DNA of 64,000 nucleotides, from positions 98,813-162,812 of IMG/VR virus record IMGVR_UViG_3300036985_006490; one strand, written 5' to 3'. The translations under genes were made by a program, and so were the position numbers. Positions 1 to 64,000 of the stretch are shown piece by piece. This stretch comes from a virus. How positions within the stretch are numbered: the stretch's first letter is position 1; the number at the start of each line of letters is the position of its first letter. A model generated the notes under the pieces. That model was given only the letters and a program-made list of their open reading frames with translations. It was not told the origin of the DNA and did no database searches.

Positions 1-17
1 ACTATAAAAAAATTAAT

Positions 18-620
18 CTACCAAATTTCTTTTACCTTCATAAAACCAAGTGCAGCACAATAGGCGTCAGTCTGATCGAAATTCTCTTTTTTGAGTGTAT
101 TGTTCTTTGTGTATTGCCAAGTAATTTGTGGTTCTCTTTTTGCAACTAACTCCCATATAACCACTTTCTTATCAATATCTTTTGGCATCCCTCCAAACAA
201 AACATATTTGTCTTTATCATTGGGTTGAACTAAATGAGGGAACGCAAATTTTCTTGAATTGTATGTTGAAATAAACTCAGGAACGACTCCCAACACATCA
301 TAAACTTCTTTACAAATTAATGTATTGAATCTCATCAGAGTACTGACAGTATAAACGTTATTGGAGTTCAATAAAGGTTCCTCAATAACAACATACTGAA
401 TACCAAGTTCTTTATATGATAGTAGTTTTTCTCTGAAGATTTGTCCTTTTAATAACAACTCCTCAATTTTATTTTCTACCTTTGGTTTTGGAACTGGTGA
501 AATGTGAGTTAATTCCAATAAGTTTCCAGTTTCAATGTCGAATAACGACCAACCAATTGTCTTTGTTGACACATCTAATCCCAATACTTTGGGAGAATCT
601 TTCTTAATGTTTTGTGGCAT
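18..620 (-). CDS. RuvC-like Holliday junction resolvase / RNase H-fold nuclease
   Basis: VLGLDVSTKTIGWS (first acidic residue), VVIEEP and C-terminal DQTDA match the RuvC D-E-D-D catalytic pattern. Confidence 0.75.
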   Translation of the reverse strand: MPQNIKKDSPKVLGLDVSTKTIGWSLFDIETGNLLELTHISPVPKPKVENKIEELLLKGQIFREKLLSYKELGIQYVVIEEPLLNSNNVYTVSTLMRFNTLICKEVYDVLGVVPEFISTYNSRKFAFPHLVQPNDKDKYVLFGGMPKDIDKKVVIWELVAKREPQITWQYTKNNTLKKENFDQTDAYCAALGFMKVKEIW

Positions 621-622
621 AA

Positions 623-2809
623 TTAAAAATCTAGCTTCACTACAAATTGTTGAATACCCTGTCTTAATTCAGGAGATTGTAGCTTAGATATAACAATAAG
701 ATCATTATTCTGATCGTAAAGTCCAATTTCAGTAATATATGGTTTTGTACCTGCCGACCATGTAGGATTGGAAGTATTTGTAAACTGATTTCGATTTAAG
801 TTAATCAAATATTTCATTTCATAAATTGTTGCAGAAATGTCAGTTTCAAAGTTTCCATAAAAATAATACTCATCACCGAAGTTCAGAACATCGGTCTGTC
901 CATTCAATGGAATATCTAAATAATTTTGTAGTTGGTATGCCGCTGCGTTGGTGTAATCATCAAGTCCTATTTGGAATGTTGTTCCTGTCAATGATGTTTG
1001 AGTTATGTATCCATTAGATAATGTCATTGCTGAGGTTACATCTATCTGTCTCCAAGCAGTTGGTGAAGGTCTTGTATCACCTGTCACCATTTGACAAATA
1101 ATCTTCATGGAGGTGGCGGTGTATCCTGTAAATTCATTAACACCCAAGAATCCAAACTCTCCTCCGAATCTTACCGCAACGTTTTGAGTGTTTGCAGTTA
1201 CGGAACTATTTGGTTGTATTACAGAATAATAATTACAGTGAAGTGAACTTGTAACACCAGTTTGTGATTCAAATAAATAACTTACCCAAAATCTTTGGTC
1301 AGGATTCGACATCAATCCTGTAGAATTATTTCCAGTGTCACAAATGTTTGGAGTCAACAAACTCAACTTCGGTGCTGGTAAAGTAAAGTTTCTATTTGAT
1401 TTGTATGAAAGAGCCGCAATTACTTCTTCATCATCAACCACAATAATTTCTTGGTCAGGAAATACTTTACCAATTCTATTCAAATTACCATTACTATCCG
1501 CGTTGGTGTCCCACAAATGATAGTATCTTATACCAGGGTCATTCATGTCAATATTTTCCGTTGACTTAATATAATATGGTATACATAAATTATATCCTGA
1601 AGGGTCAATATAAAAATTTTGTCCTATTGTGGTTCCTGTTGATTTATGCCACATCAAAGTCGGCATACTCAATTTGAAATGTCTTGCTAATCCAATATCA
1701 TCTGTCGGATTTTGTGGGTCAAATGGTTGAGTTGAGAATTTTTCTCCATAGACATGGTCAATATCTTGATTGGTATAATGGATAATAGCAATGGCTTTTT
1801 GGTCTTGAGGTCTTACAACAATTTTCTCATCGAAGGAATTATAATAAAATACTTGGCTCGTATCAGTTTGTCCTGATGGTTCATTGTATCCCAAATATTC
1901 TTTGGTACCTATGTACGACACTGATCCAAACTTGGTATAATCTTCGTATGAACTACTGAATAATCCTGCAGGACTCTCAGTCCAAGGAATATTCATGTTC
2001 CAAATTGGAGTATTCTCTCTGTTGGTCACATCACAAGGAGACTCAAAGTTTAGAGTATCTGTTTGCCAATAAGGTGCAGGTGTAACAAAATCATATAATT
2101 CTGTCATACCTGATGGATATACATACAATCTGGCATAATTTGTTTCAATAGGTAGGTTATCAAATGTTGGTAACGATCTATCTAATGTTAATGTGAATGT
2201 ACTTCCTGTCGTTCCTGTGACAGGGCTCATATTTTGAATCTTATATGTAAGAATTTGGTTTGTAGTAAAATCACCACATCCACCATTCCCATCATAGACT
2301 ATAGTAACAAAATCATTAATCGATGGTGTTCCTGTAGTTGTTACGTCGCACACATTTAAGTCAAACTCAATATCAATATCTGTTTGTCCTGTTAAGGTTG
2401 ACATATCAACCCAAAAATTAGATGTTATTGTGTAAGCTGAAGTAGTTTGAATTTCGGTGGTTCCCGTAGTAAAAAACCCTTTTACACCAGCCGAGTTATA
2501 TATTTGTTGGAAATTACTATCCATAAAAGGAATTCCGTAAGTGTTACCTGATGAACTTTGTACGTAATATGGATATTTTATATTTTGTTTGTTTGATTGT
2601 GGTGAACCTGTATCATTTTGTGCGTTGAACGCTGGCATCAAAATATTATTATTGGTCTGATTATAATTCGGTACTGCAGTATAACTCACTTCACTATCCC
2701 CAATTTGGAAATAAGAGATATTGAAGGTACCTTGAGAAAGGTTTCTCCGTCCAACATCAGTTAATCTGGTGTTAATAAGTCCTGCAGTATTTTTAATAAT
2801 ATAAGCCAT
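623..2809 (-). CDS. Virion structural protein (baseplate/tail-collar-like)
   Basis: N-terminal LTDVGR..L..G...ISYFQIGDSE and C-terminal YITEIGLYDQNNDLIVISKL resemble phage tail-collar/baseplate attachment motifs; structural gene context. Confidence 0.6.
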   Translation of the reverse strand: MAYIIKNTAGLINTRLTDVGRRNLSQGTFNISYFQIGDSEVSYTAVPNYNQTNNNILMPAFNAQNDTGSPQSNKQNIKYPYYVQSSSGNTYGIPFMDSNFQQIYNSAGVKGFFTTGTTEIQTTSAYTITSNFWVDMSTLTGQTDIDIEFDLNVCDVTTTGTPSINDFVTIVYDGNGGCGDFTTNQILTYKIQNMSPVTGTTGSTFTLTLDRSLPTFDNLPIETNYARLYVYPSGMTELYDFVTPAPYWQTDTLNFESPCDVTNRENTPIWNMNIPWTESPAGLFSSSYEDYTKFGSVSYIGTKEYLGYNEPSGQTDTSQVFYYNSFDEKIVVRPQDQKAIAIIHYTNQDIDHVYGEKFSTQPFDPQNPTDDIGLARHFKLSMPTLMWHKSTGTTIGQNFYIDPSGYNLCIPYYIKSTENIDMNDPGIRYYHLWDTNADSNGNLNRIGKVFPDQEIIVVDDEEVIAALSYKSNRNFTLPAPKLSLLTPNICDTGNNSTGLMSNPDQRFWVSYLFESQTGVTSSLHCNYYSVIQPNSSVTANTQNVAVRFGGEFGFLGVNEFTGYTATSMKIICQMVTGDTRPSPTAWRQIDVTSAMTLSNGYITQTSLTGTTFQIGLDDYTNAAAYQLQNYLDIPLNGQTDVLNFGDEYYFYGNFETDISATIYEMKYLINLNRNQFTNTSNPTWSAGTKPYITEIGLYDQNNDLIVISKLQSPELRQGIQQFVVKLDF

Positions 2810-2813
2810 TGTT

Positions 2814-2821
2814 TATAAATA
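2814..2821 (-). promoter_or_regulatory. TATTTATA motif, candidate phage late promoter
   Basis: 4 nt upstream of the ATG at 2809; the same 8-mer occurs at 9255-9262(-), 9334-9341(+) and 61018-61025(-). Confidence 0.4.
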
Positions 2822-2839
2822 GTTGTTCTGTTTTTTTTA

Positions 2840-5332
2840 TTATTGTGGGTTGAAGTCACAATCTACTACAAGAGTAAGACAAGTAACATTCGATAGATTA
2901 TTTGCGTCCCTTATTCCAACATACGAAGTTCCACTAGGTACGTAAAGATAATCTTTGGAAGTTCCATTTAAGAAATTGAATGTCCCATTCAACGCATCAT
3001 TACAATTTGTGTAATATGTGTCAGTGATATCATATTGTCCTGAACCACCAGCAAAATCTGCAAGTACTACCGTCGCAACTCCACCGAATCCACAAAGTAT
3101 TGTTGATGTCGCATATAAAGGTTTTGAAGGAATATTACCAGTCGAATTGAATGTGACACTGTTTGAGTTGATTGTATTAGATGTCGAATCAGCAATTACT
3201 TGACAACATCTACATCCGTTAATACTTTGTTGAGTAAATTGTGCTGTAATTTGTTGTGTTAAGTTAGTCAAACAATTACTTTGAGCTCCTGATTGTCCTG
3301 CCGTGATTGACAACACCGATGTATTTTCAATAAATACAGGAGAGTTGTTTCCAATTTGTAATTGGTAGGTATCTGCTTCGGTAACGGCTGTGAATGTTTC
3401 AGGACTACAATTAGGTCTACTACCTGTTTGAACGATTGTCTGAGTTGTTGTTGGAGTTTTGGTGACTCCATTCTCAGTTATGGAGAACGTGTCGGTAATT
3501 AATCCTGTTCCAGGTCCATTATAAGTTTTAATTGATGATAGTGTCAAATTGAATGGTATGGTAAGCCCTGGCGGCAATGGTGGAGTACTCACAATCTGAT
3601 AGAATGTTGTACGAGAATTATAATTACTCAAAGTAATATCTTGAGTAGCCAATGTATTAGCACTTAGGGATAACTGATAAGTAACAGGTTGTTGATTAAA
3701 CCCAACTGTAGCACTTTCGATGTCGGTGTTACCTGCAGAATCTGTCACGGTTATTGTATATGTTCCGGCACATAGGTCTTCGAATATATTAGTTGACTGA
3801 TAAGTTGAACCTCCGTTAATTGAGAATAGATATGGAGGATATCCATATTGTGCGTTCACAATTATATCACCGTCACAATTTGCAACACTATCACATGAGT
3901 TATTATTTACCGACAATGCTACTTGTACAGGTATTACAGATGGACAAACACCTTGAGTCATAGTTACACTATATGTATTAACTCCGCCAGCAATAACCCA
4001 TCCTGATAACGGAACCGAAGCAGTTGACGTACTTATGAATATACCACCTCCGACTGGATTGAATGGTATTGTCGGATTCGATCCAGTGACTTCCCATCTA
4101 ACAACTGTAGAGTTCCAAACAATATTATATTGTCCGTCTGAAGTTGACCATGTTGTTCTTCCATTTCTCAATCCATTACAGTTAAATTGTAGTGGGCCAT
4201 AAGCGGTTGATGTACTTAAAGCAATTAAACACAATTGAGGACAAACTCCTGATGGAGTAACCGTTGGAGTTAATGTTGGGCTCGGAGTGATAGTCTGTGT
4301 TGGAGGAAATAAACTACAAATAGTTGAAGCAGTATAATCTCCATAATAATCCACAACTGTTACTTGGTAGGAACCCTGAGGAATTCCAATCAAAGTTTGA
4401 GTTCTTTGCCCTCCTTCCCAATAAATAGAATAAGGACTTGTACCACCAGTAATTCTTAAAGACAAGATACCATCCAATGAACTTGATGAACTCGGCATTG
4501 ATATTGGAAAACAAGTTACACCCATATCAAAAAGGGTGAATACATCACAATTGTTTCTTAATGAAAGTACTTGACTATTTGTTGGTGTCTGTGTAGGTGT
4601 TTTAGTTACCGATGGAGTTAAAGAACTTGTCGGAGTAATAGTTGGAGTTGTTGTATTAGTTGGTGTTGTAGTCGGAGTTTTAGTCGGTGTTGGAGTAGGA
4701 CAACTCACTGATGCAGTTACATTCAACTTAACCACACCATTAGATGGCTTGGTATAATCCATAGTTATGGATATACCACTCTCAGTTCCTTGTTGGAAAT
4801 TACCACAACAATCGGTATAAAAATAACTTGAATTTGGATTAACTAAGGTATATGCTTGCCCACATAAAATTGGTGTGGTTGATGGCGTAACATTCGGAGT
4901 TCTTGTTTGAGTTGGTGTATTAGTTGGCGAAGATGTAATCGCTGGAGTTGGTTTTGGTGTTCGGGTTGGCGTTGGTGTTGCAGTTTGAGTCTGTGTATTA
5001 CTTGGAGTGTTTGTAGGTGTTGTGGTTGGTTCAGGTGTAACTGCGGGATAACAACTATTGTTGTCTGTACATATATTCTCAGTATCAGTTACGGTAATTC
5101 CCTCAATTAATAGCGTATCACCGAAGAAACCATATTTAAAAGTTGGTGAACCTAAAATAGATGAACAAATATAAAAAGCAAACGAACTTCCAAGATTGGT
5201 ATTTGGTAAGTTTAAGGCAATTGCACTATCTGCTTGACCATCACAATCGGTATATACGACATATAAATCTTGGCCTCCACTGGTGGCTAAATCGTAAGGG
5301 ACTTCAATGTAATAACAAGTACAGGTCGACAT
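2840..5332 (-). CDS. Thr/Pro-rich, Cys-rich fibre or adhesin-like protein with two SprB-like repeats
   Basis: Several PT linkers; GGTSPYSIYW...GSYQVTVVD and GYPPYLFSINGG...LCAGTYTITVTD resemble SprB repeats. Confidence 0.6.
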   Translation of the reverse strand: MSTCTCYYIEVPYDLATSGGQDLYVVYTDCDGQADSAIALNLPNTNLGSSFAFYICSSILGSPTFKYGFFGDTLLIEGITVTDTENICTDNNSCYPAVTPEPTTTPTNTPSNTQTQTATPTPTRTPKPTPAITSSPTNTPTQTRTPNVTPSTTPILCGQAYTLVNPNSSYFYTDCCGNFQQGTESGISITMDYTKPSNGVVKLNVTASVSCPTPTPTKTPTTTPTNTTTPTITPTSSLTPSVTKTPTQTPTNSQVLSLRNNCDVFTLFDMGVTCFPISMPSSSSSLDGILSLRITGGTSPYSIYWEGGQRTQTLIGIPQGSYQVTVVDYYGDYTASTICSLFPPTQTITPSPTLTPTVTPSGVCPQLCLIALSTSTAYGPLQFNCNGLRNGRTTWSTSDGQYNIVWNSTVVRWEVTGSNPTIPFNPVGGGIFISTSTASVPLSGWVIAGGVNTYSVTMTQGVCPSVIPVQVALSVNNNSCDSVANCDGDIIVNAQYGYPPYLFSINGGSTYQSTNIFEDLCAGTYTITVTDSAGNTDIESATVGFNQQPVTYQLSLSANTLATQDITLSNYNSRTTFYQIVSTPPLPPGLTIPFNLTLSSIKTYNGPGTGLITDTFSITENGVTKTPTTTQTIVQTGSRPNCSPETFTAVTEADTYQLQIGNNSPVFIENTSVLSITAGQSGAQSNCLTNLTQQITAQFTQQSINGCRCCQVIADSTSNTINSNSVTFNSTGNIPSKPLYATSTILCGFGGVATVVLADFAGGSGQYDITDTYYTNCNDALNGTFNFLNGTSKDYLYVPSGTSYVGIRDANNLSNVTCLTLVVDCDFNPQ

Positions 5333-5395
5333 CTATTAATTTATTATATCCTATAATTATAAGAACTCACAATATTTTGTATATATTTGTGAAGT

Positions 5396-6043
5396 TTATG
5401 GACATGCAACAAAACTGGTTATTGTTCCATCTCCATCTACCTGAACAGCATAATTGTTTCCTCCAAAGGTAAATTTAGTAAATCGATTATTTCCGTTGTA
5501 TGGGTTGAATAATGTTACACCAAAAGCGGTTTGATATATCTTTACTCCAACTACAGGGATAGTATTCGCTTGGTTAATATATGTGTAATAATTTGCAAGT
5601 GTAAGTGTATCACTACAGGTATTAGCTGAAGTCGAAAATGTATTTTGTCCAATTAAATGAAGGGAGAACGCAGGTGTCACAGATGGAGTTGGTGTGAATG
5701 TTGGAGTTGTTGTTGGAGTACTTGCTTGTGTAGAACTTACTGTCGGAGTATTTGTTTGAGTCTGAGTCGGAGTCGAAGTGTTTGTTGGAGTTTGAGTTGT
5801 CGAAGGGGTTATACTTGGTGTTGGAGTTGGTGTAATAGGTATTATTTCACCATCAATACAACCATTAACATCTTCAATTTTAATTACAATATTACTATCA
5901 TCATAGGGAGGAGGAACTGAAAATGTATATGGAAAAACTGAAACGGTTGAAACGTATACACAGTTCGCGCTAAATGAATCACAGTAGAATATTTCAACTG
6001 GAGTATTTGCGGTTACCGATGTAATTGTTACTTGTTGACTCAT
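5396..6043 (-). CDS. Putative fibre/structural protein: small N-terminal module + PT linker + Cys-bounded C-terminal domain
   Basis: First ~70 aa are paralogous to the 74-aa ORF at 6040-6264; TPTPT repeats. Confidence 0.55.
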   Translation of the reverse strand: MSQQVTITSVTANTPVEIFYCDSFSANCVYVSTVSVFPYTFSVPPPYDDSNIVIKIEDVNGCIDGEIIPITPTPTPSITPSTTQTPTNTSTPTQTQTNTPTVSSTQASTPTTTPTFTPTPSVTPAFSLHLIGQNTFSTSANTCSDTLTLANYYTYINQANTIPVVGVKIYQTAFGVTLFNPYNGNNRFTKFTFGGNNYAVQVDGDGTITSFVACP

Positions 6044-6264
6044 GATACTACAGCGCTAGTTCCTGAAATTATGCAATTGTTTGCATCAATCGCCTTCACC
6101 ATATAGTTTGGAGATACATCATATGGTGAAGGGATATCAAATATATATGGAAATGTTGAACCTATCGTTGATATATAAAAGCAACCTGACCCATCAACTT
6201 GACAGACATAAATATCATAAGGTGTTACTCCTGAAATATTATTTATTGTAACTTGTACTCCCAT
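6040..6264 (-). CDS. Small structural protein, stand-alone paralog of the 5396-6043 N-terminus
   Basis: QVTI..I.G.TP..I..C...C.Y.ST..PY.F..P.PYD shared with the downstream ORF; ATGA overlap. Confidence 0.65.
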   Translation of the reverse strand: MGVQVTINNISGVTPYDIYVCQVDGSGCFYISTIGSTFPYIFDIPSPYDVSPNYMVKAIDANNCIISGTSAVVS

Positions 6265-6276
6265 TTCTTTATTTAT

Positions 6277-9198
6277 TTAACATTGTGTTGATGATAATCC
6301 GATTACTCCACCCGATCCATTAAGGTCCCAATTGGCTCCTTGATGGTATACATATATCTCGCTAACCACATTCTGTAATGTAGAATCTGTGTATAATACA
6401 CATCCAACATTAATCGTCTCACAATTTGAATATAATGTTTTCGGATTGATAATAGCGTCGGAACAAGCGTCAAAAATACTTATATCACTCACACCACTAT
6501 CTCCGAAAGCACCGATGTTTCCAGTTGCACAGGTCTCACAATTAGAATAAGTTTGAGTTGAAACACCTATAAAATAATTACCTCCAAAGTTTATTGGTGT
6601 AACTTTTGGTGGAGCAATATAAGATGTATTAAATCGACCGACATAATACCAACAATTTCCATCGTTATCTTTGAATGTTTCATTTACCGCAATTGTAAAC
6701 GACACTGGTTGAGTTTGAATAACTTGAGTTATCGTTCCTCTTCCTCCACCGATACGGTTACAAGACTCATATACATATAGGAAATTAGGAGTTGCCGATG
6801 GCGACGCGGTTATTGATGGTGTTGGCGTGTTTGTAGCGGTTGGAGTTCTAGTTTGAGTCGGTGTTGGTGGAGGTGTAGTACCTACCGCAGAGGTTATAGA
6901 TGGTGTTGGAGTTTGTGTTCTAGTAACACTTGGTGTAATTCCTGCAGTTGATGTAGGAGTGTTTGTCGGTGTTGATGTCGTAGTTGGTGTTGGAGTCGGT
7001 ATTGTACTACAGTATTCACAAGAAGAATAGATTTGTACAATAGATCCAAGTGTGCTATTTGACGACAAATTATTATCATCTCTAGAATAAATCACACAAC
7101 GATTCACCCCGTTAACTTGAACAAACATTGTCATACCAATCACCACAGGTGTTCCCAAGAAAGACAAGGAATCGGTGGTATAGAATTCTTCACCACTACC
7201 ACAATCGGTCAATACCTTAGCAGATACACAACTAAATGTCTCATCCAACATTTCAAAAGTAACACTACCTTCAATGGACACGGTTCTTGTAAGTGTAACT
7301 GAAGGTGTCAATGTCACAGTTGGAGTTGTTGAAGTGAATCCACTTAAACTAAAATTAATACCCACACCAGAACAGAAGTTACCCGAAGGAGTTGGTGTAG
7401 GAGTTACTCCTATTGAATCTATGATGAAATTAACATCATCACAAGCAATACTCGGAGTTGGCGTTGGTAATGGTTCCCAATCACAATCGAAATACGCATT
7501 GAAATTAAATATTGAACAGTCAACACCAGTTGGCGTTGGAGTTGGGCAAATTCCGCCTTCAAAATCATTTGCCGAAATATCAGGACACTGTGAATTACAA
7601 GGATTGGAACCTCTTAATAAACAAGTTCCTCCCAATGTATCACTCAAACACCAAAAACTTCCAGTATGATAAATGACCGCAGAAGTTATTCCATCTCCCG
7701 AATAATAAATTCTTGAGTTGTAAGTTCCAGCCGATTCATAGTTTCCATTGTACCCTGAGAAAGATGGTAATGTGGTATAGAAACAGAAGTCAGTAAATGC
7801 ACATGCCGATGGTGACGGTGATACTGTCGGAGTATTCGTCGGTGTAGATTGTGGTGTATTGGTCGGAGTTGACGTAGGTACACAAAAAGAACAATCATCA
7901 AAATCAGGATCACCAAAATCAGGTCCACCTGGCCCTGAGAATTCAACGAAACTATAACACTCCCCATTATAAAGATAAGCCGCTCCAACAAATGCAGTAT
8001 CTTCATTTACATTGGCATATAATACACTTCCGTCGGAACACTTATAAAGTAATGCTGCTGTTAGAGCAGTTCTTGGACACGAAGAATCCGCACATGTTGG
8101 AACCTGTGTGAATGTAACTCCAACAGAATTGTATAAAGTCCCACTAGTAAACCCACTTACAATTGTTGCACATCCTTCGAATTCAATACTATTAGTAATA
8201 CAATATACATCACCAATTACAGTAGGAATACTTGGTCCTCCAAATCTGAATATGTTTGAACCATTTGTACAATCTTGAAATTGTATAACAATACTATTTG
8301 TTGGTGACGGTGTTTGTGTCGTTGTTGGAGTTTGTGTTGCGGTATTAGTTGGAGTTTGAGTCTGTGTTGCAGTATTTGTAGGAGTTTGAGTCTGTGTTGC
8401 AGTGTTAGTAGGAGTTTGAGTCTGTGTTGCAGTGTTAGTAGGAGTTTGAGTCTGTGTTGCAGTGTTAGTAGGAGTTTGAGTCGTAGTATTCGTTGGCGTG
8501 GCAGTATTCGTTGCCGTTTGTGTTGGAGTTTCAGTAGGAGTTTGAGTCGTAGTATTTGTTGGCGTGGCAGTATTCGTTGCCGTTTGTGTAGGAGTCTGAG
8601 TTGAGGTTTCTGTAGGAGTCTGAGTTTGTGTAGGAGTTGTGGTTGGAGTAGGCGTTGCAGTATTCGTTGCCGTTGTCGTAGGAGTTTGTGTTGGAGTCTC
8701 AGTAGGCGTTTCTGTAGGAGTAGGTGTTTGTGTTTCAGTAGCAGTTGGAGTCAATCCTGGAGGTGCCGTTATACTTGGTGTCGGAGTTTGGGTTGGAGTT
8801 TCTGTTGGAGTCTGTGTTGGTGTTGAAGTATTTGTTGGTGTTGGAGTGGGAGTTATCACCGTACAACATTCACTAATACTTCCCGTTACAGGTACTACAT
8901 CAGCATAGTCAAATGTTGGACTTGATATTTCGCCACAAGTAGGTGGTGCGACACACTGGATATCACTTGTAGCAATCAATACACTACCAATCTGTCCTGA
9001 AGATATAAATGTATTTCCTGTTGAACTATCACTATAATGTGCAATTACATTTATATCAAATGGAGCAGCTATTTGAGTTCCTCCACAACCATCAAAGAAT
9101 TGGATATTCCAATCTGTTGTACTTGCGAAATAACCAGGACAATCAAAACATTCATTAGGAATACTTGTCGTACCTGTTATTGTATAACAATTAGCCAT
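6277..9198 (-). CDS. Large mucin-like Thr/Pro-rich, Cys-rich virion fibre protein
   Basis: 973 aa; ~190-aa TPTNTATQT tract plus several Cys-rich modules (e.g. YSxCxxC). Confidence 0.6.
8330..8600. repeat. Coding tandem repeats: 30-bp units ([10 protein letters not shown]) and a 66-bp duplication
   Basis: gttgcagtgttagtaggagtttgagtctgt repeated ~4-5 times at ~8336-8480; 66-bp period between ~8468 and ~8534. Confidence 0.85.
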
Positions 9199-9254
9199 CT
9201 GTTTCCCCTCTATAAAAATTTATTGATATTATATCCATGTAATTATTGTTCCTA

Positions 9255-9341
9255 TATAAATAACCAGATATTAGGTTTTATACATCCAATAATATAGTTT
9301 TGTTGAAAACTAAATAAAGTAGTACCTCGATAATATTTATA
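9255..9341. promoter_or_regulatory. Divergent promoter region with TATTTATA on both strands
   Basis: Motif at 9255-9262(-) upstream of 9198 and at 9334-9341(+) 5 nt upstream of the ATG at 9347. Confidence 0.4.
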
Positions 9342-9346
9342 TGTGT

Positions 9347-9517
9347 ATGAAACTTCTAAACACAATTCAAAATATTATCAAAGAGGCTGAAGAACAATAT
9401 AACAATGCTTGTGATTCATGTGTCCCTGTTGAAGAATTGGACAGGCTTGAAAAACATTACAAAGATTCCCTCAAACTACTGAAGTTATATCAGTCTGAAG
9501 AAAAAAAGAAACGTTAA
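9347..9517 (+). CDS. Small hypothetical protein (56 aa, MKLLNTIQNIIKEAEEQ...), not in the ORF track
   Basis: Translated by hand, ATG 9347 to TAA 9517; preceded by TATTTATA; helical composition with a CxxC. Confidence 0.6.
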   Translation: MKLLNTIQNIIKEAEEQYNNACDSCVPVEELDRLEKHYKDSLKLLKLYQSEEKKKR

Positions 9518-9557
9518 TAATAGATTTTTTATATCATCTTTCATATATTTCTCCAAT

Positions 9558-10496
9558 ATGAAAGAGCCATTGTTGGATTTACATTTATCTAAAGGACTTG
9601 GAGACACTATTTGTTCAACCCCATCACTTCGTAAATTATTTTTTGCCTACGGAAAAAAAATATCAGTTCTAACAGACCATCCATACATTTTCAAAAACAA
9701 TAAGTATGTGGACAAAATTTTTAATACCACAGAAACTTCAAGAGAAAGTTTGGCAGAACAATATGAATTGTTAGTGAGTTTTGCTCCAAATTTGGAAAAC
9801 AAATACAATTTAGGGTTACGCCATAATACAATGGACATCCGACAATTCCACTCATCAGGTTTGGGGTTCACTCTATTACCTGATGAATGTCATACAGAAT
9901 TTGTACCTGATGAATGGGATTCAATCGAAAATTTACCTGACAAATTTATTTTAATTCATCCCGTACAAAGTTGGGCAGCAAGAACTTGGGATAAAGACAA
10001 ATGGAAATTACTAACCAACATGTTGAATGATAATGGTATTGCGGTCATTTCAGTTGGAAAATCTTCAAGTGAGATAGGGTTTCATATGGTACAAAAACCA
10101 GTCTTTGATTTCCCCATTAAATTAGGTTTGAACTTAATGAATCAAACGACCATATCACAAACTTGGTGGTTAATACAAAAAAGTTTGGCATTTGTAACCA
10201 TGGATTCTGGGCTGTTACATTTAGCGGGTACGACAGATGCACAAATCATTCAACTTGGTAGTTCGATAAATTGGAGATTGAGGGCTCCGTACAGAAACGG
10301 TCGACAAGATTACAAGTATCACTACGTTGATGGTGAATGTAAAATTGCTTGCGCTTCCGACATGAGATATGGAGTTAGAGAGTGGAATTCAATCAGAGGT
10401 ATTCCTCCTTTGGTAGGTTGTTTAGAGGGGAAATCAGAATTTGTTTGTCACCCAAACGTAAATCAAATTTTTAATAAAATAATTGAAATAATATAA
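9558..10496 (+). CDS. GT9/heptosyltransferase-like glycosyltransferase with C-terminal Cys cluster
   Basis: GLGDTIC.TP start; FVTMDSGLLHLAG GT9 signature; C-terminal CxxxC...C...C. Confidence 0.8.
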   Translation: MKEPLLDLHLSKGLGDTICSTPSLRKLFFAYGKKISVLTDHPYIFKNNKYVDKIFNTTETSRESLAEQYELLVSFAPNLENKYNLGLRHNTMDIRQFHSSGLGFTLLPDECHTEFVPDEWDSIENLPDKFILIHPVQSWAARTWDKDKWKLLTNMLNDNGIAVISVGKSSSEIGFHMVQKPVFDFPIKLGLNLMNQTTISQTWWLIQKSLAFVTMDSGLLHLAGTTDAQIIQLGSSINWRLRAPYRNGRQDYKYHYVDGECKIACASDMRYGVREWNSIRGIPPLVGCLEGKSEFVCHPNVNQIFNKIIEII

Positions 10497-10499
10497 ATA

Positions 10500-11117
10500 A
10501 TGAAAAATAAAGACAAATCAAGAATCGATTTAATAGTTGAGATTGGGAAAGAATTCCCTAACGGAAGAGGTGTTGAAGTCGGAACATTTAAAGGTGAATT
10601 TTCTAAAAAGATTATGGAAAATTGGGACGGAACATTATATATGGTTGATGTTTGGAGACCACTATCAAATGAAGAATACTTAGATTCAAGTAATCATGGT
10701 AATCATGAAAATAATATTTATGCCGAGGCAATGAATAGCATCAAAGGATTCGAAGATAGAGCGGTTATGGTTAGGGCTTCATCTGAAATTGCGTCCAGTA
10801 TTTTTGAGGATAATTCATTGGATTTTGTGTACATAGACGCGAATCATGCATATGACTATGTGGTTCAAGACATAGATTTGTGGTATCCGAAAGTTAAAAA
10901 CGGTGGTTACTTGTGTGGACACGATTATATTAATTTAAATTGGTATAATGACCCTAATTTTTGTAAAAATGGAAAAGACAAACACATTTATTCTAACTCT
11001 AATTTTTACCACGGAGTATTTGGAGTTAATCCTGCCGTCGATGAATTTTGTGAAAAAAACGGATATAATCCTCAAATCACAAATGAGTGGTTTGGAACAT
11101 GGTGGTTAAAAAAATGA
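10500..11117 (+). CDS. Class I SAM methyltransferase (Methyltransf_24-like)
   Basis: VEVGTFKG, VDVW, DFVYIDANHAY, GGYLCGHDY. Confidence 0.85.
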   Translation: MKNKDKSRIDLIVEIGKEFPNGRGVEVGTFKGEFSKKIMENWDGTLYMVDVWRPLSNEEYLDSSNHGNHENNIYAEAMNSIKGFEDRAVMVRASSEIASSIFEDNSLDFVYIDANHAYDYVVQDIDLWYPKVKNGGYLCGHDYINLNWYNDPNFCKNGKDKHIYSNSNFYHGVFGVNPAVDEFCEKNGYNPQITNEWFGTWWLKK

Positions 11118-11890
11118 AAAGTAAAAATATTATAGTAGTACAAAACGTATTTGATGACTTATCTAAAACATCACAAAGTATTGAATCGATAAGATTTGCT
11201 GCTCACAGATGGGAATGTGATTTTTATGAAATGTCATATTTCAAAAATCCTGATTCTCCTTGTATTTTATTATGGGATAGGATTTGGGCTATGGAAAATT
11301 TTAAAAATTTTGATAAAGTTTTAATTGTTGATCCAGATGTTATAATTAATGAAGAGGCTCCGAATATTTTCGATATGATGGAACCAACAACTGATTTATG
11401 TGTTGTCCATAATATAAATAGAGACAGAGTAAGTACTCCATATCTTGAAGATATATCAGTTAAGATATCAAAATTACACAACTCAATCGATATATTTCAA
11501 AGAAAAATAAATAGTTTCTCAGAAAATACTTATCTTGAAAATTATTTTAATATGGGTGTTTTTCTTTATAGGCCCAAATCACTTTTCCCTATAATACAGG
11601 AAATGAAAGAATTGATGTTTAACGATGAAGAACTAATGAAGTATCTTAGTTACAAAGAATGTGGAGATTGGTTTCCTTCTCAAAATTTTACAAGTGCATA
11701 TTTAACACACTCTAATCTTAATATAAAATTTCTATCAAAAGAATGGAATTGGTTGGCTCCTGATATACACACAGAGTGTAATGAAGAATATTTTTGGGGT
11801 AAAATGAAACCAAATATATATCATTTTACTGGAACAGATCTATCAAAAGAAAGACTAAAAACTTATACAAATTGGAAAAAAAATGGCTAA
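11087..11890 (+). CDS. GT-A glycosyltransferase (GT8-like); likely start ~11114
   Basis: DxD (VDPDVII), YFNMGVFL, WN, IYHFTG. Confidence 0.7.
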   Translation: MVWNMVVKKMKSKNIIVVQNVFDDLSKTSQSIESIRFAAHRWECDFYEMSYFKNPDSPCILLWDRIWAMENFKNFDKVLIVDPDVIINEEAPNIFDMMEPTTDLCVVHNINRDRVSTPYLEDISVKISKLHNSIDIFQRKINSFSENTYLENYFNMGVFLYRPKSLFPIIQEMKELMFNDEELMKYLSYKECGDWFPSQNFTSAYLTHSNLNIKFLSKEWNWLAPDIHTECNEEYFWGKMKPNIYHFTGTDLSKERLKTYTNWKKNG

Positions 11891-12524
11891 TGGAATTTAC
11901 AAAATAACTGAGGATTTTGAAAAATCACTCTCGGACTACACTGGGTCTCCGTATGTTGTGACTTTAGATAATATGAGTAACGGACTATTCCTTGCTTTAT
12001 ATTATGAACATAAAATTAAAGACAGAACTGAAAAGATAATTACCATTCCATCACGAACTTACCCATCAGTTCCTTGCGAAATTATTCATACGGGATTGAA
12101 AGTTGGGTTTGAACCCGTGGAAGGTAGAACTATAAAAGGAGCATACCAACTCAAAGGTTCTAACGTTTGGGATTCTGCTCTAAGATTTACCGCAGATATG
12201 TACATTCCAAATACTCACATGTGTATATCATTTACAGGCCCTTATAAACATTTCAAATTATCAAAAGGTGGAGCAATATTAACTGATGAATATGAGGCAT
12301 ACCTTTGGTTCAAAAGAGCAAGGTACAGTGGCAGAAGAGAAACTTCATACCATGATGACCATTTTGATATGCTGGGTTGGAACTTTTATATGATGCCAGA
12401 GTTAGCGGCTAGAGGAATGCTACTAATGAACCAATTTTATAATTTGGATGGAACAAAAAAGTATAACTTAGATTTAGAATTACCATATCCTGATTTATCA
12501 AAATACGAAATATATCAAAAATGA
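11883..12524 (+). CDS. Short DegT/DnrJ-family PLP-dependent sugar aminotransferase
   Basis: TYPSVPC.II..G, DSA, SFTGPYKHFKLSKGGAILTD, GWNFYM. Confidence 0.7.
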   Translation: MANGIYKITEDFEKSLSDYTGSPYVVTLDNMSNGLFLALYYEHKIKDRTEKIITIPSRTYPSVPCEIIHTGLKVGFEPVEGRTIKGAYQLKGSNVWDSALRFTADMYIPNTHMCISFTGPYKHFKLSKGGAILTDEYEAYLWFKRARYSGRRETSYHDDHFDMLGWNFYMMPELAARGMLLMNQFYNLDGTKKYNLDLELPYPDLSKYEIYQK

Positions 12525-13093
12525 AAAAAGCATTGATTGGATTCGGAGGTCATGCACGGGAAGTGATGGCACAGATGGGTAAAAATTTAGTTTGTTTTGT
12601 AGATGATGAATTTGTAGTAGAAGGAACAAAACCAATTTCGGAATTTAATCCCAAAAAATATAAGGTGATGATAGCAATTGCGAACCCTCAAATTAGGAAA
12701 CAAATATTATCAAAATTACCAAAAAATACAAAGTTTTTCAGTTGGATTCACCCAACGTCTTTAATACTTAATAATGTTAAAATTGGAGAGGGAAGTTTCG
12801 TTGGAGCTTACTCCATAATTACTACTAATATAAAAATTGGGAATCACTGTATCCTAAACAGAATGAATCAAATTGGACATGATTGTGTAATTGGTGATTT
12901 TTTCAGTGCTATGCCAGGTTCAATTGTTTCCGGAAATGTCAATATACAAGATTCCGTATATCTCGGGAATAATTCATGTATTAAAGAAAATATTACAATA
13001 CACAATGACACTACAATTGGTATGAACGCTTCGGTAGTCAAAAATATAATTGAGTCTGGAATCTATGTGGGAGTACCATCAAAAAAAATATAA
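12521..13093 (+). CDS. NeuD/PglD-like sugar acetyltransferase (hexapeptide repeats)
   Basis: GFGGHAREV, IHPTS, IGHDC.IG, YVGVP. Confidence 0.9.
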   Translation: MKKALIGFGGHAREVMAQMGKNLVCFVDDEFVVEGTKPISEFNPKKYKVMIAIANPQIRKQILSKLPKNTKFFSWIHPTSLILNNVKIGEGSFVGAYSIITTNIKIGNHCILNRMNQIGHDCVIGDFFSAMPGSIVSGNVNIQDSVYLGNNSCIKENITIHNDTTIGMNASVVKNIIESGIYVGVPSKKI

Positions 13094-13111
13094 ATAACAT
13101 AACGCGTATAC

Positions 13112-16100
13112 ATGAGATCATTTATTACTCACACAACCGAAAATTACGAACATATAACATTAAACTTAGTTAAGAGTATCAACAAATATTCTGATTATAA
13201 AATTATTGTTTACACAATAGATTATGATGGTTCCGATAATCTACAAAAAGAAACTACATGTATAAGATTAGATTTGAACCTTCCGAGTTTGGATGATTCA
13301 AGTTTTATTTTAGACACAAATGGTAATTCATATGTTAATAGACCAAAAATTAGAACTTACTTAACTTTAGGTGCTAAAATTGACGCAATGTTACATGCCA
13401 CATCCATTATTGATGAATGGGTTTACATTGACTCAGATAGTATTGTAAATAAGAATGTTGATGAGTTATTCGATCACTGTAATAAAATTACAGAGTTCCC
13501 ATTAGCAACTTTAGGACCTTATGAATATGTTTTAATAACTACCCCTGATGGAAAATTATTAGGAAATCCATATTGGAAAGAAAACAATACAGTCGATAAT
13601 GAAAATACTTTAGAATGGCCCTTAATGAAATTTATGGGTATAAATCCGAATCAAAGAAGTCATTATCGAACGACAAATATTTTAGTTGGAAACTCTAAAA
13701 CAAAAGATTTTTTGAAAATATGGAAAGAAACTAAAGACATTTTACCAAAATTAGTTTCATTAGAAACTATCGCCCCTTACCATGAAGAAACATTATACAA
13801 CGTATTAATTTGGAAAATTAATCCAAATCATGAAGGCTTGCCTATTTCATATATAAATGTTAATAGTGCCGACAGATTAAACCATTTTTTCAAATTTGTG
13901 CCAATAAAAAAAACAACAATTGACCACTTTTATGTCATACCTGAAAACAAAAATGATATTAAGGTTTTTCACGGAGAAAAACGTCAATCAGAGATTGATA
14001 AAATGTTTGAAATAATTGATAATTCCAAAAATACTAAAGTTTTATTTTTAGCCCCTCACCTATCAACAGGTGGAATGCCATCTTACTTATTAAAACGAAT
14101 AGAAAGTCTCATTCAATATACATCAGATGTTGAAATATTTGTTGCAGAGTTTTGTGAATATTCAAATTTATATACAGTTCAAAGAAACAGAATTAAAGAA
14201 TTGATACCAGAACAAAGATTTTGGACTATTAATACTCTATCAAACCATACTGTTGAAAATTCAATGAAAGTTATAGACATTATTAAAAGTAATTCTATTG
14301 ATATTGTACACGTTGACGAAATGATTGAAGGTTTTGATTCATTTAATAAAGTACCAAATGAGTTAAAAAATGCCCTCTACAACAATGATAGAACTTGGAG
14401 AGTTGTAGAAACCTGTCATAATATTTGGTTCGACCCAAACACGTTAAAACAATTTCATCCTGATGCATATGCTTTATGTACCCCATACCACTTGGAGAAC
14501 ACATTCAAAGAAATGCCATCCCACAAAGAGGTTTTCGAGTTCCCAATTGAAAACAATTTCAGGTCTCGTGAGGAACAAATCAAATCTCAAGAAATACTGG
14601 GATTAGATAGTACAAAAATTCACATAATCAATGTTGGTTTATGGACCTCAGGTAAAAATCAAGGTGAGGGGATTGAAATTGCAAGACATTTTCAAGATAG
14701 AAACGTTGAATTTCATTTCGTAGGAAATCAAGCTTCAAACTTTGAAAGTTATTGGGGCCCTTTGATGTTAAACTTACCATCCAACGTTCGCGTTTGGGGA
14801 GAAAGGAATGACGTAGAAACCTTTATGAAAGCGTCCGACATTTTAATGTTTAATTCGACTTGGGAATGTAATCCATTGGTGATACGTGAAGCAGCATCAC
14901 TGGGTCTAAAGATTATTACCAGAGATTTACCACAATATGTTGGAATGTTTAAGGGACTAATTACACCTCTTTCTGATGAAATTTCCAACAATGTTGGTTT
15001 GTTACGTAAATTAATTTCTTCAACACGTGATTACCAAATACTGAATGGCATGACAGAAGAATTCACAGAAAAACATTATAATCTATATAAATTCTTGTTA
15101 ACACAAGAACCAATAAAAAACTTAAAAAATAATTCTAAAGTACATGTTAAACAATTTTTTGTAAACGAACCGTTTTTAGAAATTACAGGTGAAAGTGATA
15201 GTGAATATGATATTAAGTTTTTTGACGAATCAGGAATTTGCCATTACGATAATAAAATTAAATCAAACCATTGGATTAAATTAAATCGAAAATATTTTAC
15301 CAAATGGAATACCAAAATTTTAGAAGATGGTGTTTTGATATATGACAAAACTCTTGATTATAAAGGTAAACGAGTTTTCATAAACTTTGATAGTCGTTCT
15401 TTGGGAGATACTATATCATGGATACCTTATGTTCTTGAATTCAAGAATGTTCATCAATGTGATGTGATTGTATCAACCCATTTGAATCATCTTTTCCGTG
15501 ATGTATATTCAGAATTAGAATTCGTGGAACCAGGAAATGTTATTCATAATATTCACGGACAATATAATATTGGTTGGTTTTATGATGTAAATAAAGAACC
15601 AGTCTTGCCAAACACAATTCCGTTACAACAAGCCGCAACAAATATTTTAGGATTACCATATACTGAAATAAAACCAAGAATTTCATATAAAATTTATGAC
15701 AGACCTTATAAAGAAAAGTATATAACAATTGCAACCAACTCGACCGCAGGATGTAAGTTTTGGACAAAAGAGGGATGGCAAGAACTTATTAATCATATTA
15801 GCTCTTTAGGTTACAAAGTTGTTAATGTGTCCAAAGAAAATAACCCATTCAATAATTGTGAAAAATTAAAAAACACTGAAATGGATTACACAATGAATGT
15901 CATTCATCACAGTGAATTCTTTGTAGGATTGTCAAGTGGATTGTCTTGGTTATCTTGGGCAATGGGGAAACACGTTGTAATGATTAGTAACTTTACAGAA
16001 TCAAATCACGAATTTACTTCCAATTGTACAAGAATTACAAACCCAAATGTTTGTAATGGATGCTGGAACAGTCCTATTCATAGATTCGATAAAGGGGATT

Positions 16101-16204
16101 GGAATTGGTGTCCTGTTCATAAAGGCACTTCTCAACAATTTGAATGTCATACATCAATAACATCAGAAATGGTAATAAATAAAATACAAACCTTATTAAA
16201 ATGA
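13112..16204 (+). CDS. Three-domain glycosyltransferase: GT-A (DxD) + GT4-like + Aah/TibC-like protein O-heptosyltransferase
   Basis: YIDSD; APHLSTGGMP...STWECNPLVIREA; SRSLGDTISWIPY...FFVGLSSGLSWLSWA...ISNFT...CNGCWN...WCP...FEC. Confidence 0.75.
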   Translation: MRSFITHTTENYEHITLNLVKSINKYSDYKIIVYTIDYDGSDNLQKETTCIRLDLNLPSLDDSSFILDTNGNSYVNRPKIRTYLTLGAKIDAMLHATSIIDEWVYIDSDSIVNKNVDELFDHCNKITEFPLATLGPYEYVLITTPDGKLLGNPYWKENNTVDNENTLEWPLMKFMGINPNQRSHYRTTNILVGNSKTKDFLKIWKETKDILPKLVSLETIAPYHEETLYNVLIWKINPNHEGLPISYINVNSADRLNHFFKFVPIKKTTIDHFYVIPENKNDIKVFHGEKRQSEIDKMFEIIDNSKNTKVLFLAPHLSTGGMPSYLLKRIESLIQYTSDVEIFVAEFCEYSNLYTVQRNRIKELIPEQRFWTINTLSNHTVENSMKVIDIIKSNSIDIVHVDEMIEGFDSFNKVPNELKNALYNNDRTWRVVETCHNIWFDPNTLKQFHPDAYALCTPYHLENTFKEMPSHKEVFEFPIENNFRSREEQIKSQEILGLDSTKIHIINVGLWTSGKNQGEGIEIARHFQDRNVEFHFVGNQASNFESYWGPLMLNLPSNVRVWGERNDVETFMKASDILMFNSTWECNPLVIREAASLGLKIITRDLPQYVGMFKGLITPLSDEISNNVGLLRKLISSTRDYQILNGMTEEFTEKHYNLYKFLLTQEPIKNLKNNSKVHVKQFFVNEPFLEITGESDSEYDIKFFDESGICHYDNKIKSNHWIKLNRKYFTKWNTKILEDGVLIYDKTLDYKGKRVFINFDSRSLGDTISWIPYVLEFKNVHQCDVIVSTHLNHLFRDVYSELEFVEPGNVIHNIHGQYNIGWFYDVNKEPVLPNTIPLQQAATNILGLPYTEIKPRISYKIYDRPYKEKYITIATNSTAGCKFWTKEGWQELINHISSLGYKVVNVSKENNPFNNCEKLKNTEMDYTMNVIHHSEFFVGLSSGLSWLSWAMGKHVVMISNFTESNHEFTSNCTRITNPNVCNGCWNSPIHRFDKGDWNWCPVHKGTSQQFECHTSITSEMVINKIQTLLK

Positions 16205-16884
16205 ACTTAGACCAATTTGTTTGGGAACCAAAATGTTATGATGGATTCCGAGAAACCGTAGAAAAAGAAATATTTGTTGATAAAATATATGAAAGACACG
16301 TTCAGGTAGAAGAAGGTGATGTGGTTTTCGACATCGGGGCAAGTTTGGGTCCATTTACCTTTTCAATCTTAGATAAAAATCCCTCACAAGTTTTTGTATT
16401 CGAACCAAGTTACGAGGAATTCAAAACATTAGTCCTAAACACAAGACACGGAAATGTTACTCATATAAACAAGGGTATTGGTAATACTGTGGGTGAGTTT
16501 GATTTTACAGGTGTATTTGACGTATCAGGCGACCATAAGTTATATTCCACAACTTTTAGTAAGATAATAAATGATTACAACATTCAAAAAATTGATTTCT
16601 TGAAAACTGATTGTGAAGGTGGTGAATATGATATTTTTACTTTGGAAAATTTGTTTTGGATAAAAAACAATGTTCGAAAGATTTCAGGAGAATGGCATTT
16701 AAGAACTCCTGAATTGAAAGAAAAATTTAGAATATTCAGAGACGTTTATTTAAGAGTCTTCACAGATTTCAGAGTTTTTTCTTTTGATGGTATTGACATT
16801 ACTTGGTCTATTTGGAATGATGATTTCATTCCATATTACAAAGAAGTTATGATATACATTGATAATAGAGATACGTTTAAATAA
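16201..16884 (+). CDS. FkbM-family methyltransferase
   Basis: VFDIGASLG, FEP, IDFLKTDCEGGEY, EWH. Confidence 0.85.
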   Translation: MNLDQFVWEPKCYDGFRETVEKEIFVDKIYERHVQVEEGDVVFDIGASLGPFTFSILDKNPSQVFVFEPSYEEFKTLVLNTRHGNVTHINKGIGNTVGEFDFTGVFDVSGDHKLYSTTFSKIINDYNIQKIDFLKTDCEGGEYDIFTLENLFWIKNNVRKISGEWHLRTPELKEKFRIFRDVYLRVFTDFRVFSFDGIDITWSIWNDDFIPYYKEVMIYIDNRDTFK

Positions 16885-17722
16885 TTTTTTTGTAATTGAT
16901 TTTTAAGTCTTCCTCATTTAACATCGAGGGAATATAATTACTGAATTTTTGTGAAATATGATTTATTAGGTTTTTTGCATATCTTCTATTGTGATTTGGT
17001 CCAGGATGCGCTCCATCCGATCCAAAGTCACTGAAACTACTGTAATCCCCGTCAAACCTGTTAAATTCTTGGTAATCTTTGGGAATGTTCAACCATCCAT
17101 TCCATATCCAATTACATTTCTTCGTCTCCAAAAAATACTTTATCAGAAGATGATTTTTATACCAATTCATAAAATCTTCATAATCATTTTGTATTGCAGT
17201 TAAATTATTTTGTAATTCCCGACCGTCTTCAGTCTCCTCAGTATATCCCCATTGTGAAGTTATCATGAATGGCTCTAAACCTCCGTCTTTGGTATAGAGT
17301 TCCCTTCTATGAGGTTGAGTATACATAATTAAAACTAAGTCAGGTTTTATAAAATCATAATAAGTTATTAGGCACCTTGCGATAAAATCATTACTTCGTC
17401 CTCCCACACCAAAGTTATGGTCAACTCCATTTTTAATTAATTTAGAAAATTGTGCAGGCCATGTTTCATCATTATTAACTCCAACACCTTCAGTATTAGA
17501 GTCCCCAATAGACATTATCTTAAACCCATCTTTATGTATTGAATCTCCTCTGAACCCTAATTCATTATAAGTATATGTACATAACCGGGTTTTATCTGAA
17601 CCTGATGTGTGATATGACTGATTAACCTTTTCAGATAAATTCCATTTGTAACTTGATATTTCAAATCCTTTTGGAGTCCAATATTTAATATTATCAACCG
17701 ACTTAAAAAATATTTCATCCAT
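16877..17722 (-). CDS. SGNH/GDSL-like hydrolase or acyltransferase
   Basis: YNELGFR, GDSNTEGVG, WP, NFGVGG.S, DGAHPG. Confidence 0.7.
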   Translation of the reverse strand: MDEIFFKSVDNIKYWTPKGFEISSYKWNLSEKVNQSYHTSGSDKTRLCTYTYNELGFRGDSIHKDGFKIMSIGDSNTEGVGVNNDETWPAQFSKLIKNGVDHNFGVGGRSNDFIARCLITYYDFIKPDLVLIMYTQPHRRELYTKDGGLEPFMITSQWGYTEETEDGRELQNNLTAIQNDYEDFMNWYKNHLLIKYFLETKKCNWIWNGWLNIPKDYQEFNRFDGDYSSFSDFGSDGAHPGPNHNRRYAKNLINHISQKFSNYIPSMLNEEDLKINYKKII

Positions 17723-18798
17723 TATATTAGATTTTGTTTTTTTGAAATAAATTCTTGTAAATTATGCCAACATTGCTCCGAAGGAATAAATGAATTAACT
17801 TCCCGAACAAAGTCATCATAATCGGGGTGTGAAACATCCCAAACTTTTTCTGTTTCAAACTCTTCATGAGTAAATGTTCCCCAGTTATTAATTTTTCCAT
17901 AAAAAACATTAACTTTTTTTCCAAAAATTGACAACATTAAATCATAAAACATTTTCATTTCTTTATAATTTTTTTGTTGTACTACAAAAGAAGTTTTAAT
18001 ATTCTTCAAACCCCTTATAGTGTTAATGAATTTTAGATTTTCAATTAATTCATCCCAATTCCCACCAACTCTCACTTTATTTTCATATGTATCTTTAATT
18101 GCGGCATCGATACTAATTTCACATGTTTTCACATATTTGTGAACTTTGGTCATTGATTCCCACATTTTTCTATCCCATCTTGTAGCATTGGTATGAAGAT
18201 GTATATGGGTTAAACTTGGCCATTTGTTCGAATCAAAGTTTCTGAGAAAATCTCTAAACCCAACAGAAAGGAAAGGATCCCCAGTTCCAGTAATGTATAG
18301 TCTTTTTGTTGTTTGTCCATATTGTGATTCAATCTCATCGATAGTTTTTTTCACTCTTTCAATTCCCTTGGAATTTTCTACTATCAAGTTTATACGACAG
18401 GATGGGCATTTGAGATTACAAGTTCTGTCGAATGAAAATTGTATTGTGGATGGTGGAGTCACAATTCCCTTTTTGAATGAATCTATCTTTGATTCCAAGT
18501 CCTTTGGTAGTCTATTTTTGTGATATAATACACTTGTGTTTCCAATTTCACCAAAATTTTCAAGTTGATGTAAAAAGGGACATTGAGATTTATCACAGTG
18601 TCTAAAAGAACCATCTATTACAGATTCTCGTATTTCGTTTGCTTCAGATGACTCCCAAGCATCTTTTGGAGATGTATGTTGTGGTAAATGTTTTTTCAAC
18701 CAAGATGCACAACACAAAAATCTATCCTTTTCATGAATTTCAAGAGCGGCAAAAGGTACTCCACAAACATAATCTTTTAAATCTATCTCAGTATTCAT
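17722..18798 (-). CDS. Radical SAM protein with N-terminal SPASM/twitch-like Cys cluster
   Basis: CNLKCPSC, TGTGDPF, TN, ISID; N-terminal C..CC..C...CP. Confidence 0.85.
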   Translation of the reverse strand: MNTEIDLKDYVCGVPFAALEIHEKDRFLCCASWLKKHLPQHTSPKDAWESSEANEIRESVIDGSFRHCDKSQCPFLHQLENFGEIGNTSVLYHKNRLPKDLESKIDSFKKGIVTPPSTIQFSFDRTCNLKCPSCRINLIVENSKGIERVKKTIDEIESQYGQTTKRLYITGTGDPFLSVGFRDFLRNFDSNKWPSLTHIHLHTNATRWDRKMWESMTKVHKYVKTCEISIDAAIKDTYENKVRVGGNWDELIENLKFINTIRGLKNIKTSFVVQQKNYKEMKMFYDLMLSIFGKKVNVFYGKINNWGTFTHEEFETEKVWDVSHPDYDDFVREVNSFIPSEQCWHNLQEFISKKQNLI

Positions 18799-18837
18799 TT
18801 ATCTAAAATTATAAGACAATTTTTAGTTTTATCACCA

Positions 18838-19662
18838 TTATATGGAAGATTTGATTTTTTCTAAATGATTGAAAATTGGATAACCATCCCAAGTAGATTC
18901 GAACGTATTCGGCTTTGTCTTTGATATTAGATTTGGTTCATTCAATTCAATCCAATTGAATATTTGGTTTGAGATATATTCATAACCTAACTCATTTGGA
19001 TGTTCACATATCAGTGATTTCATATTCGGATTATTAATGAAATTAGGAAAAATAGACTTTGTAAACTTCATTAAGTTTTTTGTGTTATGTAATTTTTCAA
19101 AAAGTACGTTGTGATTGTAATCTACTGGTATGTAAAAAAATTTGTATTTTTTCGTTTGACAATGTTCTTCCATTATTTTTAGGTAAAAAATTTGTTCTAA
19201 AAATGGGTCTAAATCTATGTTATCAATAAATTTGATGTATTCCCTTCCAATATCATAACTGTGAACATTGTAAATATTTTTTTCCATACTCGGATTTATG
19301 TTCAGTACTGAACACTCCCTATAAAAAGAAAACCTGCTTGGAATTGGTAATAACCAAATTAATAAAACATCGAATTCTTCTGATAAGTTTTTATCATAAT
19401 ATTTTTCGAACCACACTTTCAGATTTCCCGAAGTCGATGATCCACCAAATCCTAAATTTATTAGACAATCATAATTTATTTGTTTTTGAAGATTTGTCGG
19501 CCAAGAATATTTATGAAATCTTTCTTTACTTGGAAAATAAACTTCTTCAGTATTTTTATACTTGATTTTATTCTCAACTTTGTATGAAACTACCTCAGGG
19601 GCATAACAACCAACACCTTCGGTAAATGAACATCCAATTGTTATTAAAAGTTTTTTTTTCAT
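18838..19662 (-). CDS. SGNH-like protein
   Basis: IGCSFTEGVG, SWP, NLGFGGSS, HPNELGY. Confidence 0.65.
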   Translation of the reverse strand: MKKKLLITIGCSFTEGVGCYAPEVVSYKVENKIKYKNTEEVYFPSKERFHKYSWPTNLQKQINYDCLINLGFGGSSTSGNLKVWFEKYYDKNLSEEFDVLLIWLLPIPSRFSFYRECSVLNINPSMEKNIYNVHSYDIGREYIKFIDNIDLDPFLEQIFYLKIMEEHCQTKKYKFFYIPVDYNHNVLFEKLHNTKNLMKFTKSIFPNFINNPNMKSLICEHPNELGYEYISNQIFNWIELNEPNLISKTKPNTFESTWDGYPIFNHLEKIKSSI

Positions 19663-19679
19663 ACTAAATCATAACTTTA

Positions 19680-20174
19680 TTAGATGAGTTTGTTATTTTC
19701 TTTTGAAACAACATCTTCATGATTAATAAACATAATAACACTCCTACGAGTTCCCTTGGTGATTTTTTTCACCTCATGGTCATACTTGGATTCGAATACA
19801 TACGGTACTCCAATTTCTTTTTCAATAAAATAATATGGGTCATAAACAATATAGTCTCCACCCTCATAATTATCATTCAAATGAAATCCTGTAACCAAGT
19901 ATCTATTTTTACCATAAACATAATTATTATCAGTATGGCGTAGAAAATAGTCATTTTCTTTATACCTCATAATCACAAATTTTTGGTCATAAGAATTTAA
20001 ACTCAAATTTAATTTTGATTCGACCCATTTCAATAATTTTATTTTAACAGGAATTACTAAGTCAGATTCAATTATTTTAGCGTCATAACTCCTATCCCGT
20101 TTGACAAAATATTCTAAATCATGATAAAGCGTTTCTATCGATTCGATTTCATCTTGAGTAATTAATTTCATCAT
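19680..20174 (-). CDS. 2OG-Fe(II) oxygenase (prolyl-hydroxylase-like)
   Basis: HTD, LNDNYEGG, HEV...G.R. Confidence 0.8.
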   Translation of the reverse strand: MMKLITQDEIESIETLYHDLEYFVKRDRSYDAKIIESDLVIPVKIKLLKWVESKLNLSLNSYDQKFVIMRYKENDYFLRHTDNNYVYGKNRYLVTGFHLNDNYEGGDYIVYDPYYFIEKEIGVPYVFESKYDHEVKKITKGTRRSVIMFINHEDVVSKENNKLI

Positions 20175-20182
20175 TATACCGA

Positions 20183-20671
20183 TTATATTAAACTATTTTT
20201 TTTTATTGAAAGTGGATTATTATGCATAAACCCAACTAAGGTATATCTGTCTCCAATACAATCATTTACTTTATGTTGTTCATCACCAGAAAAATAAATC
20301 ATATCTCCCGTTTTAGGTTTGTATTCTTTGCAACCAAAAATTACTTCACCTCCAATAAAATCCTCATTTAAAAAAATTATAAATGACCATGGGTTAACAT
20401 GTCCATGAAATGTCTCTATCTGTTTAATAGTTTCATTAACCATTTGAACTCGAATTTTTTTGAAAAAAAAATTTGAAAATTTTTGTATAGTTAAATCTCT
20501 ATTTATTAAATCTATATAGTAAAATTTATATACATTATCTCCATAATAATTCATTTTTTCATTATTAAACATATCAATGAAATATAAAACTTCTTTTTCT
20601 TCCAAGAATGATTTCACATATTTTATCATAAGTTTATGTCTAAAATGGTTTATTAACGCAAATTTGACCAA
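20183..20671 (-). CDS. 2OG-Fe(II) oxygenase-like protein (likely start at MIKYV)
   Basis: FLNEDFIGG, HKV...GDR; HxD motif atypical. Confidence 0.7.
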   Translation of the reverse strand: MVKFALINHFRHKLMIKYVKSFLEEKEVLYFIDMFNNEKMNYYGDNVYKFYYIDLINRDLTIQKFSNFFFKKIRVQMVNETIKQIETFHGHVNPWSFIIFLNEDFIGGEVIFGCKEYKPKTGDMIYFSGDEQHKVNDCIGDRYTLVGFMHNNPLSIKKNSLI

Positions 20672-21149
20672 AATGTGAGAATAGTAAATAGCATTCTCCC
20701 TCCTCGATTTTACTTACTTGTTGGTTTGTAGATCTTCCATGAATTACTCCATACCCTGTAGTCATCTTGTTACGAACATTATTGAAATAAAAATTTCCTC
20801 CTATAAAATCTTCATTTAAAAAAACAACAACAGTGAACGTCGTATGTCTATATAAACTTTTTTGATTACTATAATTAAAAGTATGGGTTGGTAATCTATA
20901 TCCTTTTGATAATTTTATAATTCTGTTTTCAATTATTTCATTTACTGAAATCTTTTTGTTTTCATAAAGAATATTTTTCAATTTTGTATCTAACCAATTG
21001 TATTTAATAAATTTCTGATAGTATTTGAAATCTTGGTCATACAGTTGCCATTCAGATTCGTTTGAAAGGAGTAAACTACATTCTTCCTTTGAAAAAAATT
21101 GATACATTTTATATGATATTATTGGTATATTTAACTTGGTTTTCCACAT
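20640..21149 (-). CDS. Degenerate 2OG-Fe(II) oxygenase-fold protein
   Basis: FLNEDFIGG retained, but HxD reads HTF and the distal His reads QQV. Confidence 0.6.
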   Translation of the reverse strand: MWKTKLNIPIISYKMYQFFSKEECSLLLSNESEWQLYDQDFKYYQKFIKYNWLDTKLKNILYENKKISVNEIIENRIIKLSKGYRLPTHTFNYSNQKSLYRHTTFTVVVFLNEDFIGGNFYFNNVRNKMTTGYGVIHGRSTNQQVSKIEEGECYLLFSHFGQICVNKPF

Positions 21150-21708
21150 CTAAACAAAAATTTCCAGCATACACGATTCTATCTAATTCAGATTTTGGGG
21201 TAGGGATTGCCGTATGTCTTATATTTGCCGGAAATATAAAAAAATCTCCTTCTTGTGGTAAAAATTTATGTCTTATTTTGTCTTCAGTTTCGAAAACAAT
21301 ATGCCCCTCATCTCCTTTAATATCTTTTGGTGTTTGTAAGTAATATGTGAACGTAAAGTCCGTCGTAATATTTGACCGACCAGGTGGATGAACTAAAAGA
21401 TGTTGGTGTAACCATTCCATATCAAACCCTTTGGTCTGAGTATATATCCAAAAATGTTCCGCATAATTAATAAACTTTCTATTTGAGATTTCTTCTACGT
21501 ATTTTTTAATTTTTTTATTAATTTGTAGAAAACATTTAGTGTTTATTTCCATCCAAATTGAATTCTCTTTTGTTTGAGTTTTGGTATAGATTACTGATGA
21601 ATCATTTAACTTTGCATATTTAAGACAATCATCTTTTATATTCATAAATTTATCATCATGACCTTTATGAATAGTAAATGTCGTAGACAACTTCAATTCT
21701 TGAATCAT
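21109..21708 (-). CDS. Putative 2OG-Fe(II) oxygenase (TIGR02466-like)
   Basis: HQH, YYLQTP, PQEGDFFIFPANIRH, R..AGN. Confidence 0.7.
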   Translation of the reverse strand: MIQELKLSTTFTIHKGHDDKFMNIKDDCLKYAKLNDSSVIYTKTQTKENSIWMEINTKCFLQINKKIKKYVEEISNRKFINYAEHFWIYTQTKGFDMEWLHQHLLVHPPGRSNITTDFTFTYYLQTPKDIKGDEGHIVFETEDKIRHKFLPQEGDFFIFPANIRHTAIPTPKSELDRIVYAGNFCLDVENQVKYTNNII

Positions 21709-22142
21709 ATGATTTTTTTATCAATTTTTTCGTATCTCTGATAGTTACTGAGTATTTCCTCTCCCTTTTTAATATCTCTTATTGATTTCATACTATTTTT
21801 ATCAATATTACTTTTAGTTTCATAATAACCACTGTTCACAAAATAATATGGGTTAGTATAAATCCAATGACAACTGTTAGTTAATTTTACATAAATGCTA
21901 GTGTCTTTTGGGAAATCTGAGGAAAATAAAAATAAATCTTGAATGTGTTGACGTAATTCCTCATTCAATTCACTTAATTGGTCTTGAGTTATGGGGTAGA
22001 ATCCTGTTTTACCCTCCCACAATTGAAACAAAAGTGTGTCTTTAACGATATCTTTTATCGCAAAAACTCCTATTCCTGAAATATTACTTGGTTTCAACTT
22101 TACAAAAACACAATTTTTTATGTAATTGTACGCATCCATCAT
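21705..22142 (-). CDS. SET-domain protein (lysine methyltransferase-like)
   Basis: LKPSNISGIGVFAIKDI, YFVN, RDIKKGEEILSNY; canonical NHS reads NSG. Confidence 0.8.
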   Translation of the reverse strand: MMDAYNYIKNCVFVKLKPSNISGIGVFAIKDIVKDTLLFQLWEGKTGFYPITQDQLSELNEELRQHIQDLFLFSSDFPKDTSIYVKLTNSCHWIYTNPYYFVNSGYYETKSNIDKNSMKSIRDIKKGEEILSNYQRYEKIDKKII

Positions 22143-22291
22143 AAATGTTTATTCATAAACAATTCAAAAAATTTACCAATTACAGTTTCGACTCTTTCTT
22201 TTTCTGTAGTTGATAATTGTTCGGTTGTTCTGTTTTTAATTTGATTTAAGGACTTTTTTTTGTATAACTGAGGGTGTTTAGATATATCCAT
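22139..22291 (-). CDS. Small hypothetical protein (50 aa, MDISKHPQLYKKKSLNQ...), not in the ORF track
   Basis: Translated by hand; fills the gap between the Hint protein and the SET gene; its TGA overlaps the SET ATG (ATGA). Confidence 0.65.
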   Translation of the reverse strand: MDISKHPQLYKKKSLNQIKNRTTEQLSTTEKERVETVIGKFFELFMNKHL

Positions 22292-22301
22292 GTTTGTAAA
22301 T

Positions 22302-25034
22302 TTATTTGTTATGTACTAATACTCCATTCGCATAAAAATTTTGATTGTCAGCAACTGAAATAATATGCGTTTGTGTGTTTATTCTTTCCAATTCTGTTAT
22401 AGAAACAATCTCCAAGATTTCTCTGTTAGGTTTGGTTAATTTGTCCCCAATATTTATTTGTGTTACTTCCAAAGGAATATCATATCTTTCATTAGTCCAC
22501 TTTGGTTTATAAGACGCAAGTTTTAATCCATTAACATAAAATGGGTGGTCAAATGTTGAAATGATTTCTGTATCATCAGAAAGTATGTATTTAACTAAAT
22601 CATCATGTATGGGTGAGTTTACTTCTGTAACTTCTCTTTCCTCCACAACATTTATAATTTCATTGTAAGACAATACTAAATCCCCCACGTTAATCTCTTC
22701 AATATTTTTTTCTATTCCATTTCCCATCAAAACTTTAGTACCGCTTATAAAACAAGCTTTATTGTGGGTTAAAATACCATTAGCAAAAAAGTTATGATTA
22801 TTGGTTACTTCGAAAATATAAGTTTGTGTTGGTTTGAATTCTAGTTCTTCAATTTTAGTAATTCTTGTATTCAATCCGTCAATTAAGTTAACATTATCTC
22901 CTACTTCTATTTGTGTGACATTATTATTAAAATTGTACCTATCGTTGGTCAATAAAGGTCTATATGACGACAAATTAAACCCATTTATAAAAAATGGGTG
23001 GTCAAAAGTACAAACAATTTCAGTACCATTTTCAAAAGAATACTTAACCAAATCATCATGAATCGGTGTAATTATATTTGTTACGGTTTGATTTTCTTTT
23101 AATCCTGTTTCTAAATTAACTGAAACTACTATATCACCATTCGCAATATCTTCAATTGGTTTTGTAGTTCCGTCTGCCATTTCAATCATTGTACCTTTTA
23201 CAAAACATGCTCGATTATGTACCAAAACGTCATTAGCAAAATAATTATGATTAATTTCAACTTCAGACAAATTGTATACTTTAGTCTCTTCATTAACTAC
23301 GGTAATTTTATCCAAAATAACATTTTTGTTCATTAATTTCACAGAATCTCCGATTTCAATTTTTTGTACTGGTTCACCTATTGTGTATAATGTATTTGAT
23401 AATAAATTGTCATAAGATGACCAACCCTTACCATTAACGAAGATTGGGTGGTCAGTTGTCGATTTGAGAGTACCCCCATTATCAAACTCATAAACTACAA
23501 TTTTATCTATTTTTTTGGAAAATACATTTAATACTTTACTAACCTTTGTCTCATTACTATTGAAGTTGAATGACAATATAGAATCTCCAATTACAACATC
23601 TTCAATATTTTTTGTTGTACCATCTTCCATTTGAATTTTGGTACCTGCAACAAAACAAGGAGAGTTATATGATACAATACTATTGAACGCCGTAGAACCA
23701 TTTATTATATACGTATCGGTATCTTCAACATCAAGTTCAACGAATGCCAACCCAGTCTCGGGTGAAACATAGAAGTTTAATTCGTCAACTTTAATCAAGT
23801 TACCTTCCAAATCATATACGTAATCAGTTACTGCGTTTATTTCAGAAATAAATTTAATACTACTTTTATCAGATATAGAATCATAAATCAAATATTTTTT
23901 GTTAATACCTGAAAATAGCGAATCATTATCTATCACCATTTCCATCATTGCCCCATATTTGAGTTGTTTAACATCTTTGAAGACAACCTCGGAATTACTA
24001 ATATAAGATCCATCAGGAAACTCACCTCCATCATAACTCCAAGTTAAAGCATTCAAATCAGTTTCAGCTTGAGGGGATCCATTAACTTTATAAGACTTTA
24101 TGGTTTCACCAACTTGAATTTCGGACACTTCTTTCCAAGTTTCATCATTCATCAAAACTTCATGGGTAGACAAAATTCCACCCGAATCGTTTTTGATAAA
24201 ATTTGTTGTGAATTCATAGTAATGATGGTCTTTAACTTTATTACCTTCCAATTCTATCGATTCAGGTAATTCAAATATAGAACTGATTTTATAAGAATGC
24301 AGTATCATTATATCCAAATTTCCCCCATAAACTATCCCAAAAACTCTTATTGATGTAATATGATTATCCTCATCTACACTTGATGGGTGAATGTGATATT
24401 GTTCAATTAATTTATTTTCATCAGAATTTTCAGATAAGAAATCATTCCAACAATTTTCAGATGTTCCTCCAGTTAAATTAATTTTGAAAAAATCAATTGG
24501 ATTAAAAGATTCATATACATCCTTTATAGTTGCATCTGGTATGTTACCTGTATTTATTTCTTTTGTCAATGTATCATAAGTACCTACTGATGAAGAATGG
24601 TAATATCCAACACAATTATCAGTTATAAAGCTATCGGTGAACAAATTATAAACATTCAATCTATTTTTACAATACACACTGTCAAATATTGCGGTTTCGT
24701 CGTAGGCTAATCTTAACACAAATTTATCGGCAGCATCCGCAACTGATGTTGGATAAATTGAATTAATATTCTCGTCATGTAAGTTGATGACGATTGATGG
24801 TAGATTATTATTAACTTCTTCAACAAGTCTATTAACAAAATCTATGTGTAAAAATGGTTTATAGATAATGTCTAAAGTTGTGATGTTGTTTGACGATAAT
24901 ACTGATAAAAATCCACTAAAGTCAAAATTCACCAATTCCTGGTCGATAAACCCAGTATCCGTATTTAACTCTAATAATCTTAAATCACCATTTGAGTCTT
25001 TTACAAAGTCTGCCGAAAATAACGTTCCTTTCAT
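22302..25034 (-). CDS. Putative circularly permuted ATP-grasp domain + degenerate Hint + three tandem Hint (bacterial intein-like) domains
   Basis: N-terminal SADFVKDSNGDLRLLELNT; Hint domains C460-N607, C610-N758 and C761-N909, each with CF..GT, TxDHP and terminal HN. Confidence 0.85.
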   Translation of the reverse strand: MKGTLFSADFVKDSNGDLRLLELNTDTGFIDQELVNFDFSGFLSVLSSNNITTLDIIYKPFLHIDFVNRLVEEVNNNLPSIVINLHDENINSIYPTSVADAADKFVLRLAYDETAIFDSVYCKNRLNVYNLFTDSFITDNCVGYYHSSSVGTYDTLTKEINTGNIPDATIKDVYESFNPIDFFKINLTGGTSENCWNDFLSENSDENKLIEQYHIHPSSVDEDNHITSIRVFGIVYGGNLDIMILHSYKISSIFELPESIELEGNKVKDHHYYEFTTNFIKNDSGGILSTHEVLMNDETWKEVSEIQVGETIKSYKVNGSPQAETDLNALTWSYDGGEFPDGSYISNSEVVFKDVKQLKYGAMMEMVIDNDSLFSGINKKYLIYDSISDKSSIKFISEINAVTDYVYDLEGNLIKVDELNFYVSPETGLAFVELDVEDTDTYIINGSTAFNSIVSYNSPCFVAGTKIQMEDGTTKNIEDVVIGDSILSFNFNSNETKVSKVLNVFSKKIDKIVVYEFDNGGTLKSTTDHPIFVNGKGWSSYDNLLSNTLYTIGEPVQKIEIGDSVKLMNKNVILDKITVVNEETKVYNLSEVEINHNYFANDVLVHNRACFVKGTMIEMADGTTKPIEDIANGDIVVSVNLETGLKENQTVTNIITPIHDDLVKYSFENGTEIVCTFDHPFFINGFNLSSYRPLLTNDRYNFNNNVTQIEVGDNVNLIDGLNTRITKIEELEFKPTQTYIFEVTNNHNFFANGILTHNKACFISGTKVLMGNGIEKNIEEINVGDLVLSYNEIINVVEEREVTEVNSPIHDDLVKYILSDDTEIISTFDHPFYVNGLKLASYKPKWTNERYDIPLEVTQINIGDKLTKPNREILEIVSITELERINTQTHIISVADNQNFYANGVLVHNK
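22308..22754 (-). other. Hint domain 3 (C761-N909)
   Basis: CFISGTKV...STFDHPFY...QNFYANGVLVHN followed by K-stop. Confidence 0.9.
22761..23207 (-). other. Hint domain 2 (C610-N758)
   Basis: CFVKGTMI...CTFDHPFF...HNFFANGILTHN. Confidence 0.9.
23214..23657 (-). other. Hint domain 1 (C460-N607)
   Basis: CFVAGTKI...STTDHPIF...VYNL...HNYFANDVLVHN. Confidence 0.9.
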
Positions 25035-25127
25035 AATATGTTGTTAGTTATATATTAAATATCTTGTAGAGGTTTAATTTTTTTTATATTTCTATCCCTT
25101 GTATTCAACCTCAACCAAATTAAAATT

Positions 25128-25670
25128 TTACAAAAGGGTTTTAGGACTTGAACTAGTTGTTCTTGAGATACAGATATGCGTAAGTTCTAAACTTTGTGAT
25201 AAACTTAGTTGAAAATCAATTATATGGTATACTTCAGAAAAATTAATTTTATTGAATTGAACTCTTTTATTATGCTCCAAAGTATTCGGATATAGATTAA
25301 TAATTCTTACTTTTTTATCAAGATTCGAATTAATTAACTCGAGTGAAGATTTTTGTAAACTTAATTTATTTTCTCTATAATCATCAAAACTACCATTATT
25401 GAAGATGGCCGAAGTTAGAACGTTAAAAATAGTTTTATCCTGATATTTCCACAAGTCAAAAAGTTCTTCAAATATTTTTTGTTGGTAAATCGGATGATAT
25501 GTATTATTAATAAACACATCCAAATCTAAAACTTCATTTAGAATGTCTGTGTATCGTTTAAGGTCATACCCATTACTTCTTGAAAAACCAAAAACTTCAT
25601 GGTTTTTTTTCAAAAAATCATAAAGACCTCTACCCAAAGAATCACTGTGTCCTGTTATTCCTATCTTCAT
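25128..25670 (-). CDS. Short-chain dehydrogenase-like (Rossmann) protein
   Basis: ITGHSDSLG, DVFINN, YxxxK (YRENK). Confidence 0.7.
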   Translation of the reverse strand: MKIGITGHSDSLGRGLYDFLKKNHEVFGFSRSNGYDLKRYTDILNEVLDLDVFINNTYHPIYQQKIFEELFDLWKYQDKTIFNVLTSAIFNNGSFDDYRENKLSLQKSSLELINSNLDKKVRIINLYPNTLEHNKRVQFNKINFSEVYHIIDFQLSLSQSLELTHICISRTTSSSPKTLL

Positions 25671-26179
25671 ATTAAACTAACACTACTTTTCATATTTTCC
25701 TTATATAAAAATATTATTAATGAATACCGAATACCACTTTCAATTTTTGTAACCTCATGTTCTCTTGTATTTTTGAAAGAATAAATTGTACCAGCTATTT
25801 TAGGAATAATTTGTGTAGGTTTATATAATACAAAATCACCTCCCACATAGTCATCATTCAAACAAACTCCAACATTCAATGTTTGATTAGGATAGTATAT
25901 GTCACTATGTCTTTCAAATTCATTTCCGGCTATGTATTTGTGTAAATGTATTACTTCAAAGGGTTTGGTTATTTCGATATTTTGGTCTATTAACAAATAC
26001 TCAGTAATTTTATCAAAAATCCATTTTACCGACTCATTTCGATAAATATTATAATAAGTATACGATATTTTTTCCCTCGGTCTTTCAACGGTTTTACTAT
26101 TCACATCTCTGTGAGTACCCTCTATTTCTAAGGTTAAATTTATAATCTTATCACACTCTTCTTTAGAAAAACAAACCAT
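25667..26179 (-). CDS. 2OG-Fe(II) oxygenase
   Basis: HSD, LNDDYVGG, HEV...GIRYSL. Confidence 0.8.
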   Translation of the reverse strand: MVCFSKEECDKIINLTLEIEGTHRDVNSKTVERPREKISYTYYNIYRNESVKWIFDKITEYLLIDQNIEITKPFEVIHLHKYIAGNEFERHSDIYYPNQTLNVGVCLNDDYVGGDFVLYKPTQIIPKIAGTIYSFKNTREHEVTKIESGIRYSLIIFLYKENMKSSVSLI

Positions 26180-26181
26180 AT

Positions 26182-26298
26182 TTAATGATTGTAAATAAAA
26201 GGATCTCTTTTCTTTAATTCTTCAATTTTCTTTTTTAATTCTTTTTTTCTTTTTCTTTCCTTAATTTTTTTAAGGAACCAATCAATAATTTTTTTCAT
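26182..26298 (-). CDS. Small basic protein (38 aa) ending KKRDPFIYNH, not in the ORF track
   Basis: Translated by hand: MKKIIDWFLKKIKERKRKKELKKKIEELKKRDPFIYNH; ATGA overlap with the carbamoyltransferase stop. Confidence 0.7.
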   Translation of the reverse strand: MKKIIDWFLKKIKERKRKKELKKKIEELKKRDPFIYNH

Positions 26299-27962
26299 AG
26301 TATTTTGTGTATTATATAATTATCTAAAACTAACAAGTCTAAATCAGTATCCTTAAAAGTTTCTATCGCGTCAAACGGAGTTAGTACCATTGTTTTATCT
26401 TTAACGTTGAATGATGTATTCAATATAATTGGATACCCACTTAATTTTTCAAACTCAATTAATAAGTCGTGAATTACTGTATTTTCATACACAGTCTGAA
26501 TTCTTGATGTTCCATCCACGTGAACAACCGCAGATAATTTATCTGCAAATTCTTCCCTTACTTTAACAATTTGATTCATGTATGGTATATCATCAATCGT
26601 ATGAAAAAATTCATTTTGTTTTTCTTTAATGACCATAGGCGCGAAAGGACGAAACCCCTCTCTTTTCTTAATCAATCTATTAATTCTGGATTTCATATCG
26701 GGTACAGTAGGGTCGGCTAAAATAGACCTGTGTCCTAATGCTCTCGCTCCGAATTCGATTCTATCTCTATACCACCCAACTACTTTACCTTCATGGATTT
26801 TTTTGGCTACGTATTTTATTAATGTATTGTAATCGTGAATTTCAAAAAAGTTCAAATTTTTAATGTGACCCATATAAAATTCAACATCATACTTTGGCCC
26901 CAAAAAAGGATTCTTAGTTACTCTTTTGTTTAATTTTTTATTTTGTACAAGATAATGAATACAAGCACCAACACAGGACCCTGCATCTGATGGAGCAACT
27001 GGTATCCAAATTTTTTCAAAATCAGAATTGGATACTATCTTCCCATTCGCAGTACCATTGTATGCCGAACCACCTCCTAAGCAAAGATTATTACTACCAA
27101 GATTTTTCAAACTTTTAATAATATCAAACAAAACTTCTTCGTATCTTAATTGAACTGCAGCCGCTAAATTTTGATGAATTGTAGTAATTTCTTCTTCAGT
27201 TAATCTTGGTGAAATACCTAAATGTTCTATTAGTTTTTCGTTGAACATCAATTTTTCTGACTTATCCCAACAAAAAACATCCATGTCACAGATTAATTCT
27301 CCATCTTTGAATTCTATTAAACTTCTAATTTTTTCAATATTCTCTTGAGGGTCTCCATATGACGCTAATCCCATTAATTTATATTCTCCTTCATTTGGTT
27401 TGAACCCCAAATACGAAGTCATTGTAGAATAATAAAACCCCAATGAATGAGGATATTTCCCCAAATCATGATATTCAATTCCATCATCATCCGCCAAACC
27501 AAAAGATAATGTATCAATTTCACCAACACCATCAATAGACAAACAGATTGCCCTTTCAAAATCGGAAGTGAAAAAAGAATAATACTGATGAGCTAAATGG
27601 TGTTCGGAGTAAAATACTCTTCCCTTAAATGGCCTCAAATGTTTATTTACATCTGAGATATTTTTTAAGATCTTAACTAAAGATTTCAAAGAATATTTCG
27701 GTGATTTAAAAAAGTTTTTCTTGATGTTACTAAGTACTCTTTTTAGTTTTAGATTGAGGTCTTCATAATAACAAACCATGTCAATATCGTCATAAGTTAT
27801 ACTATAATGACTAAAGATGTATTCAATTGTATTAATTGGAAAAGAACTATCGTGTTTAATTCCCGTAAATTTTTCCTCTTCACAAGCAAAGACTAACTCC
27901 CCGTCTTTGAATAGACAGACAGATGAATCGTGATAAAAAGATGAAATACCAAGTATGTACAT
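26295..27962 (-). CDS. Carbamoyltransferase (NodU/CmcH family)
   Basis: ILGIS.FYHDSS, EHHLAH, DGVGE, EYKLMGLASYG, EFGARALGHRSILADP, FRPFAP, NTSFN. Confidence 0.95.
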   Translation of the reverse strand: MYILGISSFYHDSSVCLFKDGELVFACEEEKFTGIKHDSSFPINTIEYIFSHYSITYDDIDMVCYYEDLNLKLKRVLSNIKKNFFKSPKYSLKSLVKILKNISDVNKHLRPFKGRVFYSEHHLAHQYYSFFTSDFERAICLSIDGVGEIDTLSFGLADDDGIEYHDLGKYPHSLGFYYSTMTSYLGFKPNEGEYKLMGLASYGDPQENIEKIRSLIEFKDGELICDMDVFCWDKSEKLMFNEKLIEHLGISPRLTEEEITTIHQNLAAAVQLRYEEVLFDIIKSLKNLGSNNLCLGGGSAYNGTANGKIVSNSDFEKIWIPVAPSDAGSCVGACIHYLVQNKKLNKRVTKNPFLGPKYDVEFYMGHIKNLNFFEIHDYNTLIKYVAKKIHEGKVVGWYRDRIEFGARALGHRSILADPTVPDMKSRINRLIKKREGFRPFAPMVIKEKQNEFFHTIDDIPYMNQIVKVREEFADKLSAVVHVDGTSRIQTVYENTVIHDLLIEFEKLSGYPIILNTSFNVKDKTMVLTPFDAIETFKDTDLDLLVLDNYIIHKIL

Positions 27963-29719
27963 TACTGAAAATTTATTAAACTTTGAAAAAAGTTATAGTC
28001 TGTTTTATCTTCATACAAACTTGTAACTATATCTTTATTATGTTTGAACCTTTTTTTTGAGCTTTGATAAAATCCCTGTAATTGGTCTTTGTTCTTACTA
28101 ACTCTCACAATTTCATCAATAATCATTCTCATTCTTTTTTGTGGATTTGGTTCATTATCATAACTTAAATCAAAGAAATCTTCAAAAAAATCTAATCCAT
28201 ATAGTTCTTTTGTCTTTTTAATGTGTTGATGGGTAGCAACAATTAATGGGAATTGTGAATAATAAAAAGGAATCAATGTCTTCTCAGTAATGTGAACTAA
28301 ATTATCTTTTTCAAACTGAGACTCATTGACAATATTGATGTATGAATTTTTGTATGGATTATTTTCAAACATTATATTCCAATCTTGACCTCCATCAGGG
28401 GTATCCACGTCATAATCCTCAAACTCACTTTTTTTAATATTAATATTTTTAAAAAAGTTTAAACTATTTTTTGTTTCGTTAACTAAATCATCGTCAAATA
28501 CTTTCAATAAAAAATCAGAATTTATATCTCCATTTTCTAATTTCATTGAGGATAGTCTATTTCCTCGTAAGAAAGACCAATCGGTATCATCTAATAAATT
28601 ATGGTGTTTAAGCGCGGTTAGAATACCTAATCTGTGTATAGTTAAATTTCTATTATAACACATGAATGTTTTTTCTTTGTTGTTCTTAAAGGGATAACCA
28701 TCACAAAAATTTACAATATTCCTTGTAATTACCACTTGAAGTCTGTTTGAAACATGAACATTTATTTTAGAATTTATCTCATTTTTTAATTGTGGTAATA
28801 ACTGATTACCATTGAGAATAAAAACTTGTTCTGTTGGTATCCCAATCATTTTAAGTTGGTAGTCCGCGATTTTTATAACATATTCCATGTCACATTCATG
28901 TTCCGTTATAAAAATAACTTTGAAGTTTCGATTTTTTTTCAATAAAAGTTTAATTTCTTCTGATAATGGGATATCTCTATGGTCTAAAATATATTGCGAT
29001 AAATAGTAATTTACATGTACCAAATGATAAAAATTTTCATCTTTTCTTTCTAATATTTCACTAACATTACCTATTTTATAATTTTCAATTTCATACCATC
29101 CAGTGCCCATAAAATATTGAATCATAACTGTGTTAGTATTCTCACTCGATTCATCGGGTATAAGATTTAAAATTGTTTTATTATGATATAATTCCGGATA
29201 CTCATTTATTATGTACACACCAACATTATCTTTAGCAAATTGATAGTATAATTTTAAATCATCAATAGTTTTACAATCAAAAATTTTAACATGTTTACAC
29301 AAAGATTTGAATTCTTCTATGTAGTTTGCTTTATGTTGATGCCCTGGATCTAATGGTGTCTCAGACCCTTTACCGACCCTAATTATGATGTGAACTTTTT
29401 CACCCGTCATCAATTCATATTTGTCCACATGGTTTACTAATTGATTGGATGCGGATATTAAAAAGTCCCATCTTGGGTAAAATGTAATAACTCTTTTACC
29501 CGTCATCGCTAAACCCAAACTCATCCCCATTTGCGTTTCTTCCATTACCGGAACTTCAATCATTTTTTCTTTGGGCACATCATCAAGTGTCGTACTCATC
29601 GGATTCCCCCTGTAAACTATTTGTTGACCAATAAAAACGGTATTATCATCATTAGATAAATCGGTCATAATTTTAGAAAGTGTTTCTTTATATGTCATAT
29701 TCTTTGATTTAAAACGCAA
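27962..29719 (-). CDS. Fusion: ThDP-enzyme beta (transketolase/PDH E1-beta pyrimidine-binding) domain + putative glycosyltransferase domain
   Basis: FIGQ, PVMEETQMGMSLGLA, GHQH in the first ~180 aa; C-terminal CYNR...HR...NIVNES...TEK..P shared with three other ORFs. Confidence 0.75.
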   Translation of the reverse strand: MRFKSKNMTYKETLSKIMTDLSNDDNTVFIGQQIVYRGNPMSTTLDDVPKEKMIEVPVMEETQMGMSLGLAMTGKRVITFYPRWDFLISASNQLVNHVDKYELMTGEKVHIIIRVGKGSETPLDPGHQHKANYIEEFKSLCKHVKIFDCKTIDDLKLYYQFAKDNVGVYIINEYPELYHNKTILNLIPDESSENTNTVMIQYFMGTGWYEIENYKIGNVSEILERKDENFYHLVHVNYYLSQYILDHRDIPLSEEIKLLLKKNRNFKVIFITEHECDMEYVIKIADYQLKMIGIPTEQVFILNGNQLLPQLKNEINSKINVHVSNRLQVVITRNIVNFCDGYPFKNNKEKTFMCYNRNLTIHRLGILTALKHHNLLDDTDWSFLRGNRLSSMKLENGDINSDFLLKVFDDDLVNETKNSLNFFKNINIKKSEFEDYDVDTPDGGQDWNIMFENNPYKNSYINIVNESQFEKDNLVHITEKTLIPFYYSQFPLIVATHQHIKKTKELYGLDFFEDFFDLSYDNEPNPQKRMRMIIDEIVRVSKNKDQLQGFYQSSKKRFKHNKDIVTSLYEDKTDYNFFQSLINFQ

Positions 29720-30341
29720 CCCACTTACCAGTTCCGTAATGTGGGTATTTGGATTTGTATTGATACCAAATTACGTCGTTCGGTATATCTTTTTTTATGT
29801 TATTCCATGTTGTCTCTGTTGGAGTGTAGGTCGAAACTCCGTTATCTTCCACCACAAAATAAAGTGGTAAATCAAAGTTTCTCGCATACTTATGTATTTC
29901 ATAAAATATTCCACTTTCAAAACTCATGTCACCAACAAATACCCACACCTTTTCATCACCACCATTTTGTTTGATACTCATAGCAACACCTAAGGCAATT
30001 GATAGTGTCCCTCCAACAATTGCCGAAGAGTAAAACTTATCTTTTGGATTACAAATTGTAATCGATTTACCTTTTAAAATTTGGTCTTCTAACCAAATGG
30101 GACAAATACCTTTTACTAAAGCATGATAATGTGATCTCCAAGTAGAAAAAATCCAGTCAAATGGGCCTATTCTTTTAGAGATTTCTATCAACTGTTCTTC
30201 ATTACCATTTGATAAATGTACTGGCCCTCTAATTTTGCCACCTTCCCAATGGTTAACAATTAAATCCTCAAAATTTATTAAATCTTGTAAAGTTAATTTT
30301 TGTTCCCTTACTATTGGATAGTGTTCTAAATTTTTAATCAT
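29709..30341 (-). CDS. ThDP-dependent dehydrogenase E1-alpha-like subunit (short)
   Basis: GPVHLSNGNE, STWRSHYHAL, SAIVGG, GDM...EDN ThDP-binding motif. Confidence 0.85.
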   Translation of the reverse strand: MIKNLEHYPIVREQKLTLQDLINFEDLIVNHWEGGKIRGPVHLSNGNEEQLIEISKRIGPFDWIFSTWRSHYHALVKGICPIWLEDQILKGKSITICNPKDKFYSSAIVGGTLSIALGVAMSIKQNGGDEKVWVFVGDMSFESGIFYEIHKYARNFDLPLYFVVEDNGVSTYTPTETTWNNIKKDIPNDVIWYQYKSKYPHYGTGKWVAF

Positions 30342-30910
30342 TTGTCTTTCATTTGAAGTATCGGGTTATTTGACGGCCACTCTATATTCCATTTTGAGTC
30401 ATTCCATTTTGCCACTCCGTGGTTTATTGAATCGACATATTCTCCTTTGTAAAACATATTATAATGAAACACACAATCAGTTAATGCGTAGTGCCCATTT
30501 GCAAAACCTGGCGGAATTAAAACTTGGTCTCTATTTTTTTCTGAAATTAAAAACGAATCCCATTTTCCATAGTTAAGTGAATCCTTTCTTATGTCCAACA
30601 CAACTAAATATATGTCACCGACTAACGCTTGTACTAGTTTCCATGTCTTGTCATCGTAATGCAAACCTCTTAAAACTCCTTTGTATGATTTTGAGAATCT
30701 TCCATGAATAGAGAGTTCGTTTTTATCGTAGTGAATTTTACTCATCACAGGATGGTCTTCAGAATGATAGGTTGTAAAAATTTCACCCCTGAATTCTCTG
30801 AATATAGATGGAGTATAGACAGGAACTTCGTATCCAAAAATTTTAGATGGTCTTACGTCAAAATCGTTCCATTTTTTTTCATTCATAAATTCTATTTTTT
30901 TTTCATTCAT
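30338..30910 (-). CDS. rmlC: dTDP-4-dehydrorhamnose 3,5-epimerase-like cupin
   Basis: RG, S.KGVLRGLHY, KLV, IPPGFANGH, WND...IEWP; start taken at the ATGA overlap. Confidence 0.85.
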   Translation of the reverse strand: MNEKKIEFMNEKKWNDFDVRPSKIFGYEVPVYTPSIFREFRGEIFTTYHSEDHPVMSKIHYDKNELSIHGRFSKSYKGVLRGLHYDDKTWKLVQALVGDIYLVVLDIRKDSLNYGKWDSFLISEKNRDQVLIPPGFANGHYALTDCVFHYNMFYKGEYVDSINHGVAKWNDSKWNIEWPSNNPILQMKDK

Positions 30911-31650
30911 AAATTCCAATGTTTTTTTCTAATTTCATAGACATCAAATGGTTCTCTTTTCATTTGCCCACCCTGTCTTAGTTTTGACTTAATTGTTTTA
31001 TAACTCATAACAATCGATCTTCTATAATTTTTACTATTATTATCCTCGGAACCGTGTACTAAATAATCGTGAGTAAATAAAACATCACCAGATTTACATT
31101 CGTGATATATTTTTTTAAAATTATGATTTTGTGGCATCACACATCCCTTACCTCTTTCGTTTTTCCAAAATGTTGGGTTTGTTTTTATTCTTTCCTCGTC
31201 AATTTCAATGGGTAGTATAGGTAAAAAGTGTGATGATTCGTATGACCACAGACACCCATTTGACTGGTCACTATCATCTAAACAAAAAATTACATTTATT
31301 GAATTTCCCCAACCAGATTCAGTATAAAAACTATCTTGATGTGCGTCTCTTCCCAATTCGCCAGGCGGTTTAAAATATGCCAGACTTTGTATTCCTTCAA
31401 TTTTATTGTTTAATATAGTCTCAAGAATTTCAATCACTTTAGGATGTCCAAAATATTTTAAAATTAATTCAGATTCTTTATGCGGGTGCGAATATATTCC
31501 ATATTCACCCCATGAGGAATCTTTTTTATTTCTTTGAATTCTTAGATTACTTAATTCGTTATTAATCTCATCAACATCATTTTGTGATAAGATATTATTT
31601 ACTAAATAACCCTTATATTTCCAATCAAAAATTTTTTTTTCGCTTAACAT
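30907..31650 (-). CDS. PhyH-family 2OG dioxygenase
   Basis: FKPPG..HQD, NGCL...SH, GDVLF...VHGS..N...R. Confidence 0.9.
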   Translation of the reverse strand: MLSEKKIFDWKYKGYLVNNILSQNDVDEINNELSNLRIQRNKKDSSWGEYGIYSHPHKESELILKYFGHPKVIEILETILNNKIEGIQSLAYFKPPGELGRDAHQDSFYTESGWGNSINVIFCLDDSDQSNGCLWSYESSHFLPILPIEIDEERIKTNPTFWKNERGKGCVMPQNHNFKKIYHECKSGDVLFTHDYLVHGSEDNNSKNYRRSIVMSYKTIKSKLRQGGQMKREPFDVYEIRKKHWNL

Positions 31651-31660
31651 AAGATATTTT

Positions 31661-32071
31661 TTATTCCCAACTAATACCCCAATCTTTAAATTCTGAGGCT
31701 AAACAATCTGTTTTATAATCTTTTCTACCACCAACAACTTCTTGTATTTTATTTTTGGCAGTATTTCTAACACCGTTTAATCCGTGCGTTAATTCCAAAT
31801 TAATATTCTCAGTCTTACCATATTTTCTATAGTTGGACTCGTTGTGCCAAATGTGTAAGTTTGTTTGTGCCAAAACAACAATCGAACGAATCGTCTCAGC
31901 GTCAACAATTCCTTTATTTTCTTGAAGTATCAAATCAATATCATGTTTAATATCTCTAATTTCTTGAGCATATTCCTCTTTGTGTTCAGGAATAAAAACT
32001 TCTTTTAGTTGCGAAATGCTCATTCTATCAATTAACTCAGCTAGTGTGGGCAAGTATTTTCTTTTCTCCAT
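31661..32071 (-). CDS. Hypothetical helical protein within the sugar cluster
   Basis: TLAELIDRMSI.QLK...N..IW..E...N..R...KN.I; intact ORF in the operon. Confidence 0.6.
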   Translation of the reverse strand: MEKRKYLPTLAELIDRMSISQLKEVFIPEHKEEYAQEIRDIKHDIDLILQENKGIVDAETIRSIVVLAQTNLHIWHNESNYRKYGKTENINLELTHGLNGVRNTAKNKIQEVVGGRKDYKTDCLASEFKDWGISWE

Positions 32072-32072
32072 T

Positions 32073-33083
32073 TTATCTATTTAGAAATTTACGACCTTTA
32101 TTTATTCTATCTCTCCAATAATCCAACAGGTCGTCCATTGTTTCATTAAAAGGTATTTTTGGTTCCCATCCAGTTAATTCTCTGAATTTTGTTGTGTCGG
32201 GTATTTGTAAATCCGCATCTATTGGCCTTAACCTGTTTGGGTCAACAACAATTTCAATTTCATTTTTCATAAATGATTTGGATATAAGATATTTCAAAGT
32301 GTCTTCAACTTTACAAGTATAATCTCCTCCAATATTATAATATTCACCAGGTGATGGATTGATAGTCAATAACATCCAATACGCTTTGACCGCATCTCTT
32401 ACGTCGGCATATGTTCTAAGTGAATCCAAATTACCAACAAATATTTTTGGTTCCTGTAATCCATATTCTATCATTGCAATTTGTTTCGCAAATGTAGATT
32501 CATGAAATACATCCCCTCTTCTCGGACCTGTATGTGTAAACATTCTGGTTGTCATTACATTCATTTTATACGCCTCACCATAGTATCTACCAATCAAATC
32601 AGTTCCAACTTTAGAAATAGCATATGGAGATGCTGGATGTAATGAACACTCTTCATTAATCGGCAATTTATCTTTACTAACCCTCCCAAATATCTCACTT
32701 GAAGCACAAACATGTATCATTGCATCTCTATATGGTGACTTTCTTAACGCTTCTAATAGATTAGCAGTACCGATGATATTTGTTTGTAATGTTTCGATTG
32801 GAGAATCAAAACTTGTTTGAGGATAAGATTGTGCCCCAAGATGAAAAACATAATTAGGTTTAGAAATGTCTATTGCATTAACAATTGAACTAAAATCATT
32901 CATGTCTCCATAGATTAATTTAACTCTTTCGGTATTGTTGATGATTTCAGTCAAATGTTCAATGTTATCCATAGAGTCATTCCATCTACAAAAACCATAA
33001 ATTTTTACATTCGGTTTCTCCAAAAGAAAATCAACCATATGGGAACCAACCATACCCAAAACACCTGTTATTAATATATTCAT
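32073..33083 (-). CDS. gmd: GDP-mannose 4,6-dehydratase-like
   Basis: ITGVLGMVGSH, HLGAQS, SSEIFG, SPYAISK, FTHTGPRRG, GNLDSLR. Confidence 0.8.
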   Translation of the reverse strand: MNILITGVLGMVGSHMVDFLLEKPNVKIYGFCRWNDSMDNIEHLTEIINNTERVKLIYGDMNDFSSIVNAIDISKPNYVFHLGAQSYPQTSFDSPIETLQTNIIGTANLLEALRKSPYRDAMIHVCASSEIFGRVSKDKLPINEECSLHPASPYAISKVGTDLIGRYYGEAYKMNVMTTRMFTHTGPRRGDVFHESTFAKQIAMIEYGLQEPKIFVGNLDSLRTYADVRDAVKAYWMLLTINPSPGEYYNIGGDYTCKVEDTLKYLISKSFMKNEIEIVVDPNRLRPIDADLQIPDTTKFRELTGWEPKIPFNETMDDLLDYWRDRINKGRKFLNR

Positions 33084-33799
33084 ATCATAAATTTTTTATA
33101 CAAATATTCAGAAAACAACTCGTTCATTCTATAACTCCAATGTGTGTCATTCTCTAAACCATATTCACCATTGGATTGATAAAACACGTCCCTATGTGTT
33201 TCCCATTCACCAATTTTTTTTGTTAATATATCTTTGTCTTCTATAACATAAGATTTAAAATCCATATTATCCCAAGAAAATATGAATTTTTTTCCATTAG
33301 TCAACGTATACAGTGATTCAATTATTTCGATTTGATTTAATTGGTTCGCTTTAGAACCATTTATTATTTCTTGTGTCCTTAACTCTTTTTCAAATTTTTT
33401 CCAATTATACTCTTTACCAAAAATTTCAATTTCAGTATCTACATTATTATAAGACGCGGTTCCGACAAATCTATTCACATAGTTTACCTCATTCCTTTCA
33501 AAAAATTGATAATCTTTTTCAGATAGTGGTAATCTAGTTCTATTAAAAAAGGGAATACAAATAACTAAATAGTCTTCAGATTCAATCAATGATAATATCT
33601 TAATCCAATTATCTATAATAGTCTGCGTATCTCGGCTTGGCTCTCCATCGCATATTAAGTTTGTGTTCAATTTACCTGAAAGGTCTTCCGCCCAAAAACA
33701 TTTGTTTTGATTTAATGGAGCGTTAACATAAAAACTATCTCGACAAAAACTATCCCCAATTATGAATAGATTATTCTTTATTTTCATTATACCATTCAA
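33080..33799 (-). CDS. SGNH-like protein (likely start MKIKN)
   Basis: IGDSF near the N-terminus; DTHWS near the C-terminus. Confidence 0.55.
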   Translation of the reverse strand: MNGIMKIKNNLFIIGDSFCRDSFYVNAPLNQNKCFWAEDLSGKLNTNLICDGEPSRDTQTIIDNWIKILSLIESEDYLVICIPFFNRTRLPLSEKDYQFFERNEVNYVNRFVGTASYNNVDTEIEIFGKEYNWKKFEKELRTQEIINGSKANQLNQIEIIESLYTLTNGKKFIFSWDNMDFKSYVIEDKDILTKKIGEWETHRDVFYQSNGEYGLENDTHWSYRMNELFSEYLYKKFMI

Positions 33800-34727
33800 T
33801 GGTTTCTTTGATGCCCTCTTCGAAAGTATATTTTGGATTAAATCCTAATTCATTTTTTATTCTATCGGTACTAACCGCTCTAAATGGTATTGTAGTTGGT
33901 TTTGAGTCGTCCCATATAATATCAAGATTTTTACCCGTAACTGTTAGTATGGTATTCAATATTTCGCCAATTGTAATTCCATTTCCATACCCTAAATTAT
34001 ATGGTTTCATAGATTCTCCTTTTTCCAAAATCAATAAGGCTCCATTCACAACATCCTTTACATATAAAAAATCCCTTACAACATCAGGACTTCCCCACGC
34101 GGTAAATGGATTCTCATCACTAAGTACTCTTTTAATTAATGCGGGAACAACATGACAAGTTTTTAAATTAAAATTATCATGTGGGCCAAATATTGCCGTA
34201 CATCTTGCAAGTGCAATTTCTAAACCTGAGAATTTTGATACATGTTCCATTAACTTTTCCCTATATCTTCTCATCCAACCATATCCATAGTATGATGTGT
34301 AAGGGTCATCAACCCAATATTCATCTTCAGTTATTGGTTTTCGTATATCGGGATATCCTGTTGAACTATTTAAATCTAAAAATCTTTTTACTTTGTTTTT
34401 TACACAGGCATCTAATACATTGCCAATTAGATTTAATTGTTTAAGTGATATTTGTATATCGGTTGGTACTGAAGATGGATGAGCGACTTCTCCCGCACAG
34501 TGAATTACATAATCCGCTCCTTCAGTTAATTTAACACAGTCCTCTAGTTTCATTAAATCTATATCATGAAGAACTTGAATGTAATCATGTTCATATTGTA
34601 ATTGATTTCTATGTACATGTGTTCTAATATCCGCTCCCATTTCCACTAATTTCATTAGGAAATGTGTACCAATAAATCCAGACCCACCGGTTACTACTAC
34701 TTTTTTACCTTTTAAAAAATTTTCCAT
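33771..34727 (-). CDS. GDP-L-fucose synthase-like NAD(P)-dependent epimerase/reductase
   Basis: VTGGSGFIG, FGPHDNF...HVVPALI, WG...RDFLYV; YxxxR instead of YxxxK. Confidence 0.8.
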   Translation of the reverse strand: MENFLKGKKVVVTGGSGFIGTHFLMKLVEMGADIRTHVHRNQLQYEHDYIQVLHDIDLMKLEDCVKLTEGADYVIHCAGEVAHPSSVPTDIQISLKQLNLIGNVLDACVKNKVKRFLDLNSSTGYPDIRKPITEDEYWVDDPYTSYYGYGWMRRYREKLMEHVSKFSGLEIALARCTAIFGPHDNFNLKTCHVVPALIKRVLSDENPFTAWGSPDVVRDFLYVKDVVNGALLILEKGESMKPYNLGYGNGITIGEILNTILTVTGKNLDIIWDDSKPTTIPFRAVSTDRIKNELGFNPKYTFEEGIKETIEWYNENKE

Positions 34728-34728
34728 A

Positions 34729-35700
34729 CTAATGATTCACAAATGGATTATATCGTTTATCTAAAATGTCTTTGTTGTTCAAAAACCACTCTGTAGTTTT
34801 TTTAACACCCTCTTCCAATGAAGTATAACTTTTGAATCCGTATTTATTCATCTTATTCATACTCATCAATCTTTTTTTATCCCCACTCGGTACATCAGTC
34901 AACCATTTGACATCAATATCTTTTCCCGAATGTTTAATAACTAATTCAACAAGTTCTTTAATTGAATTACCTTCACCCGATCCTAAATTAACTGGCTCCG
35001 TAATTTTATTTTCAACAGTAAAAATCATTCCTTTTGCAACATCTTCAGCATGAATGAAATCTCGAATCGGTGACCCATCTCCAAATACCTCTAAAACATC
35101 GTTCTCCTGAGCTTTACGTATCAATGAAGGTACAACCATCGCATTAGCTGGATTAAAGTTGTCATACGGTCCATAAACGTTTGCAGGCCTAACTATAGAT
35201 ATCCTGTCCCACCCATATTGTTTAGAATATGTTTCGGTCTGTAATTCTCCGATTCTTTTTGCCCATCCCGCATACATATCATTTGGTGATGGAAATGACC
35301 CCCATACACTTTCCTCATAAAAAATTTCAGATGGTGCATATACCCCCACCGAACTTGTAAACAAATACCATTTAACATCAGATTCAAACGCCGCTTGAGT
35401 CATATTAGTATTGAATTGTAACATAGGAACCATAAAATCAACTGGTTGATTCATACACATCTGAGGAGAACCTTTTACACCCGCTAAGTGAAATACATAA
35501 TCTTTACCTTTACAAATGTCCAAACAATTATCAAAGAATCTTAAATCTGTCTTAACAAACTCAACATTTTCAGGTAAATCTTCTGGCTCTGTCAAATCAG
35601 CGATAGTGACTTTGGCCCCTCTCATCATTAACTTTTTAACAAGCTGTCTTCCAATCATTCCTGATCCGCCTGTGACTAATACTTTTTGATTGTTAAACAT
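34729..35700 (-). CDS. GDP-L-fucose synthase / ColC-like reductase
   Basis: VTGGSGMIG, RPANVYGPYDNF, GDGSPIRDFIH. Confidence 0.8.
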   Translation of the reverse strand: MFNNQKVLVTGGSGMIGRQLVKKLMMRGAKVTIADLTEPEDLPENVEFVKTDLRFFDNCLDICKGKDYVFHLAGVKGSPQMCMNQPVDFMVPMLQFNTNMTQAAFESDVKWYLFTSSVGVYAPSEIFYEESVWGSFPSPNDMYAGWAKRIGELQTETYSKQYGWDRISIVRPANVYGPYDNFNPANAMVVPSLIRKAQENDVLEVFGDGSPIRDFIHAEDVAKGMIFTVENKITEPVNLGSGEGNSIKELVELVIKHSGKDIDVKWLTDVPSGDKKRLMSMNKMNKYGFKSYTSLEEGVKKTTEWFLNNKDILDKRYNPFVNH

Positions 35701-36913
35701 CGTTTAATACTTTAGTAAGGTTTATAATTTGTTCATCGGTAAGGTCTGTATGATTACCAATGTACAATGAATAGTTGTGTACATAATTAACATTGTTCAA
35801 TTCCCCAACAACTCGATAGTCATATTTCTCTAAATAAGGTTGTAACACTTGATTTCCACCACCCGAAGTTCCTAATCTATACTCGACATCCTCTAAAAAT
35901 AAAATGTCACACACACTATCAAAATCATCATTAATATGAAATCTATCTTTATAATCTTCTTTTATAATTAACGGTAAAGCAAAATTACTGTTACCATCTA
36001 AATTAAATTCAGTTACAAATTTATTTTTGTTTAAATGGTTTAACCATACATTTAAATTATGTCTTCTTTTTTCAACATTGTAATCAATTCTCTTCATTTG
36101 TTCAATGCCTAATACAGCATTCATTTCTGTACTTCTCATATTAAAACCAGGTACAACAAAAGTGAAAAGAGGATTTAAATTTGGATATTCCTTTTGATAT
36201 TGAATTTGTGTTTCTTTTGAAACTTCTCTAGTCATTCCGTGTGATCTGAATAGTTTAGCCAATTCATTTATTTTTTCATTGTTTGTCGATATCATTCCAC
36301 CTTCAACGGTTGTTATATGATGTCCAAAGAAAAAAGAAAAAACAGAAATATCACCAAATGAGCCAACTTTTTTCCCGTTGTAACATGCTCCATGTGATTC
36401 ACAACAGTCTTCTATTAAAATTATATTTTTATCTTTAGCGATTTGTATTAATTCATCATCAATAGCATTGAACCCCAAACAATGTACAATTACGATTGCT
36501 TTGGTTTCGTCAGTGATTGCTTGTTTAATGTTCTCTGTCGTTATTGATAGGTTATCTAGCGATATATCAACAAAAACAGGCTTCATTCCAAGTTGTACTA
36601 TGGATGAAACATCTGACACCCAACCGAGTGGTGGTACAATAACCTCACCAATTCCAAGTAATTCTTTTACTATAGCAATTGAAATATAATTTCCTGAAGA
36701 TCCAGAATTTAACATTGTGGAACTTTTGACCCCTAACCAATTCGACCAAATTTTTTCAAATTCTTTTACCTTTTCACCATTCGTTAGTCTTTGATTTGAT
36801 AATAAAAACTCACTGAGTGCAACTCTATCTGAATTTGAAATATTGTCGTTTATAAGTGGCCATTTATAATTTAGCTTCATATCTATAGTATAATAAAAAA
36901 AATTAGGTTTCAA
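35693..36913 (-). CDS. ColD/RfbH-type PLP-dependent NDP-4-keto-6-deoxyhexose 3-dehydratase (likely start MKLNY)
   Basis: DegT fold with EDCCESHGA and FSFFFGHHITTVEGG; His replaces the aminotransferase Lys. Confidence 0.8.
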   Translation of the reverse strand: MKPNFFYYTIDMKLNYKWPLINDNISNSDRVALSEFLLSNQRLTNGEKVKEFEKIWSNWLGVKSSTMLNSGSSGNYISIAIVKELLGIGEVIVPPLGWVSDVSSIVQLGMKPVFVDISLDNLSITTENIKQAITDETKAIVIVHCLGFNAIDDELIQIAKDKNIILIEDCCESHGACYNGKKVGSFGDISVFSFFFGHHITTVEGGMISTNNEKINELAKLFRSHGMTREVSKETQIQYQKEYPNLNPLFTFVVPGFNMRSTEMNAVLGIEQMKRIDYNVEKRRHNLNVWLNHLNKNKFVTEFNLDGNSNFALPLIIKEDYKDRFHINDDFDSVCDILFLEDVEYRLGTSGGGNQVLQPYLEKYDYRVVGELNNVNYVHNYSLYIGNHTDLTDEQIINLTKVLNDV

Positions 36914-37641
36914 AGGTTATTAATTGATTTATTTAAAATCAAATCCAATAAATGTGGAGAGATATTGATTGGATTATGTAATCCAAATGTATTAGGATGA
37001 AATAAAGTTTCATTACTAAATTTCATTGCGGTTTCAATATCAGGTAAATTATGTTCATCTAGCCATTTAACAAAAAAAATATCTTCCCACCTTGGCTCAT
37101 AATCTTTATGATTTTTGGTTATTTCTAACATAACATCTTTAGTTCTTAATGATAGTCCTCCATTACCTATAAATCTATTTTCTTTTGGTTTTGACCATGG
37201 TGCCCCTATATAGTCATAGTCTAAAAATTCATCAATTCCGAATCGTAGTAGTAAAGTATCTAGTTGAAATGTTAGTATTTTTTCCCCCTCAACAAGTGAC
37301 CAAAAATCATTAGATTTTATATATTGGTTATATTCTATTTTAGTAAAATCTTTGACTCCTGTATTAACATATTTTACATTCTTAATATCTTTTAAGATAT
37401 CGTATACATACTCTCTATTGTCAATACCATGAAAAACTTGTAACCCCCATTTTATATTTGAATTAGTTTCATTTAGAAAAAATAAATGATTTTTTATAAT
37501 TGATAACATTTTGGGGTCAATTCTTGGCTCAACTATAACAGCATAGTAATTGGTTTCAGATGGCAACGTGGGAGTATACTTACCAATTTTTTTTATAAAA
37601 TCATTCAGATATTTTTCAATTAAATAATGTTGAGTTGTCAT
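36910..37641 (-). CDS. DUF5672-like putative glycosyltransferase
   Basis: FQLD, YDYIGAPW, GNGGLSLR, EDIFF, FS.E. Confidence 0.8.
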   Translation of the reverse strand: MTTQHYLIEKYLNDFIKKIGKYTPTLPSETNYYAVIVEPRIDPKMLSIIKNHLFFLNETNSNIKWGLQVFHGIDNREYVYDILKDIKNVKYVNTGVKDFTKIEYNQYIKSNDFWSLVEGEKILTFQLDTLLLRFGIDEFLDYDYIGAPWSKPKENRFIGNGGLSLRTKDVMLEITKNHKDYEPRWEDIFFVKWLDEHNLPDIETAMKFSNETLFHPNTFGLHNPINISPHLLDLILNKSINNL

Positions 37642-38264
37642 ACTTTATCTGTAATACTCTCATATACGTATTGCCCAATTATTTTGTACCCGAGAAGATT
37701 TGGGTGGTAATCTCCTTCGTAAAAATTTTGTTCGTCATTCCATACTAATCTACTATTGTGTTCCCAAACAGATATATCATTATTTAGTTCATACTCTTTT
37801 AATACGTCTGAAACGGTTTTATTTGGATTTATAAAACAAGATGATAGTTCATTTACGTCAATTTCTGTTTCATATTTAAATGTTGGGAAAAACGAATTAA
37901 AATAAAAACGCTTATAACTACTAAGGATATTCTCAATTTTATTATACACCTCAATAACCGTATAGGTATCTCCAGTATATCGATATGGGTAAGAAAACAT
38001 AACAATAATAATATCCGTTTTTTCAATAAAATTATTTTTTATAGATTCCTCAATTTCACGAAAAATATATTCGTTCCCATAACCACAAACACCCATATTT
38101 ACATATTCAATACCACCTAATTTTTCCGATGTCCATCTTGGCCAAGAATTTTGGTTTCTAAGTTTTTCAATAAAAATGGGAGCATTTGCGGTTTCTTTAT
38201 ATTCAGTATTATTTTCAATTCCATGACCCGCAGTCCAACTATCACCAAAACAAATTAATCTCAT
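37638..38264 (-). CDS. SGNH-like protein
   Basis: FGDSWTAGHG, SWP, NMGVCG.GN, DYHPNLLGY. Confidence 0.7.
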   Translation of the reverse strand: MRLICFGDSWTAGHGIENNTEYKETANAPIFIEKLRNQNSWPRWTSEKLGGIEYVNMGVCGYGNEYIFREIEESIKNNFIEKTDIIIVMFSYPYRYTGDTYTVIEVYNKIENILSSYKRFYFNSFFPTFKYETEIDVNELSSCFINPNKTVSDVLKEYELNNDISVWEHNSRLVWNDEQNFYEGDYHPNLLGYKIIGQYVYESITDKV

Positions 38265-39574
38265 GACATGATTGTTTTAAAAAATTCATAATCATCATTG
38301 TTATTTTTGATTTCACTAATAATTTTTTGATTATTTATTAATCTATGAGTATTCTGTTTATAGAATTTTATAACATCTTCTTTATTATTTTTTAGTCTAA
38401 TCACTTCATCAATCAACATTGTTATTCTATTACCTATATATTTTTCATTATCGTAATCATGATTAATTAAATCATCGTAAAAATCAAAACCATATTTATC
38501 TTTCATATATTTTATATGATTCTGAGTAGCGACAATCAAAGGTAAGTTATAGTATGCAAATGGCCTAAATGATTTTTCACTAATATGGATAACATTAAAA
38601 TCGTCTCTAAACTGAGATTCTGTTACAATATTCACATATGAATTCATATATGAAAAACTATCTTCAGGTATCAATAATCCACCCGACTCCATTGCGGCTT
38701 CTCCTAACTCAGGAAATTCATTTTTATCAAAAATTATTTCTCCATTTTCACTAAAATATTTTTTATTAACCTCATAATCACTTTCCTTTATTTTGATTGA
38801 AAAAAGTTTTTTTATTTCATTTTCACAACTGTTAACGATATCGATGGGTAAAGCCTCGTTCAACCAAACATAATCTTCGGGTGGTCGTATTTGGCCAGTA
38901 ACTAAAGACCAATTCACGTCGTCAATTAAATCACTTTTATGCAATAATGCTAATGTCGCATACCGGTGTGGCTTTGAAGACTTGTTATGACATATAAATA
39001 ATTTACCAGTTTTTTCAGTTATTAATGGTGGTTTAAAATCGGAAAAGATACTATTACTAGTAATTGGTATTAGTTGTAATTGATTAAACTGAATATTTCC
39101 ATTGTGGTTTAGATTATACATTTGAAAGTTTCCGTTATTATTCAATAACATAAAGTGATTATCATTTAAACCATTTTTGGCGATATAATCTTTTAATGCC
39201 ACATATCCCAACTCATCATCACTTTCATGTTCGGTTAAAAAAACAATTGTGAAATTATTGCAACTTCTCAAACAATTCAATACTTCATCAGAAAAGGAAA
39301 GTTTTCTTTCTTTAAACATCTCGTTAATAGATAAAGATGTTTTTATGAAAAAGTAGTAGTTTAAATTTTTATTCTCGTATACCTCTTGTATTTTATGAAA
39401 TGTTCTTGGGAGAGAATGTCTCTCATATTTTCCTAAACTATGGTAAAATCTTTCATAAAAATCAAAAAACCCATCTTCATATCTAAACCCATCCGATCCA
39501 AAAAATTCTGAACAATTAGGCAATGGATTATCTCCGTTCCACTTTTCAAAAACAAGTCTAATATTTTTATTCAT
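38261..39574 (-). CDS. Putative glycosyltransferase (repeated HR...IVTES...SEK..P family)
   Basis: FICHNK..KPHR, NIVTESQF, ISEKSFRP, GFDFYDDLINHDYD. Confidence 0.55.
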   Translation of the reverse strand: MNKNIRLVFEKWNGDNPLPNCSEFFGSDGFRYEDGFFDFYERFYHSLGKYERHSLPRTFHKIQEVYENKNLNYYFFIKTSLSINEMFKERKLSFSDEVLNCLRSCNNFTIVFLTEHESDDELGYVALKDYIAKNGLNDNHFMLLNNNGNFQMYNLNHNGNIQFNQLQLIPITSNSIFSDFKPPLITEKTGKLFICHNKSSKPHRYATLALLHKSDLIDDVNWSLVTGQIRPPEDYVWLNEALPIDIVNSCENEIKKLFSIKIKESDYEVNKKYFSENGEIIFDKNEFPELGEAAMESGGLLIPEDSFSYMNSYVNIVTESQFRDDFNVIHISEKSFRPFAYYNLPLIVATQNHIKYMKDKYGFDFYDDLINHDYDNEKYIGNRITMLIDEVIRLKNNKEDVIKFYKQNTHRLINNQKIISEIKNNNDDYEFFKTIMS

Positions 39575-40905
39575 TTTAATAATTCTATTAATTTATGAAA
39601 TCCGATGGGTGGTTTAAATGTAGAATTAAATAGTAATACTTTTGAATTATGTTCTAATGTTGGTCTTAACCACCCAAGCCATTGTAGTTTATCTCGATTT
39701 GATTTTAATGCATTTATTATATCCTTGATCGCATGAAATCTATCATTACTATTCAGATTATCATATGATTCATCTATTAAATCATGAAAAGTTTTATATC
39801 CTAATTTTTTTAATTCTTTCAAAGAACCTTTATTTCCTAAAATGACAAACGGATGTTGGCAGGCGATTGGTTTAAATACTTTTTCACTTAAAAAAACAGT
39901 TTCTTGCCTATCTTCATATTGAGCTTCACTAACTATACTAAACCAAGAATCTAATGTTGCCTGTTCATTCAGATTATCCATGTAAAATCTGAAGGATTCA
40001 ATCTCATTACTAACCCCATATGCATAAGTTGGTAAATCTTTTAGAGCATATTCTATTTTTTCTTTTGATAAAATAGATGAATCAATCATTATATCTGAAC
40101 TAGTATTAAAAGAATTCATACTAACCAATCCATGTTTAAGTAAATCATATTTTTTCAACATATAATAAAACCATATTCTATGATGTCTTGGTTTTTTATT
40201 CAAAAAGTTATAAATTTTAATATTATCAATATTTTTACTTTTATAATCAAGCTGGTCTTGGAAATTTGGAATTTTTGTTAGATTCAAATCAGTTCTGTTT
40301 CGAACTACCTCCGATATATCAAATTCAAAATGAGAATAGGGGATTACTTGTATTAAGTCCTTTATTGAATTTTTTTTACTCCAATCTACCAATCTGTCTT
40401 CTATATCAGAGTTTCCACTAACATATATAATTTGTGTTTGTGATATATTATATTCCAAACATTTCGAATGAAAGTAATCAAAAATAAAATAGTCAAAATA
40501 TCCCTCTTGTGACGAATCAAATAATAAAAATGCTTTTTTATTTTGTAAATCATTTAGATATTTTTCAGATAATTTTGAAAAAAAATCAGGTAAATTTCTT
40601 TCTATTTCTGATTTACCATATCTCCCACCAATCCAATTTTCAGGAGACTGAGTAACTCCAATCGATATAATATATTTTTCATTTATAACTTTATCAGAAT
40701 CATAAATATTAATAAAATATTCATTTCCAAAATATTCTATTGCACCTTCCTCTCCATCTCTTAATTTAGAATAATATACCCGAAGTTGGTTTAATCTATT
40801 TACATAAGGAGACATAACTACTCTTGAAAATCCACTTGTTAGTTTTTCCTCTTCATTATATAAATTTCGTAAATTATTAATATCTTCAAAAACAAAATTT
40901 AACAT
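39571..40905 (-). CDS. Putative glycosyltransferase (same family)
   Basis: NFLNKKPRHHR, SIVSEAQY, LSEKVFKP, GYKTF...DESYD. Confidence 0.55.
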   Translation of the reverse strand: MLNFVFEDINNLRNLYNEEEKLTSGFSRVVMSPYVNRLNQLRVYYSKLRDGEEGAIEYFGNEYFINIYDSDKVINEKYIISIGVTQSPENWIGGRYGKSEIERNLPDFFSKLSEKYLNDLQNKKAFLLFDSSQEGYFDYFIFDYFHSKCLEYNISQTQIIYVSGNSDIEDRLVDWSKKNSIKDLIQVIPYSHFEFDISEVVRNRTDLNLTKIPNFQDQLDYKSKNIDNIKIYNFLNKKPRHHRIWFYYMLKKYDLLKHGLVSMNSFNTSSDIMIDSSILSKEKIEYALKDLPTYAYGVSNEIESFRFYMDNLNEQATLDSWFSIVSEAQYEDRQETVFLSEKVFKPIACQHPFVILGNKGSLKELKKLGYKTFHDLIDESYDNLNSNDRFHAIKDIINALKSNRDKLQWLGWLRPTLEHNSKVLLFNSTFKPPIGFHKLIELLK

Positions 40906-40934
40906 TTATTATAACTTTTTAGAAGTATCATTTA

Positions 40935-42107
40935 TCAAGTTCTATTTTTAATTCTTGTATCTCCATAATGAATTACTTCTATATTATCATTTTTATATTT
41001 TCTCCATGGATCTAACACAATAGAATTTTTCGTAAACTTATAATCGTGATGTTTATCATAATGCCCTAAAAGATATACCGCATCAATAGGTATTTCTGAA
41101 TCGTAAATTACGTTTAAACCCTCTTGTTCAATATAATACCCCACCAATATTGATGATGATCCATCAATATAATCAACATTTGGTTTATATGATTTACCTA
41201 AAATAACCACAGGTAAATTATGTTGTACTGAAAGTTGGATTAGTTTTAATGCCATATTTTTAGCTTGTTTTTCTCTAGCCGTCATAATAGAATCAAACAA
41301 ATCATAACCCAAATTTAATTTTTCCGCTAAAAATCTTAATGCAATATTATCTCTAGGGTGGCAACCTCCACCATCTCCCATACCAGCCTTCATATATGCA
41401 GGCCCTAAGATTCTTTGAGTGCTTCTTTCTAATGCTCCCGTAACAACATCAACATTCATGTTACCGTTTTTTTCAGCAACATCTTGAATCATATTGACAA
41501 GTGCAACTTTAGTTGAAATGAATGTGTTGTAAAAGATTTTAATCCCTTCCGCTTCATCCCATGTACCCACTTCGTATCTAGTCTCGGATTTTACAAATGT
41601 TTTATAAAAATCTATTAGTAATTTAGCGTCTCCAGTTGTGGTTCCATCCTCTGTACCAATAATAATCATTTCAGGATTAACCATATCCCATTTAACAGTA
41701 CCCATAGCAATTAGATATGGATTATATATAAATCTAAAATTATCACATAAACTAATAAATTCTCTTCTAATTGTACCTGGAAGTACTGTGGAGATTAAAA
41801 CAACAAGTTGATTTTTATTAGTATACTTGTTAACCTCAGTCAATACACTTTTAACTATAGAATAATCAAAATCCTTGTTTTCTAAGTGTGATGTAGGGTA
41901 TCTACCATCATAATCAACATGATGTGGTGTTGGGACTGCGACAAAAATTATTTCTCTACCTTTACAGACATTCTCAATAGAATCAACCACATCAAACCTA
42001 TCTGTGTTAACTTTTTGTATATCATAACCAATTACATCGTGATGATATGACATCACTTCCGCAGCATCTTTACCTAATTTTCCAATACCTATGAATCCTA
42101 TTTTCAT
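40935..42107 (-). CDS. UDP-glucose/GDP-mannose 6-dehydrogenase
   Basis: GIGKLG, VPTP, STVLPGT, K..YN...K, GGGCHPRD. Confidence 0.9.
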   Translation of the reverse strand: MKIGFIGIGKLGKDAAEVMSYHHDVIGYDIQKVNTDRFDVVDSIENVCKGREIIFVAVPTPHHVDYDGRYPTSHLENKDFDYSIVKSVLTEVNKYTNKNQLVVLISTVLPGTIRREFISLCDNFRFIYNPYLIAMGTVKWDMVNPEMIIIGTEDGTTTGDAKLLIDFYKTFVKSETRYEVGTWDEAEGIKIFYNTFISTKVALVNMIQDVAEKNGNMNVDVVTGALERSTQRILGPAYMKAGMGDGGGCHPRDNIALRFLAEKLNLGYDLFDSIMTAREKQAKNMALKLIQLSVQHNLPVVILGKSYKPNVDYIDGSSSILVGYYIEQEGLNVIYDSEIPIDAVYLLGHYDKHHDYKFTKNSIVLDPWRKYKNDNIEVIHYGDTRIKNRT

Positions 42108-44386
42108 ATTATACCTAATTTTATTTGATTTATTAATGATAGTATTTCTTTGTAACTATTCATACTATCACCGTTAAAAGTATACTTATGTGTAACCATT
42201 TGAAGATAATTTATTCTATTGTGTTCACAAATTTCAGACATTTCATTTCTAATCTGTTTTAATTCATCAACCGTACTATTTTTAAATTTTTCAATTTCAT
42301 TTATTATCATTTCTGACCTAATACTCATTTCCTCCTCATTGTCGTAACTTTCATCAAACCACTTGTCAAAAGTTTTGAACCCAAGTTCTTTTAGTTTTTT
42401 GAGAGTCCCTTTATTACCTAGTACCATAAATGGGTGACCGCACGAAATAGGTTTCCATATTTTTTCAGATAAAAAAAGTGTAAACTTATCTGTCAAACTT
42501 TCAGTCACAATCGAAATAAATGTATCTTCGTGGTCTTGAATTGTAATCTCATTTGCCCAATTATATTCTAACCCTCTATCAATTTCAATTGGTGCTCTTT
42601 TTTGTAATTGATTAATTGGGTGATCCTCGGGTAAATCTTGAACATATTGAAATTGATTCAAACTCACCTTACCTATATCTAATAGTCCTTTTGATAAAAT
42701 ATTAGACAAAAAATGTACTCTGTGAGGTCTAACATTTCTATTGTAGGATAAATACAGAAATTTATTATCTCTTGGATTGAATTGAATTGGTTCGGTTCTT
42801 TCTCTCATCACATGATAATTAACCCAATTATCAAAAATTGAAATCGGAATACATTTAAAGTCCATTCCTTTGCTTTTTGCAATTTCTTCAATAATTAAAT
42901 TACCACTTAATAAGAAAACAAATTTTGATGGAATATCTAATTCTTTTATCCAAGAATTTAATATTTCTAAATCATTATTATTTTCAGATCCAATATAACC
43001 TTCCAAACCGTTTACTAAAACTAATTTACATAATCCTGATTTTATATCTTTTATATATTTTTCTGAAATACACTTGAATCCAATTTTTTCGTTTCTTACA
43101 AAAAAATTAGGGTGAAAAACATTTATAAGATAAATGTATGTTTCATCATTTATTTTTTCCTTTAGTTCCTGATGAACCTGATGTTCCGCTAGTTCCTGAT
43201 GAACCATATGTTCCACTAGTTCCTGATGAACCACTTGTTCCTGAAGTGCCGTCTGTACCACTTGAACCTGAGGTTCCGCTTGTCTAAAATCTACAAATTC
43301 TTCATAAAAATTTGGCGCTACTTGGTCTTTATATGTATTATATCCGAAAAGTTTATAGTTACTATTCACATCCATCAAATTCCATGCCCCCCACATTTTG
43401 GGTATATCTAGTCTCCCCTCTTCTTCCAAATACCAAGTTCTACTTGACCCATTTGGCCTTGGGCAACCTAATATCGAATCGTATTCTTCTAACCCGAAAA
43501 CAAGTTTTTCTTTAAAGAATATCTCATATATACCCCTTTCCAATAATTTTGGTGAAAAGTTTAAAATATATTTTTCTAAATTATCAAAACTTACATAATA
43601 AGATCTAAATTCTAGTCCATCATCCACAAAATCTATATCAATTTTTTTATCTATTGATTGTTCAATTTTATTTATTAATTGTCTTTTAGTTATATTAAAT
43701 TTAGTATAACCGACATTTATTACTTTATTTTCTATATTTTGTGTACATAATCTAAAAATAATTTCTGAACAATCTCTAACATTTAAATTTGGCCGATAAG
43801 CTTCTGGCTCATATATCTGAATCTTTTTATTATTTTTGACATCGTTTACTATATTATTTATTAACAAATCATCCCTTTCAATAATTCCTACACCATATAA
43901 TGTTGATAATCTTACAATTAAATAATTTTCAATACCCGAGTTTAAAATTTGTTTTTCTCCTTCTATTTTTAATTTAGAGTACATTGTCGTTGGTATTAAT
44001 TCGGTGTTTTCATCAACAACCTCATTGGTATTACCATAAACACTACAACTACTGAAGAATATTAACTTGTAATTAGGTGATACCTTTCTAACACATTTCA
44101 ATGTGTTATCCATTAATAAAATCTCGGAGGCAATGTGTAAGTCGTCCCTAATTTCACTAAATCTTGGTGATGCCATATACAAAACACAATCGATATTTTG
44201 AAGTTTATCCAAATGATTTGTTATGTTTGTGAGGTCATCCTTAATATATGTTACATTTTGCGGATTATCCTTCACATTCCAATACTTAAAAGTATCATAC
44301 ACAATGACTTCCTGTCTTCTTTCCGAAATTAATTCGGACAATACACTACCGAGGTAACCACCGCCTCCTAATAATAAAAATTTCAT
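42104..44386 (-). CDS. Fusion: NAD-dependent sugar epimerase + putative glycosyltransferase, carrying a 39-aa repeat-derived insert
   Basis: GGGGYLGS, SSCSVYG, YSKLK, RLSTLYG; C-terminal SYNRNVRPHR...SIVTES...LSEKIWKP. Confidence 0.8.
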   Translation of the reverse strand: MKFLLLGGGGYLGSVLSELISERRQEVIVYDTFKYWNVKDNPQNVTYIKDDLTNITNHLDKLQNIDCVLYMASPRFSEIRDDLHIASEILLMDNTLKCVRKVSPNYKLIFFSSCSVYGNTNEVVDENTELIPTTMYSKLKIEGEKQILNSGIENYLIVRLSTLYGVGIIERDDLLINNIVNDVKNNKKIQIYEPEAYRPNLNVRDCSEIIFRLCTQNIENKVINVGYTKFNITKRQLINKIEQSIDKKIDIDFVDDGLEFRSYYVSFDNLEKYILNFSPKLLERGIYEIFFKEKLVFGLEEYDSILGCPRPNGSSRTWYLEEEGRLDIPKMWGAWNLMDVNSNYKLFGYNTYKDQVAPNFYEEFVDFRQAEPQVQVVQTALQEQVVHQELVEHMVHQELAEHQVHQELKEKINDETYIYLINVFHPNFFVRNEKIGFKCISEKYIKDIKSGLCKLVLVNGLEGYIGSENNNDLEILNSWIKELDIPSKFVFLLSGNLIIEEIAKSKGMDFKCIPISIFDNWVNYHVMRERTEPIQFNPRDNKFLYLSYNRNVRPHRVHFLSNILSKGLLDIGKVSLNQFQYVQDLPEDHPINQLQKRAPIEIDRGLEYNWANEITIQDHEDTFISIVTESLTDKFTLFLSEKIWKPISCGHPFMVLGNKGTLKKLKELGFKTFDKWFDESYDNEEEMSIRSEMIINEIEKFKNSTVDELKQIRNEMSEICEHNRINYLQMVTHKYTFNGDSMNSYKEILSLINQIKLGII
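43163..43279 (-). repeat. Isolated 117-bp copy of the tail-fibre Gly-X-Ser repeat unit
   Basis: gttcctgatgaacc and cacttgaacctgaggttccgct motifs match 62.8-64 kb; abrupt GC rise within an AT-rich gene. Confidence 0.9.
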
Positions 44387-44387
44387 A

Positions 44388-45398
44388 TTAATCTCTTGAT
44401 AATTCTGTTGTTACACAATGAAATGACCCACCCAAAGTTCTAGAGTGTCTTATTTTACAATCCAATGTGTCAATATTATATTTTTTTAATTCTTTTATTA
44501 AATCTATTTGTCTGTTGTCCACAATTACAGTATTCTCATCAATAGATAATAAATTAACACCAATCCAAACAGATGCTCTTATTGTTTTATGATACCCAAT
44601 GTCAACCATAGGCGGACACCATATTTTATCCCATGATTTTAAAAAATCAGGTATATTATTTTCATTTACTCTTTCAGGATTTAGTAAACAAAGCCCTTCA
44701 CGTAATAATGCAATTGTTGAATCTATGTGAATATAAGAATATACGTTTTCGATAGTATGTACTCTATATTCTTTCCCTAAAAAATTTTGTAACCATTTGG
44801 CTCCCTTTAAATTCCCAGTATTAGACACCAAATACAATATATCATTATTACACCTAAGTATATTAGCAGCATCAAATACGGGTTCGTGGTTATTCAAAGT
44901 AATTTTAGATAAATCTTCTCTTTGATACATTGAATCTAACAATCTTGGTTTGGGGGCACTAACCCAATTGGCTCCCTCTTCCATTTTTTCTATAAAAATG
45001 TCCCTAAAACAATCGGTTTCGAATTGTCTCGATCTGAGAGACATAGGAGATTCTAATATATTATTACCAATTACGGTTACAGTGTCTCGTGGGCAAAATG
45101 TATAATACTGTGTTGTTTCCCAATAACCGTTGGAAACAACTTTTTGTGTGTCAATCGGGGATGGTCTATGAACCTTTACCCCAATATTAGTTAGTAAACT
45201 GGAAAGATTTTCTAAATCCTCTTGTGTTTCGTCATAAACCTGTTTATCCCAAAAACCAATTTCGTCATTTGGTATCTCAGTTTCAGTCGCATAATTAATA
45301 CAATGCAAATCTTTACCGTGAGTAGGCATGTTTGCATTATCAATTGTTCCAACAATTATTTCTTTTAATTTACCCCATTCATTATTAACCGAGACCAT
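44388..45398 (-). CDS. Amidinotransferase (glycine / inosamine-phosphate amidinotransferase family)
   Basis: NEWGKLKEIIVG, CPRD, FDAAN, HIDSTI, LGGSFHCVT. Confidence 0.9.
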   Translation of the reverse strand: MVSVNNEWGKLKEIIVGTIDNANMPTHGKDLHCINYATETEIPNDEIGFWDKQVYDETQEDLENLSSLLTNIGVKVHRPSPIDTQKVVSNGYWETTQYYTFCPRDTVTVIGNNILESPMSLRSRQFETDCFRDIFIEKMEEGANWVSAPKPRLLDSMYQREDLSKITLNNHEPVFDAANILRCNNDILYLVSNTGNLKGAKWLQNFLGKEYRVHTIENVYSYIHIDSTIALLREGLCLLNPERVNENNIPDFLKSWDKIWCPPMVDIGYHKTIRASVWIGVNLLSIDENTVIVDNRQIDLIKELKKYNIDTLDCKIRHSRTLGGSFHCVTTELSRD

Positions 45399-46239
45399 TC
45401 GAATTTAATTTTTTTATCAGATGTTTTATTACTATGTCTTGTGAATCTTTACCATTATGCCCACAATCTCTGGCTTTACCTTGACTATCATCAATTACAT
45501 TTATTAAATCAACATTATTAGAAATAAAAGATTCCTTATGTATCATTTCAAAATCAGTAGAATAAGTCCAATGTAAAACTTTGACTCCCACGGATTTCCA
45601 AAGAGCATCTACCGTCATTGGACAAAAATTAGTATTTTTTATCAATTCCCCACGATTTTCTAAATAACTATGATAATACCATTTACCATATTCTAATGAA
45701 TTTTGTGGATGCCAGTCTTCAGGCAATGCTCCCGAAAATGATTCAAATTCTATCCCATTATAGTTATTTGTTTTAAATGCGTATACTATTCTGTGTATTT
45801 CAGGCCATTGATAAACCGCTAGCTTAGGTAGTTTATTTAATTTTGAAACATGATTAAAAAATAAAATTGTGTTATACATTTGAAAATCAGCACTTGTTCC
45901 TCCCGCCCCCAAATTAAAAATATCTAAATTTAAAGTCTTAGACAACTTAGTAGACCACATATCATCATAATGTAACCCAATACCTTCTGTATATGAACAC
46001 CCAAATGTTAATAGATAATCTTTGTCTAAGTCATCAAATTCTTTTGTCCTATATCCCCATGAATTGAATTTATATTCAATTTCATTGTCATAATAATACC
46101 AATCGGACCCTTTTTCGTTTTTGTTTTTTTGATAAAGTTCTTCATAATCTGTTGCATGAAAGTACTTTTTTTGGTTAGATAAACCAAAATTCTTTATTAT
46201 AGGGGCTTCATTTGTAATTCTGAAAACTGACATCTCCAA
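45385..46239 (-). CDS. SGNH-like protein
   Basis: NSWGYR, FGCSYTEGIG, NLGAGGTS, ARDCGHNG. Confidence 0.65.
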   Translation of the reverse strand: MEMSVFRITNEAPIIKNFGLSNQKKYFHATDYEELYQKNKNEKGSDWYYYDNEIEYKFNSWGYRTKEFDDLDKDYLLTFGCSYTEGIGLHYDDMWSTKLSKTLNLDIFNLGAGGTSADFQMYNTILFFNHVSKLNKLPKLAVYQWPEIHRIVYAFKTNNYNGIEFESFSGALPEDWHPQNSLEYGKWYYHSYLENRGELIKNTNFCPMTVDALWKSVGVKVLHWTYSTDFEMIHKESFISNNVDLINVIDDSQGKARDCGHNGKDSQDIVIKHLIKKLNSNGLG

Positions 46240-48116
46240 TATCTATTTTTTCTTTGATAATGATATGATGTATGATAAAAAGTTTTTTCATCAAATTTTA
46301 CCCCACTATCATAGTGATTTAAATATAATAAATTTTCTTCTAAATTTAAACAATACTTTAAAGTATCTTTTGAGTACTTTTTGGCCATGGGATATGAAAT
46401 TCTATAATCAAAACACATGTCCATATTTAATTGAATTACGTCTTCTAAGTCCATATTAAACTCATCATTAATAAATTTTAAAAATTCTTGACGTAAGGTT
46501 TCCCTGTTTTGATGGAAAACAATACTTGTGGCGCTTTTGTACTCCCAAAATATGTCATTTTCACCTGATACTTGTCTACCCCAAAACCCATTATTATAGA
46601 ACACAGATTTCAAAGATTCATCTGTTTTTTTTATTTCAGACCCTATTAAAGTTTCGGGATTATTAGTAAAATATAATAACATTTTTTCAATCACATCAAT
46701 ATGTTTGTATTCATATTTATTAAAAAGATATTCTAATAGATAATGCCCCCACCCGTAATAATATAAAACAATTAATAAATGTGAAAATGAGTGTCCTTTA
46801 AAAACATCCTCTTCACTTGCAGTACTAGTTGCTTTTACCCCCCAAGTATGTTCTACAATGTAGTTTTCCAAATCTTCAACACTTAAATAAAACGTGTCTA
46901 AAGGAACCGTTTCATATTTTAAACCATGTTTTTCCATATACCATGGTTGACCCATTGTGGCGTTGTACGTTAACACTAATGGATGAACCATTAAAAAATC
47001 TTTTTGTCCTAAATCAATTAATTTTTGGATTCCTATTTTTAATGTATCATAGGTTTCGTTCGGCATTGGCCAAATTAATTCACTGTACGTCGAAATATTT
47101 TGTTCCCTATATTTTTGTAAATAAGAGTACACTTTATCTTGTTTTAAATTAAATCTATTCGTTGCTAGTAATGTGTCAGTGTTGAAACTTTGCATCGCAA
47201 ATGTAATTCCCTTAAAAAGTCTGCTTTTAGCATCATTATCCATAGTGGCAATTTCATATATTTGTTCAACATTTGATTTAGCCCACGTTACATCCCAAAA
47301 TTTAGGGTATCCAGTCTCTAACTTTTTTTGAATGACATATTTTGTAATGTCTTTGTCTCTTTCCATCATCCCCCAATTTGAATCACAAACACTGACATAT
47401 TCAATTTTTTTATCGGACATCCAATCTATTTCTTTATACACTCTCTCTAAATCAAATGTTTTGATTTTTTGCCAATATTCATCACCAATATCACAGAAAG
47501 CACATTTATATGGACACCCCCTCAGTGTTTCATATGTCACCTGCCATATTTGATCCCCAATTTCTTTTTCTACTTTTTCAATAATCCAATCATAAAATCC
47601 AGAAAGTATTGGACTTGGTATTATTTCTAAATTATTTAATCTTGATGGCTGCTCACATAATTTTCCACTTTTTGGAAACACATGTGGTATATTATCATAA
47701 TTTTCATTTTTTAGATATCTTTCTAAGATTTCTTTAAATGCAATTTCACCCTCACCAAGAACCGCGATATCAAACATTTCATTTTTCTTAAAGAAATCCA
47801 CATCTCTTTTATCGACGTTTGGTCCTCCTGTTATAATTAAACAATTAGGATATTTTTTCTTTATTTCTTTTGATAGTTCTCGATTGTAATTCCAATTCCA
47901 AACATAGCTACTAAGGGCAACAACATGTGGTTCAAAATCTATACTTTCAACGTATTTTTTTGGAGTTTTTTTTTCAATGATTACATCCGAAACCCTGAAA
48001 TTGTTTTTTACTATTTCACTTGTCTGCGCGTACATCCATTGATAACTGATAGCAAGTGGCAAAAAACTATTAGGCCCGTACTTATCAACGACCTGTACCA
48101 ATAGTAAATTATTCAT
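46197..48116 (-). CDS. Cobalamin-binding-type (class B) radical SAM protein
   Basis: SYVWN...GGP...GEGE B12-binding-like domain; ETLRGCPYKCAFC. Confidence 0.85.
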   Translation of the reverse strand: MNNLLLVQVVDKYGPNSFLPLAISYQWMYAQTSEIVKNNFRVSDVIIEKKTPKKYVESIDFEPHVVALSSYVWNWNYNRELSKEIKKKYPNCLIITGGPNVDKRDVDFFKKNEMFDIAVLGEGEIAFKEILERYLKNENYDNIPHVFPKSGKLCEQPSRLNNLEIIPSPILSGFYDWIIEKVEKEIGDQIWQVTYETLRGCPYKCAFCDIGDEYWQKIKTFDLERVYKEIDWMSDKKIEYVSVCDSNWGMMERDKDITKYVIQKKLETGYPKFWDVTWAKSNVEQIYEIATMDNDAKSRLFKGITFAMQSFNTDTLLATNRFNLKQDKVYSYLQKYREQNISTYSELIWPMPNETYDTLKIGIQKLIDLGQKDFLMVHPLVLTYNATMGQPWYMEKHGLKYETVPLDTFYLSVEDLENYIVEHTWGVKATSTASEEDVFKGHSFSHLLIVLYYYGWGHYLLEYLFNKYEYKHIDVIEKMLLYFTNNPETLIGSEIKKTDESLKSVFYNNGFWGRQVSGENDIFWEYKSATSIVFHQNRETLRQEFLKFINDEFNMDLEDVIQLNMDMCFDYRISYPMAKKYSKDTLKYCLNLEENLLYLNHYDSGVKFDEKTFYHTSYHYQRKNRYWRCQFSELQMKPL

Positions 48117-48795
48117 TTATAAAAACAGTATTCAATCTTAAATCTTTATAACTTTTATAACTGTGGGAATCATCATTAATTTCAGATATTTTACTCATAA
48201 GGATTAGACCCCTCGCGGCGTCTTCTGGTGTCATATACATGTGCCAACCACAAAATTCAATATCATCATTCATATAGTTTTTTTCTAAATTACGGCCATC
48301 ATAACAAGCCCTTTTGAACCATTTATATGCCTCGTAATCATCACACAAAATTGCCCCACCTCTTCCAATTGGTAGTCTTTTTTTCATTTGAAATGATAAT
48401 GATTGAAATCCTCCTTGGTACATACCTTTTGTCCACCTTCCTGCTCCGTCCCAAACGTCAAGTGGTTCTAATTTATAGACTCCTGACCACTCGTTTTCGA
48501 TGAATTCAAATTCATAGCCCGCATGTAAAATTTGCATCGGTACCGATGCATATGTGTAATACGGTATTTTTAATTTTTGTGGTTTATTTATATATTTTAA
48601 AATGAGAAATAGAGCATTACTACAACAATCAACCGCAACCGCGTATTTCGACCCACAAAAATCAGCAATCTTAGATTCAAAAATAGTAACTATTTCATTT
48701 GGGTTATTCCAATGATAACCTATTTTTAAAATTTCTTTTAATTCAGGTCTTTCTAATTCTTCGGGTAATTGCCCTAATGGCCATTCTTTGTACAT
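48109..48795 (-). CDS. Short DegT-family aminotransferase
   Basis: FE..IA...GSKYAVAVDCCSNAL, TYASVP, SFQMKKRLPIGRGGAIL. Confidence 0.75.
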   Translation of the reverse strand: MYKEWPLGQLPEELERPELKEILKIGYHWNNPNEIVTIFESKIADFCGSKYAVAVDCCSNALFLILKYINKPQKLKIPYYTYASVPMQILHAGYEFEFIENEWSGVYKLEPLDVWDGAGRWTKGMYQGGFQSLSFQMKKRLPIGRGGAILCDDYEAYKWFKRACYDGRNLEKNYMNDDIEFCGWHMYMTPEDAARGLILMSKISEINDDSHSYKSYKDLRLNTVFINE

Positions 48796-48796
48796 T

Positions 48797-49840
48797 CTAA
48801 ATTATTTTTAGTGTTTTAAGATATTTCTCCCTAATTGTTTTTTCCCAATCATCTGTAACAAACACACTTTCTTTATTTGTATAATTTTCGGCAAAAATTG
48901 ACCATGTTGATGTTGGTACCTTCACCAAAAAAGAAGTGTATGACAAAGAAAATAAATCGACTAAATTTTCTACAACATTACCATAAGCAAAATCACTTTT
49001 TTTAAATCCTGAATTTAAAATATAATCATAAACAACATTTAATACAAAAGTCTTATCTATTAAATTATTTTTATATTTGTTATAAAAATAATCCATAATA
49101 TCATTTGAAACATCCGTGCTAATATAAAATTTTTGATTTGGATTTATTTTTAACATATTATCCATAATGTTAAAATATAAATTATCTTTATGAAATGAAT
49201 ATGCTGAATGTGATTGTTTTGATATTGTTCTTTTAATTAAACTAAATTTATCTCTTTTATTTTCAGGAAGACTATTCAAATCATCTATAGTATATGGTAT
49301 ACCATTACCTCTTCTAATATGAATACCAACAACATTTTTCATTTCATGTATAATCGACTCTTCGACACTCTTATGTTTTAGTTTTATCTTCGATAACGGT
49401 CTTTCAATACTTTCAAAATCTTTCTGTAAATATAGATTTGATAATTCTCTATACCCAAAATTACTATAATAATGCCCCTTATCTTCAAGTTTTAGGTTAC
49501 TGTATTTAAACATTTTTTCTATGTTATCGGTGGGTAATGGAATTGCTGTGTTTATCTTTTTATTAATTGTATCATACACGGCAATAAATTTTAATTTTTC
49601 AACTTCATATGAGTCACCTTCAACATTTGATATTATTTTCGTTGTCGGTAAATCCAATAATTTATGTTCTGGCCAGTATTTTTTTTCTAATAAAATAAAA
49701 TATTTAAAATCATTTTGTTTATTAATTTCATAGGCCAGCTCCCAATGAAATATTCTATTACACAGACCAGTATCTGCTGTAAATTCGTCCCAACCCCCAA
49801 ACGGCTCTAACCACCTTAATGTTCTTTCGTATTCTGCCAC
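48797..49840 (-). CDS. GT11/O-fucosyltransferase-like glycosyltransferase
   Basis: GLCNR, VGIHIRRG, FYISTD, VDLFSLS, STWS. Confidence 0.65.
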   Translation of the reverse strand: MAEYERTLRWLEPFGGWDEFTADTGLCNRIFHWELAYEINKQNDFKYFILLEKKYWPEHKLLDLPTTKIISNVEGDSYEVEKLKFIAVYDTINKKINTAIPLPTDNIEKMFKYSNLKLEDKGHYYSNFGYRELSNLYLQKDFESIERPLSKIKLKHKSVEESIIHEMKNVVGIHIRRGNGIPYTIDDLNSLPENKRDKFSLIKRTISKQSHSAYSFHKDNLYFNIMDNMLKINPNQKFYISTDVSNDIMDYFYNKYKNNLIDKTFVLNVVYDYILNSGFKKSDFAYGNVVENLVDLFSLSYTSFLVKVPTSTWSIFAENYTNKESVFVTDDWEKTIREKYLKTLKII

Positions 49841-49844
49841 CTAA

Positions 49845-51293
49845 TTATCTGTTGTAATTATCCTTATCTGAAATATATTCACCTGGTTCATAATGTGTGA
49901 TTCGACCATCAGTTACCTTTACATTAGGTATTGTTTCATCAACAACAAGGGAATTATACCAATCTTCTAACTCAGGAAAAGTTTCGACAAAACTTTTATT
50001 TCTTCTTTTATCATATTGTACATAAAAACTTTTGAAGTCATGGAATTGCATTTGCATGTCCATTTCAGTTGTATTATGTCCTCGGTTTACAACCTCAATA
50101 TAATCAATCAGACGTTGAATTTGGGCACCTTCATGCATATTAATCAATGGATTTTTTTTGTTTTTTCTCCACCACATCGATAATTTACCATGTAAGTCGT
50201 GTTTGATGTCATCAGGTAAAGTTAATGGAGACATAAATGCCGGCCATCTAAGAATGTTAAAGTCAACAATAGGTTTGTGACTCCCATACTTAGTCTTTAA
50301 TTCCAACATGTCGTCCAAAAATTCGGTAATACTGAATAAACATAAACTATTAATTGTCATCATTATGACGACTTGTCTAATTTTTGCGCTTTCAATAACT
50401 TGAACCAAATTTTTTCTCCAAACTTCGTAATTCAAACCGTCTCTAATATACTCAGCTTGTTCTCCGTAAGCTTCACAACTGGTATATATATCAAATTCTT
50501 TGACATCAATTTCCTGAGTTATATTAATTAACTTATCAATAATTTCTTGATTCACACCCAAGTTTGAATTGACCGCAACTCTTAGGTTTGGTGAAGGGTA
50601 TTTTTTAACCTCTTCCATAAACTGCCAAAAATTGTGACTCAAACAAGGTTCTCCACCAGTGACTCTGATTTCTTGTAAGGTTTTTGTAATATCAGGCCAC
50701 CATTCTAAAAATGCCGTAACATATGGATTATTTTCATTGCGTTTACCATAGATTTCAGACCAAGACCCGTCAGCGTAGTATGCCCCCGCACTTGTCGTCT
50801 TAAACTTTTGATAAGCCCCATTTTTTTTGATGTCTTTTCCCCAAGTTGTTGAATAACCTGAGTTACAGTATGAACACGCAAAATTACAAGTACGGTCAAA
50901 ACTAACCTCGATTGTCTTTGGTGTAATATCCGCATCCCAAGGAAGATGCTTAAGCTCTTCGATTTCCTCTTCAGTATAAATTTGGCTTTTGTATACACGG
51001 TCAGAAATATTATTTCTACCAATATCTTCAATCTTCCAACAGTATGAACATTCAGCGGGTTTAGTACCCTCCAACATCATTTTCCTAATCTCTTTTTTGA
51101 AATCAGTATTATGTAATGCGGATGGGTTTGTTTTGATTTTTTCCAAATCAATAGGATGTGGTAGTGGAAGATGACAAGAATTTGTGAATCCATGGCCTAA
51201 GTGTAAACTTACGTTATACCATTTTGCAGCACAAAAGCTACAACTCACAGAATTTAAATGTTTATCTCTCCAATTTGCTAACTGCTCTGACAT
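49845..51293 (-). CDS. Twitch-domain radical SAM protein
   Basis: FCAAKW, SCH, ECSYCW, CNFACSYC, TGGEP. Confidence 0.9.
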   Translation of the reverse strand: MSEQLANWRDKHLNSVSCSFCAAKWYNVSLHLGHGFTNSCHLPLPHPIDLEKIKTNPSALHNTDFKKEIRKMMLEGTKPAECSYCWKIEDIGRNNISDRVYKSQIYTEEEIEELKHLPWDADITPKTIEVSFDRTCNFACSYCNSGYSTTWGKDIKKNGAYQKFKTTSAGAYYADGSWSEIYGKRNENNPYVTAFLEWWPDITKTLQEIRVTGGEPCLSHNFWQFMEEVKKYPSPNLRVAVNSNLGVNQEIIDKLINITQEIDVKEFDIYTSCEAYGEQAEYIRDGLNYEVWRKNLVQVIESAKIRQVVIMMTINSLCLFSITEFLDDMLELKTKYGSHKPIVDFNILRWPAFMSPLTLPDDIKHDLHGKLSMWWRKNKKNPLINMHEGAQIQRLIDYIEVVNRGHNTTEMDMQMQFHDFKSFYVQYDKRRNKSFVETFPELEDWYNSLVVDETIPNVKVTDGRITHYEPGEYISDKDNYNR

Positions 51294-51332
51294 TTTCTTT
51301 TTGTTTAATATATATATATTATTTTTTTTTAA

Positions 51333-52085
51333 TTATAGTACAAATTCACTCGGAACCCTCTCCAAAAAATTTGTGTTTTTTGATTCATCGTAAACTATTC
51401 CAATATTATTAATGGTTTTAAAATCGTACAAACAAAGGATATTGTTATAATATTTTTCATTTATTAATTTCTCATTTTTTAAATTATGAATGAATTTAAC
51501 TTCTTCAATATCACTAGTGTTTTTAATTATTGAAAAAAAAGTATAATCAACTTCGCAGTGATATCTGTGTTTTTTTTCATATGACTGAGGACTAGCACAT
51601 CCCAAGAATACCTCAGGTATTCTATAGTCTTGAACAAACTCACCCTCCATGTCCATTCTGTTTATTTCAACAAAATTTTTATAAGCAATTAAAATATCCC
51701 CATCTCTAATAATTGTAATCGTAACACCAGTTTCAATGTCATCAGCATTTACATCCTTCATATGGAAATATCTGAACTTATCTATACCATCGGCAGTAAC
51801 CCAATATTCAAATGCTGCAGACTGAGTTGACGTATTATACGAAAGTCCAATAGGCTTACCAGGTTTTCCATAAACCATTGATATGTCATCTCTTTCAAAT
51901 GTTTTTTCTATTTTGAATGTAGAACTTATTACAAATTTTTTGTTATATAAAAAATTAGTAAACTCGTTGTTATTGTGTTTATTGAACTCAGTAACATATT
52001 GATCATCAGGATGTTCTTTAATATCCCATTCAAATTTTATCCAATAAGGTTGTCTATATTCTATTTTCATTTTCAATTTTTTCAA
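51333..52085 (-). CDS. Concanavalin/LamG-like domain protein, paralog of the 52054-54153 N-terminus
   Basis: Shared MKIEY..P.W, G.PGK..G.SY, FE.W, LGC, LCL.DF. Confidence 0.5.
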   Translation of the reverse strand: MKKLKMKIEYRQPYWIKFEWDIKEHPDDQYVTEFNKHNNNEFTNFLYNKKFVISSTFKIEKTFERDDISMVYGKPGKPIGLSYNTSTQSAAFEYWVTADGIDKFRYFHMKDVNADDIETGVTITIIRDGDILIAYKNFVEINRMDMEGEFVQDYRIPEVFLGCASPQSYEKKHRYHCEVDYTFFSIIKNTSDIEEVKFIHNLKNEKLINEKYYNNILCLYDFKTINNIGIVYDESKNTNFLERVPSEFVL

Positions 52086-54153
52086 AAAAGGATTCCAACT
52101 CAGGATAAACTTCTAAAACTTTTAAACCCCTTCTTGATTCATATTGTTTAACAAAGGTGTTAAGGTCTATTTTATGTTGTAGTAAAGTTGAATCATCGAA
52201 GTCTTTGTCTGATGTAAAAATGTCTTTTAATCTAGAAACCTTTTCTATTTCTTGAGTTGAAAATCCAACATCTTTCACATTTTGCATTTGAAGAAAATTC
52301 AAACTTCTGTAAGTAGAATTAAACTTCATATATTTTATCCATCTATCGAAAAAATCTTCGCTAATATATCCTTTTAACAACCTAAAACTCATAAATGAAG
52401 GTTGTCTCAAATAAGATGTATCCAATATAATTGAAGAACTCCAATATCGGTGCGGATTGAAATGTTTAATTTTTAACTCATGTATTTTTCTAATTAAATC
52501 CTCATAAGAAAACACACTAAAAATATTAAAAGTCGACATTACAACTATCGTGACTTTTGGTAAACTGGTTAACACTTTATCTATATTATTAAACAATTTT
52601 TCAAAATTCATTCCATATCTTGTATATTCAGACTGAATTCCATATCCATCACAAGAGGTAAATATGATTATTTCTTTAACTAAATCATTTTTGACTATAT
52701 TGTCTATTTTTTCTATTAATCTATCTATCAAATTATCAGGAACCCCTAAATTACTATTTATTGATAATTTAAGATTTCTATTCGGTTCATCTGTTTGTAA
52801 AATAAAATCTAAAACTTTCCAAGTATCTTTTGATAATAAAGGTTCCCCTCCAGTAATTCTGAACGTATCCATACTTTTATAAAGTTCTGGAAACCATTCC
52901 CAAAAACTGTTGACGTATGGGTTATCTTCAGAATGTTTATATGGTTTAGTATTACGTTCTTCCATACGTTGTGTTCCATTGTAATCAAATGAAAGTTTGT
53001 ATGGTCCGTGGTCGTTTATTTCTTCCATCCACTTTGAAGAATATTCTGGCCCACAATATGCACACTTGAAATTACAAGTGTTTGAAAAACTAACTTCAAC
53101 ATATTTTGGATTAAAGTTATCTCTCCAATCAGATTTGGAAATTTCATCAAAATAAGGTTCTGACCACGGTTCAGAGGATTTAAATACTCTATCAGAAAAT
53201 GAGGTTGAATTATCTTCTACATTCCAACAGTAAGAACATTCCGACGGACGTTTATTCTCTAACATTTCTTTGCGCGCCATTTTTTTAACTTTACTATTAT
53301 GTAACGCAGTTGGATTACGTGAAAGTTCTTCTAAACTAACCTTATGTGGTTCAGGGTGGTGACAAGAATGGGTTGTACCATTATGTAAATGCATAGTCAC
53401 CTGAGTCCATTTTGCCAAACAGAATCCACAACCAACTGCATCCAATTTCTTTTTAGAAATTTCAAATCCTATACTAGAATTTTTATTCTTTTTCTTCAAA
53501 AAATACTTGTCTTTATACTCGTCCAAGATAATAAATTCATCCCCATTTTGAGATTCAAAATCAAAAAGACACAAAAGATTATCACTAAACTTTTCTAAGT
53601 TGCGGTTTGTTTGGTTAACAAACATTTTAACTTCGTTAATCGGTAAAGATTTTTTGAACGTTGAGAAGTGAAATACATCCATTTCGGTCAAATTTCTATG
53701 TGACTGATTTATACTATCAATATTATGACAACCAATGTAAATTGGTTCATTAATATAGTCATCAATTAATACTGAATTAGACTCGATTATATCTAATAAT
53801 TTGAAATCAAAAAATATTTTGTATTCGGAACCATTATAAGTTAGTGTTATATTGGTTTTTTTATCATACATTTTTTCAGTAATTGACCCATATGTATAAC
53901 AATTAAAAACAGGGTTTCCGTTTGCACCTTTAGTCCAAAATTCAAAAACAAATAATTTTTTTACATAGTCATAACTTATACCAAAGTTTTTACCTGGAAC
54001 TCCAAAAAAACCTATTTTGTTATCCCTCTTATAATTTTGGCCTACACTAAAAGATAAACTAATAGTGTATGATGGATTCATAATAATATTAGTTTGTTCT
54101 TCACCTAATTTTGGTTTTACAAACCAAGGTTTTTCATACTCTATTTTCATCAC
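52054..54153 (-). CDS. LamG-like domain + twitch-domain radical SAM
   Basis: FCLAKW, SCHH, ECSYCW, CNFKCAYC, TGGEP. Confidence 0.85.
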   Translation of the reverse strand: MMKIEYEKPWFVKPKLGEEQTNIIMNPSYTISLSFSVGQNYKRDNKIGFFGVPGKNFGISYDYVKKLFVFEFWTKGANGNPVFNCYTYGSITEKMYDKKTNITLTYNGSEYKIFFDFKLLDIIESNSVLIDDYINEPIYIGCHNIDSINQSHRNLTEMDVFHFSTFKKSLPINEVKMFVNQTNRNLEKFSDNLLCLFDFESQNGDEFIILDEYKDKYFLKKKNKNSSIGFEISKKKLDAVGCGFCLAKWTQVTMHLHNGTTHSCHHPEPHKVSLEELSRNPTALHNSKVKKMARKEMLENKRPSECSYCWNVEDNSTSFSDRVFKSSEPWSEPYFDEISKSDWRDNFNPKYVEVSFSNTCNFKCAYCGPEYSSKWMEEINDHGPYKLSFDYNGTQRMEERNTKPYKHSEDNPYVNSFWEWFPELYKSMDTFRITGGEPLLSKDTWKVLDFILQTDEPNRNLKLSINSNLGVPDNLIDRLIEKIDNIVKNDLVKEIIIFTSCDGYGIQSEYTRYGMNFEKLFNNIDKVLTSLPKVTIVVMSTFNIFSVFSYEDLIRKIHELKIKHFNPHRYWSSSIILDTSYLRQPSFMSFRLLKGYISEDFFDRWIKYMKFNSTYRSLNFLQMQNVKDVGFSTQEIEKVSRLKDIFTSDKDFDDSTLLQHKIDLNTFVKQYESRRGLKVLEVYPELESFFEKIENENRI

Positions 54154-55574
54154 TTCATTATTACGTTTATAAACCTTGTATTTGGATATAATGACTCATC
54201 AACATTCACTAACTCAGTTACGTTTAATATTTTATTATACCCTTCTTCTTTATAATTTATTTTCTTTTGTTGCATTTCCGTAACAAATCTTCTTTCATTC
54301 CTTGCGGTAGTTTCACCTTTAGCCCATTTACCATTAACATACCCTTCGTCATCATGGTATATACAATCAAAAGAACATTCTCTCCGATAAGGTAAAACTA
54401 AATCTTTTACTTCAATATCTTCATTTACAAATATAGTATTATTATTGTATAATTCACACTCATTCACTAAATCTTTATCCGATACATTGAAATTATAATG
54501 AAGCACTAAATCATTATTATCTTCAAAAATTGAATTTACGTCATCAAAAAACCTATTGTAGATTTTGACTTCGGCAATCTTACCTTTTAAGAAAACACCA
54601 GTGAGAGTACACACTCCAAGGAGTATTGCTTTGACTGCATCATGAGTCTTTAATTTTTTATCAATGTGTAATGGTATTGATTCTTTAACTCCATTTACGT
54701 TGTAATTTAAGTCATTATTAATGTAAAGGTATGAATCTCCATTTTCTGAGTCATATGTCACAGTTACCCATGTCCATTCATTCTCAAATCTTTTTGCGTA
54801 ATTATAATGATGTTTATCGTCCCTATCATAAACTATTGAAGTTACTGCCCTTGAGTTATTAAAAGAAATACCCCAATTGTGACTACCATCTTTTCTAATC
54901 AATGGGTATTCAATAAACTTTTTTTCTTCATCTCCAACCAACCAAATTGGTACTTTTTCGGGTTGTTGATCGGCATTAAATAAGATTGATATGGTGTGGT
55001 CTTGGTGTAAACAAGAACTAATTTCTCGATTTGTCCTTAATGCCAAAAATGAATCTTGTCCGTTGAATTCTGCAACTCTTCTATTTTCAGATTTTTTGAA
55101 GATTTTATATGTTGTTAATCCTTCATAGTATGCCCTCCAAAACAAATCATCATCTTCTTGACCCCAATCCCAATAGTCATTTGAATATCCGTTTGTTTTT
55201 TCAACTTGGTCTTTAGTGAATAAAATTACTCCTCCAAAATATTGTTCGTATCCAAGTTTATATTCGTATTTTGATAATTTGGTTGCAATGTGGACAGGAT
55301 TATCACCTGGATAAGAGTAGTCACAATTATCATCATGAGGAACCATATCGACATCATGCCAAGCGATATAATCACAACCATCTTCAAAGGCCTGATGTGC
55401 CGCAATATTTTTCATCGATCCTCTGTTGAACAACTTATCATCAACTTGATGACCCACATAAAACTTATGAGGGATATCCATTTTATTTAGGTGTTCTGTT
55501 AGGCGAGGTATTAACTCTTCGATGTGTTCTTTTCTATTTCTGTATGGTATACAGATTCCTAATTTTGGTTTCAT
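54150..55574 (-). CDS. GT7 (beta-1,4-galactosyltransferase-like) with inserted LamG-like domain
   Basis: IPYRNR, FNRG, HDVD, YFGG, GYSNDYWDWGQEDDD; insert with FNG...WTWVTVTY...GKIAEVKIY. Confidence 0.8.
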   Translation of the reverse strand: MKPKLGICIPYRNRKEHIEELIPRLTEHLNKMDIPHKFYVGHQVDDKLFNRGSMKNIAAHQAFEDGCDYIAWHDVDMVPHDDNCDYSYPGDNPVHIATKLSKYEYKLGYEQYFGGVILFTKDQVEKTNGYSNDYWDWGQEDDDLFWRAYYEGLTTYKIFKKSENRRVAEFNGQDSFLALRTNREISSCLHQDHTISILFNADQQPEKVPIWLVGDEEKKFIEYPLIRKDGSHNWGISFNNSRAVTSIVYDRDDKHHYNYAKRFENEWTWVTVTYDSENGDSYLYINNDLNYNVNGVKESIPLHIDKKLKTHDAVKAILLGVCTLTGVFLKGKIAEVKIYNRFFDDVNSIFEDNNDLVLHYNFNVSDKDLVNECELYNNNTIFVNEDIEVKDLVLPYRRECSFDCIYHDDEGYVNGKWAKGETTARNERRFVTEMQQKKINYKEEGYNKILNVTELVNVDESLYPNTRFINVIMK

Positions 55575-57016
55575 ATTCCTACGTTAATGTGTATAATATT
55601 ATCGACAGTTTCCTTACCGAATTCTCTAAATTTACAAGTCGAAAGACCATTACTTTCGATTTTATTACTGTTAATCAAAACTTCATTATGAAACCGTAAC
55701 TGATTGAATCTTGTAGTTTGGCTTTTCCATCCACCGTTTTCATATCCATTTTCCTGATGTGGCAATAGTTTAAACGTAGATTCTCTACGGTGTGGAATCT
55801 TAATTTCTTTGTAGTTGTCGAATGTAATTCCAACTATTTCACAATTATAAATCCATCCATTATTTCTTTTTTCACTCAAATCTATCAATTGATAGCCTTT
55901 TATGAATTTAGCATCATAATATGAAATTAGTTTATAGTCAGATCTATAGTTTCCGAAATTTTGTGCCAATCCAAAAAATTGATTTTTGGATATTTCTTCG
56001 ATTTCATCTTCCTCCAAGATGTCATTGAATACCGCAAAAGAACTTATCGTCCCTTTGAAATAGTTATTATCTTTTTCTCTGTGTGGATTTCCACAACCTA
56101 AATAAAAATGAGACTCTTTCGAATAGTCATAAAAAGTTCCAATTCTTTTTGCTCCAACAAGTTTTCCATTTTGATACATTGAAAATTCTTTTTCATTCTT
56201 ATCTATAGTAATCGTGATGTTTGTTTTGAAATTGGGTAAGATGTCACTGTGAATGAAAACTACTCTCTTATTGTCAGTGAATATTTGAAAAGTATACCTC
56301 CTATATGAATTATAAGTTATGGTACAATCATAACCAGGTATAGAAAATACTGACATAATATCTTCATCTTTATCTTTGTCCAATTCCAAATCATCGGGGC
56401 AAAAAGAAACAAAAATTGTTATTTTTCCGTCAGGATTATAACTTGTTTGATTTATGAAATCAAAAATATTTGGTGATTTAACATACGCATTTTTACCATT
56501 GAACTTCAAAGCCGCGGTGTTTCCTCCATCCAATCTGATTTGTTTACTATTTAAAGGAACTTTGGATTGTTCGCATCTATACAATAAATCATCGTCTTCG
56601 TACCCCCACCCCCAATAATTGTTAGAATAACCGTTAATTTCTTCAAATGTTTTTATGGGAAATAAGGTTACACCACCAAAATATTGGTCGAATACAATTC
56701 TATTAAAATCTTCAGTTCCTATAAGATTGGTCGCCAAATGAAGAGGAATATCACTGTATGAATAATCCACTTTCTCAGGCAACATATCTAAATCATGAAA
56801 AACAACATAATCACATCCAAGTTTCTTCGCATAAATTGCACCGACATTTAATAATTTTCCCCTATTAAAACTCTTTTCATTATCTTGTTCCACAATAATT
56901 AGAGAATAGTCAATACCAGATTCAGACAGATATTCAGTAATATGACTTTTGAATTTTACCAAGTCAAAATATCTATCCCGATAGGGCACAATTATTCCTA
57001 ACTTGTGATTATCCAT
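55571..57016 (-). CDS. GT7 with inserted LamG-like domain
   Basis: VPYRDR, FNRGKLLN, HDLD, YFGG, NGYSNNYWGWGYEDDD; insert with FNG...YQNG...FKGTISSF. Confidence 0.8.
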   Translation of the reverse strand: MDNHKLGIIVPYRDRYFDLVKFKSHITEYLSESGIDYSLIIVEQDNEKSFNRGKLLNVGAIYAKKLGCDYVVFHDLDMLPEKVDYSYSDIPLHLATNLIGTEDFNRIVFDQYFGGVTLFPIKTFEEINGYSNNYWGWGYEDDDLLYRCEQSKVPLNSKQIRLDGGNTAALKFNGKNAYVKSPNIFDFINQTSYNPDGKITIFVSFCPDDLELDKDKDEDIMSVFSIPGYDCTITYNSYRRYTFQIFTDNKRVVFIHSDILPNFKTNITITIDKNEKEFSMYQNGKLVGAKRIGTFYDYSKESHFYLGCGNPHREKDNNYFKGTISSFAVFNDILEEDEIEEISKNQFFGLAQNFGNYRSDYKLISYYDAKFIKGYQLIDLSEKRNNGWIYNCEIVGITFDNYKEIKIPHRRESTFKLLPHQENGYENGGWKSQTTRFNQLRFHNEVLINSNKIESNGLSTCKFREFGKETVDNIIHINVGI

Positions 57017-57212
57017 CTATGGTTGGGTCTTTTGGTTTGATTGTATTATGAAATTCTGCCAAATAGTATTGTAGTCTTTGACTCCACTCATCTTTTTCAA
57101 TTTCTTCTACCCAAACAGTTAAAGCGTCCAATGTGTTTGCAATTTTTTCTAAGGCTTTAACTTTACGTTGTTCTAATAACAATTTTTCTTTTTCTTTATC
57201 TAATTCTGTCAT
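57009..57212 (-). CDS. Small hypothetical coiled-coil protein
   Basis: Overlaps both neighbouring genes in the operon. Confidence 0.6.
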   Translation of the reverse strand: MTELDKEKEKLLLEQRKVKALEKIANTLDALTVWVEEIEKDEWSQRLQYYLAEFHNTIKPKDPTIDG

Positions 57213-58075
57213 ATCGAAGTTATTTTGTTTATTAAATTATTCCATTTTCTATATCTTTTGAATTCATCGTATCCTGATGATTCTTCAATCATAAACTCTT
57301 CATTATTCAAATCTATTAAAAATTTAGATTTTTCCAACTCTTTATACATTCTCATGTACTCATCTGAATATGAATAATCTTTATTGGTATCTGCAACTTT
57401 TTTTATTCTATCTATTGAGGTTTCATCCCACTTAAAATGATGAACTTGTACTGAATGAGTATTAATTGGAGCAATTAACGGGTGTCCCCATCCTTGCCAT
57501 CTCCAAGTAGTATGTTCGTCAATTTTGGCATAATGTTGTCCGTTGGTTACCGTTACCCATCCTCTCATAACACAAACTTTATTTGGACAAGCATAACTCA
57601 TCGGGTATCTAAAAAATCCCATAACAGGAAATTGTTCCCAAATACTTTCATTTTCATCGATTTTTGGGAATGTTCCTCCATTACCAATTCTGTCTATGAA
57701 ACCACCTCGGACAATATCCCATCCGTTAAACTCACAATCTAATATAAGTCTTTGTAAATTATCTTTTGGATACAAGTGAAATTCATCTATGTCTGCAACG
57801 ACCCACCAATCATTTTTATATGTTGATTTAACTTCATTGTACAGGTTAGTTACCATCTCCCAATCAAAATTATGATGGAAAACTTCCTTTACAACACTAA
57901 CATTTTCATACCCTACTATAAGATTCTTTACTTCATCACTTATGTTTGAATGTAAATCTGAATTGTAACAAACAATCTGAATCTCATCTACATACTTTTG
58001 ATAATGTTTAATAAAATGTGGTAGTAAATTAATCCCATGTCCTATGACTGTAACCAATCTTATCATTTTTTCCAA
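57209..58075 (-). CDS. GT2-like glycosyltransferase
   Basis: LPHFIKHY, WWVVADIDEF, HHFKW. Confidence 0.7.
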   Translation of the reverse strand: MEKMIRLVTVIGHGINLLPHFIKHYQKYVDEIQIVCYNSDLHSNISDEVKNLIVGYENVSVVKEVFHHNFDWEMVTNLYNEVKSTYKNDWWVVADIDEFHLYPKDNLQRLILDCEFNGWDIVRGGFIDRIGNGGTFPKIDENESIWEQFPVMGFFRYPMSYACPNKVCVMRGWVTVTNGQHYAKIDEHTTWRWQGWGHPLIAPINTHSVQVHHFKWDETSIDRIKKVADTNKDYSYSDEYMRMYKELEKSKFLIDLNNEEFMIEESSGYDEFKRYRKWNNLINKITSI

Positions 58076-59055
58076 AAACTATAAATTCCCTTATCTAATT
58101 CATAATCACTCCAAATAAATCTCTCTCTCATTGGTTGTTTCTGTGCCCAATCCCACATTTTAGTTAATCCTTCTTTCAAAGAAGTTTCATGTTTGAATCC
58201 TAAAATGTCCACAGACTTTTGAAATGTTGGTATTGAATGTTTGACTTCATGTCTACCCTCCAAGTGGGCAATATCCCCATCCCCTATAACTTCTCGTAAA
58301 ATTTTAGAAACATCTTTAATCGATATTTCTTCTACCCCACCCAAGTTAATAATCTCCTTTGATGCTTCGGGTCTTACCGCAGCATTCCATAATGGTTCAA
58401 GAGAATCATCAATGAAAGAGAATGCCCGAGTTTGTTCACCATCACCAAAAATGGTCATTGGTTTCCCAATCATATGTTGATACATCCAAATACCTAATAC
58501 ATTTCGGTATTTATCCCAAATGTTTTGTTTAACACCATAAACATTATGTGGACGAATAATACACCAATCTAATCCATGTTGCTCTCCAGCAATTTGAATG
58601 TCCATTTCACATCCATACTTTGCAACTCCATATGGGTCAATTGGTTTTGGTACTTGATTTTCATCAAAAATCCCACCATATCCGTGTCCGTATACTGCAA
58701 GAGTAGATGTAAAAATTAAACGCTTTACATCATGTTTAATACATTCATTAATAACATTTGCAGTCGCAACTAAGTTATTTTCATAATTATATTTTCTGAT
58801 GAATGGAGATAGTCCTTCAGCAGCATAGGCGGCAAGATGATATACAAAATCTGGTTTAAATGTTTTAAAAATTTCTGATAATTCATCAGATTTACAATCA
58901 ATATTAAAAAATTTAACGTTTGAATGAACATTTTCAATGTATCCCCCACTTAAGTTATCTACACCTATTATTTCAACATCTGATTTATTTTCAATTATCC
59001 AATCAGCAAGTCTAGACCCTAAAAGACCGGCAACTCCTGTAATTAATACTTTCAT
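58063..59055 (-). CDS. NAD-dependent sugar epimerase/dehydratase (GalE-like)
   Basis: ITGVAGLLGS, DNLSGG, YGVAK, RPHNVYG, GDGEQTR. Confidence 0.9.
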   Translation of the reverse strand: MKVLITGVAGLLGSRLADWIIENKSDVEIIGVDNLSGGYIENVHSNVKFFNIDCKSDELSEIFKTFKPDFVYHLAAYAAEGLSPFIRKYNYENNLVATANVINECIKHDVKRLIFTSTLAVYGHGYGGIFDENQVPKPIDPYGVAKYGCEMDIQIAGEQHGLDWCIIRPHNVYGVKQNIWDKYRNVLGIWMYQHMIGKPMTIFGDGEQTRAFSFIDDSLEPLWNAAVRPEASKEIINLGGVEEISIKDVSKILREVIGDGDIAHLEGRHEVKHSIPTFQKSVDILGFKHETSLKEGLTKMWDWAQKQPMRERFIWSDYELDKGIYSFWKK

Positions 59056-59780
59056 ATTTTTTTATTTATTATTGTTATTCCACTCGAAGAAGGCTTATCT
59101 TTTAATATACGGAAATTATGTAGATTTATCAAGTTCCATTCAGGACTTTGTTGTAACTCTTGAACCAATTTAGATGGCCCATCAAATGAATGATGGTCTT
59201 TTTTTGAATCCTCTGAAACAATCAAACTTTTTTCATAGTTTTCATCAGTATCGTGTAAAACTATCACTCCGTTATCGGAAATAATTTTTGAATATAATTC
59301 GAAATCTGTTTTAACCCCTTCATATGAATGATCTCCATCAATGAATAAAAAATCTATTTTGATATCTTGTCTAACAAAAAAATCATAGTAAGCATCTACC
59401 GATGTAGATTTAATTAAACGAGGATAAAATGTGGTTCTAAAAAATGAATTCTCATCTTCAATGTCAGTTGGTCCTCCAACCCCATTACAAGCATCAACTA
59501 AATAAGTAACCCCAATATCCCCCCAATTATAATCAGGATTTCCTTCGAATATTTTTTGATTATGTAAATCAATCCTTGCTTGAGTTATTATTCTTGGTAT
59601 AAATCCACCACCTGAACCAATACAAACACAAACTTTTGTCCTCATGTGTTGAATCAAAGAATATACTATCAATCCATCCCCCAAATGTGATTTAGTTGCA
59701 CCATGCGTCCATAGGTATGGAACTAACTCTCCATCGTTTGCGGTTATGTATTTTTCAATATAGGGTTGATTTGTAATCAT
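59052..59780 (-). CDS. Class I methyltransferase (Methyltransf_24-like)
   Basis: IGSGGG, IDFLFIDGDHSYEGV, HD. Confidence 0.8.
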   Translation of the reverse strand: MITNQPYIEKYITANDGELVPYLWTHGATKSHLGDGLIVYSLIQHMRTKVCVCIGSGGGFIPRIITQARIDLHNQKIFEGNPDYNWGDIGVTYLVDACNGVGGPTDIEDENSFFRTTFYPRLIKSTSVDAYYDFFVRQDIKIDFLFIDGDHSYEGVKTDFELYSKIISDNGVIVLHDTDENYEKSLIVSEDSKKDHHSFDGPSKLVQELQQSPEWNLINLHNFRILKDKPSSSGITIINKKI

Positions 59781-59794
59781 GAAAATAATTAAGA

Positions 59795-60463
59795 TTATTT
59801 ACTCTTTTTTTGAATGTTTGCTTCCAAATTCTTACCATACGCATAGGTTCCAATGTGGTAGATTTCATTACTTAAGTTCATATCCACTTTGACTTGATGT
59901 CCAACCTTATTCAATTTCTTAAACAGTGTAAAATCTTCTCCTCCCCAGTCATTAGTCTTTGGTTGGTAGGTATATTCAAAATACGGTTTTTCTAATTTTT
60001 TAAACAGTTCTGTTTTCATTAAAACACAACCCATTCCAATTGCTTCAACTGTAACTAAATCATCTTCAGATTGTATGGGTATCCAACTCTCAAAATCGTT
60101 GGTGTCAGTAAATGCAACAGATTTGAATGGGGAAGCCCTTTTCATATAATTGCAAGCCACAATATCTTGTTTATGTGCAAGTAACCTCAATAAAGTTGTT
60201 GGGGGGAACATCATATCACTGTCCAACCAAAGTACCCATTCAGATTTCATTGCAATGGCTTGACCAATCAGGTTCTCTCTTTGATTGATTAGTATGGTTG
60301 ATGCGTCAAAAAAAAGGTGTACATCAATTCCCATCTGAGTGGTAGTTTTTATTAAATTTCCAAGTGAAAGTGAAAAATGAGAATACACAGTGTCCCTCGT
60401 TGGAACCAATATGGAAACCGATGTAGGTATTCCTTCCCATATTGTATTTGTGTAGACACTCAT
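59795..60463 (-). CDS. GT2-like glycosyltransferase
   Basis: LWLDSDM, GMGCVL, GEDFTL. Confidence 0.75.
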   Translation of the reverse strand: MSVYTNTIWEGIPTSVSILVPTRDTVYSHFSLSLGNLIKTTTQMGIDVHLFFDASTILINQRENLIGQAIAMKSEWVLWLDSDMMFPPTTLLRLLAHKQDIVACNYMKRASPFKSVAFTDTNDFESWIPIQSEDDLVTVEAIGMGCVLMKTELFKKLEKPYFEYTYQPKTNDWGGEDFTLFKKLNKVGHQVKVDMNLSNEIYHIGTYAYGKNLEANIQKKSK

Positions 60464-60906
60464 TTCACACCAGAAATTTTAGAAGTATCCATTTCAGATT
60501 CGGTTATTGTCTCATTAATAGTTTTAATGAGTTCTTTTGTCCGTTTCATCACTAACTTAAAATCTACCACCGGTAAATTACTAATAATTGAAAAAGTTTC
60601 TTTGGAATATTTACCTTCTAAAAGTATTTCAACCGCGGCTCTTCTTGAAAATTTTTCAACAGTTGCCCATCTACTATAGTCAGAATCATTATTCAACAAC
60701 TTTTGTAAATTTTCATTGTCTTGTTTTTTCAAAATATTTTCCATAATACTAATTTCTTCAATTGAATCATTAGTTTTTGGTGTGTGTTTTAATTGATTAT
60801 ATCTATCGATAAAGTTTATCAATTTTTCCTTATCATATTCAATCCCTGACCACACAATATGTTTTAATTCATACTCAGATAAAAAATTTTTGTAATCAAA
60901 ATTCAT
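60460..60906 (-). CDS. Hypothetical protein
   Basis: Intact 148-aa ORF heading the island; ATGA overlap with the next gene. Confidence 0.6.
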   Translation of the reverse strand: MNFDYKNFLSEYELKHIVWSGIEYDKEKLINFIDRYNQLKHTPKTNDSIEEISIMENILKKQDNENLQKLLNNDSDYSRWATVEKFSRRAAVEILLEGKYSKETFSIISNLPVVDFKLVMKRTKELIKTINETITESEMDTSKISGVK

Positions 60907-61048
60907 AATTATATTTTTATAAAAATATACAAAATATAATTACTTTTCTGAAGATTAGTGGAGATAATATAATGAAATATTTCAGATGATTAAGATTATT
61001 ATATAACTCATATCACTTATAAATATATTTTTTTATCTTATTAAATTA

Positions 61049-61981
61049 TTATAAAGGGTCGCAAACACTTCCATTACAGAAGTATAAACCTAATATCTCT
61101 CCACTCGAGTTTATTTCCGCTATTTGGAATGGTCCAGTAGCAGTATCGGTCGATACGTTAGAATACGCTATAAACCCTGCTCCCGATATTCCATAAATAA
61201 AATCTCCTATGGTAAGTCCTGCGTATGTATCATCAGCACTCGTTAGGGTCGTTATATTATAGTTCGTAGTACAATAGTCCGAACAAGTCGCTCTCACCGC
61301 TCCGTGAGTATAAATTGTTGGATACGGAGTTGAACTTGGTGTTGATGCTGGTGGTGTTGATGATGGTGTTGATGCTGGTGTTGATGCTGGTGTTGATGCT
61401 GGTGTTGATGCTGGTGTTGATGCTGGTGTTGACGGTGGAGTTACAGATGGAGTTGGTGTTGGTGAAGCACATACTCCGAATACTGACATTGCTCCGTCAG
61501 TTCCAACTTGAAATACTTCTGACTTACTAATTGAACCATACCACTGGTCACCACCATTATATTTGTTTGCATTTATGAATGTTGTAGCACTGTATATTGC
61601 TAATCCATAAGTTACTGCCGCTTCTTGGAATGAAATTATACCCGACTGTGGAACATAAACAGTTCTAGAAGTAGTAGTTCCCGTACAAAAATTAGTATCT
61701 GATGTGAATCCTGACACTCCATTAGAAGTACCTAAAATCAATGCTGTGAATGTAAGCCCATCACAAGTATAATCATCAATGGTAGTTAATCCTCCCATGT
61801 CAGCAGATAAAGTTGTCTGACTACTTGCAGGAATTGCTGAAACCCCAAGAGCTTGAGGAGGTTCTCTAAGGGCTCCTAATATTCCATTAAGTGAAATATT
61901 AAACGTTGGAAGTGGGAATCCGAATGCGTCATAGACACACGACATTGCAATTTCAGATCCTGTGGCCGGAGTTAATCCCAT
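61049..61981 (-). CDS. Putative fibre/structural protein: shared 73-aa module + Cys-bounded domains + TPAS linker
   Basis: N-terminus nearly identical to 62010-62231; (TPAS)n linker. Confidence 0.6.
   Translation of the reverse strand: MGLTPATGSEIAMSCVYDAFGFPLPTFNISLNGILGALREPPQALGVSAIPASSQTTLSADMGGLTTIDDYTCDGLTFTALILGTSNGVSGFTSDTNFCTGTTTSRTVYVPQSGIISFQEAAVTYGLAIYSATTFINANKYNGGDQWYGSISKSEVFQVGTDGAMSVFGVCASPTPTPSVTPPSTPASTPASTPASTPASTPASTPSSTPPASTPSSTPYPTIYTHGAVRATCSDYCTTNYNITTLTSADDTYAGLTIGDFIYGISGAGFIAYSNVSTDTATGPFQIAEINSSGEILGLYFCNGSVCDPL
61337..61435. repeat. 12-bp coding tandem repeat (TPAS)n
   Basis: ggtgttgatgct repeated ~7 times. Confidence 0.85.
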
Positions 61982-62242
61982 TTTTAATTATTGTTATGAA
62001 GGCATTATGTTAACAGATATAATCATCAGGTGTGGTTAATCCTCCCATATCTGCAGAAAGTGTTGTTGTAGTACCTGAAGGGATTGCAGTTACCCCGAGT
62101 GCTTGAGGAGGTTGCCTCAAAGACCCTAATGTCGCATTAAGTGATATATTTATTGTTGGAATTGGAAACCCAAATGCGTCATAGACACACGACATTGCAA
62201 TTTCAGATCCTGTGGCCGGAGTTAATCCCATTTTTAATTATT
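61923..62242. repeat. Perfect 70-bp direct repeat (61923-61992 and 62173-62242) covering both gene starts
   Basis: aatgcgtcatagacacacgac...gttaatcccatttttaattatt identical in both copies, 250 bp apart. Confidence 0.9.
62010..62231 (-). CDS. Small structural protein, stand-alone paralog of the 61049-61981 N-terminus
   Basis: MGLTPATGSEIAMSCVYDAFGFP...LSADMGGLTT.DDY.C. Confidence 0.7.
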   Translation of the reverse strand: MGLTPATGSEIAMSCVYDAFGFPIPTINISLNATLGSLRQPPQALGVTAIPSGTTTTLSADMGGLTTPDDYIC

Positions 62243-62263
62243 ATTATTATTATTTTTAAGTAT

Positions 62264-62299
62264 AGTCCCTATCTAATAATTATATATCAGATAGGGACT
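62264..62299. terminator. Intergenic hairpin (11-bp perfect stem), possible terminator or processing site
   Basis: agtccctatct (62264-62274) / agatagggact (62289-62299) just after the tail-fibre stop; no strong U tract. Confidence 0.45.
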
Positions 62300-62316
62300 T
62301 AATTGTATTTTTGATT

Positions 62317-64000
62317 CTATTTTTTTATTATATTTTTTAGTTCATCAATTTGAACTTGTTGTTCTTTAACACACTCAATCAATAGAGCTACAATTCTTTC
62401 ATATTTGACCGCCAAGTAACCATTTTCTCTTCGTGTAACAATTTCAGGTAAAACTTCTTGAATTTCCTGAGCAATCACTCCAATATCATGACCTTCGTTT
62501 TCATGTATTCCTTCCATAGGAATCCAATCATATTCATATCCGCCTATTTGATTAATTTTATCAATAGGATTAGTTATTGGTGAGATGTTTTCTTTCAGTC
62601 TCCTATCTGAACCGTAGAACGCTACAACGTCATTGGTTGCTCTAATCAAACCAGTAGTTGTTGGTGTATTTGTTCCAACTCCTAATGCTCCGTTTATGTA
62701 TGCTGTAGTACCATCAAAGGTAAAGTTAGCTTCACCATTAATGGTTCCCGCGGTTCCTGTTGCAGTAAGGACAAAATCATTTGTATTATTGTTAATTGTT
62801 CCTAATCCTGATGAACCACTTGACCCTGATGTTCCGCTTGTTCCACTTGAACCTGATGAACCACTTGAACCTGATGAACCACTTGTTCCTGAAGTTCCAC
62901 TTGAACCTGATGAACCACTCGATCCAGACGAACCTGATGTTCCGCTTGTTCCACTTGAACCTGATGAACCACTTGAACCTGATGAACCTGAGGTTCCGCT
63001 AGTTCCGCTTGAACCTGATGAACCACTTGTTCCTGATGAACCTGAGGTACCACTAGTACCACTTGTTCCTGAAGAACCTGATGTTCCGCTAGTTCCTGAT
63101 GAACCACTTGTTCCTGAAGTACCGTCTGTACCACTTGAACCAGATGTTCCACTTGTTCCTGATGAACCTGAAGTACCACTAGTTCCTGATGAACCACTTG
63201 TTCCTGATGTTCCACTAGTTCCTGATGAACCTGATGTTCCTGAAGTTCCATCTGTACCACTTGAACCTGATGAACCACTTGTTCCTGATGTTCCAGAAGA
63301 CCCTGAAGTTCCACTAGTTCCTGATGAACCGCTTGAACCACTTGTTCCTGATGTTCCATCTGTGCCACTTGAACCTGAGGTTCCGCTAGTTCCACTTGAA
63401 CCAGATGTTCCACTTGTTCCTGATGAACCTGAGGTACCACTAGTTCCTGATGAACCGCTTGTTCCTGATGTTCCATCTGTGCCACTTGAACCTGAGGTTC
63501 CGCTAGTTCCTGATGAACCAGATGTTCCACTTGTTCCTGATGAACCTGAGGTACCACTAGTTCCTGATGAACCACTTGTTCCTGATGTTCCATCTGTGCC
63601 ACTTGATCCTGAGGTTCCGCTAGTTCCTGATGAACCAGATGTTCCACTTGTTCCTGATGAACCTGAGGTACCACTAGTTCCTGATGAACCACTTGTTCCT
63701 GATGTTCCATCTGTGCCACTTGATCCTGAGGTTCCGCTAGTTCCTGATGAACCAGATGTTCCACTAGTACCACTTGTTCCTGATGTTCCACTTGAACCGC
63801 TTGTTCCTGAAGTTCCATCTGTGCCACTTGAACCTGAGGTCCCGCTAGTTCCACTTGAACCACTAGTTCCTGATGTTCCTGAAGAACCTGATGTTCCGCT
63901 AGTTCCTGATGAACCACTTGTTCCTGAAGTACCGTCTGTACCACTTGAACCAGATGTTCCACTTGTTCCTGATGAACCTGAAGTACCACTAGTTCCTGAT
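62317..64000 (-). CDS. Tail fibre protein, 5'-truncated by the window: (Gly-X-Ser/Asp)n collagen-like region + C-terminal Peptidase_S74 chaperone
   Basis: The frame of ORF 62317-62649 continues upstream without a stop (...GTSGSSGLGTINNNTNDFVLTATG...GEANFTFDG...IRATNDVVAFYGSDRRLKENI...GVIAQEI...P..V...V.Y). Confidence 0.85.
   Translation of the reverse strand, partial: SGTSGTSGSSGTSGTSGSSGTDGTSGTSGSSGTSGTSGSSGTSGTSGSSGTSGTSGSSGTDGTSGTSGSSGTSGTSGTSGTSGSSGTSGTSGSSGTDGTSGTSGSSGTSGTSGSSGTSGTSGSSGTSGTSGSSGTDGTSGTSGSSGTSGTSGSSGTSGTSGSSGTSGTSGSSGTDGTSGTSGSSGTSGTSGSSGTSGTSGSSGTSGTSGSSGTDGTSGTSGSSGSSGTSGTSGSSGTSGTSGSSGSSGTDGTSGTSGSSGTSGTSGTSGSSGTSGTSGSSGTSGTSGSSGTDGTSGTSGSSGTSGTSGSSGTSGTSGTSGSSGTSGSSGSSGTSGTSGSSGSSGSSGSSGTSGTSGSSGSSGSSGSSGTSGTSGSSGSSGSSGSSGTSGTSGSSGSSGLGTINNNTNDFVLTATGTAGTINGEANFTFDGTTAYINGALGVGTNTPTTTGLIRATNDVVAFYGSDRRLKENISPITNPIDKINQIGGYEYDWIPMEGIHENEGHDIGVIAQEIQEVLPEIVTRRENGYLAVKYERIVALLIECVKEQQVQIDELKNIIKK
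62805..64000. repeat. 9-bp GTS/GSS/GTD triplet array with a 117-bp higher-order period and an 810-bp-offset duplication
   Basis: gaggtaccactag at 63431, 63548 and 63665; 63065-63190 repeated at 63875-64000. Confidence 0.9.

What the first reader, a model, noticed from the sequence alone, without database searches (positions are those of the whole stretch)
22302..25034. Self-processing polyprotein: ATP-grasp-like domain followed by four tandem Hint domains separated only by dipeptides
Seen: three complete ~149-aa Hint domains (Cys1, TxDH block B, terminal HN) lie back to back with the spacers SP|Hint|RA|Hint|KA|Hint|K-stop. A fourth, degenerate Hint-like unit precedes them (~aa 286-457: starts with Gly, lacks TxxH, ends SYN). 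There is no homing endonuclease, and the +1 residues are R, K and K rather than C/S/T. Established: this is bacterial intein-like (BIL) chemistry, i.e. N-S acyl shift, Asn cyclisation, and cleavage or transfer to an external nucleophile rather than canonical splicing. Inference: the N-terminal xDxxxxxxGxxxxxExN motif sits where circularly permuted ATP-grasp amide ligases carry it. Keeping three active Hints with 2-aa exteins implies the spacers matter. They could become thioester-activated Arg-Ala and Lys-Ala (transferable tags or diketopiperazines), or non-canonical ligation could build a basic C-terminal tail, ...YN-SP-RA-KA-K. I know of no described phage system with this architecture.
Basis: partly seen in the sequence, partly recalled or inferred. 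Interest (0 to 1): 0.9.

Follow-up and report, generated by a model that had tools for sequence, protein, structure and literature searches.

The report
Phage ATP-grasp ligase with self-cutting Hint tail
A large uncultured phage encodes an ATP-using ligase fused to one half-disabled and three intact intein-like self-cutting domains and paired with a tiny partner protein; I found no paper on this design, and the two-residue spacers look like variable linkers rather than hidden peptide products.

Summary
The 910-aa ORF lies on the minus strand (22302-25034). It carries three complete mini-Hint domains (C460-N607, C610-N758, C761-N909), each with Cys1, TxDH and terminal HN. The spacers are SP, RA, KA and a final K. 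A Cys-less Hint fold (aa 283-457) precedes them.

Residues 1-282 model confidently as a GspS/YgiC/eukaryotic-GS-type ATP-grasp. Its D9/E22/N24 triad is invariant or nearly so (96, 96 and 95 of 96 relatives).

The family is large and seen only in viral or metagenomic DNA. Hint copy number runs from 0 to 3, with at least 29 changes on a 96-tip tree. Spacers run from 0 to 11 residues, and only the junction residues are conserved (xP before the first unit, R or K at +1).

A 43-53-aa ORF directly follows the gene in 79 of 80 loci, and it also follows three Hint-less relatives I checked. It is predicted to bind the ATP-grasp/Hint0 core (ipSAE 0.90, best control 0.01).

My reading: a two-piece ATP-grasp amide ligase carrying optional, self-removing BIL-type Hints. 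I do not think it is a dipeptide factory. The substrate is unknown.

Earlier follow-ups in this scan described the same family on other genomes. I found no paper describing it.

The parts
24189..25034 (-). aa 1-282: ATP-grasp domain of the GspS/YgiC/eukaryotic-GS type. It starts directly at the Mg/ATP strand (D9, E22, N24) and has no pre-ATP-grasp N-terminal region.
   Evidence: AF2 model pLDDT 94.4. VIA matches: 5oeu Z 10.2 over 223 aa, 7uka YgiC-ADP Z 9.9, 2io7 GspS Z 9.5; classical LysX/RimK align only from residue 52 on. D9 and E22 are 96/96, N24 95/96, R108 95/96, K171 91/96, R230 95/96. hhalign places the motif on YgiC 101-120.
23664..24188 (-). aa 283-457: Hint0, a Hint-fold domain with no Cys1 (G286) and no TxxH. 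It keeps the block-F-like E437/D440 and the terminal Asn457. The penultimate His is Tyr in this protein.
   Evidence: 2lwy Z 19.4, 6tmm Z 18.8. The A2 profile hits 6tmm at E 1.8e-5. Column counts: G286 87/96, H456 94/96, N457 94/94 aligned.
23658..23663 (-). Spacer S458-P459. It reads [AS]P in all 120 close relatives.
23214..23657 (-). Hint1 (C460-N607), R-type BIL-like mini-Hint with Cys1, T526xDH and H606-N607.
   Evidence: it falls in the R-type clade
23208..23213 (-). Spacer R608-A609. The +1 Arg is conserved; the second residue and the spacer length vary in relatives.
22761..23207 (-). Hint2 (C610-N758), K-type middle unit. It is sister to the terminal K-type clade and is missing in the 90%-identical relative P0003.
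   Evidence: best PDB sequence match 6tmm BIL2 at E 6.4e-12
22755..22760 (-). Spacer K759-A760.
22308..22754 (-). Hint3 (C761-N909), the terminal K-type unit.
22302..22307 (-). K910 and the stop codon. The final Lys follows the terminal unit in 129 of 135 cases.
22139..22291 (-). 50-aa partner protein with invariant Y10 and near-invariant K11 and H49. Predicted to bridge the ATP-grasp and Hint0 domains.
   Evidence: Present directly downstream in 79/80 loci and after three Hint-less relatives checked. Alignment A3. Complex prediction ipSAE 0.90 against 0.01 for the best control.
17722..22142 (-). Co-directional downstream genes: SET-domain protein, four 2OG-Fe(II)-oxygenase-like genes, a 274-aa protein of unknown function and a 358-aa protein whose relative in L002 hits Radical_SAM.
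   Evidence: Pfam and PHROGs. Radical_SAM call for the L002 homolog. Relatives found on the same strand in 57-59/80 loci (2OG), 44/80 (the 358-aa protein) and 22/80 (SET).

Best explanation
The gene encodes the large subunit of a virus-specific, two-piece ATP-grasp amide ligase. Residues 1-282 are a GspS/YgiC-type ATP-grasp that begins at its Mg/ATP-binding strand. Residues 283-457 are a domesticated Hint fold (Hint0) that has lost the N-terminal nucleophile but keeps its terminal Asn. A 50-aa protein encoded directly downstream is predicted to clamp the two domains together. These parts form the constant core of the family.

The three C-terminal units are intact type-A BIL-like mini-Hints. 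They sit in the enzyme's short, Lys-ending tail. Each most likely removes itself after translation by an N-S acyl shift at Cys460, Cys610 or Cys761 and by cyclisation of Asn607, Asn758 or Asn909. They are optional and are often gained and lost. SP, RA, KA and K are minimal exteins in which only the junction residues are constrained. They are not products.

Shown here: domain anatomy, conservation, copy-number dynamics, the linked partner gene and the predicted interface. Inferred: that autoprocessing occurs, that the ATP-grasp is an active ligase, and that the ligase works with the adjacent 2OG oxygenase and radical-SAM-like genes on an unknown peptide or amine substrate.
For: - Cys1 is present in 313/313 complete units, HN in 312/313 and TxxH in 308/313. 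These units come from 270 relatives and share only 37-48% identity within this protein. That indicates purifying selection on the catalytic residues.
- The closest solved relatives are BIL domains.
- Architectures range from 0 to 3 full units, with at least 29 copy-number changes on the 96-tip N-domain tree. The Hint-less P0131 is sister to the 3-Hint P0130, and P0003 (90% identical) lacks the middle unit.
- Spacers run from 0 to 11 aa with free inner residues.
- ATP-grasp fold and conserved D9, E22, N24, R108, K171 and R230.
- The matching residues of Cp1B (D141, E163, N165) are needed for its activity (PMC12568646). The mapping onto D9, E22 and N24 is inferred from alignment offsets.
- The partner ORF is present in 79/80 loci and also after three Hint-less members checked.
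- Complex prediction supports binding: score 0.90, best of 3 controls 0.01. That mark was reached by 58 of 80 solved complexes and 2 of 110 mismatched pairs. The runs agree in at least 90% of contacts and the partner's pLDDT is at least 87.
- 2OG oxygenase and radical-SAM-like genes are kept on the same strand.
Against: - No processing or ligase activity has been measured.
- A terminal Hint needs only N-terminal cleavage to be removed, yet HN-K is kept in nearly all complete terminal units. That hints at a role for C-terminal cleavage or for the final Lys.
- The unit types keep a fixed order, R-type then K-type, and orthologous middle units persist. This is more order than pure passengers need.
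- About half of the Hint-less relatives also end in Lys. The tails of 1-Hint proteins (SP|RVK) match the de-Hinted 2-Hint tails (SP|RA|K). The tail may therefore have to be re-joined.
- Pro at -1 of Cys460 is, from my memory of intein work, unfavourable for N-terminal cleavage.
- P0001 itself gives no Pfam ATP-grasp hit.
Confidence: 0.55

Rival explanations
1. Tail-building by splicing. The Hints ligate their exteins, either by BIL-type aminolysis or through the epsilon-amine of the +1 Lys as reported for Tetrahymena BIL2. The mature enzyme would then end ...SYN-SP-RA-KA-K. This basic, Lys-ending tail would be functional, for example as a substrate arm for the ATP-grasp, the SET methyltransferase or the 2OG oxygenases.
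For: - Terminal Lys follows 129/135 terminal units and ends about half of the Hint-less relatives.
- De-Hinted tails are colinear across architectures: SP|RVK against SP|RA|K, and P0131 ...PAPPPKL against its sister P0130 AP|RF|K|KL.
- BIL2, the closest solved relative, forms a Lys-epsilon isopeptide bond (PMC8616854).
- SET and prolyl-hydroxylase-like 2OG genes lie next to the gene.
Against: - Tail length and inner residues vary widely.
- Arg at +1 of the first unit is a poor nucleophile.
- A review states that A-type BILs cleave but do not ligate their flanks (PMC7765530).
- If Hint0's Asn457 cyclises, the tail would leave the enzyme anyway.
Confidence: 0.2
2. Thioester-driven conjugation. 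Cys460 turns the C-terminus of the ATP-grasp/Hint0 core into a thioester. The thioester is passed to a lysine of another protein (the partner's invariant K11, a virion protein or a host protein), as in the ATP-independent ubiquitin-like conjugation of the Tetrahymena BUBL locus.
For: - BIL2 is the closest solved relative and conjugates its N-extein to lysines.
- The partner has an invariant Y10-K11 that is predicted to lie on Hint0 strand 420-424.
Against: - Hint-less relatives keep the same partner and core but cannot form a thioester.
- The confident interface list does not include residues 450-459.
Confidence: 0.1
3. Spacer products. The upstream Asn cyclisation frees the spacer's amine and the downstream Cys1 activates its carbonyl. 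Each spacer would then leave as a cyclic peptide or diketopiperazine: cyclo(Ser-Pro), cyclo(Arg-Ala) and cyclo(Lys-Ala).
For: - The HN-spacer-Cys1 order has the topology used in SICLOPPS cyclisation (general knowledge).
- The first spacer is always [AS]P in close relatives. X-Pro thioesters cyclise readily (general chemistry).
Against: - Spacers of 0 or 1 residue, which cannot cyclise, are common, and lengths reach 11 aa with free inner residues.
- Units are lost without loss of the gene.
- The yield would be one small molecule per roughly 100-kDa protein.
Confidence: 0.07
4. The Hints do not process at all and serve as structural repeats, for example as a spacer or binding array on the enzyme.
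For: Hint0 shows that a Hint fold can be kept for a non-splicing role in this same protein.
Against: Cys1, TxxH and HN are almost perfectly kept in 313 diverged units. Hint0, in contrast, lost Cys1 and TxxH.
Confidence: 0.05

Closest known systems
Type-A bacterial intein-like (BIL) domains: C. thermocellum BIL (PDB 2lwy) and BIL2 of the Tetrahymena thermophila BUBL1 locus (PDB 6tmm/6y75)
   Same: Mini-Hint of about 140-150 aa with Cys1, TxxH, a terminal His-Asn, no C/S/T at +1 and no homing endonuclease. These are the best sequence matches (6tmm E 6.4e-12) and fold matches.
   Different: - The known ones lie in variable secreted bacterial proteins or between ubiquitin-like domains.
- Here up to three stand head to tail with exteins of 1-2 residues, at the C-terminus of a conserved phage enzyme.
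- They are preceded by a Cys-less Hint.
- The +1 residue is nearly always Arg or Lys.
GspS-type ATP-grasp ligases: E. coli YgiC/YjfC (peptide-spermidine ligases, PDB 7uka/7uk6), GspS synthetase domain (2io7), eukaryotic glutathione synthetases (5oeu, 1m0w), fungal Cp1B (9cjn)
   Same: The same permuted ATP-grasp fold (Z 8.4-10.2 over 204-227 residues) with the D...E-x-N strand first. The motif ADFVKD..G..RLLELNTDT parallels YgiC LDLAWD..G..KLLENNADT.
   Different: - It lacks roughly the first 95-145 residues of those enzymes.
- It is only about 280 aa long.
- It is fused to a Hint fold and is predicted to need a separate 50-aa subunit.
- Sequence similarity is marginal (hhalign E 1e-3; no Pfam hit for this protein).
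- The substrate is unknown.
Canonical mini-inteins (e.g. gp41-1, Npu DnaE/DnaB)
   Same: Hint fold, Cys1, TxxH and HN.
   Different: There is no C/S/T at +1. They are not inserted in a conserved site of a host protein. The exteins are 1-2 residues.

Membership tests
Type-A BIL domain (Hint1-3) | Hint-superfamily sequence and fold | tested here: met
   Three stretches for each Hint-clan Pfam family. 6tmm E 6.4e-12 and 2lwy E 9.7e-6.
Type-A BIL domain (Hint1-3) | N-terminal Cys/Ser nucleophile and block-B TxxH | tested here: met
   C460, C610, C761; TxDH at 526, 676 and 827. In the family: Cys1 313/313 and TxxH 308/313.
Type-A BIL domain (Hint1-3) | Conserved C-terminal His-Asn with no C/S/T nucleophile at +1 | tested here: met
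   HN at 606/607, 757/758 and 908/909; +1 residues are R, K, K. In the family: HN 312/313 and +1 R/K 291/313. Feature as summarised in PMC7765530.
Type-A BIL domain (Hint1-3) | Located in hypervariable regions of non-conserved bacterial proteins | tested here: not met
   Here they sit at the C-terminus of a conserved viral enzyme family. The host context therefore differs. They are BIL-like in chemistry and sequence, not classical BIL loci.
Type-A BIL domain (Hint1-3) | Autocleavage at the N- and C-terminal junctions | not testable with these tools
   Needs expression and mass spectrometry.
Canonical intein | Cys/Ser/Thr at +1 of the C-extein | tested here: not met
   +1 is R608, K759 and K910.
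BUBL-type polyprotein (BIL plus ubiquitin-like domains) | Ubiquitin-like domains as exteins between the BIL domains | tested here: not met
   The exteins are 2, 2, 2 and 1 residues. No Ubl family appears in Pfam.
ATP-grasp superfamily, GspS/YgiC/eukaryotic-GS branch (aa 1-282) | ATP-grasp fold with the permuted strand order of this branch | tested here: met
   5oeu Z 10.2 (223 aa, rmsd 4.6), 7uka Z 9.9, 2io7 Z 9.5 with model 2-280 on chain 311-608. LysX, ArgX and RimK match only from residue 52. Foldseek: YgiC 3.2e-5.
ATP-grasp superfamily, GspS/YgiC/eukaryotic-GS branch (aa 1-282) | Mg/ATP triad D ... E-x-N | tested here: met
   D9 96/96, E22 96/96, N24 95/96. Aligned to the YgiC 101-120 motif. 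The correspondence to Cp1B D141/E163/N165 is inferred from alignment offsets.
ATP-grasp superfamily, GspS/YgiC/eukaryotic-GS branch (aa 1-282) | Significant sequence-profile match to GSP_synth or another ATP-grasp Pfam family | tested here: inconclusive
   No hit for P0001. GSP_synth matches 4/96 relatives (best E 0.0058) and RimK matches 1/96. hhalign to YgiC gives E 1e-3 and probability 22%.
ATP-grasp superfamily, GspS/YgiC/eukaryotic-GS branch (aa 1-282) | N-terminal pre-ATP-grasp region | tested here: not met
   Model residue 1 aligns to residues 94-160 of the solved enzymes. All relatives start at the same Met.
ATP-grasp superfamily, GspS/YgiC/eukaryotic-GS branch (aa 1-282) | ATP-dependent carboxylate-amine ligation | not testable with these tools
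   Needs an enzyme assay.

The most novel reading that the evidence does not exclude
The core (ATP-grasp, Hint0 with its invariant terminal Asn, a Lys-ending tail and the YK-bearing partner) may be a virus-encoded scaffold system. Under this reading a peptide tail, or a group ligated to it, is built or tailored by the adjacent SET, 2OG oxygenase, radical-SAM-like and carbamoyltransferase enzymes. It is then released or transferred by Hint chemistry (Asn cyclisation or a Cys thioester). That would be a ribosomal, E1-independent way for a phage to make or attach a modified peptide. The distant relatives whose Hint0 is followed by a 30-45-aa Cys-rich tail would be the clearest cargo-carrying form.
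Probability: 0.15. Interest if true: 0.85.

Novelty: new variant of a known kind. Interest (0 to 1): 0.62.

Why it matters
If the reading holds, this is a widespread family: 227 confirmed loci in IMG/VR and at least 656 protein clusters. It is seen only in viral or metagenomic DNA. It joins two activation chemistries in one protein, the acyl-phosphate of an ATP-grasp and the thioester/succinimide of Hint domains, and it splits the ligase into a large and a 50-aa subunit.

The family offers natural tandem mini-Hints that work with exteins of 1-2 residues and with Arg or Lys at +1, which is of interest for protein engineering. It also points to a conserved phage gene cluster (ligase, partner, 2OG oxygenases, a radical-SAM-like gene) whose product is unknown.

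The finding also corrects an attractive over-reading: comparative data do not support the dipeptides as products.

Tried and rejected
- Pfam and PHROGs on aa 1-459 gave no family.
- The PDB profile search with A2 found only Hint entries.
- The protein-language-model atlas search on aa 1-285 gave scores of 0.90 or less with mixed ATP-grasp families. I treat this as a lead only.
- tblastn of the whole protein against 50,697 phage records hit only inteins of unrelated genes and nothing for the N-domain.
- Attempts to class the virus: Gp23 and NCLDV capsid family searches found nothing, and their controls did not ring, so they say nothing. PHROGs on ten large ORFs gave only an SbcC-like protein, whose nearest records are huge uncultured phages and a Microcystis phage at about 22% identity.
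- The upstream 180-aa ORF is not the missing ATP-grasp piece. It has no ATP-grasp hit, and in other loci it is not kept at that position.
- The BBA paper on BIL2 is not held.
- I rejected recent tandem duplication: the units share only 59-66% of nucleotides.
- I rejected a wrong start codon: all relatives begin MKGT... at residue 1.
Full report
**Observation.** The stretch 22302-25034 is one ORF of 910 aa on the minus strand. Its C-terminal half holds three complete mini-Hint domains:
- C460-N607
- C610-N758
- C761-N909

Each has Cys1, TxDH and a terminal HN. They are separated by R608-A609 and K759-A760, preceded by S458-P459 and followed by K910 and the stop. Pfam reports three stretches for every Hint-clan family (AXH 1.8e-37, Intein_splicing 1.8e-25, Hint 9.7e-19). 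The units share only 37-48% of their residues and 61-66% of their bases, so they are old copies and not a recent repeat. It only omitted the strand.

**The N-terminal half.** I aligned residues 1-459 with 95 relatives (A2). The AF2 model is very confident (pLDDT 94.4, pTM 0.89).
- Residues 283-459 are a Hint fold. The top matches are the C. thermocellum BIL (2lwy, Z 19.4, rmsd 1.6) and BIL2 of the Tetrahymena BUBL1 locus (6tmm, Z 18.8), followed by inteins and hedgehog. Foldseek agrees, as does a profile search of PDB sequences (6tmm, E 1.8e-5).
- This Hint0 never has a Cys at position 1 (Gly in 87/96) and has no TxxH. It keeps E437, D440 and a terminal His-Asn (H 94/96, N in all aligned rows). 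In this protein the His is Tyr.
- Residues 1-279 match the glutathione-synthetase/GspS branch of ATP-grasp enzymes: 5oeu Z 10.2 over 223 residues, YgiC with ADP Z 9.9, GspS Z 9.5 (model 2-280 on chain 311-608) and Cp1B Z 8.4. Classical ATP-grasps (LysX/ArgX, RimK, TTLL11) align only from residue 52 onward. That is what a permuted strand order predicts.
- D9, E22, N24, R108, K171 and R230 are invariant or nearly so.
- hhalign to E. coli YgiC is weak (E 1e-3) but lays ADFVKD..G..RLLELNTDT on LDLAWD..G..KLLENNADT.
- In Cp1B the corresponding R139, D141, E163 and N165 are needed for activity, and YgiC/YjfC are described as peptidylpolyamine synthetases (PMC12568646).
- The protein lacks the first 95-145 residues of those enzymes. 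All relatives start at the same Met.

Pfam membership is not reached.

**The family.** The word-index search with the N-terminal half found at least 656 protein clusters. An exhaustive search found 263 representatives at the 50% identity level. IMG/VR holds 227 confirmed loci, and the structural atlas lists only viral clusters for this shape. Cultured phage records lack the N-domain. The window's record is a 162.8-kb viral contig that CheckV rates 49% complete. Relatives sit on contigs of up to 326 kb.

**What the comparison says about the Hints.** I examined 270 relatives.
- Architectures range from no complete Hint unit (73 proteins, 10 of them with a partial unit) through one (98) and two (82) to three (17).
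- All 313 complete units have Cys1, 312 end in HN and 308 have TxxH.
- The +1 residue is R or K in 291 units, and K follows 129 of 135 terminal units.
- A tree of units groups them by type and not by host protein. There is an R-type clade that always comes first, directly after Hint0. There are K-type clades that come last. The middle unit of this protein is orthologous in six proteins and is sister to the terminal K-type.
- P0003, whose N-domain is 90% identical, lacks exactly that middle unit.
- On the N-domain tree the number of full units changes at least 29 times among 96 tips. The Hint-less P0131 is sister to the three-Hint P0130.
- Spacers vary from 0 to 11 residues. Only [AS]P before the first unit and the basic +1 residue are kept.

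This pattern speaks against the spacers being products. It fits catalytically active, self-removing modules whose junction residues alone are constrained.

**Points that do not fit a pure passenger model.**
- Terminal units keep HN-K even though N-terminal cleavage alone would remove them.
- About half of the Hint-less relatives also end in Lys. These include a distant group in which HN is followed by a 30-45-aa Cys-rich tail.
- Tails with the Hints deleted are colinear between architectures: SP|RVK against SP|RA|K, and P0131 ...PAPPPKL against P0130 AP|RF|K|KL.
- BIL2, the closest solved relative, is reported to splice onto a lysine epsilon-amine (PMC8616854). A review states that A-type BILs cleave but do not ligate (PMC7765530).

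I therefore keep tail-building by splicing as the main rival, and thioester transfer to a lysine as a second.

**The partner.** A 50-aa ORF (22139-22291, minus strand) starts 8 bases after the stop codon.
- An ORF of 43-53 aa stands at the same place in 79 of 80 IMG/VR loci. It also follows the Hint-less members P0131, P0205 and P0193.
- The alignment has an invariant Tyr10 and near-invariant Lys11 and His49.
- The complex prediction supports binding: score 0.90, best of 3 controls 0.01. That mark was reached by 58 of 80 solved complexes and 2 of 110 mismatched pairs. The runs agree in at least 90% of contacts and the partner's pLDDT is at least 87. It does not show binding.
- In the model the partner's C-terminal helix lies on residues 8, 10, 17-20, 23, 116-135 and 221-254. 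These include neighbours of the invariant D9 and E22 in the sequence. Its YK segment adds to Hint0 strand 418-426.

The partner thus belongs to the constant core and not to the Hints. Notes from earlier follow-ups in this scan on other genomes gave me this lead. I tested it here on this window's own family.

**Context.** The gene is followed on the same strand by a SET-domain gene, four 2OG-oxygenase-like genes, a 274-aa protein of unknown function and a 358-aa protein whose L002 relative hits Radical_SAM. Upstream lie another 2OG oxygenase and a carbamoyltransferase. Within 10 kb and on the same strand, 2OG oxygenases recur in 57-59 of 80 loci, the 358-aa protein in 44, and SET and the carbamoyltransferase in 22-23. 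A 27%-identical relative shows the same neighbours. I could not correct these counts for how common such genes are in these phages, so the link is suggestive only.

**Verdict.** The most likely reading is a two-piece GspS/YgiC-like ATP-grasp ligase with a domesticated Hint domain. It carries up to three optional, self-removing BIL-type Hints in its Lys-ending tail. The ligase's substrate and the purpose of the tail are unknown. I found no paper on this architecture. Several follow-ups of this scan described the same family on other genomes.

Noticed in passing
window 22308-23657 (the three Hints): The best-scoring Pfam family for the Hints is AXH, the Ataxin-1/HBP1 module (1.8e-37, 110 of 116 profile positions). 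Ataxin-1 AXH structures match by sequence at E 5e-5 to 1.5e-4. This suggests that the AXH profile and these viral Hints are related, or that the profile now contains Hint-like members.
   Followed up: no
relatives P0024-P0052, P0176 and others (proteins): A third kind of terminal module of about 137-142 aa. It starts with Cys (CFT[YF][DE]T...), lacks TxxH and HN, and ends ...SGLGDN.LLN.TFKRQ.... It replaces the K-type terminal Hint in about 60 relatives.
   Followed up: partly
relatives P0239, P0244, P0245, P0250, P0253, P0255, P0257; loci L003-L005: A distant Hint-less subgroup in which Hint0's HN is followed by a 30-45-aa Cys-rich tail, often ending in Lys. In the one subgroup member whose loci I examined (P0245, L003-L005) the downstream small ORF is unrelated to the partner, and the neighbours include a CxxCxxCC protein, a radical SAM enzyme, 2OG oxygenases and PhoH.
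   Followed up: partly
window 23664-23669 (Y456-N457): This protein and a few close relatives (TSN, SYN, SAN) have lost the penultimate His of Hint0, which is kept in 94 of 96 representatives. The terminal Asn is never lost.
   Followed up: partly
window 19680-21708 and 25667-26179: Five small 2OG-Fe(II)-oxygenase-like paralogues (162-199 aa) surround the gene. Four stand in a row with overlapping ends.
   Followed up: no
window 46197-54153: Three large radical-SAM proteins stand in a row, one with a B12-binding domain (639, 482 and 699 aa). Next to them at 54150-57016 are two paralogous fusions of eukaryote-type galactosyltransferase (Glyco_transf_7N/7C) with Laminin_G_3.
   Followed up: no
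window 13112-16204: A 1030-aa fusion of GT1-family and GT9 (heptosyltransferase) glycosyltransferase domains, also conserved next to the homologous locus L002.
   Followed up: no

What the first reader, a model, noticed from the sequence alone, without database searches (positions are those of the whole stretch)
43163..43279. Exactly one 117-bp tail-fibre repeat unit inserted into an epimerase-fusion gene and read in a shifted frame
Seen: 117 bp that read SGTSGSSGTDGTSGTSGSSGTSGTYGSSGTSGTSGSSGT in the fibre frame lie inside gene 42104-44386. There they are translated as AEPQVQVVQTALQEQVVHQELVEHMVHQELAEHQVHQEL, the same alternative frame as the shadow ORF 62802-63989. The length equals the fibre's higher-order period (63431/63548/63665) and follows the same triplet order. 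Removing it leaves a clean ...VDFRQ-KEKIN... junction. The minus-strand junctions (agacaa|gcggaa ... ggaacta|aaggaa) show only microhomology. The copy is not identical to any unit visible in the window (TSG>TYG and synonymous differences). Inference: a one-unit circle popped out of the repeat array and integrated ~20 kb away by microhomology, creating a new Gln/Val/Glu/His segment by frame-shifted reuse.
Basis: partly seen in the sequence, partly recalled or inferred. Interest (0 to 1): 0.85.

Follow-up and report, generated by a model that had tools for sequence, protein, structure and literature searches.

The report
Fibre repeat unit copied into enzyme gene
A freshwater phage has pasted one 117-base stretch of its collagen-like fibre repeat into a sugar-enzyme gene, where a different reading frame turns it into 39 new amino acids; the event is real and recent, but it is an ordinary illegitimate-recombination insertion and not a new kind of system.

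Summary
Window 43163-43279 (minus strand) is a 117-bp copy of one higher-order period of the collagen-like array at 62.8-64 kb. It matches two array units at 105/117 (E 5e-41). It sits in gene 42104-44386 and is read in the same shifted frame as shadow ORF 62802-63989.

None of 72 aligned homologues has a residue in these 39 columns, and four related contigs show the empty site (AGACAA|AAAGAAAAA). It is not an assembly artefact:
- A separate ENA assembly, 98.7% identical over 14.8 kb, carries the identical insert.
- Contigs from two other studies bridge both junctions.
- One lake run holds an exactly empty allele with about 99% identical flanks.

Ten of the 12 differences from the nearest units fall on collagen-frame third positions and are silent there. 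The true donor unit is therefore not in view, and the insert has changed by at most one codon (Ser to Tyr) since it arrived.

The insert lies in a loop of a GT-B-like domain and is the only poorly modelled stretch. Three of six orientation/frame readings of the unit are stop-free.

The "one-unit circle" mechanism is unsupported. GGAAC(A/T)A|G sites recur at 45, 63, 90 and 117 nt, so template switching explains the length equally well. I found no other dispersed copy.

The parts
43163..43279 (-). The 117-bp insert (gene nt 1108-1224, residues 370-408). It is a copy of one period of a collagen-like array, read 2 nt out of the collagen frame.
   Evidence: 90% to the array units, E 5e-41. It is absent from 72 of 72 aligned homologues and from the DNA of L016-L019. 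It is identical in the independent assembly L026.
42104..44386 (-). Host gene, 760 aa (P0001): an SDR-type sugar epimerase/dehydratase domain fused to a GT-B-like domain.
   Evidence: Pfam PF01370 with E 1e-22 over residues 4-226. AlphaFold model has pLDDT 90.5. Foldseek hits are Cj1427 and UDP-GlcA 4-epimerase for the N-domain and GT-B transferases for the C-domain.
43709..44377 (-). Epimerase (Rossmann/SDR) domain, residues 4-226.
42107..43510 (-). GT-B-like C-terminal domain, residues about 293-760. It also occurs as a stand-alone protein of about 425 aa in other viruses. The insert lies 77 residues into it, between strands 365-369 and 417-422.
   Evidence: (stand-alone homologues and matches from residue 293/294).
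43280..43285 (-). Upstream target flank AGACAA (Arg-Gln codons).
   Evidence: It is identical in filled and empty sites. With some array units, which read GGAACAA|G, it shares up to 4 nt (ACAA) of microhomology.
43154..43162 (-). Downstream target flank AAGGAAAAA. Every empty site reads AAAGAAAAA, a single silent A>G change beside the junction.
62317..63999 (-). 3' part of the fibre gene (P0002): a proline-free Gly-X-Y array followed by a Peptidase_S74 chaperone domain. The 5' end is cut off by the contig end.
   Evidence: Pfam Collagen E 3e-57 and Peptidase_S74 E 6e-19. The window end is the record end.
63334..63999 (-). The part of the array with the 117-bp higher-order period (5.8 copies).
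63504..63737 (-). The two visible array units closest to the insert, each 105/117. They are not the donor.
62802..63989 (-). Stop-free shadow frame of the array, Gln/Val/Glu/His-rich. It is the frame in which the insert is translated.

Best explanation
This is a real and evolutionarily recent ectopic insertion. A 117-bp stretch, 13 nonamers long and equal to one higher-order period, was copied from a proline-free collagen-like fibre array. The array was either this phage's own, about 20 kb away and partly unassembled, or that of a close co-infecting relative.

The copy landed between the Gln and Lys codons of an epimerase/GT-B fusion gene by illegitimate recombination. The most likely route is copy-choice template switching, or break repair with copied filler DNA, using homologies of 4 nt or less (inferred).

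The insertion survived for three reasons. Its length is a multiple of three. The frame it landed in is one of the three stop-free readings of the unit. The site is a loop between two strands at the N-terminal edge of the GT-B-like domain. The result is a 39-residue Gln/Val/Glu/His-rich excursion that is probably neutral or nearly so (inferred). The allele is polymorphic in freshwater phage populations.
For: - **Copy of the array:** 105/117 to the phage's own units with E 5e-41, and 107/117 to a unit in relative G001.
- **Derived state:** 0 of 72 homologues, down to about 36% identity, have residues in the insert columns. In A3, 1 of 45 rows does: a window paralogue with a single residue. Related contigs L016-L019 and L036 show the empty site AGACAA|AAAGAAAAA.
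- **Not an artefact:** ENA scaffold L026 is 98.7% identical over 14,772 bp (176 mismatches) and has the identical insert and junctions. Logan contigs of runs X1 and X7, from two studies, run 37-59 nt into the insert from each side. X3 reaches 29-30 nt.
- **Recent and polymorphic:** a 549-bp contig in run X8 skips exactly 43163-43279, with 4 mismatches in 402 flank bases.
- **Codon-position pattern:** 10 of the 12 differences from the nearest own units are at collagen-frame third positions and silent in that frame, while all change the residue in the host frame. The binomial P for 10 or more of 12 at one codon position is about 5e-4. The divergence therefore arose inside arrays, and only the Ser>Tyr codon looks post-insertional.
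- **Why it was tolerated:** residues 375-408 are the only segment with pLDDT below 50 in a model of mean pLDDT 90.5, and they lie between strands 365-369 and 417-422. Three of six orientation/frame readings are stop-free.
- **Host gene still intact:** it is open in two strains 1.05% apart within this gene, with 10 amino-acid changes in 760.
Against: - The donor unit has not been identified, and no exact source exists in the visible array or in IMG/VR.
- Junction homology is weak. One nucleotide is certain, up to 4 nt (ACAA) depends on which unit was the donor, and GGAA lies 2 nt off the right junction. A microhomology-guided mechanism is therefore plausible but not demonstrated.
- The length equals one higher-order period exactly, which a circle model predicts outright and template switching predicts only about 1 time in 4.
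- I have no functional data on the protein with the insert.
Confidence: 0.78

Rival explanations
1. Intramolecular recombination in the array releases a one-unit, 117-bp circle, which then integrates into the enzyme gene by microhomology.
For: The insert length equals the array's higher-order period. Joining the insert's end to its start recreates a normal array junction, CAGGAACTA|GCGGAAC.
Against: - The same end-to-start continuity follows from any copy that enters and leaves the array at equivalent GGAAC(A/T)A|G sites. These recur at 45, 63, 90 and 117 nt of the unit.
- By established DNA physics, a 117-bp duplex is shorter than the persistence length, so cyclisation is very unfavourable.
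- Only one dispersed copy exists in 162.8 kb, and none in nine related contigs.
- In relative G001 the array periods are 144, 90 and 63, not 117. The 117 period is therefore a local, fast-changing feature.
Confidence: 0.08
2. The donor was the collagen-like array of a different, co-infecting phage rather than this phage's own fibre gene. The segment would then have been acquired horizontally.
For: - A relative's array (G001) is slightly closer to the insert than the phage's own visible units, at 107 against 105 of 117.
- Words of this repeat type reach summed depths of 10^3-10^4 in the freshwater and sediment runs, against about 4-17 for the flanks. Many arrays of this kind therefore coexist.
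- Mosaic patches between lineages occur in this very gene.
Against: The phage's own array is incompletely assembled, so an exact own donor cannot be excluded. A donor in cis is the simpler assumption. G001 is a close relative whose array is the orthologous one.
Confidence: 0.2
3. Assembly chimera: short-read assembly wrongly threaded repeat reads into the enzyme gene.
For: The contig ends in the same repeat family. Logan contigs break inside the insert.
Against: - The insert and junctions are identical in an independent assembly from another sample, which differs at 176 other positions.
- Contigs from several studies enter the insert from both sides.
- The insert differs from every array unit by at least 10 bases, so its k-mers are largely unique.
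- The insertion is exactly in frame.
Confidence: 0.01
4. The segment is a small mobile element of the MITE or Rickettsia-palindromic-element type that inserts in frame into genes.
For: Its size is close to the ~150-bp RPEs, and it is translated in frame like them (PMC10969869). A 13-nt imperfect inverted pair lies near its ends, at 43174-43186 and 43264-43276.
Against: - That inverted pair is the near-palindromic GAACCTnAGGTTC word, which recurs throughout the array. It is not terminal.
- There is no target-site duplication.
- There is a single dispersed copy.
- The single-strand fold is weak, with z -2.3 and a centroid that is almost unpaired.
Confidence: 0.03
5. The insert was retained because it is useful, for example as a His/Glu-rich helical arm for metal binding or oligomerisation of the transferase, rather than being a neutral passenger.
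For: It persists unchanged in two strains that differ by 1.3% and occurs in runs from several studies. The model gives it two short helices, 377-384 and 392-403. It holds 7 His in 39 residues.
Against: With 1.3% divergence, zero changes in 117 bp is expected by chance. Its pLDDT is below 50. An empty allele coexists in a near-identical background. No homologue has anything at this site.
Confidence: 0.1

Closest known systems
Templated (filler-DNA) insertions and copy-choice template switching during replication or double-strand-break repair. This is illegitimate recombination at microhomologies. The comparison rests on general knowledge; a literature search on templated insertion and microhomology turned up nothing specific to phages.
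   Same: A short stretch copied from elsewhere appears at a site with little or no homology, there is no target duplication, and the donor stays in place.
   Different: Here the donor is a coding tandem array. The copy is 117 bp, longer than typical filler. It is fixed in a natural phage lineage, translated, and read in another frame. The enzymes responsible are unknown.
Rickettsia palindromic elements and other intragenic MITEs (ERIC, BOX) that insert in frame into genes and add peptide segments (review PMC10969869).
   Same: Repeat DNA of about 100-150 bp is translated inside an otherwise conserved enzyme, apparently at a structurally tolerant position.
   Different: There are no terminal inverted repeats or hairpin, no target duplication and no family of dispersed copies. 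The donor is a protein-coding repeat, not a selfish element.
Presence/absence and length polymorphism of collagen-like Gly-X-Y blocks in phage fibre and hyaluronidase genes, known from my own knowledge of streptococcal prophage hylP alleles. See also collagen-like prophage proteins of E. coli O157 (PMC3368898, title and abstract only).
   Same: Collagen-like repeat DNA in phages is recombinogenic and changes in whole-triplet steps.
   Different: Those changes stay within fibre-type genes and keep the Gly-X-Y frame. Here a unit has moved to an unrelated enzyme gene and is read out of frame.
New protein segments created by frame-shifted translation of duplicated coding sequence (overprinting and frameshift-derived novelty; general knowledge).
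   Same: An existing coding sequence yields an unrelated peptide in a second frame.
   Different: The new frame arises because the copy landed at another codon phase in a different gene. It does not come from an indel or an overlapping gene at the original locus.

Membership tests
Ectopic templated insertion (illegitimate recombination) | The insert is a copy of sequence present elsewhere in the genome or a co-resident genome. | tested here: met
   105/117 to the phage's own array units with E 5e-41, and 107/117 to the array of relative G001. No exact donor was found.
Ectopic templated insertion (illegitimate recombination) | The empty ancestral site is documented, with no target-site duplication. 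| tested here: met
   Empty sites are seen in L016-L019 and L036 and in the X8 contig. Filled and empty flanks differ by one silent A>G only.
Ectopic templated insertion (illegitimate recombination) | Microhomology between donor and target at both junctions. | tested here: inconclusive
   One nucleotide is ambiguous at the junction ('both 1'). On the left there are up to 4 nt (ACAA) with some units. On the right, GGAA lies 2 nt away. The donor is unknown.
MITE / RPE-like mobile element | Terminal inverted repeats or a palindromic fold. | tested here: not met
   Only the array's internal near-palindromic word is present, and it is not terminal. The fold has z -2.3 with a weak centroid.
MITE / RPE-like mobile element | Multiple dispersed copies and target-site duplication. 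| tested here: not met
   There is one copy in 162.8 kb, none outside arrays in nine related contigs, and no duplication.
Circle excision and reintegration | The insert is one whole repeat period whose ends join into a normal array junction. | tested here: met
   This does not discriminate, because template switching between equivalent sites gives the same result.
Circle excision and reintegration | Free circular intermediate. | not testable with these tools
   Only contigs were available, with no raw or long reads.
Diversity-generating retroelement (template repeat copied into variable repeat) | Adenine-specific differences between template and copy, with a homologous target. | tested here: not met
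   Differences start from A, C and T alike (5 of 12 from A), and the target has no homology.
NAD-dependent epimerase/dehydratase (SDR), host gene N-domain | Pfam PF01370 above the gathering score, with a Rossmann fold. | tested here: met
   81 bits against a cut-off of 20.9. Foldseek gives E 7e-19 to Cj1427 and UDP-GlcA 4-epimerase. Catalytic residues were not checked.
GT-B glycosyltransferase, host gene C-domain | Two-Rossmann GT-B fold and a family signature. | tested here: inconclusive
   All top Foldseek hits are GT-B enzymes (SdgB, BshA, TarM, T4 BGT), with E 2e-6 but TM of only 0.3-0.4. There is no Pfam hit and no PDB sequence hit.
Collagen-like phage fibre with an S74 intramolecular chaperone | Gly-X-Y array plus a C-terminal Peptidase_S74 domain. 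| tested here: met
   PF01391 E 3e-57 and PF13884 E 6e-19. No tail, capsid or terminase marker was found in the half-genome record, so 'tail' fibre is inferred.

The most novel reading that the evidence does not exclude
Collagen-like fibre arrays of these ~330-kb freshwater phages might act as a recurrent source of short, stop-free 'peptide cassettes'. These would be sprayed into other genes, much like Rickettsia palindromic elements but derived from a coding repeat. That would make them a regular route to new protein segments in jumbo phages, perhaps through small excised repeat units.
Probability: 0.05. Interest if true: 0.6.

Novelty: new member of a known kind. Interest (0 to 1): 0.3.

Why it matters
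This is a clean natural example of how a new protein segment is born. The filled allele, a near-identical empty allele, the donor repeat family and the structural context are all visible at once. The codon-position pattern of the differences dates the event without needing a phylogeny.

It also carries two practical warnings. Proline-free GTS/GSS collagen arrays are so abundant in freshwater metagenomes that they break contigs. A stray unit inside an enzyme gene can easily be mistaken for a misassembly. It does not reveal a new mechanism or system.

Tried and rejected
- **Peptide search, representatives:** a phmmer search of the 43-residue insert peptite region (P0001:368-410) against 1.8 billion representatives gave 0 hits.
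- **Peptide search, shadow ORF:** a word-index search with the shadow-ORF protein among longer proteins gave 0 hits. Both searches lack the power to detect a 39-residue, compositionally biased segment. They say nothing about whether other genes hold such units.
- **Exact-word scans:** scans of IMG/VR for the left junction and for the Tyr-variant word found nothing. Scans of JGI metagenome contigs for both junctions also found nothing. The window's own record is excluded from these scans. The filled allele is therefore known only from this record, the ENA scaffold and the Logan contigs.
- **Virus markers:** NCLDV capsid, terminase and tail-sheath Pfam searches of the 162.8-kb record were all negative. 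The record is about 49% complete, so this does not settle the virus type. Relatives' contigs of 329-343 kb and PHROG hits point to a jumbo phage.
- **Cultured phages:** tblastn found only weak epimerase-domain hits.
- **DGR-type copying:** rejected, because there is no adenine bias.
- **Run X3:** its contigs reach only 29-30 nt into the insert, just under the 31-nt bridging rule, so I do not count it as bridging.
- **The A>G beside the right junction:** I considered it as a trace of the event. It is flanked by target-derived bases on both sides, so an ordinary silent substitution is the simpler reading.

Full report
**Context.** The window is the last 64 kb of a 162,812-bp IMG/VR virus record that CheckV rates as 49% complete. 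The record ends inside the collagen-like array, so the 5' part of the fibre gene is not assembled. Close relatives occur on contigs of 329-343 kb, and runs that hold the sequence are freshwater, lake and sediment metagenomes. Capsid, terminase and sheath profiles found nothing in this half-genome. I therefore call it a probable jumbo phage, and "tail fibre" is an inference from Collagen plus Peptidase_S74 domains.

**The observation.** ORF 42104-44386 (minus strand, 760 aa) reads ...FVDFRQ AEPQVQVVQTALQEQVVHQELVEHMVHQELAEHQVHQEL KEKIND.... The 117 bases 43163-43279 read GTSGSSGTDGTSGTSGSSGTSGTYGSSGTSGTSGSSGT two bases further on.
- The best matches are array units 63504-63620 and 63621-63737, at 105/117 and E 5e-41 within the record. 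There is no other dispersed copy.
- The array has a 117-bp higher-order period over 63334-63999.
- The shadow ORF 62802-63989 uses the same frame as the insert.

**It is an insertion.** Among the 105 homologues found, the full-length fusion forms are mostly 721 aa. Only P0001 and a 98%-identical ENA protein are 760 aa.
- In a 73-sequence alignment, no other sequence has a residue in the 39 insert columns. Two paralogous domains of the same window also lack the segment.
- At DNA level, L016-L019 and L036 read GATTTTAGACAA|AAAGAAAAAATAAAT. The window reads the same flanks around the 117 bp, with one silent A>G in the Lys codon and no target duplication.

**It is not an artefact.** ENA scaffold L026 comes from another sample and is 98.7% identical over 14,772 bp, with 176 mismatches. 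It carries the identical insert and junctions.
- Logan contigs of X1 and X7, from two studies, run 37-59 nt into the insert from unique flanks on both sides. X3 reaches 29-30 nt.
- In X8, a 549-bp contig skips exactly 43163-43279 with 4 mismatches in 402 flank bases. That is an empty allele in a background closer than any IMG/VR relative; L016 is 92.1% identical over the gene.
- Contigs break inside the insert because words of this repeat type reach summed depths of 10^3-10^4 in these communities.

**Donor and age.** Of the 12 differences from the closest own units, 10 sit on collagen-frame third positions and are silent in that frame. All of them change the residue in the host frame. The exception is one codon, Ser to Tyr.
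- Random post-insertion change would hit that codon position one time in three. P for 10 or more of 12 is about 5e-4.
- The divergence therefore accumulated inside collagen arrays. The donor was a unit not visible here, and the insert itself has changed by at most one codon.
- This fits the near-identical empty allele and the unchanged copy in L026.
- A unit of the orthologous array in the empty-site relative G001 is as close as the phage's own (107/117). That array has other periods, 144, 90 and 63. Units therefore turn over quickly, and the donor could be the phage's own or foreign.

**Mechanism.** The junctions show 1 nt of certain overlap. With units that end in GGAACAA, the left junction shares ACAA with the target AGACAA. 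At the right junction, GGAA lies two bases away.
- The word GGAAC(A/T)A followed by G recurs at 45, 63, 90 and 117 nt of the unit.
- A polymerase that leaves the target at ...ACAA, copies the array and returns from an equivalent word would give one of these lengths. "Exactly one period" is thus roughly a 1-in-4 outcome and not a signature of a circle.
- A 117-bp duplex circle is also physically unfavourable (established DNA stiffness).
- I therefore favour template switching or break repair with copied filler. This is an inference, and nothing here can exclude a circle.
- MITE/RPE-type mobility and DGR copying fail their defining features.

**Why it survived.** The length is 39 codons, and three of the six orientation/frame readings have no stop.
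- The AlphaFold model of the whole protein is confident (mean pLDDT 90.5). The exception is residues 375-408, which form a low-confidence, partly helical excursion between strands 365-369 and 417-422.
- The N-domain matches sugar-nucleotide epimerases and dehydrogenases.
- The C-domain has no Pfam or PDB sequence match, but its best structural matches are all GT-B transferases, at modest TM. "Epimerase-GT fusion" is reasonable at fold level.
- The gene is intact in both strains.

**Generality.** I found no other isolated array-like segment in this record or in nine related contigs of about 460 kb in total. The protein-level searches had no power. This looks like a single event.

**Verdict.** This is a well-documented instance of a known class of mutation: ectopic in-frame insertion by illegitimate recombination, with out-of-frame reuse of coding sequence. 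It is not a new system.

Noticed in passing
L035-L037, gene nt about 111-179 (relatives of window gene 42104-44386, near window 44240-44275): A second, independent in-frame insertion exists in the same gene in another lineage. The 744-aa forms carry 69 extra bases after codon 38. About half of these bases are a 90%-identical tandem duplication of the adjacent NVTYIK-coding stretch, and the rest is unmatched filler. I detected no link to the collagen array.
   Followed up: partly
window 43514-43564 (gene nt 823-873): Fifteen of the 24 differences between the window gene and its 99% twin L026 cluster in 51 bp. In that patch L026 resembles the more distant L018 lineage. This looks like a short gene-conversion or mosaic tract, which shows frequent recombination among co-occurring lineages.
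   Followed up: partly
window 43163-43279, and 62807-64000: Words of this proline-free GTS/GSS collagen repeat reach summed contig depths of 10^3-10^4 in four freshwater and sediment runs, against about 4-17 for the flanking unique sequence. Such arrays are very abundant and break assemblies; this record itself ends inside one.
   Followed up: no
window 61768-62247: A 250-bp tandem repeat (1.9 copies, 83% matches) spans the 5' part of ORF 61049-61981 and the spacer before the fibre gene. ORF 61049-61981 also holds a 12/36-bp coding repeat at 61326-61464.
   Followed up: no
G001 (record of L016) 1-2212; G007 (record of L022) 101240-101716: Related phage contigs also begin or end inside their collagen arrays. 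In G001 the higher-order periods are 144, 90 and 63 rather than 117, so array architecture changes quickly between relatives whose neighbouring enzyme gene is 92% identical.
   Followed up: partly
window 38261-39574, 39571-40905, 27962-29719 (C-terminus): Paralogues of the GT-B-like domain lie in the same sugar-modification gene cluster. Two of them align with the host gene's C-domain at 21-28% identity. The family has no Pfam model and also occurs as stand-alone proteins of about 425 aa in many metagenomic viruses.
   Followed up: partly
window 43174-43186 / 43264-43276, and throughout the array: The repeat contains the near-palindromic word GAACCTnAGGTTC (GGAAC...GTTCC). Short hairpins at such words could stall replication and favour template switching. 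I did not test this.
   Followed up: no
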